Origin: Armatimonadota bacterium | GTDB taxonomy: Bacteria > Armatimonadota > Hebobacteria > CAIYQO01 | NCBI GenBank assembly: GCA_036504255.1 | Contig: DASXVL010000769.1 | Location: 1-36,521, forward strand | DNA: 36,521 nucleotides | Direction of reading: 5' to 3' | In this document: positions 1 through 36,521 of the stretch, one piece after another | How the letters are laid out: each line of letters starts with the position of its first letter | Numbering within the stretch: position 1 is the stretch's first letter | The notes under the pieces: generated by a model | What the model saw: the letters and a program-made list of their open reading frames with translations, nothing else | Told to the model about the DNA's origin: nothing | The model's database searches: none | Translations under genes and position numbers: made by a program

Positions 1-1399
1 ATAAACTATCGCCCTCTCCTCCACTGAGCGTCCAGCCAATACTTTGCAATATGTCCTCTGATACTGCCATATTGGGCGTTGCCGTCACCGTCACTACTCC
101 CTCAGCAGCAATACCGACCGCATAGGACTTCGTATTCGCATCATCATTCGGATCGGTAAATTCTGTCGCGCCGGATACGGTCAGCGAATCGAGTGATATG
201 ACGTTTACCGCTACTTGTCCGTATACAATCCCTCCGACATAGGCGGTCACCTGGGTTGTGCCAGCAGTTTTCCCGACCACTTTCAAATGACCGTCTTCAT
301 TGCTAACTGTGGCAATGTTCGGATTGGCAGAGATATACGTCAACAAATTTCCGGCGCCCGATGGTACCGTTGTCGCTAGCGGAAATGTTTTCGTCGTCCC
401 ACGGGCCACATAATACGGCCCATCAGGAAAGGGTTCCGAGCAATAATCAAGCACCCCGATCTTCACGGAGTCGGTAAACGGGCCTTTAACAGGATTATCA
501 GCGGCGCCTGTATAGTCGACTTGCACCTGCGCGCCTAGTCCGCTCTCCACCCCCTCGACATAAAACATTGTCGGGGGGAATTGACCCTGTGCGGTGTTCC
601 AGGTGAAGCTCTGCCCCTCAACTCCATCGATCCAGGTTTCCAAGCCACCTGTCAGCGTGAGCGTCAGCTCAAACTGGCCAATATATGGAACAGTCAGGGC
701 TACCGGTAAGGAGTCATTAAGCATCATCGCCGTTCCGGGGTCCTGCTTTTTCTCTTTCGTCAGACCAGCGGCATCTAAACGTAAGTCATAGACATAAAAC
801 TGCTGGCCGCCCAACTCGATCCCATCGATTTTGTCACTGACGCTTCCTCCCGCAAAGTAGCCGGCATCCGGAGATGCTTTCACGGTGTACCCGCTCGTGG
901 TCCGTACGATGCTGATGTCACCGCTGACGGCATACGTGATTTGTGACGCATATTCGGCTGGGCTTACGGTAATGGGAATATCTTTCGACTCGCCGGCACG
1001 CAGATAATAATACCCTTCCCACGCTCCCTTGTAAAAATCAGGGGAAACCGTCACCAGCGCCACCGTCGTGGAGGCGGAGGTCGTGTACCCATCCGCAAAT
1101 GTCAGCGAAGCAGTGACCTCGTATGATCCCGGCGTCCAAATACTTACCGACGTGCCCGCGCCGCCATCTCCTCCACCCCAAAGGGTATCCGGCCAGGCAA
1201 CCATCCCGGCGCCTTGCGAAGAATCCGTAATCGTCGCCGTCCACGGGTTATCCTCCGCACCTGTCACCTGGACCGTGAGCGTCGGATTTTCGTACATCGT
1301 GACATAAGGGGTATTGGACGTCAGCGTGACCTGTGGAGTGGCCGAGGCCACCAGCGCGAACGCGAAGACAGTCCATGCGAGGCACAGGGCACGCAACAC
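1..1399 (-). CDS. Secreted surface protein with bacterial Ig-like (Big_2-type) domain; C-terminus lies outside the window
   Basis: Not in the ORF track because no stop falls in the window. The minus-strand frame is open from the left edge. GTG at 1399 gives MLRALCLAWTVFAFALVASA/TPQ, a canonical signal peptide. An in-frame ATG at 1546 is an alternative, longer start; neither has a Shine-Dalgarno. The segment NIATVSNEDGHLKVVGKTAGTTQVTAYVGG matches the Big_2 pattern. GC looks lower here than in neighbouring genes. Confidence 0.6.
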   Translation of the reverse strand, partial: MLRALCLAWTVFAFALVASATPQVTLTSNTPYVTMYENPTLTVQVTGAEDNPWTATITDSSQGAGMVAWPDTLWGGGDGGAGTSVSIWTPGSYEVTASLTFADGYTTSASTTVALVTVSPDFYKGAWEGYYYLRAGESKDIPITVSPAEYASQITYAVSGDISIVRTTSGYTVKASPDAGYFAGGSVSDKIDGIELGGQQFYVYDLRLDAAGLTKEKKQDPGTAMMLNDSLPVALTVPYIGQFELTLTLTGGLETWIDGVEGQSFTWNTAQGQFPPTMFYVEGVESGLGAQVQVDYTGAADNPVKGPFTDSVKIGVLDYCSEPFPDGPYYVARGTTKTFPLATTVPSGAGNLLTYISANPNIATVSNEDGHLKVVGKTAGTTQVTAYVGGIVYGQVAVNVISLDSLTVSGATEFTDPNDDANTKSYAVGIAAEGVVTVTATPNMAVSEDILQSIGWTLSGGEGDSL

Positions 1400-1574
1400 G
1401 GTGCGTGAGCTAAGCAGGGTTCCGTTCAGCGATTGATCGCAGGATGTGCCATACAGTGGGATGTCATGGGACAAGAGGCCGAAATGAGAGGGAGACCCCC
1501 CAGTGCGCGCAGTACAGACGTCTTGCCAACATGACTTGTCGCCCATACTGCAACGACACTACAAAGTCTTATTT

Positions 1575-1603
1575 AATATAGCGAGCGTTTGAAAAGCTGT
1601 CAA
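1575..1603 (-). promoter_or_regulatory. Sigma-70-type promoter for the Ig-like protein gene
   Basis: Minus strand reads TTGACA (1603-1598), then a 17-nt spacer, then TATATT (1580-1575). It sits immediately downstream of the terminator hairpin and upstream of the 1546/1399 start candidates. Confidence 0.45.
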
Positions 1604-1611
1604 GCGCTATA

Positions 1612-1653
1612 TGAAAAAAGTTCCATCCTGTCTCCCGGAGACAGGATGGAACT
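1612..1653 (-). terminator. Rho-independent terminator closing the upstream minus-strand operon
   Basis: Near-perfect hairpin AGTTCCATCCTGTCTCC / GGAGACAGGATGGAACT (1619-1653). It is followed on the minus strand by TTTTTT (plus-strand A-run 1614-1619). It lies about 37 nt after the TAA at 1690-1692. Confidence 0.6.
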
Positions 1654-1689
1654 CGACCCCTATCCTACATCGTTAGTTACGCTCGCCCG

Positions 1690-1906
1690 TTACGGCACGC
1701 GCGAAAAGCGCATGGCGCCTACCTCTCCAGGGGCCAGGTTGAGCGTCATTTCGGCGGTACTGATCGGGCTGCCGGCGGTGCGGCCAATTTCTGTCCACTG
1801 TCCCGCGACCCAGCGCTCGATCAGGTAGGTGCCGGGTTGGGTCGGCGCACAGCTGGTATTTCGAGGACAATGTAATGGGCAGCTTGTTGGACATATTGAA
1901 GTCCAT
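1690..1906 (-). pseudogene. Possible frameshifted small ORF (about 70 aa), last gene before the terminator
   Basis: Two adjacent minus frames each look coding over half the interval, with third-position G/C enrichment. The first is MDFNMSNKLPITLSSKYQLCA (ATG 1906 or 1894). After a +1 shift near 1835-1848 comes PTQPGTYLIERWVAGQWTEIGRTAGSPISTAEMTLNLAPGEVGAMRFSRVP, ending at TAA 1690. There is no usable start codon in the second frame. Confidence 0.3.
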
Positions 1907-1961
1907 CCGGCAGGTGAATTTACACAATATCCGCAGCTAAGATATACACTATTTTCTCGCT

Positions 1962-3005
1962 TTATTTTCGCGTTGGCACACTCCCACTCGGTTTTAACGG
2001 TGTCGCAGGGCTTTTGGCCTCGCGCAGGGCGCGGCGCACGCGGGTCACCATGGGGTACTCGGGCGCATATCTGGTGAGCAGGTCTACCCAGCGTTGCGCG
2101 GTGGGCAGGTCGCCGGCGGCGAGCGCGGTGTGCGCGAGCCAGCAGAGCGCTTCCACGGGTTGCGGGGGAAGCGGCGTGGCGCTGATAAGGCGCGTGGCCA
2201 CTTCCGCGGTGTGCTGCTGGTCGCCTGCCTGGCGGAAGGCAGCCACGGTGAGGGCGATGACGCGTGTGTCCGGCGCGCCGTAGCGGGCGCGTTGCTGCAA
2301 GACCGCCCACGCTTTGTCCGGCGTGCCTTGCCGCAGGTACTCCTCCGCCAGCAAGCTGGCGGTCGCCATGTCGTTGGGGGTGCCGGCGGCGTTTTCGAGC
2401 AACGCTTGCGTCACGGCGAGCGCGCGCGTGCGATCGCCGGTGGTCACCAACAGGCGGGCGTAGATCACCCGCACGGCATCGGCGCTGGGATGGCCGGGAT
2501 GGGTGTCGAGGTAGCGTCCCAAGGCCGCGACGGGCGGATCGACCAGTCCCGTCTCTTTCATGAGTCCGGTTAGATAGCTCTCCACTTGCGCGGGAGGACA
2601 GGTGACGTCGTCCAACAGGAAGGTGAGGATGCGGTCCGTCGCATCACGCTGGCCTTGCGCGAGGCCGACGGCGGTCAGCTGCACGAGGATGCGCACCGTC
2701 CAGGTGTCGCGCGGGTGCTTGCCCATGACCTGCAGCAACTGCTGCGTGGCCTTGTCGTATTGACGGCACTGGCGATAGGCGGTGGCGAGCTGCACTTGCG
2801 CCTCTTCAAGGGGTTTGGTGAAGGGCCAGGTCGGGAGGGTCACCACGGTTTCCCAGGCTTTCACCGCCGCGCTCCAATCCCCCACCTGCATGGCTTGTTC
2901 GCCGAGACTCCAGAGCTGATCCTGCCGTGCCAACTGCGCCTGCGCCAGGGTGGTGAGGCAGAGCAGCATGCCAAGCAGCAGCAACGTGCGCGCGAGTGCC
3001 TGCAT
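1962..3005 (-). CDS. Secreted TPR-repeat protein (347 aa)
   Basis: ORF track 1962..3005. Signal peptide MQALARTLLLLGMLLCLTTLAQA. The body is Ala/Leu-rich helical repeats of TPR character. Its ATG (3005-3003) overlaps the TAA (3007-3005) of the upstream giant gene as TAATG. Confidence 0.8.
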   Translation of the reverse strand: MQALARTLLLLGMLLCLTTLAQAQLARQDQLWSLGEQAMQVGDWSAAVKAWETVVTLPTWPFTKPLEEAQVQLATAYRQCRQYDKATQQLLQVMGKHPRDTWTVRILVQLTAVGLAQGQRDATDRILTFLLDDVTCPPAQVESYLTGLMKETGLVDPPVAALGRYLDTHPGHPSADAVRVIYARLLVTTGDRTRALAVTQALLENAAGTPNDMATASLLAEEYLRQGTPDKAWAVLQQRARYGAPDTRVIALTVAAFRQAGDQQHTAEVATRLISATPLPPQPVEALCWLAHTALAAGDLPTAQRWVDLLTRYAPEYPMVTRVRRALREAKSPATPLKPSGSVPTRK

Positions 3006-6000
3006 TATTTGCCCCCCTTCAACTGATCGATCTTGCGCAGGGCCGCCACGACGGCGCTGGAATCCGGGTAGCTGTCGATGACCTTTTGGTAGGCCGCGAG
3101 CGCCTCGGGCAGATGAGCGGCTTGCTCGTGGCAGCGCGCCACTTTATACTGCCAGACCGGGCAGAGCGCGTGCGTCGGCTGGCTGGCGAGGAGTTGCGCA
3201 TACCAGGTACCCGCCTGCTGGTAGCCGCTCGCGGTCCCGAGTTGGAAGGCGGAGTCCGCGAGCCAGGCGAGTGTCTCCGGCGACGGCTGGCGTTGGCCGA
3301 TCTTGGTGAGTATGGCTTCGACGTCTTTCGTCCGCCCGGCGCTCTGGTACATGGTCACCAGCGACGCCAACACGGTCGGAATGCGCGCGTCAGATGGATA
3401 GGTCGCGATGAGGTCGAGCCACGCGTGCTCGGCCTGGGCCTCCAGCGCCGTGCCATTCTCGCCCCGCACGCGCGCCGTCAAGGCCAGCCGTTGCGCCCAC
3501 TGCGCCTGCAGGTACAGCAGCGTCGAGCGCGAGAGCTGATCCACCGGCAATTGCGTCACGAAGCGGGCGTAGGCCGGATACCAGTCCGCGGCGACGGTGG
3601 CGTTGACCAGGCGATCCCGCACCAGGGGGAGCACGCGATCGGCGGCGAGCAGCGGCGTGGCCGTCCACGACTCTTCACACTGGCGTTTCAAGGTGGCCAC
3701 CTGTTCGGCAGTCAGGTTCGGCGCCAGCAGCATGCGATTGACCGCTCCATAGAAGACGGCAAGATAGGTCCCCTGCTCATTGAGTGCCTGGTCGGGTTGT
3801 CCCATCGCCACCAGGGTCGCGTTGAGGCCGGTGTGCAGGCTGGTCACGGTGTCCTGCTGGCCCGCCAGGGATAACGCCTGATAGATGCGCGGGGCCAGGG
3901 AGAGGGCGAGGGGCACGTCGTTCGGGTTCTTCGCTTGTTGCAGCGTGCGGATCACCGCCATGCCGTCGGTGAGGAATTGGCTCGGCTGTGTTTTTTCGAT
4001 AGCGCCCAACTGGGCGGCGCGATAGGCGGTGTTTTCTGCCTGCAGTTGCTCGGGGGTGGCGACCTTGGCGAGCGCCGTTTGCAGTTGCGCATGCGTCGCC
4101 TGCACGTCCTCCAGGTGGCCGGCGGCTGCCAGCGGGCCATAGGTACGCCGGGCGATATCGAGCAGGAACGGTACTTCCGCTACGGTGAGTTGGCGTCCGC
4201 CAACGGTGAGCAGCGCCAGCGTCTCGCTTTGGAACTGGGCGGGCAGGGTCTTCTCCAGCGCGGCCAGGCGCGCAGTGTAGTACTGGATCTTCTCCGCTAC
4301 TTGCTGGTCCGGGGTCCCGAATTTGGCCACCCAGGCGGCGAGTTGCTCGTGCGCCGTCTTCGCCTCGGCCCCGCGCCCGGCGATGTAGAGCGGCCCGTAC
4401 GCCCGTCGCCCGAGGTCGAGGAGAAACAGGAGATCACCGGGGGTGACCGGGCGGGCGGGGGCGAACTGCGCCAACGCCTCGGTGAGGAAGGCGGGCACAT
4501 CGGTGCGCTCCAGGCTCCCCAGACGGACGGTCAGATAGGCCAGTCCCTCCACCCGGGCCGGTTCCGCTTGATTCATGGTCGTCAGTGCGCTTCGCAGGCC
4601 CGCATGCAGCGTGTCCGCCGCCGCGCCCTGCCCGCTCGCATAGAGCGCGAGATAGACGCGTGGCGCCAGGCCGGCAGCAAGTTGGGCCTCCGGCCAGCTC
4701 TGCGCCGTTTTCGCGGCCGCGAGCACGCCTTGCGCTTCGGTGAGGAACTGCGCGGGGGCCGTGCGTTCCAGGTTCCCCAAGCGGGCGGTCAGGTAGGCTT
4801 GGGCTTCCAGGCGTGCCTGCTCCGGTTGATTCATGGTCGTCAATGCACTTTGCAGGCCCGCATGCGCCGCCTCGGCGTCCGCGCCCTGCCCTGCCGCAAA
4901 GAGCGCCGGGTACACGCGCGGGGCCAGACTCACCGCCACCTGCGCCTCAGACCACACGCGCGCCGTCTTGGCGGTCGTCATGATCTGCGTGGCCTCGCGC
5001 AAAAATTGGGCGGGCTGGCTCTTTTCCAGGTTGGCCAGGGAGACCGTCTGATACTGGATGTCGTCCGCTTGCGCCGCCTCGGGCAGCTTAGCCTGCAGCA
5101 AGGCGGTCTTCAGCTTTTCGTGCAATGCTTTCGCGTCCGCCGGACGGCCAGTACTGAGCAGCGGACTATACATGCGCCGTGCCAGGTCTTGCAAGCCGGG
5201 GGCCTCGGCCGCCGTCACCGGGTGGTCGAGCGTCACCAGGGTGTGCGCTTCCGTGAGGAATTGCGTGGGATCGCTCTTTTCCAGGGCGGCCAGGCGCAGG
5301 GGCTGGTAGACCTGATCGTCTTTTTGTGCGAGGTCGGAGAGATTGGCGGCGCGCAAGGCGGTGCTGAGGGCCTCGTGGACGCGCTGCGCCTCGGCCAGTT
5401 TGCCGGCGGTGATGAGCGCGGGATAGAGGCGCGGCGTCACGCTGGCGCCAAACTGCAGCTCAATGAGCGGCGAAGCGCCGGTCAAGGCGCTGACCAGGGC
5501 GCTCGCCTGGGTAAGGAACAGCGCCGGTTGCAGCTTCTCCAGGGCGTTGAGCTGGGCGGCACGGTACAGAAACGCTTCTGCCTGTACCTGGTCGGCGGTG
5601 GCCATTTTGGCGAGCGCCGCTTGCAACTGTTCGTGCACCGGCTTCAGCTCATCGGCACGGCCGGCGACCGTGAGCGGGCCATAGGTGCGCCGGGCGAGAT
5701 CGAGCAGGAACGGCACTTCGCTGAGCATGAGCTGACGTCCGCCGACCGTCAAGTGCGCCAAGGCCTCGGTTTGAAACAGGGGAGGCTGTGTCTTTTCCAG
5801 ATAGGCCAGACGCGCGCCGAGATACAGCGTCTTCTCCAGCAACTGCTGGTCCGCGGTCCCGAGTTTGCCCATCCAGGCGGCGAGTTGCTCATGCGCGGTC
5901 TTCGCCTCGGCCCCGCGCCCGGCGGTGTAGAGCGGCCCATAGCTGCGGCGCGCGAGGTCGACCAGAAAGGGCAGATCGCCGGTGGTCACCGCCCGCGTGG

Positions 6001-9000
6001 CAGTGAACTGCGCAAGTGCCTCGGTGAGGAAGGTGGCCGGATCGGTGCGTTCCAAACTGCCCAGGCGGGCGGTCAGGTAGGCCAGCGCTTCCAGGCGCGC
6101 CTGTTCCGGTTGCGACATGGCCTTGAGGGCGGCTTGCAGGCCCGCGTGCACGGTGTCGACGTCCCCGCCCTGCCCGGCGGCGTAGAGCGCCGGGTACACC
6201 CGTGGGGCCAGGCCGGCGGCCACTTGCGCCTCGGGCCAGGCCTGGGCGGTCTTGGCCGCAGCCAACACCACTTTCGCCTCGCTCAAGAATTGGGTCGATT
6301 GGGTTTTCTCCAGCGTCGCCAGATACGCCGTCTGATACTGCACCTCGTCCGCTTGCACCGTCTCGGGCAGGTTCGCCTGCTGCAAGGCGGTCTTCAGGCG
6401 CGCATGCAGCGCTTTCGCATCAGCCAGACGTCCGGCGTTCAACAGCGGCGTATAACTCCGCCGCGCCAGATCTTGCAGCACGAGCGCCTCAGTCGCCGTC
6501 ACGGGATGGTCGAGCGTCAGTTGGGCTTGCGCTTCCGTAAGGAATTGCGCGGGATCACTCTTCTCCAGCGTGGCCAGGCGCAGTGGCTGGTAGCGCAGCT
6601 CTTCCTGCTGCGCCAGGTCCGGGAGGTTTGCCGCGCGCAGGGCAACAAGCAGCCCGTCATGCAGCCGCTGCGCCTCGGCCAGTTGCCCGGCCGCCACCAG
6701 CGTCGGATAGAGGCGCGGGGTCAGGCTGGCCGCCACGCGCAGGTCGGCGGCGGGCGAGGTCGCGGTGACCCCGGCGACGAGCGCGCGCCCTGCGGCGGCG
6801 AATTGGGCGGGCTGGGTCTTTTCCAACAGCGCCAGGGCGAGGGTCTGATACTGAAACTCGTCGGCTTGCACGGCGTCAGGCAGCTTTGCCTGCAATAAAG
6901 CCGTCTTGAGCCGCTCGTGCACGGCCTTGGCGTCCGCTTGCCGTCCCGCCGCGAAGAGCGGCACATACATGCGTCGTGCGAGATCCTGCAGGCCGATCAA
7001 TTCCGTGGCGGTCTGCGGCTTATCGAAGGTCATCAGCGTCTGTGCGACCGTCACAAATTGCGCAGGATCGCTCTTTTCCAGCACGGACAAACGCAGCGTC
7101 TGATAGCTCTGCTCATCTTTCTGCGCGAGGTCCGGGAGATTGGCGGCGCGCAAGGCGGTGATGAGGGCCTCGTGGACGCGCTGCGCTTCGGCCAGTTTGC
7201 CGGCGGTGATGAGCGGGGGGTAGAGGCGCGGGGTGAGACCGGCGCCCACTTGCAGATCGACGACCGCTGACGCGCCGGTCAAGGCGCTGACAAAGGCGCT
7301 CGCCTGTGTGAGAAACTGTACGGGTTGCTGCTTTTCCAGCACCGCAAAACGGGCGTTGATGAACTGCGCCTGCTCCCCTTGCCGCTGCTCGAGCGTCCCC
7401 CATTTCGCCAATAGCGGCTGCAGGGCGACATGAAGGCGCGTGGCGTCGTCCGCGCGGTTGACGCTATACAGCGGTCCATAGACGCGGCGCGCCAGATCGA
7501 GCACAAACGGCAATTCTCCCGGGGCCACCGTGCGCGTCTCCAACGCCAGTTGCGGGAGGGCTTCCGTCACAAAGCGCGTCGGATCGACCCGTTCCCAATA
7601 GGCCAGCCGTGCGGTGAGATAGCCTTGTGCTTCCACGCGGGACTGATCCGGCTGATTCAAGGTTTTCAATGTCGCTTGCAGGCCGTCATGTAACGCCAGG
7701 GCGTCGTCCAACTGCCCATTTTGACAAAGGGCGAGGTAGACGCGGGGCGCTAGCGCCAGCGCTTGCTGGAGCTCGGTCGGCGTCTTCGCCGTTTTTGCGG
7801 CGACCAGCACGGCGCGTCCTTGCGTCAGGAAGAGCTGCGGTTGTGGTTTTTCCAGGGCATTGACTTGCGCCAATTGATAATTCAGGGTATCGGCTTGCTG
7901 CTGCTCGGGCGTGCCGCTTTTCGCGAGCAGCGCCTGCAGTTGCTCATGCACGGCGGTGATCTCGCTCCCCCGTCCGAGCGTGACGAGCGGCCCATAGACC
8001 CGCCGCGCCAGATCCGTGAGGAAGGCCGCCTCGTTGGGCACGCCGGGGCGCACGCCGCCGGTCAAGAACGGCAGCGCCTCGGTGAGGAATTGCGGAAGAC
8101 TGGTGCGTTCGCAATAGCCCAAGCGGGCCGTCAAGTAGCCCAGTTGCTCGACTTTGGCCTGTTCAGCTTGTCCGACGGTGGGCAGCAGGCGCTGCAGCGC
8201 CTCGTGTCCGCGTTGCGCGTCCTCCAGGGAGCCGGCGGCGCACAACGCCAGGTAGATGCGCGGCGCGAGCGTCGTGGTCAGTTGCAGCTCGGGCCAGGTT
8301 TTGGCGTCGGGCACGGCGGCGAGCAGAGCGCGTCCGGCCGTGACACACTGTTGCGGCTGCAGCTTTTCCCAACCCCCGAAGACGGCGACACGGTAGGTGA
8401 ACGTTTCGCCCGCTTGCCAATTATTCGGGTTCTGAAAGGTTCCGCACGTCGTCTGAAAGCTCTCGTGCAGCGTCTTCGCCGCCTCGAACTGGCCGTTTAG
8501 CGTCAACCGGATATACGCGCGTGCCAGGAAGTCATAGGCGAGCTGCAATTCGGGCACGGTGCGCGCCGCGGCGAGCGACGCCGTCACTTCGCGCACCATG
8601 GTGTCGGGCTGGGTGCTTTCCAAATAGGGCAGGCGCGCGCGGGCGTAGACATTCGTCTCCGTCCACGCCCAGTTATTCGGATTATTCAGTCGCGCGTAGG
8701 CCTGTTGCAGCGCCTCGTGCGCCTGCGTCGCGTCAGTCGCACGCCCCAGCGTGAAGAGGCGCGGGTACACGCGCGCCGTAATCTCGGTCGGCACGCGGAG
8801 GTCTTCCAGGTTGGTGGTCGTGCTCGTCGCACGAATGAGTTGCAGCGCCTCCGTCAGGAAGAGCTCCGGCTGCGTGGCCTCCAGTGTCGTCAGCCGCCCA
8901 CGCAGATAGGCGGCGGTATCGGTGACCGGCCAATCGGTGATGCTCAACTCGGCACAGCGTTTCAGCACGGTCTCATGCGCGCGCTGCGCCTCCCCTCCCC

Positions 9001-9853
9001 GCCCGAGTTGCAGCAAGGGGACGTAGACTTTGGCGGCCAGTTGCACCGGCAGTTGCAGGTCGGGACGGGTGGCGGCGCTGGCCAGGCGCTCGACCACCGG
9101 GAGCGCTTCACTGAGAAACCGTGTGGTGTTGACACGCTCCAGCCCGGTCAGGTAGACGCCCAGATCGGTGTCTTGCAAGCCGTTGGGATTATGCTGCTGC
9201 GCAATGAGGGCTTGCACACGAGTCGAGATGGCCTTGGCCTCGTCATACTTGCCCGCGGTGAGCAACACGGGGTAGAGCCGGCCCGCGACGGTGATGCGCC
9301 AGCGCAGGTCATCGAGCGGCACGGGGGTACCGGTGGCGGTGATAATGGCTGTCGCCTCGCTGATAAACTTGGCGGGGTCGCTCTTCTCATAATAATTCAA
9401 GCGCAGCAGTTGCACGCGCGGCGTCGAGTTCGGCGGCAGCAGGTCACGTGTGGTCACCGCGTCGAGCATGGCGAACGCTTTGTCCGGCATGGTGGGGGCA
9501 GTCAGCACAAAATAGGCCTCCGCCGCCTGCCAGAGGGTATCGGATTTCGGCCAGCGTTGACAGATGAGCGTCCACAGCGGTTCCCCGTCCGTCCGCCGCC
9601 CCAGCGCCAGATAACATTTAAAGAGCAGTACGGTGGCTTCCGGCTGGTATTTACTGGCAGGAAACTGTTGGCGGAAGGTCTCCAACACCGGCACGGCATC
9701 GCCATACAGTTGTTGTTGCACGGCGACGCGGGCGCGGCCGATGAGCATTTCATCCGGCGAGGGTTGCGCGCACACGGGGAGCGTGGTCCAGCAGAGAAGC
9801 AGGCACAGGCCCCACAAGCAGAATGTACGGAGAGACAGCGCACACGGCGTCAT
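3005..9853 (-). CDS. Giant secreted helical-repeat (TPR-like) protein, about 2282 aa
   Basis: ORF track 3005..10180. The first 109 codons of that ORF run through the repeated non-coding element and are rejected. ATG at 9853 has AAAGGA about 7 nt upstream and gives signal peptide MTPCALSLRTFCLWGLCLLLCWTTLPVCA. The N- and C-terminal regions look like ordinary TPRs. The centre is about 22 tandem 85-86-aa modules. Confidence 0.85.
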   Translation of the reverse strand: MTPCALSLRTFCLWGLCLLLCWTTLPVCAQPSPDEMLIGRARVAVQQQLYGDAVPVLETFRQQFPASKYQPEATVLLFKCYLALGRRTDGEPLWTLICQRWPKSDTLWQAAEAYFVLTAPTMPDKAFAMLDAVTTRDLLPPNSTPRVQLLRLNYYEKSDPAKFISEATAIITATGTPVPLDDLRWRITVAGRLYPVLLTAGKYDEAKAISTRVQALIAQQHNPNGLQDTDLGVYLTGLERVNTTRFLSEALPVVERLASAATRPDLQLPVQLAAKVYVPLLQLGRGGEAQRAHETVLKRCAELSITDWPVTDTAAYLRGRLTTLEATQPELFLTEALQLIRATSTTTNLEDLRVPTEITARVYPRLFTLGRATDATQAHEALQQAYARLNNPNNWAWTETNVYARARLPYLESTQPDTMVREVTASLAAARTVPELQLAYDFLARAYIRLTLNGQFEAAKTLHESFQTTCGTFQNPNNWQAGETFTYRVAVFGGWEKLQPQQCVTAGRALLAAVPDAKTWPELQLTTTLAPRIYLALCAAGSLEDAQRGHEALQRLLPTVGQAEQAKVEQLGYLTARLGYCERTSLPQFLTEALPFLTGGVRPGVPNEAAFLTDLARRVYGPLVTLGRGSEITAVHEQLQALLAKSGTPEQQQADTLNYQLAQVNALEKPQPQLFLTQGRAVLVAAKTAKTPTELQQALALAPRVYLALCQNGQLDDALALHDGLQATLKTLNQPDQSRVEAQGYLTARLAYWERVDPTRFVTEALPQLALETRTVAPGELPFVLDLARRVYGPLYSVNRADDATRLHVALQPLLAKWGTLEQRQGEQAQFINARFAVLEKQQPVQFLTQASAFVSALTGASAVVDLQVGAGLTPRLYPPLITAGKLAEAQRVHEALITALRAANLPDLAQKDEQSYQTLRLSVLEKSDPAQFVTVAQTLMTFDKPQTATELIGLQDLARRMYVPLFAAGRQADAKAVHERLKTALLQAKLPDAVQADEFQYQTLALALLEKTQPAQFAAAGRALVAGVTATSPAADLRVAASLTPRLYPTLVAAGQLAEAQRLHDGLLVALRAANLPDLAQQEELRYQPLRLATLEKSDPAQFLTEAQAQLTLDHPVTATEALVLQDLARRSYTPLLNAGRLADAKALHARLKTALQQANLPETVQADEVQYQTAYLATLEKTQSTQFLSEAKVVLAAAKTAQAWPEAQVAAGLAPRVYPALYAAGQGGDVDTVHAGLQAALKAMSQPEQARLEALAYLTARLGSLERTDPATFLTEALAQFTATRAVTTGDLPFLVDLARRSYGPLYTAGRGAEAKTAHEQLAAWMGKLGTADQQLLEKTLYLGARLAYLEKTQPPLFQTEALAHLTVGGRQLMLSEVPFLLDLARRTYGPLTVAGRADELKPVHEQLQAALAKMATADQVQAEAFLYRAAQLNALEKLQPALFLTQASALVSALTGASPLIELQFGASVTPRLYPALITAGKLAEAQRVHEALSTALRAANLSDLAQKDDQVYQPLRLAALEKSDPTQFLTEAHTLVTLDHPVTAAEAPGLQDLARRMYSPLLSTGRPADAKALHEKLKTALLQAKLPEAAQADDIQYQTVSLANLEKSQPAQFLREATQIMTTAKTARVWSEAQVAVSLAPRVYPALFAAGQGADAEAAHAGLQSALTTMNQPEQARLEAQAYLTARLGNLERTAPAQFLTEAQGVLAAAKTAQSWPEAQLAAGLAPRVYLALYASGQGAAADTLHAGLRSALTTMNQAEPARVEGLAYLTVRLGSLERTDVPAFLTEALAQFAPARPVTPGDLLFLLDLGRRAYGPLYIAGRGAEAKTAHEQLAAWVAKFGTPDQQVAEKIQYYTARLAALEKTLPAQFQSETLALLTVGGRQLTVAEVPFLLDIARRTYGPLAAAGHLEDVQATHAQLQTALAKVATPEQLQAENTAYRAAQLGAIEKTQPSQFLTDGMAVIRTLQQAKNPNDVPLALSLAPRIYQALSLAGQQDTVTSLHTGLNATLVAMGQPDQALNEQGTYLAVFYGAVNRMLLAPNLTAEQVATLKRQCEESWTATPLLAADRVLPLVRDRLVNATVAADWYPAYARFVTQLPVDQLSRSTLLYLQAQWAQRLALTARVRGENGTALEAQAEHAWLDLIATYPSDARIPTVLASLVTMYQSAGRTKDVEAILTKIGQRQPSPETLAWLADSAFQLGTASGYQQAGTWYAQLLASQPTHALCPVWQYKVARCHEQAAHLPEALAAYQKVIDSYPDSSAVVAALRKIDQLKGGK
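3734..9364 (-). repeat. Coding tandem array of about 22 modules of 85-86 aa (about 256 nt period)
   Basis: Recurrent pattern F-LTEA...LQ..LA(P/R)R.Y..L..AG....A...H..L...L.......Q...E...Y...RL..LEK..P..F. Thirteen modules (about 3974-7312) fall into five subtypes arranged a-b-a-b-c-d-e / a-b-c-c-d-e. The DNA is visibly near-identical between 5349-5560 and 7145-7350. Confidence 0.8.
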
Positions 9854-9892
9854 GATGATTCCTTTCCACGGGCATCGGTCAGGTCGGTTTAC

Positions 9893-10263
9893 AGTCATGG
9901 ACCTCCGGCAGAGCCGGAGGCTTGATGTTGTGTATCGCGCAAAGCGGTGTACTGTTACTTGGCGATGCGCCTCGTCAGTGATCCCATCCAGGCTAGTGTT
10001 TCCGGCCGGGGATAGCCGGGCTATGGCCCTGTTCCAGACAGTGCTAAGGACTTTAAGTTGGGCTGGTGTCAACAGCACTGTCTGGAACAGGGCCCAAGCC
10101 CGGCTATCCCCGTGTGCTTTGATAGGGCAACCACGCACGAAGGCATTCCGCTGCTTTCCGTGTGTGAACGATGACAGCACACGCAGAGCGCCGCATGATC
10201 AGTCCCGGAACTGTCACACGCTGGGAGTATCCCCGGCAGAGCCGGGGGTTTACCCTGGATTAA
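9893..10263 (+). ncRNA. Candidate structured RNA / dispersed repeat, copy A (371 nt, unrecognised family)
   Basis: Aligns by hand to 29016-29302 with unrelated flanks. Hairpins:
- 9902-9920, CCTCCGG-CAGAG-CCGGAGG.
- 9930-9952, with loop GCAAA.
- 10008-10111, a long helix.
- 10159-10183.
- 10203-10226.
- 10231-10247, CCCCGG-CAGAG-CCGGGG.
Several G-U pairs exist only if the plus strand is the RNA. Confidence 0.45.
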
Positions 10264-10272
10264 TAATAATAG

Positions 10273-13200
10273 TTAGCGTTGTGCTTCCCTGGGCACCCAG
10301 GCGGCGTTGTCAAAGCGCAGCGTCGTGCCACCGGGGTTCAGGCCCAGCCCATAGGCGCGCAGGGCCGCCTCGGTGGTCCATTCGGCGATGACCAGTTCCT
10401 CGACCGCGAGGATCGTGGGCGTCGCGCCGGTCGTCTGCGCCACCGCGCGGGCGAGCAGGCCGCCGACATCCGCGTCGAGGGTCTGCCAGTGGCCATCGGC
10501 GACGACGGGCAGCGCCCCGGCCGGGGTCACGCCGGGATCGGACGTCTTCGGCGCGGTCAGCATGATCTCATACCAGTGCCCCTGCACCCGCGCGTAGAGA
10601 TTGACCTGCGCCCCGGCATCGAAGGCATACTCCAGATGGCAGTAGGGCGTGGCCAGCAGATCACGCGGCGGCGGTAGCGAGACCGCACAATCACCCGCCG
10701 GGTAGCTATTGGTGACGGCGAGATACGTCTTGGCCTGCCCCGGCGCCGTCGTGCGCACACGCTGCAGGCGGCCGGTGAATCCGCTGCGGCCTGTCCAGCC
10801 GTCAAAGCCACGTTCGAACGAGGCGGGGGTGACGGTGCGCCCCGCCACGGTAATCGGCAGGATTGGCAGCGGGGATAACTCCGGCGCGGGAGCCAGGGGC
10901 AGCGCCGCCTGCGGCGACCCCGGCGTCATCCGCTCGGCCGACAGGTTGACGCGCCCGAGCATGATGCCATTATTCAGCGACCAGAGGCCGACATAGCCGC
11001 CCGGCAACGGGTCGGGATCGACGTAGGTAAAGGCCAGGCTGTTATCCAGATAGACGCGCAGCGCCGCGCCGCGTTTTTCCAGGCGGGTGGCGAACCATTG
11101 CCGGTGGCCCGCGTTGCCGGTCGGCAGCAGGTGTTCCAACGCGGTACTCGTCTGCACGACCACGCCGTTGCGCAGCAGCATAGTGGTGCGCTGCCCGTCG
11201 CGCAGCCCGGCGCGAATGACGGTGTAGCCGCGGTTCAGGTGCGCGCCGTCCGAACAGATCGTCACGTTAAAATCGCGAAAACGTTGCGCCTCGCCTTCCG
11301 TCATATTGTCATACTGCATCTTCACGCCCAGGTAGGCTTCCACCGTCTGGTCGCCATCCAGGCGCAGTTTGCTCCACACGGTGGGCGTGCCCGCGCCGAA
11401 ACCGCCGTACCAGTTCCACTTCGGCTGGCAGGAGTAGCGCGCCATCACTTTCCACACCCCGCTCTGCGTGAGCCACCCCACCGGCGCGGTCTCAAAGGTC
11501 TCTTGCCGCCGGCTTGAGGCGATTTGCACGTAGGCGGCGGGTAGGCGCGCGTCGGTGACGGTGAAGCCGATGTGCGGCGTCTGCAGCGGTTGCGGGTCGC
11601 GGTAGACCAGCACGCGTGTCTCGGCAAGCACCTCCGGTTCCCCGACGCAATCGGCGGGATCGAGGGCTTGCGCGCGCACGATCAGATACGCGCCCAGGCG
11701 CTCAATGCGCAGCAGCGAGTGCTCGGTGACGGGAAAGGCGTAGCTGCCGAGCAATGCCTGCCGTCGCCAGCACTGGAGGCGGCCCCCCACCCCGTCCCGC
11801 TCAATGCGCAGGCGATAGCCGGAGGCGAGGTCATCATCGCTCGCCAGGATAAGCGTTTGCCCGGCGAGCAGTGTCGGGGTGATGGGTAGCGTGATGCGCA
11901 CGTCCCCGTAGTGCCCGCCTTTATGCCAATACAGTCCCGGCGTACTGGTCGGATAGGGGGCGGCGGGGCCAATGACGTCATGCGCGGTGCCCAGCGGGGT
12001 AATCGCCGCGGGCGGGGTGAACGCCGGGGTCCAGTCCGATTCGGCGCTCGCCCAGGTGAGCAGCCATTTATCGCGATTGAAGCCCGCGTGTACCTGCCAG
12101 GCCTGCCAGCGCTCCGGCAGTGGCGTCACGCGGAAGCGTTGCACCTGCACGCCGGGGGTCAGCGCCTGGACCCCGGCGCGGTCCACCTGCAGCGCCGGAT
12201 CATACACGTGCAGCGTGCGCGCGCCGTTCGCCAGACAGACCAGGTAGGGCCCATCGCGCTCCACGCGGAGATCGACCCACTGTCCGGTCGGGAGGCCGTG
12301 CGCGTCCCGGTCCACCGGCGTATCCTCGCGCGCCGACGTGCTGGGCGCCAGCGTCTGGGCCGTGGCGGAAAGCGTCCAACTGTAACCCGTGCCCTGGCCC
12401 GTCGGCTGCAGCAGCAGGCGCGCCCGCCCATTCGCCGGCAGCCAGAGACGCGTCGACACCGCTTGCCGTTCGCCCGGCAGCACGGGGGTGAGCCAGCTCC
12501 CCGCCGTCACGGCGGTGAGCGTGTCGTCCGGGGTGGCGGTCCAGGTCCCCGTCTTCGTCGTTTGAAAGGGGGAGGTGCTCAGCCCGTCCACTGTCTCCCA
12601 CGGCTCCACGCGCACGTCATCGAAGAGGATATAGCTCGTGGTGCGCATGGCGTCGGCGGCGTCGTTCGTCACCTGGCCGGTCTTGACATCTCTAAAGAGG
12701 AACATGGAGGCGGTGACGTCGTCCAGCGTCGGGCGCTGCGGATGCACGGCCCCCAGCGCGTAGAGGCCGATGCGCCCTTCAACCGAGCCGGGATTGGGCA
12801 CGTCGCAGAGCAGCACGCCATCGACGAGCACTTGCACGCGCTGCCAGCTCAGGTTGAGGCGCAGGGTATACCACTGCTCCGGGTCAAAGCCGCCCGCGTG
12901 GGTGGCGAGCACGCGCGCCTGGCCTGCCACTATGGCGACGAGTTCGGCGCGTGGGGTGGCGGCGGTACGCGGCGTCCAGCGGAAGAGCAGGTAGTTCTTT
13001 GTATCCTGGTAGGCGGCGAGCAGGCCGACTTCGCTCTCGTAATCCGGGCGCACGGCCGCCTGCACAGCGTAACGATCCCAAAAGGCGGGCACCAGCGAAT
13101 CGTTGGCCACCACCCAGGAGGGCCCGACCCCGGTGTAGAGGTACCAAAAGCCGTTGGTCGTGGTCTCCGCGCTGGGGAAGCAGCTCAACTGCCAGGGATT

Positions 13201-13830
13201 GACCAACCGTGCGCCGGTATGCGGATCGGTCGGCTGCTGGCCGGGGTTGTCGCGCTGCTGATAGGACGCCACCTGCCAGACATCGTCGTCCACCCATTCA
13301 CCACGAAAGGAAGCGAGGAAACGGTCGATGCCTTCCGGACGCATAAAATCATCGCCAAAGACGCCGGGCGCCACGCGGCGATAGCGCGCCTCGCGCAGGC
13401 GCACCCCCACCGGCACTGCGGTAAACGCCACCGTCCCCTGACTCGCCGCGGGCAGCGGCGCGGTGAAGCACAAGCGGTGATTCAGCAACACCGCCACCGT
13501 CCCCACCCGACGCTTCAGCGTGAGGGTCGAAGGCGTCCCCGCCATCCCCGTCCACGCCACCCGCCGCAGCACCGTCGCCACACCGCCGTCCACCCGACTC
13601 CACACCAGCGCCTCCCGCCCCACCGAGAGCGTCGCCCGCCCCTCCACCGCCAACACGCACACCGCCCCCGGCGGCACGCTCCCCGACACCTGCCAGGTGA
13701 TGTCATAGGCCGGGTCCAATGCGGCAGGCAGATCGGTGATCGCTGGCACAGGCGTCGCTGCCTGCACGAGGACCGTGAGGCCGAGCAGCAGCGTGATCGC
13801 CAGGAAAAGACTGTCAAAAGTTCGGTGCAT
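10273..13830 (-). CDS. Large secreted protein with several concanavalin/LamG-like (DUF1080-like) jelly-roll domains
   Basis: ORF track 10273..13995. ATG at 13830 gives MHRTFDSLFLAITLLLGLTVLVQA/ATP, the most canonical signal peptide. In-frame ATGs at 13875, 13980 and 13995 are alternatives. Recurrent ...W..L.L......V.VDG......P.....G.IGLYA... blocks are typical of lectin-like beta-sandwiches. Confidence 0.75.
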   Translation of the reverse strand: MHRTFDSLFLAITLLLGLTVLVQAATPVPAITDLPAALDPAYDITWQVSGSVPPGAVCVLAVEGRATLSVGREALVWSRVDGGVATVLRRVAWTGMAGTPSTLTLKRRVGTVAVLLNHRLCFTAPLPAASQGTVAFTAVPVGVRLREARYRRVAPGVFGDDFMRPEGIDRFLASFRGEWVDDDVWQVASYQQRDNPGQQPTDPHTGARLVNPWQLSCFPSAETTTNGFWYLYTGVGPSWVVANDSLVPAFWDRYAVQAAVRPDYESEVGLLAAYQDTKNYLLFRWTPRTAATPRAELVAIVAGQARVLATHAGGFDPEQWYTLRLNLSWQRVQVLVDGVLLCDVPNPGSVEGRIGLYALGAVHPQRPTLDDVTASMFLFRDVKTGQVTNDAADAMRTTSYILFDDVRVEPWETVDGLSTSPFQTTKTGTWTATPDDTLTAVTAGSWLTPVLPGERQAVSTRLWLPANGRARLLLQPTGQGTGYSWTLSATAQTLAPSTSAREDTPVDRDAHGLPTGQWVDLRVERDGPYLVCLANGARTLHVYDPALQVDRAGVQALTPGVQVQRFRVTPLPERWQAWQVHAGFNRDKWLLTWASAESDWTPAFTPPAAITPLGTAHDVIGPAAPYPTSTPGLYWHKGGHYGDVRITLPITPTLLAGQTLILASDDDLASGYRLRIERDGVGGRLQCWRRQALLGSYAFPVTEHSLLRIERLGAYLIVRAQALDPADCVGEPEVLAETRVLVYRDPQPLQTPHIGFTVTDARLPAAYVQIASSRRQETFETAPVGWLTQSGVWKVMARYSCQPKWNWYGGFGAGTPTVWSKLRLDGDQTVEAYLGVKMQYDNMTEGEAQRFRDFNVTICSDGAHLNRGYTVIRAGLRDGQRTTMLLRNGVVVQTSTALEHLLPTGNAGHRQWFATRLEKRGAALRVYLDNSLAFTYVDPDPLPGGYVGLWSLNNGIMLGRVNLSAERMTPGSPQAALPLAPAPELSPLPILPITVAGRTVTPASFERGFDGWTGRSGFTGRLQRVRTTAPGQAKTYLAVTNSYPAGDCAVSLPPPRDLLATPYCHLEYAFDAGAQVNLYARVQGHWYEIMLTAPKTSDPGVTPAGALPVVADGHWQTLDADVGGLLARAVAQTTGATPTILAVEELVIAEWTTEAALRAYGLGLNPGGTTLRFDNAAWVPREAQR

Positions 13831-13892
13831 AAAGGTGCGATGATTCTTTCTGTTAAGCGTTCCGTCGCAAGTCATGGCAGACAGACTTTTGT

Positions 13893-13901
13893 ATTGTACC
13901 A
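13893..13901 (-). promoter_or_regulatory. Possible extended -10 element (TGgTACAAT) upstream of the jelly-roll protein gene
   Basis: Minus strand reads TGGTACAAT at 13901-13893. No good -35 is present. Weak call based on sequence only. Confidence 0.25.
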
Positions 13902-14382
13902 AAATGTCCAAACAGAAGATAACCCTGGCAGATCCCCCGAACACACCGGCAGTGCAGGTTGGGACAGCGCTCTTGGTCATGTTGCAGGCCGCCATCGCGC
14001 ACGTTCGCCCGACGTTCGGTTGACATCTCTGTCACTTCAGCACGATATGCGTGCTAGCGCATGGCAGGCATAGTGCTCCCTTGTGCAATGAGATGATTTT
14101 ATGAGGAACTTCAGCCCGGGCGAGTCTGCCCTGAGCACCCTCATCATGGGCGCGTGATGGCGTACAGATGATGGCTTGCGCCACCGGCCTCACGATGCAC
14201 AATTTTGGTATCATGCCGTATCCAGATGATTAGCGTACGAATATCAGTTATCACATTCGAGCCGACGAATCCTGTTTGCCACTAGATCCGTATCTCGACG
14301 ACAACACCGTTAATATATCCTATCGACTATCTTGGTCAATGTAATTATCAAATAATGATGACATACCACCATAGTGTCGTCA

Positions 14383-16656
14383 TTACTTCCCCTGTGTCAT
14401 CCGCCAGGTGGACCAGCGCGTGCGCTCTTCGCCGAAGGTCTGTCCGGTGATGGCTTGGAGGGCGATGGCGGCGTTGTGCCGTGGGAGGGGGTTGTCATCG
14501 CCGAGCAGGGTGATGAGGGGGTCGATGGCCGAGGTTGCTTTGAGTTTGCCCAGCGCCTCGGCGACCGCCGCGTGCAGGGTGTGGTCGAGCACTTCGCTCA
14601 ATTGCGTGATCAGCGCCGGCACGGCACGGACATCGCCCAGTTCTCCCAGCGCCTGGGCGGCGGCGGTACGCGCTTTGGGCGACTGGTCGGCAAGCATGGC
14701 GAGCAAACGCTCCACGGCAGTGACGTCATGTCGCGCGCCAAGCATCTGGGCCGCTTGCGCGCGTACCGAGGGCGCGGCATCCTGGAGCAACGGATAGAAT
14801 GTGCTGTTCGGCACGCCCGTCTTCTGATTACCGAGACTTTGTATGGCGACGCACCGCACGACCGGCGCCTGATCGCGCAGCGCGCGCATGAGCGCGTCAA
14901 TGGCCGCCGGACTGGCGTAGAGACCCAGTGACTTTGCGGCGGACCCGCGCACCCGTTCCGGTTGCGCGGTATCCGTCAGCAGCGCACAAATCGACGGAAT
15001 CGCCCGGGGGTCGCCGATACGCGCCAGGGCATACACGGCGACGCGGCGCATGTTGAACGCCGGGTCAGCCACTAATGGCAGTATCGCCTCCACGGCCTGC
15101 TGATCATGAAACTCGCCGAGCGCCGAGACGGCGGCCAGTTGGAAGATCGGGTCCTTCTCCTCGGCGAGGGCGAGGCGCAAGGGGGCGGCGGCTCGTCTGT
15201 CCCCAATCGCTTTCAGGGCGGCGGCCGCGTCCACTTGCTCTTTCGGTACTTTGAGTAAGGGCAGAATCAAATCAACCGTTGGGAGATCTTTCCACTCACC
15301 GAGCGCGCGCAGGACGAACGAGCGCACGAGGGGCGAGCGGTCGTGCAGCATGCCACGCAATTGCGGGGCCGTCGACGGATCATGCTGGTGTTGTAGCCCC
15401 AATACCGCCGTGAACCTGATCTCTTCCGAGGGATCACTCAGCGCCTGCAGCAATACCGGCTGCGTGCGCGGCGTCGCGTAATCCCCTAAGGCGACCAGCG
15501 CCTGTTTGCGCAGACTGACATCCGGATCGCGCGCCAGCGCCAACAGGGTATCCAGTAATTCGTCGCCCCGCATCTGCGCGAGGGCAAAGACGGCCGATTT
15601 CCGTACGGCCTGGTCGCCGTCCGTGAGCAGCGCTCGCACCGCCATGCCGGCACGCCGATCAGCGATCACCCCAAGTGCGCTTGCCGCTTCCTGGCGAACG
15701 CTGGCATCCTTATCGGTCAACGCGGTACAGATATAGGGCGTGGCCCGGCAATCACGTAACAAGGAGAGCGCATGGAGCACCGTCACCCGAATACTGGCAT
15801 CCGGATCGGCCAGTAAACGCGCCACAGCGGGGATGCAGCGGCCACTGCCGACAGCGGACAAGCGCCGGATCGTTTCGAGACGCATTTCGGGATCGGCGTC
15901 ACTCAACAGGGGCAGTATCGCTTGTTCGAACAGCAGATGCTGTTCCGGTGGCACACTCGTCAGGGCCGCCTTGCGTTCTTTCGCGTCCCCCTGCTTTAGC
16001 GCTGCGAGCACTGACTCGGCGCCACCATATGCGGAGAGCCGTCCCAGCGAATAGAGCGCCACCTCGTGAAGATTCTCTGCCTTATCTCCGGACGTCAGCA
16101 GCGCCTGGAGCGGGGGCACGGCCCGCGGATCATCGAGCGACCCCAGGGCACTGGCCGCCATCACGCGCACTTCATCCACCGGATCGGCGAGCGCGCGAAT
16201 GAGGGCCTCAGTCGCCGTGCGATCCCCAACTACATACAATGCTTGCGCGGCTTGTGACCGTACATCGACTTCCTCATCGCTTAAGGCGTGGGTTAAGGCG
16301 GGTTGCGGGCAGCGTTGATACGATACGATCCCTAACGCGTATGCCGTCATGCTGCGCACATCAGGGCTGGGGTCATGCAGCAGCGTCTCGTTCAAGCGTT
16401 CACGTGCCTCGGGGAAGTGCCCCTCGCCGAGTTTTGTCGCCCCCTGCTGACGTATAACCGCGTCCTCATCATCCAACGCTTGCAGCAGTGCCCGGTACCA
16501 TATTTCGCGGGGTGACGGCGCCGTGGGCGCCGGTTCGACCGCCGGACTCGCGCCTTGTGACGCCGGTGGCGCCGCGCCCCACACGGCAGATGCGCCATGC
16601 AGCGCGCAGAGAAGCATCAGGACGCCGCATACGCGCCCAATGGATAGTTGTCGCAC
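14383..16656 (-). CDS. Secreted HEAT-repeat protein (PBS-lyase HEAT-like repeats), 757 aa
   Basis: ORF track. GTG start with signal-like N-terminus MRQLSIGRVCGVLMLLCALHGASA. More than 15 repeats of the form D..VR..AA.ALG..GD.RA...L...L.D. Confidence 0.8.
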   Translation of the reverse strand: MRQLSIGRVCGVLMLLCALHGASAVWGAAPPASQGASPAVEPAPTAPSPREIWYRALLQALDDEDAVIRQQGATKLGEGHFPEARERLNETLLHDPSPDVRSMTAYALGIVSYQRCPQPALTHALSDEEVDVRSQAAQALYVVGDRTATEALIRALADPVDEVRVMAASALGSLDDPRAVPPLQALLTSGDKAENLHEVALYSLGRLSAYGGAESVLAALKQGDAKERKAALTSVPPEQHLLFEQAILPLLSDADPEMRLETIRRLSAVGSGRCIPAVARLLADPDASIRVTVLHALSLLRDCRATPYICTALTDKDASVRQEAASALGVIADRRAGMAVRALLTDGDQAVRKSAVFALAQMRGDELLDTLLALARDPDVSLRKQALVALGDYATPRTQPVLLQALSDPSEEIRFTAVLGLQHQHDPSTAPQLRGMLHDRSPLVRSFVLRALGEWKDLPTVDLILPLLKVPKEQVDAAAALKAIGDRRAAAPLRLALAEEKDPIFQLAAVSALGEFHDQQAVEAILPLVADPAFNMRRVAVYALARIGDPRAIPSICALLTDTAQPERVRGSAAKSLGLYASPAAIDALMRALRDQAPVVRCVAIQSLGNQKTGVPNSTFYPLLQDAAPSVRAQAAQMLGARHDVTAVERLLAMLADQSPKARTAAAQALGELGDVRAVPALITQLSEVLDHTLHAAVAEALGKLKATSAIDPLITLLGDDNPLPRHNAAIALQAITGQTFGEERTRWSTWRMTQGK

Positions 16657-16910
16657 GAACGATTACCCCACGGTTGATTTTACACGCTGTCACATAATAC
16701 CCGCTAAGGTCCCTGCACAAGTCTGGGCAAGGAGGCTTAGCGGGTTGTACCAAAGATGGCAGTTGAAGGCATGCCTGATCCCGATCCGTTTGGTGTTCAG
16801 TCCCCTGCTCCCGCAGGGAGAAATACCGAGTATGCGGGAGCAGAACCAACTGAGACGCGGGTCAGCATGGCGCAAAGCACCTTAAAAAACACCATGCGCA
16901 TGCATGCCCG

Positions 16911-17438
16911 CTACATCGTCTCATCGACAATTGGGGTAATCACGTCAGTGCCATACCGGAAATTCTGGACGGTCAGATACGCCGACCCATAGGCATAGGT
17001 ATTACCGGCAAGCAGGATCGCCGTATACTTATAGCACTGCCAATAGTAGACGGTTTCTGGTGTCGGTATCGGGTACGCCGGGCCGAATGGAAAGGAATAC
17101 TCCATGACCTTTTGACCGGCCTTAAAACTAAGTGATCGCGGATACGGTGAGAACTGCCAATACTCTTCGAGAGGGTTCAATGGCCCATCACGCCGCCCGT
17201 ATAACACCACCTGGTTACTAACCTGTTTGCCCGCGACCGACACGGTAATCACGCCATACATGTTCGGTGTCGGCAAATACTCGCGATTGACATTATTTTG
17301 CGCCAAGCCAATCCCGACGGTTGTCCCCTTGGTGAAGGCGCCATCACCCGCACCGTCCGCCGCGCGCGCTGTGCTCCCGGCGAGTAGGCAGAGCGTGAGT
17401 GCGCACAGCCACGCTGCCAAAGTTCGATAGTTTCTCAT
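16911..17438 (-). CDS. Small secreted protein of unknown function (175 aa)
   Basis: ORF track. ATG preceded by AGGAGG 8 nt upstream. Signal peptide MRNYRTLAAWLCALTLCLLAGSTARA. No recognisable motif. Confidence 0.75.
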   Translation of the reverse strand: MRNYRTLAAWLCALTLCLLAGSTARAADGAGDGAFTKGTTVGIGLAQNNVNREYLPTPNMYGVITVSVAGKQVSNQVVLYGRRDGPLNPLEEYWQFSPYPRSLSFKAGQKVMEYSFPFGPAYPIPTPETVYYWQCYKYTAILLAGNTYAYGSAYLTVQNFRYGTDVITPIVDETM

Positions 17439-17525
17439 TGCATATCCTCCTGTCTTGCATAGAGTCGAGCTGCCTGACCGAGCGGCGGCTCTGTCACGAG
17501 TGGCCGCATGCCTTCAGCTTGAACG

Positions 17526-19088
17526 CTAAAAACCTCGTACAACCATATCGGCGTCCGTCCGCGCTTCCAGCGGATGGTCGGGATTCGAAAAGTAGGCGTC
17601 ACGCTCCAGGCATTGTAACCGGAAGAGCTTACTCGTGCGCACGCGCTGCCGTTCTCCGGTGCTGCTGCGCGTCCAACGCACGAGGGTGCGCGCCAATTCT
17701 CCACCGATCCCCTGTAATTCCGCCAAGGATAATCGCTTTTTCGCATAACGATCATTGACTTCGAAGGAGAGGTCAATCGCGCCATAATTGACCGCGCACC
17801 AGCCGTACAAGCGGTACTGCGCCCAGCCGAAATCCCAGGGCGTGAGCGGATCAGCCACCAGCAAGCCCTGCTTGGTGAGTTCGTCAAAAAAGCATCGATT
17901 GATGTCCTGCACCGCAATTTTATTGGGATAACTGATCAACGGACAGACGACGTTCGGCCCTTCGTTCGCCTCCAAGTTATGCACCGACACGGCAATATCG
18001 ATCACGTGGCCACGATAGACATAATCCGTGAAGTATCTGGCGTAGGCGAGCGCTTCGGGAGACAACGTGGAATTCTCCGCCATGGTATTAAACATCTCTG
18101 TCAGGCGATCAAAGACGGAGGCGACACTGCCGTCAGGATCGACCAGCGGAATCAGTATCCATGTCGTATCCTGCCGCAGTGCGCGGGCCTCTGCTGAATC
18201 CGCCAACAGAGCGCGTAAGGCGCCCATGACCGCCCAACTCGACGCAGCCTCGGTCGCGTGTTCGCGCCCGGTGATTATGATAGTCCGGTGCGTCGCTGGC
18301 GTTGTCTGCTGCGTGCTGTCTTCGAGACGCAGAATCTGCAATTTGCGCCCTTCGCGCGTGGCGCCGATTTCGTCAATGAAGACACCGGGCAACTGCCGTG
18401 CTTTCAGGCGCGCGAGGAACGCTTGCTGGTAGGTATAGGTATAGGGCACACGCATGGCGATGGACGCGGAGGGCAACGCAAAGGTCTGCTGCACGCGAAA
18501 GATATTGAGCGGCGGCACGGCGGCGGCCGCATCGACGTCACGCCAGGGCATCCAATACTGCCGGTCGGTAGACAGAAACTGTTGGGCTTGCTCGGCGGGT
18601 ATGACCTGCTGCACCGGCAACTCGCCCATTCCCGCCAGTTTTTCATCGCCGATTTTGCACGGATCACCGGAGATCCAGCGTCCCCGGGTATCTTTATGAA
18701 ACCACTCGTAGCTTTCATACCGCGTCGGGTCCGCATAGGTCATCAGCGGCAGGAGTCCTTGCCATTTATTCACATCCGTGGTGTTTTTCGCCTCGGGATC
18801 AGCCGTGAGGTGAATACCGATGGTCACCTGCTTGCCCACCGGCAGATGGGTAAAGTTACCCGCAAACCAATTATGCACGGGCGTAATTTGCGAAGCCACG
18901 ACATACTCGGGGGAGATTTCATCGGTGATGGCGAGGTTGAAACCGTCCGCGGGGACGATAGTGATACCCGCCGGCGCCTGGCGTTCTTCAACGGCCAGAC
19001 CGGCCTGCGTGCATACAAAGACTCCCGCAAGCAGCTGGAAGAACAACAGCCATGCCATCGAAAAGTTACTTCTGTGTGCCACTCCCAT
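17526..19088 (-). CDS. Secreted M14-family zinc carboxypeptidase-like protein
   Basis: ORF track 17526..19115 (GTG). Internal ATG at 19088 has GAGGA about 9 nt upstream and gives a signal peptide (MGVAHRSNFSMAWLLFFQLLAGVFVCTQAGLA). M14 hallmarks are present:
- H-x-x-E in GREHATEAAS.
- LIPLVDPDGS, equivalent to NPDG.
- A later His in VSVHNLE. Confidence 0.7.
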   Translation of the reverse strand: MGVAHRSNFSMAWLLFFQLLAGVFVCTQAGLAVEERQAPAGITIVPADGFNLAITDEISPEYVVASQITPVHNWFAGNFTHLPVGKQVTIGIHLTADPEAKNTTDVNKWQGLLPLMTYADPTRYESYEWFHKDTRGRWISGDPCKIGDEKLAGMGELPVQQVIPAEQAQQFLSTDRQYWMPWRDVDAAAAVPPLNIFRVQQTFALPSASIAMRVPYTYTYQQAFLARLKARQLPGVFIDEIGATREGRKLQILRLEDSTQQTTPATHRTIIITGREHATEAASSWAVMGALRALLADSAEARALRQDTTWILIPLVDPDGSVASVFDRLTEMFNTMAENSTLSPEALAYARYFTDYVYRGHVIDIAVSVHNLEANEGPNVVCPLISYPNKIAVQDINRCFFDELTKQGLLVADPLTPWDFGWAQYRLYGWCAVNYGAIDLSFEVNDRYAKKRLSLAELQGIGGELARTLVRWTRSSTGERQRVRTSKLFRLQCLERDAYFSNPDHPLEARTDADMVVRGF

Positions 19089-19197
19089 TTCACCGCTTCC
19101 TCGCAAGTCATCCACTTTACTCTACTTATCATAACGTGTTGTTTCTCTTTTAAGCAATGGGTTGTTTGGTTTTTTTACGACATTACCCATCTACGGC

Positions 19198-19226
19198 TTG
19201 CAGTTTGCTCGTGCGCTTGCTATGAT
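19198..19226 (+). promoter_or_regulatory. Candidate sigma-70 promoter for the kinase/receiver genes
   Basis: TTGCAG (19198-19203), 17-nt spacer, TATGAT (19221-19226), in the AT-richer divergent intergenic region. Confidence 0.35.
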
Positions 19227-19372
19227 TACATTACTTACCTGCTTGCCTTTAATAACGCGCACGCAGCAGAGCAGCAGTCACCTGCGCTCGCGTTCTGCTG
19301 GTTAAGTTTGGGTATCGATTCTACCGCGACGACGGCAAGCAAGTATCGTGCCCGATTGGCGAGAGGTGATCT

Positions 19373-21556
19373 GTGCAACTATCGCTTTGCCTTGTTTCCG
19401 CCGTGATCTGTCTGGCGAGCCTCGCCATTCTTTTCCGGAGAACCTCCCCGAACACCCCGGGACGCCTGGCTGCATGGCCGATCCTTGGGGTGATCTTCTG
19501 GGTGCTCGGACGCGCGTTGATCTTCTGGCCGATTGCCCGCAATGTGTTTCCGATCCCCATATGGCTTCCAGCCCTGGTGCTGGCGTGCGGCTACCTCATG
19601 GGATGTACGTTACTGCTCTTTGCTGCCGGATACCCGGCCCGCATGCTCCACATACGCCGTGTCAGCTTTGCCCTTATCCCGCTCGGTCTGATCTGGCTCT
19701 CCCTGGTATACAGCCAGATCATCGCGGTACACCCGTTCCCGAATGTCTGGCTGTGTTCCTCTGCCTTCGTCCCGGCATTTCGCTGGTGGCTGCTGCTGTG
19801 CTGTCTAATGCCATTGCTGGCATGCGCCGGGTACCTACGCCAGGCATATGGCGCGCAACGGCGGCGAATACGCTATGCGCTGGGCGGACTGGCTTTCATC
19901 GTTTCCGGCCTGCTCCTCGATCTCTGGTTTCATCATCCCGGTACCGCGTACTCGTATGGCTTCCCCTCCTTTCTCCTCTTGAGTTGTGGCGTATTGACCT
20001 TAGGGGGGTATGCGGCGGCTCGCTTGCCACTGCTCGATGGGCGAGTGCTCTTGCGCCCTCTCTTGTCCGGCGGGCTGACTACTGTTACCGTCTTTATGAT
20101 TTTTCGGGCTTACGCCTTTACGCTCGCCATTCATTGTATGCACTTGTTCCCGTCGTTCACCATAGGGTCGCTGCTACTCATCAGTGAATTTCTCATCGTC
20201 TCCGCCTTCTACCCGCTGTACTGCGGATATGCCTGGCTTGTGAACAGTTTTCTCTTGAAATTCCCGTATAACAGCCGCCAGGTGATCGACGCGGTTGGGT
20301 CGGTGGTAACATCCGCCAATTCTCGCGCATCGTTAGTCGCCCGCATGTCGCAGATTGTGTCCGGCACGCTGCGTCCGCAAAGCTGCGCCTTCTATCTTCC
20401 GGACGCAACCGGCGTCCACCAGCGCATTGACGGCTCCACGGGCCAGCTAGTTCTCCCAGACCGTCTCGCCCCCACCGCGGGGCTCTTGCTTGCATTGCGT
20501 ACACGGAAGGTTATTCTGCAGACGGATGGCCTACTGGACCACGCGGACGCACTGGGTGAGGAGATGCAGGCACAAAACATTGCGGTGGCGGTACCGCTGT
20601 TTCACGAACAACAGGTGACCGGATGCCTCCTGCTCAGCGAAAAGAGCTCGGGGGACGCCTATCTCCGTGAAGATCTGCGCATGTTGGCCGTCATCGGCGC
20701 GCAAACTTCCCTGGCACTCGAGAATGTCCAGCATTTCGAGGAACTGCAGGCACTGAATGTCGGGCTTGAAGAGCGCATTGCCGCCCGCACGTGCGAGTTG
20801 GCGGAAGCGAATACCCAGTTGCAAGATGCGGACAGAGCGAAAGACCGTTTCCTGGCCATGGTCTCACACGAACTGCTGAATCCCCTCTCCAGTATCCTCG
20901 GATGGGCCGAGATGGGACTCATGACTAACGACCCTGACCGCAGAACGAAAGCCTTGACGACGATTCAGCGCAGTGGACTCCAACAACAACGCTTGATCCG
21001 TGATTTGTTGGATACGTCACGCATTATCCATGGCAAACTCACTATCACTCTCCAACCAGTCGACCTCTGGCAGATCGTTTTGGGGGTTATCGAGAGCTTG
21101 GATCTTCGCATTCGGGAACGGAACATCACGGTAGAATTGATTCCACCCACAGCGGCCCTCCGACTCTCGGGTGATCCGGCGCGACTGCACCAGGTGATCA
21201 GTAATCTGTTGGGCAACGCGCTCAAATTTACCGACCGCGGCGGCCGGATCACCTTCACCGGCGCGCTGCAGGCGGATCATTGCATGTTGACCGTACAGGA
21301 TACCGGTAAAGGTATCGCCGCGAAGGACTTGTCCAGAATTTTCACCCTGTTCCATCAGGCCTCGGGCGATGAATTAGCCGGTGGATTGGGACTGGGATTG
21401 GGATTAGTCAGGGGAATTATGGAATTACACGGTGGGACCGTGACCGCCGCTAGCCCGGGGGAGGGCATGGGCAGCACGTTCACCATTTCGATACCCGCCG
21501 CACCGAGTGTGCAACCGGACGCGAATACAGACCAAACGCTCGTCGCTGCATTGTAG
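19373..21556 (+). CDS. Sensor histidine kinase: polytopic membrane N-terminus, GAF, HisKA, HATPase_c
   Basis: ORF track. GTG start with GAGAGGTGA just upstream. About 300 aa of hydrophobic helices precede a GAF-like region. Kinase boxes are present:
- H-box: FLAMVSHELLNPLSSILGW.
- N-box: LLGNALKFT.
- G-boxes: VQDTGKGI and GGLGLGLGL. Confidence 0.85.
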   Translation: MQLSLCLVSAVICLASLAILFRRTSPNTPGRLAAWPILGVIFWVLGRALIFWPIARNVFPIPIWLPALVLACGYLMGCTLLLFAAGYPARMLHIRRVSFALIPLGLIWLSLVYSQIIAVHPFPNVWLCSSAFVPAFRWWLLLCCLMPLLACAGYLRQAYGAQRRRIRYALGGLAFIVSGLLLDLWFHHPGTAYSYGFPSFLLLSCGVLTLGGYAAARLPLLDGRVLLRPLLSGGLTTVTVFMIFRAYAFTLAIHCMHLFPSFTIGSLLLISEFLIVSAFYPLYCGYAWLVNSFLLKFPYNSRQVIDAVGSVVTSANSRASLVARMSQIVSGTLRPQSCAFYLPDATGVHQRIDGSTGQLVLPDRLAPTAGLLLALRTRKVILQTDGLLDHADALGEEMQAQNIAVAVPLFHEQQVTGCLLLSEKSSGDAYLREDLRMLAVIGAQTSLALENVQHFEELQALNVGLEERIAARTCELAEANTQLQDADRAKDRFLAMVSHELLNPLSSILGWAEMGLMTNDPDRRTKALTTIQRSGLQQQRLIRDLLDTSRIIHGKLTITLQPVDLWQIVLGVIESLDLRIRERNITVELIPPTAALRLSGDPARLHQVISNLLGNALKFTDRGGRITFTGALQADHCMLTVQDTGKGIAAKDLSRIFTLFHQASGDELAGGLGLGLGLVRGIMELHGGTVTAASPGEGMGSTFTISIPAAPSVQPDANTDQTLVAAL

Positions 21557-21666
21557 TCGCGAGTCGGTCGCGTCCATGACTAGGAAAAGGCTCCGCTTGT
21601 AGGCGGAACGCACAGACACTTGTTCACATTGTTTACGAATACCTGCATGATGCGAGGTCACGAAAA

Positions 21667-22044
21667 ATGGTAGAAGCTTACGCGGAGTATGCCGCGTCCA
21701 AACACGTTCTGCTCGTCGAAGACAATACAGATCTGCGCGAGTTCTTGGTGATGCTGCTGGGGGACGCGGGATATGCCGTCACGGATGTGGAAGATGGCCA
21801 TGCCGCACTCCCCCTCATCGCCACGGGGAAATACGAGATTTTCCTGGTCGACTTACAGCTCCCGGATGTGAAGGGAAGCGACCTCATCGAAAAAGCACGG
21901 CGCTACGGCGTATCGTTTCGGGCGATCCTCATGAGCGCCAACCCGGAAATCGAACGCTTCGCTACCGCCTGCCACGCCGAAGGATTCTTCTTCAAGGGCG
22001 AGCCGATCCAACAGTTGTTGGCCGCCCTCCAACCAGTCGCCTGA
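21667..22044 (+). CDS. Stand-alone response-regulator receiver domain (CheY-like, 125 aa)
   Basis: ORF track. Receiver residues are present: LLVEDN, phospho-acceptor context IFLVDLQLPD, ILMSA and FFFKGEP. There is no output domain. Confidence 0.85.
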   Translation: MVEAYAEYAASKHVLLVEDNTDLREFLVMLLGDAGYAVTDVEDGHAALPLIATGKYEIFLVDLQLPDVKGSDLIEKARRYGVSFRAILMSANPEIERFATACHAEGFFFKGEPIQQLLAALQPVA

Positions 22045-22096
22045 GAGCGCTGTGCTTGGGGTGACATCACCATAGCCGGCGAGGATTATCCGCACA

Positions 22097-22150
22097 AGAC
22101 ACCATCATGGCCTATCAGGTGCTTTCACCTGATAGGCCATGATGGTGTCT
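22097..22150. terminator. Perfect 25-bp hairpin between convergent genes (bidirectional terminator or palindromic site)
   Basis: AGACACCATCATGGCCTATCAGGTG (22097-22121), loop CTTT, then the exact reverse complement (22126-22150). No U-tract on either side. It lies between the receiver stop (22044) and the GH127-like stop (22177). Confidence 0.45.
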
Positions 22151-22176
22151 CCGCTTCATACCCCTGGCATAGCCGA

Positions 22177-24468
22177 TTAGGTATGTACGACAGCGCACGG
22201 GCGCATGCTGCGCAGCGGATTTTCCGGGGTAAATGCCGTTTCCTGCACGCCGCGGATATTGAACCAGGTGCGGTAGGGATTCCCCGTCATGCCCGCGCTG
22301 GCGAAGTCGCAGAGGTAGAGCGGTTCGCCCTGCGCGTCACGACATTCCAGTAACAGCCAGGGGGCGTAGTTGAGCTCCGGCGTGCAGACGCGCACCGGGA
22401 GCTGTCCGGCATCCAGGCCGGGCAGGTGCTCGCTATCCATGGTGTTATAGCGATGGTCGAACGCGAGCAGCAGCGGACCACGGTAGATGGAGGAAATGCG
22501 GTAATCATGTCCTTCCACACCAGCGGACGGGACTGCGTCCGCGCGGCCGATGGTCAGCGTCCAATGGGGATGCCCGGCGGGATACTCGGTGATCGCGAAG
22601 ACGATGACATTGGTACCGGGGCGCAGTGGCAACGCCACCCGTTCACGGCGCAATGACAGGTCGCCATCGAACCCGCAGGAATCTCCATCATAGACGATTT
22701 CACCGTTGACGCTCACGCGCGTGCGGTAGTCGGCGCTGAAATGGATGGGCAGCACGGCGTCGCACGCGCTCTCCACCTCGGTCACGCAGTAGACCAGCCG
22801 CGCGTCTGCTGCCGGACGCGGCAACTGACGAAACTCCAGTTCGCCCTTGACGCTCCGCAGGGTCACGCCGCCTTCATGCGGGCAGGCCGTGTCGGTGGGC
22901 AGGGGGCCGAAGACCTGCCAGTCGGTCTCCCAGTCCGCATAGGTATACCCCGTGCCGTGCGCCCAGTAGTGCAAGCGAAAATCGAAGGTCAACTCGAGGG
23001 CATCGCCCGCGTGCCAGCAGCGCGTCACGCGCAGGTAGCTCCCAGCGGTCACCCCCTCCAGCCGTTCGCCGTTGAGCGTCACCGTGGTCTGCTCCGACCA
23101 ATTGGGGATGCGTAAGGCGAGCGTGAACTCTTCTGCAACATCCGGGGTCACCTGTAACGTCACGCGCGGGTCCAACGGATAGGTGGTGTGCTGGGTTAAG
23201 GTACACGTGTTCCCCGACGGCAAGGCAAACGTCAGGCTGCCCGGCCCATAATAATTGAGGTAGACCGCCTCCTCGCCCCGCATCAGCGCCCATTCTCCGA
23301 GCATACCGAGCATACGCGGACCGTTGACGGAACAGCAGTTGAGCTCCGGCGAGGCGGGGCGTGACTGGAAGACGATGGAGTGTGCGCTGGCGACCCGCCG
23401 CCCCTCCATGGGGGTATCATAGGTGACCCAACGCCCGGAGGGCGATATCATGCCAAGGCCGGAGTTGAACAGCGTGAACTCCAACTCATCAGCCACCACC
23501 GACTGCCCGGTCATGCGCAGCATGTCCACTGACATGGCGGTCCACGCCACGGTGCAACAGGTTTCGATGGCTCCCCAATCATAGGGGTTGCCGGTGGCGC
23601 GTTCACCCGAGGAAAACCCGCCGTTATTGTGGCGATCCCCTTCCAGCATGCTCCACCAGAGTTGAGAAAAGGCACGGCGATAGTCCTCATCCCTGCTAAG
23701 GAAGTAGCGCTCGGCAATCCCCTCGATAGCGTGCAGGCTTTCCCAACGCGGCTTTGGGGTCTCGTGAAATTTCAATCCCCGCAAGGGCGCGCGCACATAA
23801 TCACCGGCAGGGGGCACGGCGAAATCGCGCTCGATCTCTTCGGCTAACTCCCAGTAGCGTTGTTCGCCGGTGCGGTGGTAGAGCAGCAGCAACGCATGGT
23901 ACGGCGCCATGTTCATTTCCTGCTCGTTCAACTCATGCACGCGGCGTCCGGTATGCAGGAAGGCGGCGCATAGCATATCGGCGATGCGCCGCGCGCAGGC
24001 CAGGGCTTCCGTCTCGCCCGTCAGGTCATGCCACTCCAGCAGGCCGAGCATGGCATGGTAGTGCCCCCAGGTGTCCCAGGTGATCCCGCCGTTCGGCGTC
24101 GGGCCTGCCAACCCCAGCCGATAGGCTTTCGGCCAGGGGCCCAGGTAACCATCATCGTCCTGCAGCGCAATCAGCTCCTCCACAAACCGGCGCAGGTGCG
24201 GCTCAAGGCGTGGGTCGCGGGTGACGCGGTAGATCTGCACGGCATGCGTCAGGTATTTTCCCGCAAACTCGCCGGCCCAGGGCACCTGTTGCCGCCAGGG
24301 CAGGCGATCGCGTTCGCGGAACATCTCCAGCATGGCGGGATTGGCTTCCGGCGCGGGCAGCACCCATTGCTCAATAACCGCGGCCAGCCGGCGACCGACT
24401 TCGCCCCCCAGTTCACCGCCAAGCCACGCGACCGGTTCGACGGCCGGCTGTACGACATAACGTTCCAT
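22177..24468 (-). CDS. Glycoside hydrolase family 127-like (DUF1680, beta-L-arabinofuranosidase family) with C-terminal extension
   Basis: ORF track. ATG preceded by AGGAGA. No signal peptide. E-T-C (IETCCTVAW) and N-C-C (ELNCCSVNG) match the Glu/Cys zinc and catalytic motifs of the HypBA1 family as I recall them. Confidence 0.7.
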   Translation of the reverse strand: MERYVVQPAVEPVAWLGGELGGEVGRRLAAVIEQWVLPAPEANPAMLEMFRERDRLPWRQQVPWAGEFAGKYLTHAVQIYRVTRDPRLEPHLRRFVEELIALQDDDGYLGPWPKAYRLGLAGPTPNGGITWDTWGHYHAMLGLLEWHDLTGETEALACARRIADMLCAAFLHTGRRVHELNEQEMNMAPYHALLLLYHRTGEQRYWELAEEIERDFAVPPAGDYVRAPLRGLKFHETPKPRWESLHAIEGIAERYFLSRDEDYRRAFSQLWWSMLEGDRHNNGGFSSGERATGNPYDWGAIETCCTVAWTAMSVDMLRMTGQSVVADELEFTLFNSGLGMISPSGRWVTYDTPMEGRRVASAHSIVFQSRPASPELNCCSVNGPRMLGMLGEWALMRGEEAVYLNYYGPGSLTFALPSGNTCTLTQHTTYPLDPRVTLQVTPDVAEEFTLALRIPNWSEQTTVTLNGERLEGVTAGSYLRVTRCWHAGDALELTFDFRLHYWAHGTGYTYADWETDWQVFGPLPTDTACPHEGGVTLRSVKGELEFRQLPRPAADARLVYCVTEVESACDAVLPIHFSADYRTRVSVNGEIVYDGDSCGFDGDLSLRRERVALPLRPGTNVIVFAITEYPAGHPHWTLTIGRADAVPSAGVEGHDYRISSIYRGPLLLAFDHRYNTMDSEHLPGLDAGQLPVRVCTPELNYAPWLLLECRDAQGEPLYLCDFASAGMTGNPYRTWFNIRGVQETAFTPENPLRSMRPCAVVHT

Positions 24469-24719
24469 GCGCTCTCCTCTGTTCCTACACGACGCAATGT
24501 GCCGTGGGCATAAGCCCTTGATTGCTCCAGTATCGCCAGTGTCTCCACTTCACACAAGCAGATCTATTGCTTCTTTGTATCTAATATTGCGCAATGCGTA
24601 GTCACTTTTTGACGCTGTTTCGCCATGCCAGAGAGATGACGGCTTTCTCGGCATGCTCGACACTTGACGATAACTTGTAGATCATCGCACAATACCGTAC
24701 ATTCTGATAGGCATGTGCC

Positions 24720-25595
24720 ATGATGACTATCTTGCACGTACAGATTCCGCCGACCAGCTTCCCGCTGCAGATCATCCGTATGGATCAGCAACACGCCATG
24801 CGGATGCATCGCCATGACTTTGAGGAACTGGTGATCATTACGGGGGGCAGCGGCACGCATTTCACGTTAGATGACCGCTATCCCATTCAAGCAGGCGACG
24901 CCTTTGTTATTCCACGTTCCCAAGCTCACGGCTACGAGGATACCAATCGTCTCGCGCTGGTGAATATCCTCTACCGTCTCGAACGCTTGTGCCTGCCCAT
25001 GGCAGAACTGCGCAAGCTGCCCGGTTATCATTCGTTCTTTCTGCTGGAGCCGGAATTCCGTGTGCGTGATCGCTTTGAAGGTCGCTTGCGCCTGTCGGTG
25101 GATGAACTCTCCGAAGTGACACGGTTGATTGCTCAGCTTGACGCGGAAGTGGCGACGCCTACCGCCGGGTATGAATTCCTCGCACTGGCGAGCTTTATGC
25201 AACTCATCGGATTTCTCGCCCGCTGCCACGCCACCATCGACGGCAATCGACGCCACGCGGCAATGGTGCATCTCGGCCAGGTCATCGGCTATCTGGAAAG
25301 CCACTACACGGAAGAGATCGCCATCGACCAGTTGGCCACGATGGCCTGCATGTCGAAAAGCACGCTCTTTCGCGTCTTCCGTCAGGCGATGGGGGTTACC
25401 CCCATCGAGCATATCGTGCGTTTGCGGATCTTGCACGCCGCTGAGCTGCTCAGCAGTGAGGAGCTCTCCGTCACCGAGGCGGCCCATCATGTCGGTTTTG
25501 CGGACAGCAACTATTTCACCCGCCAATTCCGCCGTATCATGGGCATTACCCCCAGTGCGATAAAAACGCTCGCGCGTGATCCGAGGCAACCCTAG
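24720..25595 (+). CDS. AraC-family transcriptional regulator (cupin sensor plus HTH_18)
   Basis: ORF track. N-terminal cupin segment HRHDFEELVIITGGSGTHF. C-terminal double HTH: STLFRVFRQAMGVTPIEHIVRLRILHAAELL...VGFADSNYFTRQFRRIMGITPS. Divergent from the GH127-like gene. Confidence 0.85.
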   Translation: MMTILHVQIPPTSFPLQIIRMDQQHAMRMHRHDFEELVIITGGSGTHFTLDDRYPIQAGDAFVIPRSQAHGYEDTNRLALVNILYRLERLCLPMAELRKLPGYHSFFLLEPEFRVRDRFEGRLRLSVDELSEVTRLIAQLDAEVATPTAGYEFLALASFMQLIGFLARCHATIDGNRRHAAMVHLGQVIGYLESHYTEEIAIDQLATMACMSKSTLFRVFRQAMGVTPIEHIVRLRILHAAELLSSEELSVTEAAHHVGFADSNYFTRQFRRIMGITPSAIKTLARDPRQP

Positions 25596-25784
25596 CTTTC
25601 CCTCGAAAGGCGATGCCCTCCTCTGTACCATCAAACCAACATGCAGTTATTGTGCTAATCTCTGCGAGTATCGTCATAGTCTACTCCACTACCGCACGCT
25701 ATGCTAATACACATATTAGCCGCCTTACGTCCTGCGACTATTACACGTATCGCGGCTCACTCTACCCGTGCGAGGAATGTACTA

Positions 25785-28700
25785 ATGACACTGACTTGCC
25801 TGCAGCACTTCGCCACCCCCGGCGCCGCGTATCGCGGTAAGCCCTTCTGGGCCTGGAATGGGGCTCTGGATCCGGAGGAACTCCGACGCCAGATTCGGCT
25901 GATGCACCAGATGGGGCTCGGTGGTTTCTTCATGCATGCGCGCGTGGGGCTCGACACGGCCTATCTGTCCGAGGATTGGTTCCGCTGCGTCGATGCCTGC
26001 ATCGATGAAGCTGCCACGCTGGGGATGGAAGCCTGGCTCTATGACGAAGATCGCTGGCCTTCCGGCGCCGCCGGTGGCCTGGTGACGAAGAATCCGGACT
26101 ACCGGGCGCGAAAATTAATCGTACATATCCTCACCGATCCGCAGGAGCTATCCTGGGATGATACGCTCGCGGCATTCAGCGCAGTCGTCGATGGCGCAGT
26201 CGCGCGTGATGTGGCCCCACTGGCCCGCGACGCCCGTCCCGTGCTGCGGCCCGACCAGGTCATCCTGCGCTTTGCCGTGCAGACCGAAGATACGAGCCCC
26301 TGGTACAATGGTCAGACCTATCTGGACACGCTGAGCCATGACGCCGTACGCGAATTCCTCCGCGTCACCCACGAGGCATATGCCGAGCACTGCGGCGAGC
26401 ATTTTGGCGGCATGGTGCCGGGTATTTTCACCGACGAGCCAAGCTACGGTGACATGCTCCCGACGGAGGATACCTTATCCCTGCCCTGGACTGCCAGCCT
26501 GTTAACAGCCTTTGCTACGCGCTACGGGTATGATCTGCTGCCGCATCTGGTGGAACTCTATTTCGATATCGCGGGTCAACCGGTCTCCCAGGCGCGCTAT
26601 CACTATCACGATTGCGTGACCTATCTCTTCGTCGATGCCTTTGCCCGGCAAATTGGCGAGTGGTGCGCGGAACATCAGCTCCTCTTTACCGGGCATGTGC
26701 TGGAGGAAGATACGCTGCGCAATCAGGTGAACAGGGTTGGCAGTTGCATGCGCTTCTACGAGCATATGCAAGCGCCGGGTATGGATCTGCTGACCGAGCA
26801 TTGGCGCGTATTCGGTACCGCCAAGCAGGTATCATCAGCCGCGCGGCAATTCGGGCGGGACTGGCGTCTCTCCGAAACGTACGGCTGTACCGGCTGGGAC
26901 TTCCCCTTTGCCGGGCATAAAGCGCTCGGCGACTGGCAGGTGGCGCTGGGGATCAATTTGCGCTGCCAACATCTGGCCTGGTATACCATGCAGGGCGAGG
27001 CGAAGCGCGATTATCCGGCGAGCATCTCCTATCAATCCCCCTGGTGGGATACTTACCACACCGTCGAAGACTATTTCGCGCGCATTCTGGCGGTGATGAC
27101 GCGCGGCGTCGAGGTGCGCGACCTGCTGGTCATTCACCCGGTGGAGAGTATGTGGCTGCAATGCAAACGCGGCTGGAAGGTTGACGCGGAGGTCACCCGG
27201 CAAGATCAGCAGTTCCTCACCCTCACCGAAGCGCTGCTGGCCGGACACATCGACTTCGATTACGGTGATGAGGAGTTGCTCTCCCGCCATGCCAATGTTC
27301 GCCTGGTGAACGGCATACCTGAGTGTGTCGTTGGCGAGGCGGTCTATCATGCGATGCTCGTGCCTCCGCTCACCACCATCCGCGCCAGTACGCTGTCGTT
27401 GTTAGCCCAGTTCCGCGAGTTGGGAGGGACGGTGGTTTTTCTCGAAGAACCACCACAGTATGTCGATGCCCAGCCCTCTGCTGCGGCGATCACGCTGGCG
27501 GCGCAATGCCGACAGGGGCTTCCGGTGCACGGCCCGGCGCTGCTCGATGCCGTGGCGCCGACCTGTCGCCGTCTCTCGATTACCGATGCACACGGCGAGG
27601 AACTCGCGCCGGTGCTCTACCTCCTCCGCGAAGACGCCGATGCCTGCTACCTGTTCATCTGCAACACCGGGGAAGATTTCGTACGTGACGGACGCGGACT
27701 GATGGATGACCCGCTGGTCCGCGAGCGCACCCTCGCCTTCCCCGAGGTGATCATTCGTGGCTTCGCGCCGTGCGCGGGCACGCCGTTGCAACTGGACCCG
27801 GAGACCGGCGCGACCAACAGCGCCGATGCGCTGCGCACAGACGCGGGCTGGGAGATTCGCACCAGCTTGCCTGCGCTGGGCAGCCGCCTCTTTGTGCTCC
27901 CGAAAACCGCAATGGCCGATGCGGCCGTCGCACCGTTGCCCACGCGCGTCCCAGCGCAAATTACCACGCTGGAGGAGGCGACAAGACCGATCCAACTGTC
28001 CGAGCCTAATGTATTGGTCCTCGATTATCCGCAGTATCGTCTCGCCGATGGCGACTGGCAGGAGGCCACGGAGATCCTGCAGGTTGACCAAGCGGTCCGC
28101 CGGGCACTGGGCATCGCGCCGCGTGGCGGGGCGATGGTGCAACCCTGGGCGCGCGAGTACCCGGCCTGTCCACAACGCATTGCCGTTGCGCTGCGCTACG
28201 AATTTGACGTGGCCGAATTGCCCGGTGGCGAACTCTTCCTCGCGTGCGAAACGCCGGAGACATTACAGATTACCCTGAACGGCGTTGCGTTGGTGGTCGA
28301 TGTGGCCAGCGGATGGTGGACGGACCGCTCGCTGCGAAAAATCCCCGTGCACCCGGCGCTGCTGCGCCGTGGCCACAACGTGCTCACCGTCACCTGTGAC
28401 TACGCGGAAACGCATTCCGGCCTGGAAATCATCTACCTGCTCGGCGACTTTGGCGTCACGCTGCACGAGCGCCAGGCGACCCTGACAGCGCTCCCCACTC
28501 ACCTCGCGCTCGGCGATTGGTGCATGCAAGGCCTGCCGTTTTACGCCGGCTCCGTGCTCTACGCACAGGAGGTCGAACTCCCGCCGCTTGCTGCCGGCGC
28601 GCGTATCGCCGTGCAGGTACCTGACTATCGTGGCGTCGGTGTGCGTGTCTGGGTAGCTGGGCACCCCGCCGGTACTATCGGCTGGGAGCCGAACGAAGTG

Positions 28701-28925
28701 GACGTGACGGACCTCGTCATGGGCAACGCCCATGCCCTGCTCCAAATCGAAGTACTGGGTCACCGTCGCAACTCCCACGGACCGCTCCATCTCAAGGAGA
28801 AATGGCCGACCTGGACCGGTCCCGGCCAATTCCTACCCTCACAGGATGAGTACTACCCGGGCTACCAGCTCGTGCCCTGTGGATTGATGGCGCAGGTGCA
28901 ACTGGTGACCTACCTCCCCGGTTAG
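25785..28925 (+). CDS. Large cytoplasmic glycoside-hydrolase-like protein (family uncertain, possibly GH106-like)
   Basis: ORF track 25701..28925. ATG at 25785 has GAGGA about 9 nt upstream. The N-terminal motif is GKPFWAWNG...GLGGFFMHARVGL...YLSEDWF...EAWLYDEDRWPSGAAGG. I associate it with jelly-roll/TIM glycosidases. The family assignment rests on recall only. Confidence 0.7.
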   Translation: MTLTCLQHFATPGAAYRGKPFWAWNGALDPEELRRQIRLMHQMGLGGFFMHARVGLDTAYLSEDWFRCVDACIDEAATLGMEAWLYDEDRWPSGAAGGLVTKNPDYRARKLIVHILTDPQELSWDDTLAAFSAVVDGAVARDVAPLARDARPVLRPDQVILRFAVQTEDTSPWYNGQTYLDTLSHDAVREFLRVTHEAYAEHCGEHFGGMVPGIFTDEPSYGDMLPTEDTLSLPWTASLLTAFATRYGYDLLPHLVELYFDIAGQPVSQARYHYHDCVTYLFVDAFARQIGEWCAEHQLLFTGHVLEEDTLRNQVNRVGSCMRFYEHMQAPGMDLLTEHWRVFGTAKQVSSAARQFGRDWRLSETYGCTGWDFPFAGHKALGDWQVALGINLRCQHLAWYTMQGEAKRDYPASISYQSPWWDTYHTVEDYFARILAVMTRGVEVRDLLVIHPVESMWLQCKRGWKVDAEVTRQDQQFLTLTEALLAGHIDFDYGDEELLSRHANVRLVNGIPECVVGEAVYHAMLVPPLTTIRASTLSLLAQFRELGGTVVFLEEPPQYVDAQPSAAAITLAAQCRQGLPVHGPALLDAVAPTCRRLSITDAHGEELAPVLYLLREDADACYLFICNTGEDFVRDGRGLMDDPLVRERTLAFPEVIIRGFAPCAGTPLQLDPETGATNSADALRTDAGWEIRTSLPALGSRLFVLPKTAMADAAVAPLPTRVPAQITTLEEATRPIQLSEPNVLVLDYPQYRLADGDWQEATEILQVDQAVRRALGIAPRGGAMVQPWAREYPACPQRIAVALRYEFDVAELPGGELFLACETPETLQITLNGVALVVDVASGWWTDRSLRKIPVHPALLRRGHNVLTVTCDYAETHSGLEIIYLLGDFGVTLHERQATLTALPTHLALGDWCMQGLPFYAGSVLYAQEVELPPLAAGARIAVQVPDYRGVGVRVWVAGHPAGTIGWEPNEVDVTDLVMGNAHALLQIEVLGHRRNSHGPLHLKEKWPTWTGPGQFLPSQDEYYPGYQLVPCGLMAQVQLVTYLPG

Positions 28926-28968
28926 CCCACGCAGACGGGACGCTGTCTGCGCAAGGCCAATAATGTTT

Positions 28969-28992
28969 CCCTTCCGCAGGGATGCGGAAGGG
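28969..28992 (+). terminator. GC-rich hairpin downstream of the hydrolase gene
   Basis: CCCTTCCGC-AGGGAT-GCGGAAGGG, 44 nt after the stop at 28925. No U-tract. A second smaller hairpin lies at 28931-28950. Confidence 0.35.
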
Positions 28993-29015
28993 AGCCCCGA
29001 AGAAGAACGGAAAGC

Positions 29016-29302
29016 AATCATCGGCCTCCGGCAGAGCCGGAGGCGTGATGTTGTGTACCGCGCAAAGCGGTGTACTGATCCTTGGCTCTGCGCCTCGTAA
29101 GTAATTCCATCCAGACTGTCCTTTCCGGCCGGGGATAGCCCGGCTATCCCGTTCGCTTTGATAGTGCAACCACGCCCGAGGGCATTCCTCTGCTTTCCGT
29201 GTGTGAACGATGACTGCATACGCAGAGAGCATCATGACCAGTCCCGGAACTGTCACACGCTGGGAATCTCCCCGGCAGAACCGGGGGGTTACCCTGAATT
29301 AA
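29016..29302 (+). ncRNA. Candidate structured RNA / dispersed repeat, copy B (287 nt)
   Basis: Homologous to 9893-10263. Hairpins at 29025-29043, 29053-29075, 29131-29150 (the short version of the variable helix), 29198-29222 and 29270-29286. It sits between convergent genes, so it cannot be a 5-prime leader on either strand. Confidence 0.45.
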
Positions 29303-29357
29303 GTAGCGGAGGAAAAGCCTAGCGTAGTGAAGGAGATGAAGTCTCCACTAGCGACTC

Positions 29358-29389
29358 GGGTGCGGTCTACCCCACTGCAGACCGCACCC
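29358..29389. terminator. 11-bp GC-rich hairpin 84 nt downstream of the GH71 gene stop
   Basis: GGGTGCGGTCT-ACCCCACTGC-AGACCGCACCC. No U-tract. Coordinates may be off by 1-2 nt. Confidence 0.3.
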
Positions 29390-29472
29390 CGTGCTGCTGC
29401 CATGCCTCGTTGGTGATCTCTGATCAAACAACGATGAGATTAAAGACGCTCCACATCAGCATGACATGCGTG

Positions 29473-32400
29473 TCATCGGTTCATGAGTGACAGCACCTCC
29501 GCGTCGAGCATCACACCGGCGTGGATACTGAACAGGTCGCCTTGCGGTGACCAGGCGCCGTTGGGGTTACTATTGCCGCCAAGTACGTCCAATGCTCGTG
29601 CGGTGGTTGCCGGTGTGCGGTCGGCGAACCATCCCTGATTGCCGGTCTGCGTATCGCAGATATACAGTCCATCGCGATAGAACTTGGTGGTTGTCACGAG
29701 GGACTGCGAACCGGCCGGTACCACCATGGTGTAGAAATGCCACTCATTGGGGATGAGGTAGCCGGTGGTCGGGCTTAGGTTCTGCACCGTGCCGTCGGAC
29801 GAGGCGGCGTAGACGGTGACGCACGTGGGGTCGTTGTACGTCGTCATGACGTTCACCACGGCGTTCGTCAGAATCGCCCGCTGGTAGGTGGGGTTATTGA
29901 TTGTCCCCGGGTTCAGCCAGAAGGAAAGCGTCAGCCCCCCAGCGTCCTTGACCGCCTGGCCGCGCAGATTCGGGTGATCGGGCGCAGTCATTAACACCGA
30001 GGTCGCCCCCGAACCGGTCAGCACATGGTTTCTGGTGTAGCTGTTCCCCCGGACCGTCACCTGGCCAACATTCTGCACCGTCGCCTGTGCGCCCAGCGTG
30101 CCGTTGTATGTTGTCCCGTCCACGCCGGTGTTTCTGCCCAGCGTGTCGTAGTCTTCAAAGGCATACGCCATCGGCGTTCCCGTGACGGGGGCATACGACC
30201 CGAAAAGCGAGGCCACATCTTGATCGTTCATCACGCCGGCGATCAGTCGGAAGGCATCGGCTTTCGGTGACCAGGCCCCATTGCTATTGGTATTGCCGCT
30301 AAAGAGATTGATCGACTGCGACACGTCTTTCGGGAGCCGGTCTGCTGTCCAGCCTAATCCGCCGGTCTGCGTGTTGCAGACGAACACGCCATCACGATAG
30401 AACTTGGTGGTCGACACGGCGGCTTGCGTGCCTTGCGGCACCACGATGGTATAGTAATGCCACTCGTTGGGGACGAGATAGCCGGTGGTGGAATTCAGGT
30501 TTTGTGTCGTGCTATCCGACGCCATCGCGTACACCGTTAACTTGCTCACGTCGTTATAGCACGTGATGATACTCAACGACGAACTCGTCAAGAGATAGCG
30601 CTGGTAAGTGGGATTGCCGATGGCGCCAGGATTCATCCAGAAGGAGACCGTCAGTCCCCCGGCGTCCTTGACCGGTTGGCCGCGCAGGTTTGTATCGTCT
30701 GGGACGCTTAGCAACGCCGAGGTAGCACTCGTGCCTGACACGACATGGACGAGGTCATAGGGATTGCTCCCTACCGTCACCCGGCCGATATTCTGGATGC
30801 TCGCCTGGGCGCCCAGTGTGCCGTCGTACGTCGTGCCATCCACGCCGGTGTTTTTGCCGGCCGTGCCTTGCTCCTCGAAGGTGTATTCCAAGCGAGGATT
30901 ATCCGCCAGGGCGTACAGTTGCCGCTGCGGAATGACCTCTTTCGGTTGTAGCGTACCGGACCAGGAAAGGCGTACCTGCGCATTCGATGTCGGGTTTCCG
31001 TACACCGCCTGCAGCCCATACTTGTACCCTGCCCGCAAGGTAATGGCAGTACTGCTGCTTTCGGTCGGCGTGGAGGTCTGCGACTTATTGATGATCTGCT
31101 GGCCGTCCACCCACAATTGAAAACTCCCGTCACAGCGGACGGTGAACGTGTAGGTGTCATCATACTTGGGCTGTAGTTGCCCGTTCCAATGGACCGCGTA
31201 ATTGGTGGGTGACGAGATATCCGTGCCTGACGGCACGGCGTTCCCCCACGCAAAATCCACGTTGGCGTCAATGCGCCGGGTGACCGGCGTCGCGCCATCG
31301 TAGTAATCGGCGGTGAGCCCGGCGCCGGTACCGATGCTGGCGCCGACGTAGGCGTAGTCCGTCGCATAGGTAAAGTTGTACTTGGTGATCGTGGCGTTGA
31401 TCGGCTCACCCTGCTTTTGCAGGATGCACTGGCCATTGCGCCACAGTTCGAAGCTCTGCGTGCCGGTATTGAACGACACCTGGGTATGTACGATGCCGGC
31501 GGCGACCTGGTAGGTATTGGTCACGCCACCGGTAATAACGTGCAACTCGGCGGCGGATTTCAGCATGGTCGTCACGTAGATGGTATCGGTGACGGTGCCA
31601 ATGAACGATGTAACCGGCCCAGAGGGATCGGAGCAGGTGGCATTCTTGGGGTGCGTGCGGTACGCGTAAACGAGCATTTCCTCATTGATCGGGGGCTGCG
31701 TGCCTGTCTTATACCAATTAATGTAGTAGCGCGTCAGCTCGGAGAGGCCACGGTGGCTCTTGAAGAACCCAGAGGCGTACTGGCTCAAATAGCTGCCGAC
31801 ATCGGCCACCGGGCTGTAGTAGCTGGCTTCGGTCCAATCGTTCCAGGTCGTCATCTCGATCCATTGCGGTTGCTGCGTCTGGATGATCGAATCCCACTGC
31901 GTGCTGACGCCCTGACCGCCGGTGAATTCAAAGTAGCGGCGACCGCCCGGCTGCGTGCAGCCCCAGTATTGCGGCGATGTCGACGACATGTGCACGGCGT
32001 AATTCTCCTTCATCAACCGCGCGTACGCTTCCTGTGCTGCCGACAGGGTGGCCGGCGTACCGGCGGCGCCGAAGAAAAAGAGCCCGTTCGCCACATCCTT
32101 CCACCACAAATCATTGTCGGCTTTGATGCGGTCATACGTGATACTTCCCGCCTCATCGGAGTAGCGGTCATAAAAGAACGGTTCAAACCATACGTTAATG
32201 CCGCTGGACTGCAGCGCGGTGAGCACGTTGTTGCGCCACCAGTCGCGCGCCCCCGTTCCACCGCCGCCTTGCGCCTGCCCGCCGAAGGTGGAGAGCACCG
32301 GACGCCCTTGATAGCTGAGGTAGTTCGGATGGCTGGCATACGTTTGCATCATATTGACGATATCCGGATAGTCCAACCCGGTCGCCATGTCGGCGGAGAA

Positions 32401-33396
32401 GAACAGCTTAAAGTCGGTGCCCAACTCTTCCGCCGCCCGGAACATCTCCGAAGTGCGCGTCTGGTAATACGTAGCGGTGGACCAGGCGCCGCAGTTGAGC
32501 GCAAAACCGTCGATGCCCATCGCCTGCGCATCTTGAATGTCCCGCTTAAAGGCGTTCACGTTGTAGCCATAGACGCCCATGGCCACCATGTAGTGGGCAA
32601 AGACCTTGCGGAATTGTTGCGCATACAACGCCTGCACGTCGGCGTCGGTGATCACCCCGGCATAGATTTGAAACCCGTCGCCTTGGGGCGACCAGGCGCC
32701 GTTGGCGTTGCTATTGCCGCCTAGGATATCGAAAACGCGGGCCGTGTCCCTCGGTATACGCGCGGCGGTCCATCCCAGGTTGCCGGTCTGCGTATTACAG
32801 ATAAACTGTCCATCGCGATAGAACTTGGTGGTCGTCACGAGCGATTGTATGCCATGCGGTATCACGATCGCATAGTGGTGCCATTCATTCGCGATGAGGT
32901 AGCCCGGAATGGGGTTGAGGTTTTGCGTGGTGCCGTCCGACGCTGTCGCATACACCGTGACGCGGCTCACATCATTGTACGTCGTCGCGATGTTCACCGC
33001 CGTGTTCGTCACAATCGCCCGTTGATAGGTGGGATTGCCGATGGCGCCCGGGTTCAGCCAGAACGAGACCGTCATGCCCCCGGCATCCTTGAGCGGCTGC
33101 CCGCGCAGGTTCGCGTCGTCAGGTACAGTCATCAGCACCGAATAGGCGCCCGTACCGGTGAGGATATAACCGGCACTGTACTTATCCGTTCCCGCCGCGA
33201 TGCGCCCGATATTGACGACGCTCGCCTGGGCGCCCAATGCACCGTTGTACGTCGCGCCATCGACGCCGGTGTTCTTGCTCGGCGTGCTGGTGTCCTCGAA
33301 GCCATACGATAATCGCATGACCGCGGCATCCACCCGTACCATCCCACAGAATGTACACAGCATTCCCACAACCATGATGACTCTCAACAGGTTCAT
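29473..33396 (-). CDS. Secreted multidomain alpha-1,3-glucanase: LamG-like, GH71, PA14, LamG-like, LamG-like (1307 aa)
   Basis: ORF track. ATG preceded by AAGGAG 7 nt upstream. Signal peptide MNLLRVIMVVGMLCTFCGMVRVDA.
- GH71 motif (about 31327-32610): VFAHYMV...GIDGFALNCG...FKLFFSADM.
- PA14 (about 30907-31323): LTADYYDG...VDFAWG...YAVHWNGQL...DGSFQLWVDG. Confidence 0.85.
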   Translation of the reverse strand: MNLLRVIMVVGMLCTFCGMVRVDAAVMRLSYGFEDTSTPSKNTGVDGATYNGALGAQASVVNIGRIAAGTDKYSAGYILTGTGAYSVLMTVPDDANLRGQPLKDAGGMTVSFWLNPGAIGNPTYQRAIVTNTAVNIATTYNDVSRVTVYATASDGTTQNLNPIPGYLIANEWHHYAIVIPHGIQSLVTTTKFYRDGQFICNTQTGNLGWTAARIPRDTARVFDILGGNSNANGAWSPQGDGFQIYAGVITDADVQALYAQQFRKVFAHYMVAMGVYGYNVNAFKRDIQDAQAMGIDGFALNCGAWSTATYYQTRTSEMFRAAEELGTDFKLFFSADMATGLDYPDIVNMMQTYASHPNYLSYQGRPVLSTFGGQAQGGGGTGARDWWRNNVLTALQSSGINVWFEPFFYDRYSDEAGSITYDRIKADNDLWWKDVANGLFFFGAAGTPATLSAAQEAYARLMKENYAVHMSSTSPQYWGCTQPGGRRYFEFTGGQGVSTQWDSIIQTQQPQWIEMTTWNDWTEASYYSPVADVGSYLSQYASGFFKSHRGLSELTRYYINWYKTGTQPPINEEMLVYAYRTHPKNATCSDPSGPVTSFIGTVTDTIYVTTMLKSAAELHVITGGVTNTYQVAAGIVHTQVSFNTGTQSFELWRNGQCILQKQGEPINATITKYNFTYATDYAYVGASIGTGAGLTADYYDGATPVTRRIDANVDFAWGNAVPSGTDISSPTNYAVHWNGQLQPKYDDTYTFTVRCDGSFQLWVDGQQIINKSQTSTPTESSSTAITLRAGYKYGLQAVYGNPTSNAQVRLSWSGTLQPKEVIPQRQLYALADNPRLEYTFEEQGTAGKNTGVDGTTYDGTLGAQASIQNIGRVTVGSNPYDLVHVVSGTSATSALLSVPDDTNLRGQPVKDAGGLTVSFWMNPGAIGNPTYQRYLLTSSSLSIITCYNDVSKLTVYAMASDSTTQNLNSTTGYLVPNEWHYYTIVVPQGTQAAVSTTKFYRDGVFVCNTQTGGLGWTADRLPKDVSQSINLFSGNTNSNGAWSPKADAFRLIAGVMNDQDVASLFGSYAPVTGTPMAYAFEDYDTLGRNTGVDGTTYNGTLGAQATVQNVGQVTVRGNSYTRNHVLTGSGATSVLMTAPDHPNLRGQAVKDAGGLTLSFWLNPGTINNPTYQRAILTNAVVNVMTTYNDPTCVTVYAASSDGTVQNLSPTTGYLIPNEWHFYTMVVPAGSQSLVTTTKFYRDGLYICDTQTGNQGWFADRTPATTARALDVLGGNSNPNGAWSPQGDLFSIHAGVMLDAEVLSLMNR
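29476..30171 (-). repeat. LamG-like module copy 3
   Basis: aa 1076-1307. By eye it is the closest to copy 1. Confidence 0.7.
30199..30894 (-). repeat. LamG-like module copy 2
   Basis: aa 835-1066; same conserved blocks as copy 1. Confidence 0.7.
32617..33318 (-). repeat. LamG-like module copy 1 (coding paralogous repeat)
   Basis: aa 27-260. Shares NTGVDG.TYNG.LGAQA...NLRGQ..KDAGG.T.SFW.NPG...NPTYQR...TTKFYRDG...NGAWSP with the other two modules. Confidence 0.7.
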
Positions 33397-33848
33397 AATC
33401 AGCTCCTTTCTTGCACCGATACACTTTGCTCGGCGCCGGCAAATTTGCGAGACCGGTCCATCGGGTGAATTGATAATGAATGGCCATCATGGCGCTTGCG
33501 CGCGTGCATGAAGTTGTCTGATAGACGCACAATGCTGCGGTAGAAATCCTGCACCTGATCAGTGCGATCCGGCCTCTGGATGCATATGCGTGAACGCTTG
33601 TCCCTCCGTTTCTTGTTGAGTTTGTGCTGGGAGTAGCTCTAGCACTGTGTGGAAGCCGATGAGGGCTTCAGCCCGAAATCGCGCCGGTATGATCATGGGC
33701 GCTCGCGACCAAGTGCAAGGCATCTCCTATGACCTTTCCTCGGAAGGCTGAGCGCGGCGGACGCCGGCTTCCAAACGGTGCTAGACCTACAGCTTGGTCT
33801 CTCTTCCAGACGGTGACTATCACTCCAGCCTGTTCTTCATAACGTTAT

Positions 33849-34853
33849 CTACAGGAAAAACCGTGTATACCCCGGTAACCCCGCCGCACGGTTTTCCTCC
33901 AGTACGGTCGTCAACAGAGTACGCATTTTCGCCAGGGTAAAAAACTGCGAGAGGCCGAAGGCCTGGATTTCGACGACCGCGGGCCGTTGGGCCAGCGTGC
34001 GGACCTGTGCGGCAATCGCCTCCTCCGCCATATCATCGAGCAGGATGGGGTCCAGCATGGGCTTGAGGAGGATGCCGGGCATCATGCGCTCGGTACGATC
34101 CCAGTCCGACGTCCAGTCCGCCTCGATCATCTCCAGGTCGGCGATCTTCGCGTAGGTCTCCAGGTACGGATCGACCTTGGTGCCGCAATGGTGGATGCCC
34201 ATGGCGCGCGGGCGACCTTTAAGGTAGCCGGACAAGGTCGAGATACGGCTTTCATGGGGCCGAATGAATTCGTCGTAGACGTCCGGCGAAATCATGCAGT
34301 TCGAGCAATTGCCGAGTACAAAGTAGGTGATGTCTCCGCAGAGGTCTTTCATGAAGACCAGGTGACGGATGATGGTTTCCGCCACGACCCCCGCCATGTG
34401 GTGCACCAGCTCCGGCTCTTCGGAAAAATCATAGAACAGCTCTTGCCCGCGCAGGAGGAGCAGGTAGCGCAGCACCCCGGCGCCGCTGGTTTCCGCCCGT
34501 CGCTCCCCCACCGGTGCCTGTAACAGTGTGCGCCGCAGGGCGTCTACGGCAGGGTCGGTGGTATAATCCGGCGGCATCAACGCTCGCAGCGCCTCCGTCG
34601 ACATCGGTGTGACATCCCAGCCCCCGGTGCTCGTCGGCGTCAGCGTCGCTCCCAACGCGCGCGCAATCGTGAGCCCGTGGTTCGGGTCCGGGGGCATCGC
34701 CGGGATCTCCTCCGCACGGAACGTAATCAACCCCGGCAATGCCTCGGCCAGCTTCGCACGTTTGCTGTCGGCCGGCGCGTCAGCGGCGACTCCCAACTGG
34801 TCTTCCCACCAGCGGGAGACGACGCTGATATTCAAATTGCAACGTTCAGGCAT
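33849..34853 (-). CDS. Uroporphyrinogen-decarboxylase-like (URO-D / MtaA-type) family protein
   Basis: ORF track. AGGAG lies 6 nt upstream of the ATG, and only 11 nt separate it from the upstream stop. The segment SPDVYDEFIRP...MGIHHCGTKVDPYLE...LLKPMLDP resembles the URO-D fold pattern. Function is uncertain. Confidence 0.55.
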   Translation of the reverse strand: MPERCNLNISVVSRWWEDQLGVAADAPADSKRAKLAEALPGLITFRAEEIPAMPPDPNHGLTIARALGATLTPTSTGGWDVTPMSTEALRALMPPDYTTDPAVDALRRTLLQAPVGERRAETSGAGVLRYLLLLRGQELFYDFSEEPELVHHMAGVVAETIIRHLVFMKDLCGDITYFVLGNCSNCMISPDVYDEFIRPHESRISTLSGYLKGRPRAMGIHHCGTKVDPYLETYAKIADLEMIEADWTSDWDRTERMMPGILLKPMLDPILLDDMAEEAIAAQVRTLAQRPAVVEIQAFGLSQFFTLAKMRTLLTTVLEENRAAGLPGYTRFFL

Positions 34854-34864
34854 GTACAGCTCCT

Positions 34865-36521
34865 CTATTGCGCCGGTGCGGCGGCATGCGGCAATACCAC
34901 CCGGAACCCGACATAGTAGAACCCCGGATAGACCTGGGTATTGAACTCACGGTCGGCTACCCGCTGGCTGCGGTTGTAGTATCCCCAGGAGCCGCCACGG
35001 ATGACGCGGTATGGGCCGGGTTGCAGATCGCAGGGATCGGTCACGGCAGCGGAGGTATAGGCATGGTACATATCGGTGCACCATTCTGCGACATTGCCGG
35101 CGAGGTCCATGATGCCGTCGCGACTCGCGCCCGCCGGATAACTCCCCACAGCCATGGCGCCCGGCCCCGTGGCGTTACAGCGCGAGGCATCGGGGGCGAC
35201 CTTGCCCCACGGATAGCGGCGTCCTTCGCCGCGACCGGAGGCCACGTACTCCCATTCAGCCTCAGTGGGCAGGCGGTAGCCCGCATGCAGGTTGACCGAC
35301 CAGTCTTTCGGGTTGTACGCGGGCGACAGCCCGGCCTGCGCGGAGAGCCAGTTGCAATAGAGCGCCGCCTGCTGCCAACTGATATAGGTGACCGGATCGC
35401 TATCACGCCATGAATACTCGTCGCGATACCGCTTATGTTCTGGCGCCAAGCGCTCGTACTCAGCATTGGTCACTTCGCATTTGCCCATACGGAACGGCGA
35501 CACTGTCACCGGGTGCAGCGGCACTTCATCGGGATCACCATGTTCCGCGCCCATGCGGAACGCGCCGCCGGGAATCTCCGTCAGCGCTGGCAGGGTGGAG
35601 GCCGGGGTTGGCGTTGCCACGATAGGTAACACGGGCGCCAGTTCAATGCTGTCAAGGAACGCCTCGCCAAGGTCCCCCTTCTTGCGCTCCAGCGTCAGGC
35701 TGGTGCAGGCGTCCGGCAGGGTCCAGAGGAAGGCCACGGTGTGCCAGGCGCCGGATGCGGTCGGCGGCAGGAAGACCGGGAACAGGTTTGACGTTGCCCC
35801 GGCAGCCGTGAGGCTCAAGCGGCATTCGTTGGGCTGCACATTGCGATAGCGCAGACGCACGTTATAGGCGCCGCCCGCCAGCGACGGCAACGCCAGGCGC
35901 AGGCCATTGCCATCACTGGCCGGCATGTGCACTACCCGGCGTCCCCCCTCCGTCACCACCGTCGCCCCTTGGTAGCAGGTGGCCATGGCACAGGAATACT
36001 CGCACGCCCCCTGGCCGAGACACCAGGCCCCGCTCCAGGTCTTGTTCGCATAGCGGTAGCCCAAGCGACTGTTTTCTTCCGTCGGGGTGTCGACTATCTG
36101 CTGATTACCGGAAACATCCGCCAGTACTTTGCCCTGCCGTCGCAGTTGGAAATGCGGGACCCCCGGCCCAAACGGCAACTCGACATGGGAAATGCCGGCA
36201 GCCAGCTTGAAGGTTTTCCGATTGGCCCCACTTTGGATGGTGAGTTCGGCGGGCGTACGCAAGAACGTGGTGGCGTAGACCTTATCCTCGACATCATCGT
36301 GGATCTGGTCGGGTAGTTGCGTCCACGCCTTCTTCTGCACGTCGTAGGCCGCCGTCTGCCACTTCGAGCGATTCCGGTAGACGTAGTAGAGCTTCTCCTG
36401 ACGAATCGCCGGGGGCGTGCCGGTTTTGAACCAGGCGGCATAGTAGGCGGTGACATCCAGGAACGATTCATCGTGGTCGGTGTACGCAAGATCGCCGAAC
36501 CCGTTGGCGGGCGCTAAATGT
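34865..36521 (-). CDS. Partial GH71 / CBM-like / FGE-sulfatase (SUMF1-type) fusion protein; N-terminus outside the window
   Basis: The ORF track lists 34865..36340 from a GTG, but the frame stays open to the window edge. The extra residues (YYAAWFKTGTPPAIRQEKLYYVYR) align with the C-terminal part of the GH71 domain of the 29473-33396 protein (YYINWYKTGTQPPINEEMLVYAYR). The C-terminus (34868-35584) has FGE motifs: IPGGAFRMG, YRLPTEAEWEYV, RGGSW. Confidence 0.75.
   Translation of the reverse strand, partial: HLAPANGFGDLAYTDHDESFLDVTAYYAAWFKTGTPPAIRQEKLYYVYRNRSKWQTAAYDVQKKAWTQLPDQIHDDVEDKVYATTFLRTPAELTIQSGANRKTFKLAAGISHVELPFGPGVPHFQLRRQGKVLADVSGNQQIVDTPTEENSRLGYRYANKTWSGAWCLGQGACEYSCAMATCYQGATVVTEGGRRVVHMPASDGNGLRLALPSLAGGAYNVRLRYRNVQPNECRLSLTAAGATSNLFPVFLPPTASGAWHTVAFLWTLPDACTSLTLERKKGDLGEAFLDSIELAPVLPIVATPTPASTLPALTEIPGGAFRMGAEHGDPDEVPLHPVTVSPFRMGKCEVTNAEYERLAPEHKRYRDEYSWRDSDPVTYISWQQAALYCNWLSAQAGLSPAYNPKDWSVNLHAGYRLPTEAEWEYVASGRGEGRRYPWGKVAPDASRCNATGPGAMAVGSYPAGASRDGIMDLAGNVAEWCTDMYHAYTSAAVTDPCDLQPGPYRVIRGGSWGYYNRSQRVADREFNTQVYPGFYYVGFRVVLPHAAAPAQ

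Follow-up and report, generated by a model that had tools for sequence, protein, structure and literature searches.

An intergenic repeat in an Armatimonadota bacterium that very probably derives from IS200-type elements and lacks a Y1 transposase gene

A stretch of 36,521 nucleotides from an Armatimonadota bacterium (the entire contig DASXVL010000769.1 of assembly GCA_036504255.1; hereafter the window) carries, between two minus-strand genes, an intergenic element at positions 9893-10263 that had previously been described from its letters as an unrecognised conserved element with RNA-like structure. This sequence-only reading drew on a second copy elsewhere in the window, on five proposed base-paired helices, and on wobble pairs that were taken to identify the plus strand as the likely RNA. 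The question raised by this locus is whether the repeat represents a new structured noncoding RNA, or whether its hairpins belong to something else.

Pairwise alignment establishes that 9893-10263 (copy A, 371 nt) indeed corresponds to 29016-29302 (copy B, 287 nt, located in the gap between convergent genes), and that the sequences flanking the two copies bear no relation to each other. The shared sequence is divided into two gapless blocks, one pairing 9892-10024 with 29015-29147 (133 nt, 86% identity) and the other pairing 10109-10263 with 29148-29302 (155 nt, 89%), and overall identity is approximately 88% across 288 common bases. The sole difference in length is an 84-nt segment (10025-10108) that is present only in copy A. 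An earlier count by hand, of about 36 substitutions or single-base indels in addition to this segment, was correct with regard to the 84 nt, whereas the remaining differences amount to exactly 35 substitutions, without any single-base indel.

Both copies recur unchanged in a JGI assembly made independently from the same organism (contig L006 for copy B), and therefore the repeat is not an assembly artefact. This organism is also present in JGI metagenome 3300035523 and in one Logan run. Contig L006 is otherwise identical to the window across 15 kb, and lacks 27 nt just upstream of copy B (window 28973-28999, one hairpin arm plus its loop). Either the strains are polymorphic at this site, or the hairpin was assembled differently.

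Copies A and B share no open reading frame, and their substitutions exhibit no codon-position pattern, which together indicate that the element is noncoding. An accidental open frame of copy A was nonetheless useful as a phmmer query, as it retrieved one protein (P0138) and thereby a third copy (copy 3) at 3344-3629 of another contig (L136) of the same Armatimonadota metagenome (JGI). A fragment was also found on contig L008 (3542-3630), which is 92% identical to 9999-10087 and spans most of the 84-nt palindrome. The three-copy alignment sets the ends of the element at 9893 (AGTCAT...) and 10263 (...GGATTAA), with pairwise identities of 88% (A-B), 90% (A-3) and 86% (B-3). In total, this metagenome holds three complete copies and one fragment, all at unrelated loci and with sharp boundaries.

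Other searches for copies were negative within their respective scopes. Contigs from the nearest protein relatives (~65% amino-acid identity; GC 45-46% in L131-L133) carry no copy, and BLAST searches of plasmids and phages with the element gave no match. Two interior 20-mers, CCCGGAACTGTCACACGCTG in genomes and CCGGAACTGTCACACGCTGG in metagenomes, returned none and one chance match, respectively; both would have missed copy 3 as well. Three patterns scanned against viruses yielded one chance match, nothing, and non-specific noise, and a six-frame pseudo-protein search for spurious ORFs across further copies yielded nothing.

Copy 3 occupies the full gap between two convergent genes. The ORF of P0138 (L136 2657-3649), a real Amidase_3 enzyme, continues for 100 codons inside this copy, the TTAA end of which is directly adjoined by the stop codon of the opposite gene. 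This arrangement looks like an insertion, and not like a resident RNA gene. Removal of copy 3 with a cut placed just before TTAA generates CAG CGT TAA, which restores an in-frame stop to the amidase gene. This outcome is consistent with cleavage before TTAA and is not decisive; other cuts also give nearby stops. The last 100 residues of P0138 are translated copy 3, and this C-terminal extension is spurious, the element having removed or displaced the stop codon while one of its frames is open throughout. The extension is an annotation artefact that already sits in protein databases.

Each of the three copies carries CCTCCGG-CAGAG-CCGGAGG (9902-9920 in copy A) near one end and CCCCGG-CAGAG-CCGGGG (10230-10247) near the other, with the same loop, on the same strand, and in direct orientation. 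The 13-nt core of these hairpins (CCGGCAGAGCCGG) occurs four times in the window, compared with 0.24 occurrences expected. Because a nearly identical CCGG-CAGAG-CCGG hairpin in the same orientation at both ends is the typical layout of IS200/IS605 elements, this family was adopted as a working idea.

Exact matches to the 20-nt hairpin at 9902-9921 number at least 119 and come from very diverse bacterial genomes, including those of Acidobacteriota, Nitrosomonas, Klebsiella, Phytobacter, Planctomycetota, Armatimonadota and others. Many of these matches sit at contig ends, as is expected of a repeated mobile element, and the neighbourhood of the 20-mer is conserved, as a transposon end would be. 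The matches are typically preceded by AGTAA, AGTCA or GTTAA, and they share a common order: a 9-nt leader (AGTAAGTAT, AGTCAGATA, GTTAAATGA and the like), the hairpin itself, a hairpin of the form AACCGC-TCAAA-GCGGTT, often a third hairpin, and finally the terminus of an opposite-strand gene. At 37 of the at least 119 matches listed, an ORF resembling a Y1 transposase ends no more than 250 nt from the hairpin on the opposite strand, and 25 of these 37 ORFs are near full length. For example, ORFs from loci L182, L246 and L180 match Pfam PF01797 (Y1_Tnp, 'Transposase IS200 like') with E = 3e-37, 3e-35 and 3e-38, respectively, and the matches on E. coli plasmids carry the annotation IS200/IS605 family transposase.

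The opposite end of the element is likewise found in these relatives. At the Klebsiella locus (L182), where the transposase ORF comprises 143 residues, a segment nearly identical to window 10230-10263 (CCCCCGGCAAAGCCGGGGG-TTTACCGGATTTAA) lies approximately 550 nt beyond. Among the matches listed, 20 loci carry a second hairpin (CCCCCGGCAGAGCCGGGGG) that leads into TTTACC...ATTA(A), an end that is almost identical to window 10230-10263 and that falls approximately 600-655 nt from the left boundary, the length of a full element. At 21 other loci among the matches listed, mostly from Acidobacteriota, the second hairpin is only 183-302 nt away. These are short forms without tnpA, and they make up at least 21 of the 42 loci for which the positions of both hairpins were established.

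When the three copies (reverse complement) are placed in a multiple alignment together with four full-length elements (L238, L246, L224 and L180), approximately 75 nt align at each end, and tnpA appears as one large gap; both ends were also seen in the L182 sequence. In the five full-length relatives inspected in detail, tnpA is the sole substantial ORF. A full-length relative is present in another Armatimonadota MAG (L170).

The four aligned full-length elements have a further feature that is absent from the window copies. The loop of their 5' UTR stem-loop carries GTGAACCGCTCAAAG, the exact reverse complement of which lies within the right-end hairpin region (CTTTGAGCGGTTCAC). The result is a 15-nt internal inverted repeat, lying approximately 100 nt in from either end, through which the 5' UTR might pair with the 3' UTR, or one end of the element with the other.

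As judged from this alignment, the tnpA-sense (top) strand of copies A and B corresponds to the window minus strand, with the left end at 10263 and the right end at 9893. The left-end terminus (10230-10263; copy B 29269-29302) comprises the hairpin described above, a 12-nt tail, and TTAA at 10260-10263. This TTAA is found at the left-end boundary in all three copies, with ATTA(A) in most relatives, and may represent a flanking target motif. The adjacent internal box (10203-10226; copy B 29242-29265) reads ACTCCCAG-CGTGTGACAGT-TCCGGGA in the sense orientation. In the multiple alignment, this box (ACTCCCAG..TGACA..TCCGGGA) is the homologue of ACTCCCAGAGTTTGACA.TTCCGGGA, a box of the family, and the region includes a TTGACA-like box.

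The CGTGTG/CACACG stem-loop (10159-10183; copy B 29198-29222) aligns with the 5' UTR stem-loop that covers the tnpA ribosome-binding site, the counterpart of which in L246, for example, is CTCGTGTG...CACACAGGAG-ATG. The left-end hairpin (~nt 13-29) and the 5' UTR stem-loop are placed as in the published anatomy of IS200 (PMC4513863). In the minus-strand sense, a weak ribosome-site-like GGAAAG lies 3' of the stem-loop. A probable remnant of the tnpA start codon is the ATG at 10146-10144, after which the codons read MPSCVVALSKHTG, compared with M..SLSHT.W in intact TnpA. The faint resemblance of about a dozen codons to the TnpA N terminus is suggestive only. A tblastn search of the element with TnpA finds nothing.

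The site of the missing tnpA is occupied by a long palindrome (10007-10112), of which the 84-nt part at 10025-10108 is unique to copy A. Copies B and 3 retain just the outer GGGATAGCC/GGCTATCCC stem (29131-29151 in copy B), and the 84 nt extend a hairpin, the outer stem of which is common to copies A and B. Near-identical 9-nt direct repeats (CCGGGCTAT and CCCGGCTAT) flank the 84-nt segment, and copies B and 3 each retain one version of the repeat, with either C or G at its centre. This pattern fits either a small nested palindromic insertion or recurrent deletion between the 9-nt repeats. A second, unrelated palindromic intergenic repeat of approximately 130-150 nt was observed at window 33637-33786 and at L008 3617-3745, with 87-89% identity. 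Its outer arms carry a 14-nt motif (AGCACTGTnTGGAA / TTCCAnACnGTGCT) that also forms the inner arms of the 84-nt palindrome of copy A (10032-10045 and 10074-10087). This motif occurs four times in the window versus 0.49 expected, and the two palindromes are fused on L008.

Towards the right end, copy A carries two post-stop hairpins, at 9971-9961 and 9952-9930. The latter, termed here the second right-end hairpin (9930-9952; copy B 29053-29075), corresponds to the family motif AACCGC-TTTGA-GCGGTT, located after the tnpA stop codon in full-length relatives, and probably represents the tnpA terminator. The right-end terminus (9893-9921; copy B 29016-29044) is formed by the hairpin at 9902-9920 and a 9-nt tail (...TCCATGACT in the sense orientation, ending ...GACT). 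Terminal inverted repeats are absent, in that AGTCAT... and ...GGATTAA are not inverted versions of each other, and no direct repeat is common to the flanks of the three copies.

All five helices proposed by the sequence-only reading exist. They coincide with both end hairpins, the second right-end hairpin, the 5' UTR stem-loop and the left-end box, and so represent known kinds of family features.

The homology of both ends to tnpA-bearing elements, the absence of tnpA, the dispersed and sharp-ended copies, and the lack of terminal inverted repeats and target duplication lead us to conclude that the three copies are, with high probability, non-autonomous derivatives of IS200-type elements (IS200/IS605 family) that lack the Y1 transposase gene. 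They look like internal-deletion derivatives. Such derivatives would have retained, at the left end, the subterminal hairpin, the TTGACA-like box, the 5' UTR stem-loop and possibly the first dozen or so tnpA codons, and, at the right end, the post-stop hairpins plus the subterminal hairpin.

By analogy with IS608, ISDra2 and ISGst, elements of this type would move by single-strand 'peel-and-paste' transposition. Specifically, a Y1 (HUH) TnpA protein made in trans would bind the two similar subterminal hairpins on one strand, and would cut beside a short AT-rich left-end motif (here TTAA or ATTA) and a few bases past the right-end hairpin. The excised single-stranded circle would then be reinserted beside the same motif without target duplication. 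The studied IS200/IS605 mechanism has been summarised elsewhere, together with protein-less elements composed of a left end and a right end (PATE-like; PMC10055086). For the window copies, we infer from these systems that mobilisation would occur in trans, and likewise which strand would be active, the exact cut sites and the role of each hairpin. No cognate tnpA was found in the approximately 63 kb available from this organism (window, L008, L009 and L136). The divergence of 10-14% between copies suggests that the insertions are old, and the family may be both old and inactive here.

The strand preference noted by the sequence-only reading is real. In the hairpins of copies A, B and 3, nearly all G-T wobbles are on the plus strand (roughly 20 cells versus 2), which is an excess that a purely DNA-level model acting on the sense strand does not predict. 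The proposal that the plus strand is the RNA strand is only partly upheld, as the mRNA of the parent tnpA would be the minus strand, whereas the plus strand is the strand of art200 in IS200. The asymmetry could have arisen from an art200-like RNA or from strand-biased deamination.

We therefore considered whether the IS200-derived copies also express a plus-strand, art200-like antisense sRNA that the host may use. This sRNA would cross the former tnpA 5' UTR and end at the left-end hairpin. In the IS200 elements of Salmonella and E. coli, art200 is a 90-nt sRNA opposite the tnpA 5' UTR, and the left-end hairpin has been described as a bidirectional terminator (PMC4513863). The matching region of the window (~10150-10250, plus strand) is the best-conserved block (89%), its plus strand ends in hairpin CCCCGGCAGAGCCGGGGG followed by UUUA, the wobble pairs favour this strand, and copy A carries one promoter-like plus-strand site (10171-10199). 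However, this site was not found in copy B and no promoter is conserved between the copies, permissive Rfam scans of both copies uncovered no similarity to IS200-related or other sRNA families, and strand-biased deamination could also yield the wobble asymmetry. On balance, expression of such an RNA is unlikely. We regard as somewhat less likely still that the host has co-opted the copies, either through a plus-strand art200-like sRNA ending at the left-end hairpin or as bidirectional terminators or insulators at gene ends. If such co-option were true, the plus-strand G-T excess would reflect selection on that RNA.

A free-standing family of structured noncoding RNA genes on the plus strand, with helices selected for an RNA function unrelated to transposition, would need support from the pattern of substitutions. 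With copies A and B alone, RNAalifold yields four compensatory changes, seven one-sided changes and no broken pairs. When the 35 substitutions were placed at random 300 times and the analysis was rerun, at least four compensatory changes arose in 4% of trials (P = 0.04), and an equal or better energy arose in 1.3% (P = 0.013). In addition, folding of copy B gives z = -2.97 for the plus strand versus -1.79 for the minus strand, and the G-T wobbles favour the plus strand. The structure predicted from copy B alone yields two compensatory changes and 10 broken pairs (P about 0.08). The covariation signal between copies A and B is suggestive only.

Copy 3 provides a separate test of these helices. 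Its 19 own changes touch nine predicted base pairs, of which seven are broken and two kept, compared with 8.8 broken pairs expected at random (P = 0.26). The 10203-10208/10221-10226 helix, which was among the five originally proposed, is disrupted by two transversions, and the helix that carries compensatory changes between copies A and B (10112-10118/10185-10191) loses three of its six pairs. By contrast, the terminal hairpins persist in copy 3, as do the 9930-9952 hairpin with one mismatch and the 10159-10183 stem with two. Interior helices beyond the end structures show no sign of selection.

With regard to known RNA families, no match to Rfam was obtained at gathering thresholds for the whole window, and in permissive scans of both copies the only matches were miRNA-like and fell on the long palindrome. 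This agrees with the statement of the sequence-only reading that the element could not be matched to an RNA it recognised. The homology of both ends to tnpA-bearing IS200-type ends, the loss of pairing in copy 3 at a rate no better than random, the absence of a conserved promoter, the lack of an Rfam match, and the position of copy 3 wedged between two abutting convergent ORFs all argue against an independent RNA gene family, which we consider very improbable. The structured-RNA reading was right that the hairpins are real, but these hairpins are part of a transposon, and both ends of the element are homologous to those of IS200-type elements that bear a Y1 transposase.

Weakest of all, and scarcely credible, is a PATE of the TnpB/IscB branch whose interior is an omega RNA scaffold used in trans by TnpB or IscB: it would account for the two similar end hairpins and for a long-range helix closing at the element end, and protein-less PATE-like elements of Geobacillus often encode omega RNAs (PMC10055086), but full-length relatives, with approximately 600-655 nt between their hairpins, are too short to accommodate tnpB or iscB, the interior aligns with the tnpA 5' UTR and post-stop hairpins and not with the 3' end of a nuclease gene, and neither HEARO nor other Rfam models match. 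An omega-RNA PATE had been our first working idea, and was dropped when the five inspected full-length relatives were found to carry tnpA only. Three other candidates were rejected. A protein-coding element does not fit, as no frame is open in all copies and third-position bias is absent; the adenine-specific substitutions of a template/variable pair from a diversity-generating retroelement were not seen; and the three copies have neither the terminal inverted repeats nor the target-site duplication of a MITE mobilised by a DDE transposase.

Several observations concern the neighbouring genes of the window and its sister contigs. Window 3005-9853 (minus strand) encodes a giant secreted protein of approximately 2280 residues with many diverged repeats, for which only a faint TPR match was obtained. 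The repeat spacings in its DNA are multiples of approximately 257 nt (258, 513 and 771 nt, for example), and the JGI call of this protein begins 105 nt downstream, leaving out the signal peptide. An unusual cluster of GH71 (alpha-1,3-glucanase-like) genes extends over window 29473-33396, L008 678-3482 and 7398-9989, and L009 6713-9496. At least three of these genes lie within approximately 45 kb of this genome, and L009, which comes from the same sample, adds a fourth. One member carries a PA14 fusion with internal 720-nt repeats, and another a fusion to an FGE-sulfatase domain.

The assignment of the repeat to tnpA-less IS200-type derivatives is mainly of value for annotation, and it raises no new biological question. 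Recognition of such derivatives averts both false calls of novel RNAs and false protein extensions. One 20-nt end hairpin is exactly conserved across many phyla and tnpA-less short forms are frequent, which offers a useful handle for cataloguing these elements.

The closest comparison is with IS200 itself (Salmonella and E. coli, 707 bp), in which a bidirectional terminator hairpin occupies nt 12-34 and an inverted repeat in the 5' UTR hides the Shine-Dalgarno sequence (PMC4513863). Several IS200 hairpins, including the terminator and the 5' UTR stem-loop, have been described as acting in single-stranded nucleic acid, including RNA (PMC4513863). The window element resembles IS200 in having two similar, direct subterminal hairpins, with the left-end hairpin approximately 12 nt from the tip, a stem-loop in the 5' UTR that covers the ribosome site, hairpins beyond the tnpA stop codon, and neither terminal inverted repeats nor target duplication. 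Moreover, full-length relatives with these ends encode a Y1 transposase (PF01797), as IS200 does. Unlike IS200, the window element has no tnpA and measures only 287 nt, or 371 nt with the nested palindrome. The relatives found form a broad environmental clade, and the likeness to Salmonella IS200 described here is one of anatomy. The plus strand of the element lies opposite tnpA across the 5' UTR, as does art200 (STnc490), with no sequence match or conserved promoter found here.

Other families of short repeats invite comparison as well. REP sequences and REPINs are short, hairpin-forming intergenic repeats recognised by RAYT proteins (Y1-like/HUH), and REPINs are inverted doublets of approximately 100 nt. 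The window hairpins are instead direct, approximately 310 nt apart, and homologous to IS200 ends, whereas REPINs lack flanking left and right ends of an insertion sequence. Nezha and other cyanobacterial MITEs derived from IS200/IS605 elements are short, multi-copy derivatives that retain transposon ends only. The window element is similar in keeping only the ends, and differs in its parent element and host phylum. Finally, the PATEs that have been described are mostly of TnpB-type (IS1341/IS605) origin and often include an omega RNA, whereas the window element is of a tnpA-only IS200 type with no omega RNA scaffold. Like the PATEs of haloarchaea and the PATE-like ISGst elements of Geobacillus, it consists of a protein-less left end and right end that are presumed to be mobilised by TnpA in trans (PMC10055086).

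Follow-up and report, generated by a model that had tools for sequence, protein, structure and literature searches.

The window analysed here, the 36,521-nt contig DASXVL010000769.1 of an Armatimonadota bacterium, carries two copies of an intergenic repeat. Copy B (29016–29301, 286 nt) lies between the stop codons of two convergent genes, a GH106-like hydrolase gene on the plus strand (25701–28925) and a GH71/PA14 gene on the minus strand (29473–33396). Copy A (9893–10262, 370 nt) separates two consecutive minus-strand genes, following the stop codon of one (10273) and preceding the ATG of the other (9853). The termini of both copies were transferred from multi-copy relatives described below. 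An earlier sequence-only reading of this DNA had recognized the same two gene contexts and had placed copy B at 29016–29302; a repeat indeed exists there, and the end inferred here falls within 1 nt of that interval.

A search of the window for repeats paired 29015–29147 with 9892–10024 (86%) and 29148–29302 with 10109–10263 (89%), repeat families D11 and D13 together covering copy B. In a global alignment, 254 of the 285 ungapped positions were identical between the copies (89%), including perfectly conserved blocks of 25–27 nt, and an 84-nt segment was present in copy A only. The similarity had sharp edges on both sides, and the flanking DNA did not align in pairwise comparison, in keeping with the original proposal that the element occurs independently of its gene context. 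Another assembly of this organism, from a JGI metagenome (L004; 99.86% identity across 18.7 kb), contains copy B unchanged. No third complete copy was found in the available data, which leaves two known copies. GC skew was flat at ~0 across the window, giving no replication-strand signal against which to read the strand bias expected of IS200/IS605 elements.

Copy B is flanked by GC-rich hairpins at 28969–28992, after the hydrolase stop, and at 29358–29389, after the GH71 stop, which probably terminate transcription of these convergent genes and leave copy B between them. Downstream of copy A on the minus strand lies a gene of ~2,282 codons (3005–9853), which consists of diverged tandem repeats with 258- and 513-nt periodicity (families D1, D3 and D5–D14) and had only a weak Pfam match to TPR_6, under the cut-off of that family. 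Because the end of copy A is 40 nt upstream of the ATG of the 2,282-codon gene, copy A may, judging from its position, alter transcription of this gene.

Both ends of the repeat match IS200-group elements

In a distant blastn comparison of copy A with plasmids, only the terminal 65 nt matched, and the matched segments, on plasmids of Leptolyngbya, Rhodanobacter and Solidesulfovibrio, are unannotated. In plasmid pLBX of Leptolyngbya boryana, the motif of the window left end (CCTCCGGCAGAGCCGRAGGC, then a hairpin whose loop is of the CAAAG type) was located just past the stop of a gene annotated as IS200/IS605 tnpA, and the motif of the window right end (GGAACTGTCAAACTCTGGGAG, a hairpin and TTTACC...ATTA) was located 57 nt upstream of the tnpA start. 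The two motifs bracketed the gene, which runs on the strand opposite to the window-oriented motifs and encodes a PF01797 Y1_Tnp protein (E = 7e-41). For both window copies, the top strand of the IS is the minus strand of the window; the right end in the window is the LE of the IS together with the tnpA leader, and the left end in the window is the RE. The two other plasmids contained shortened and likewise unannotated versions, namely a gene-less mini-element of ~165 nt with both ends in Rhodanobacter denitrificans plasmid NZ_CP088981.1 (L006:3897–4063), and the same LE with a truncated tnpA in Solidesulfovibrio carbinolicus pDCAR1 (L008:~3770–4060), where the N-terminal ~65 codons are followed by a stop.

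To survey the family, we scanned the 20-mer of the RE hairpin (CCTCCGGCAGAGCCGRAGGC) against one genome per species. At least 119 loci, representing more than 10 phyla, contained it in identical form and were then oriented like the window; the taxa among the matches listed included Acidobacteriota, Cyanobacteria, Nitrosomonas, Planctomycetota, Verrucomicrobiota, Armatimonadota, Enterobacteria and others. In at least 38 of these loci, a TnpA reading frame lay at a constant distance on the other strand. Both ends were found at least 26 times in full-length elements of 610–670 nt and at least 29 times in mini-elements of 160–390 nt that carry no tnpA, so that among the matches listed the gene-less minis (29) were about as frequent as the full-length elements (26). 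The window copies (286 and 370 nt) belong to the mini size class, copy B being less than half as long as the 610–670-nt elements. The survey matches often lay at contig ends, as is typical of multi-copy repeats.

End profiles for nhmmer were built from other genomes only, with the window sequences left out. The LE and RE profiles found both ends of both copies (E = 2e-11 to 6e-14), with E-values of 1.9e-11 and 3.1e-12 for copy B and of 2.7e-14 and 5.9e-14 for copy A. In copy B, the RE profile (REfam) matched at 29018–29075, and the LE profile (LEfam) at 29242–29302 with the E-value of 1.9e-11. The profiles gave no further match in the window or in an 8-kb extension of it.

Structure of the two copies

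The features mapped in the two copies are as follows.

29016–29301, minus strand: copy B, a complete tnpA-less IS200-group mini-element (from repeats, end profiles and mapped termini)
29016–29075, minus strand: RE of copy B (tnpA-distal), with the motif seen past the tnpA stop in Leptolyngbya and in the 38 TnpA-carrying loci listed
29016–29024, minus strand: RE terminal segment of copy B, 9 nt
29025–29043, minus strand: RE hairpin of copy B, CCTCCGGCAGAGCCGGAGG
29053–29075, minus strand: second RE hairpin of copy B, with a GCAAA loop
29132–29150, no strand assigned: short central hairpin of copy B, GGGATAGCC-CGG-GCTATCCC
29236–29301, minus strand: LE of copy B (tnpA-proximal), including the conserved block GGAACTGTCACACGCTGGGA (blastn to plasmid IS200-group LEs)
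29270–29286, minus strand: LE hairpin of copy B, CCCCGGCAGAACCGGGG
At the LE terminus of copy B, minus strand: LE terminal segment of ~14 nt, ending in ...GAATTA
29302–29305, minus strand: candidate target tetranucleotide TACT of copy B, 5′ of the LE (homology to the Klebsiella and L027/L104 boundaries)
9893–10262, minus strand: copy A, the same mini-element plus a long central palindrome (nhmmer matches at both ends)
9893–9952, minus strand: RE of copy A, with the terminal 9 nt, the RE hairpin (9902–9920) and the second hairpin (9930–9952)
10007–10112, no strand assigned: central palindrome of copy A, 39-nt arms that are 95% complementary and a 28-nt loop (inverted repeat I1)
10196–10262, minus strand: LE of copy A, with the conserved block, the LE hairpin (10231–10247) and the terminal ...GGATTA
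10263–10266, minus strand: candidate target TTAT of copy A (homology-based)

The LE and RE hairpins both contain CCGGCTCTGCCGG with the same loop orientation on the minus strand. Over 52 family sequences, the LE hairpin was 97.5% paired, and in 7 of them one G-C pair was replaced by A-T through changes in both arms. The LE leader contains a candidate second stem (ACTCCC...GGGAGT), but this was only 67% paired across the family and is not claimed here. Differences between copies A and B had earlier been placed mostly in predicted loops and joining regions, which held weakly, as the ends were 90–91% identical and the interior was 82–87% identical, a difference that was not significant by a rough two-proportion estimate (p ~ 0.14).

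The central hairpin of copy B is the stem base of the long palindrome in copy A. About 84 nt of that palindrome are missing in copy B, with AGCC repeats at the junction, and the short hairpin is most simply explained by a deletion within the palindrome that copy A has retained.

Termini, target sites and gene content

The termini were defined by three Klebsiella copies with differing flanks and by a near-identical pair of mini-elements from different genomes (L027/L104). In these relatives the element ends 9 nt outside the RE hairpin and 13–14 nt outside the LE hairpin, with TAAT preceding the element. Transferred to the window, the termini coincided with the limits of similarity between copies A and B and gave TTAT (copy A) and TACT (copy B) as candidate target tetranucleotides on the top strand, compared to TAAT in Klebsiella and L027/L104. 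Another register of the LE would place TAAT before both window copies; with only two copies to compare, the LE boundary given here may be off by a few nucleotides.

Each of the six reading frames contained a stop in at least one copy and none was open in both, and the concatenated six-frame translations of both copies had no homolog among 5.8 billion proteins. The sequence-only reading had named extended flank homology and a protein-coding origin as evidence that would count against it; homology stopped at the edges of the copies, and no frame was shared. A tblastn search with TnpA detected no TnpA remnant inside either copy, and neither the window nor the adjoining 8 kb (L003–L005; ~45 kb in total) yielded a tnpA gene. 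The nearest orthologs of the hydrolase that flanks copy B were 65% identical, and their contigs (L128–L131) showed no convergent GH71 neighbour, no downstream synteny and no ends of this family, so that none of them provided an empty site for comparison.

Relation to autonomous and non-autonomous IS elements

Taken together, these results indicate, with a probability of roughly 0.9, that copies A and B are non-autonomous, transposase-less derivatives of the IS200 group (IS200/IS605 family) that resemble PATEs. Each copy would keep the LE of the IS, with its subterminal hairpin and the 5′ leader region of tnpA known from full-length copies, and the RE, with its subterminal hairpin and the second hairpin. 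The earlier argument against a cis-regulatory leader stands as well. One tnpA-less architecture is common to both copies, whose flanks are unrelated and whose similarity stops at the IS termini; hence tnpA was deleted a single time, and it was the mini-element that later spread to a second site. With 89% identity, or 11% divergence, the copies are not recent and may by now be immobile fossils.

In the paradigm of IS608 and ISDra2, a dimer of the Y1 (HUH) TnpA carries out single-strand “peel-and-paste” transposition. By analogy, a TnpA encoded elsewhere in the genome and acting in trans would bind both hairpins on the single-stranded top strand (the minus strand of the window), the element would be excised as a single-stranded circle, and the circle would insert 3′ of a short, T-W-M-T-like target tetranucleotide without duplication of the target.

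Autonomous counterparts of the window copies include, for example, the pLBX copy (L007:3440–4060; tnpA WP_017291682.1) and the copies of Klebsiella sp. WOUb02 (L056, L066 and L113). These autonomous IS200-group elements share with the window copies the LE and RE motifs, the hairpin sequences, the loop orientation and the terminal spacings, and the 20-mer of the RE hairpin is identical. In contrast, the autonomous elements are 610–670 nt long and carry tnpA, whereas the window copies measure 286–370 nt and have no detectable tnpA remnant. Identity with the classical enterobacterial IS200 of E. coli and Salmonella was rejected, as only partial tnpA matches were obtained, on five E. coli plasmids.

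Four traits define PATEs, namely the lack of terminal inverted repeats, palindromes near both termini, the lack of target duplication and a length too short for a transposase (Dyall-Smith et al. 2011, PMC3119063). The same study relates PATE palindromes to the palindromes of IS605-type transposons and describes a wider gap between terminus and palindrome at the 5′ end, which is preceded by a targeting sequence of 4–5 bp. The window copies are alike in each of the four defining traits. Terminal inverted repeats were absent, the first 25 nt matching the reverse complement of the last 25 nt at 4/25 positions in copy A and 6/25 in copy B, and the best 20-nt ungapped match reaching 9–10/20. Palindromes were present near both termini on the same strand, and the spacing was longer at the 5′ terminus (LE hairpin, 13–14 nt) than at the 3′ terminus (RE hairpin, 9 nt), as in PATEs. 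No direct repeat of 2 nt or more, as expected from a target-site duplication, was detected at the junctions of either copy, and both copies are too short for a transposase. The ends of PATEs and of the window copies are moreover homologous to those of transposase-carrying members. Protein-less, PATE-like mini-elements of Geobacillus share their ends with TnpA-mobilised elements, according to one preprint (Meers et al., bioRxiv 10.1101/2023.03.14.532601), and a similar ends-only element was reported in Halanaerobium (PMC7290912).

Several differences set the window copies apart from the PATEs described so far. The latter are mostly derivatives of the IS605/IS1341 type, which carries tnpB, and may contain an omega-RNA, whereas the window copies derive from a tnpA-only element of the IS200 group. 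In addition, the interior of the window copies appears lineage-specific and includes a central palindrome, and their mobility is putative. MITEs are likewise short, non-coding and non-autonomous IS derivatives that need a transposase in trans, but they have terminal inverted repeats and usually target-site duplications, and the window copies have neither. Thus, the window copies are another example of a kind of bacterial mobile repeat that is common and already described.

The interior and the central palindrome

Between the ends, ~150–235 nt of non-coding sequence replace tnpA. This interior (copy A positions ~75–313) had no match in any of the at least 119 survey loci. Blocks of the interior or the leader were used for exact scans. 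The 19-mer CGGAACTGTCACACGCTGG gave 0 matches in genome representatives, a collection without the source genome, and a 19-mer gave 0 matches in viral contigs; the 18-mer CCGTGTGTGAACGATGAC gave 2 chance matches in an exact scan of metagenomes, also without the source genome. Because these exact-block scans found nothing useful, the interior appears to be lineage-specific sequence.

Compared to shuffled sequences, the interior of copy A folded with z = −8 and that of copy B with z = −0.1. For mini-elements of the family in unrelated phyla, 12/22 interiors among the matches listed had z < −3. Long central palindromes thus recur, often in the longer mini-elements, and might conceivably have been selected for a role in single-strand transposition. 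Two family loci of MAG JOPF166 (L020 and L084) share their ends, and their central palindromes differ.

SMR-A repeats, which insert into PATEs in Haloquadratum, offer a parallel for the palindrome module. The palindrome could correspondingly be a small repeat that targets or rides PATEs, or a hairpin recruited to serve as an intergenic terminator or insulator. That the interior, and notably the central palindrome module, is functional or independently mobile cargo and not inert filler nevertheless appears unlikely.

A segment related to the palindrome was located ~8 kb past the right end of the window, between a GH71 gene and a DUF5696 gene (L003:3538–3630). It is 92% identical to the left arm and loop of the copy A palindrome, includes the stem base TTTCC.GCCGGGGATAGCC that is also common to copy B, and lies without an IS200 end; further nested palindromes follow it, up to ~3745. 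The segment could be a decayed third copy, or the palindrome could be a separable repeat.

Alternative explanations

We considered whether the copies are PATEs with a functional RNA cargo, either an omega-RNA serving a TnpB or IscB in trans or an sRNA from the tnpA leader. An sRNA derived from the tnpA leader has been reported for Salmonella IS200, and the LE of the window copies keeps the former tnpA leader region; the conservation of the interior between copies A and B at 82–87% would also suit a cargo. PATEs often encode omega-RNAs, according to the preprint on the Geobacillus elements (Meers et al., bioRxiv 10.1101/2023.03.14.532601). However, the full-length relatives listed measure only 610–670 nt and encode tnpA alone, and therefore the parent IS had neither tnpB nor an omega-RNA. 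No TnpB-like gene was present among the called genes of the window and its extension, and the interior of copy B has no homology and no special fold. An RNA cargo of either type is thus improbable.

The sequence-only reading had left two possibilities, a mobile or repeat element and a stand-alone RNA gene family. The first is borne out by the IS200 ends, which elsewhere bracket a Y1 tnpA gene. The second would make the element a structured non-coding RNA gene with its own promoter, acting in trans. Whole copy B did fold somewhat better than shuffled sequences (z = −3.2 on the plus strand and −2.5 on the minus strand), the second RE hairpin of both copies (29053–29075 and 9930–9952) contains G-T wobbles that pair on the plus strand only, and the perfectly conserved blocks of 25–27 nt might be expected of an RNA gene. 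However, the excess of folding in the whole element stems from the terminal hairpins, because the interior of copy B showed z = −0.1, and the conserved parts are those that flank tnpA in other genomes, while the interior is unconserved in other genomes among the survey matches listed. No match to Rfam 15 was obtained at the gathering score across the whole window, and permissive scans of both copies gave sub-threshold matches only, mostly to microRNA-precursor models and driven by the hairpins. Promoter and terminator scans detected no σ70-like promoter for the element upstream on either strand. A stand-alone RNA gene is therefore highly improbable.

Remnants of a segmental duplication, or two full-length IS insertions that each lost tnpA in place, might also yield two known copies with 11% divergence, but both scenarios carry a negligible probability. 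The flanks cannot be aligned beyond the IS termini, which excludes a larger duplicated segment, and independent deletions are very unlikely because the tnpA-less interior and its junctions are the same in the two copies.

An equally negligible chance applies to a REP/BIME/REPIN-type repeat mobilised by the domesticated transposase RAYT (TnpA-REP), which like the window copies would be an intergenic, GC-rich palindromic sequence depending on a Y1 HUH enzyme that acts on single-stranded DNA, RAYTs being related to IS200 TnpA (PMC8266576), but REPINs consist of two inverted REPs whereas the terminal hairpins in the window are direct, REP units measure 20–40 nt compared to 286–370 nt here, and both ends can be aligned to the LE and RE, tnpA leader included, of IS200-group elements that carry tnpA.

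Implications for annotation

With a gene-less derivative of an IS200-group element as the preferred reading, a candidate novel structured RNA is explained as an IS200-type mobile repeat present in two copies. The IS200 lineage with the almost invariant 20-nt hairpin spans more than 10 phyla, and its gene-less mini-elements are largely unannotated, sequenced plasmids included. The end profiles could be used for masking or annotating such elements, preventing their miscalling as RNA genes.

Other repeats in the window

Repeats of other kinds were found near copy B and between another pair of convergent genes. The GH71/PA14 gene contains three-copy internal repeats (29493–33311, minus strand; ~700 nt per unit, 65–77% identity, families D2, D4 and D8), and the JGI assembly of the same organism breaks inside these repeats, near window positions 30909–30914. 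A perfect 25-bp inverted repeat with a 4-nt loop (I2, 22097–22150) lies between a response-regulator gene (21667–22044, plus strand) and a GH127 gene (22177–24468, minus strand), where it probably serves as a bidirectional terminator.
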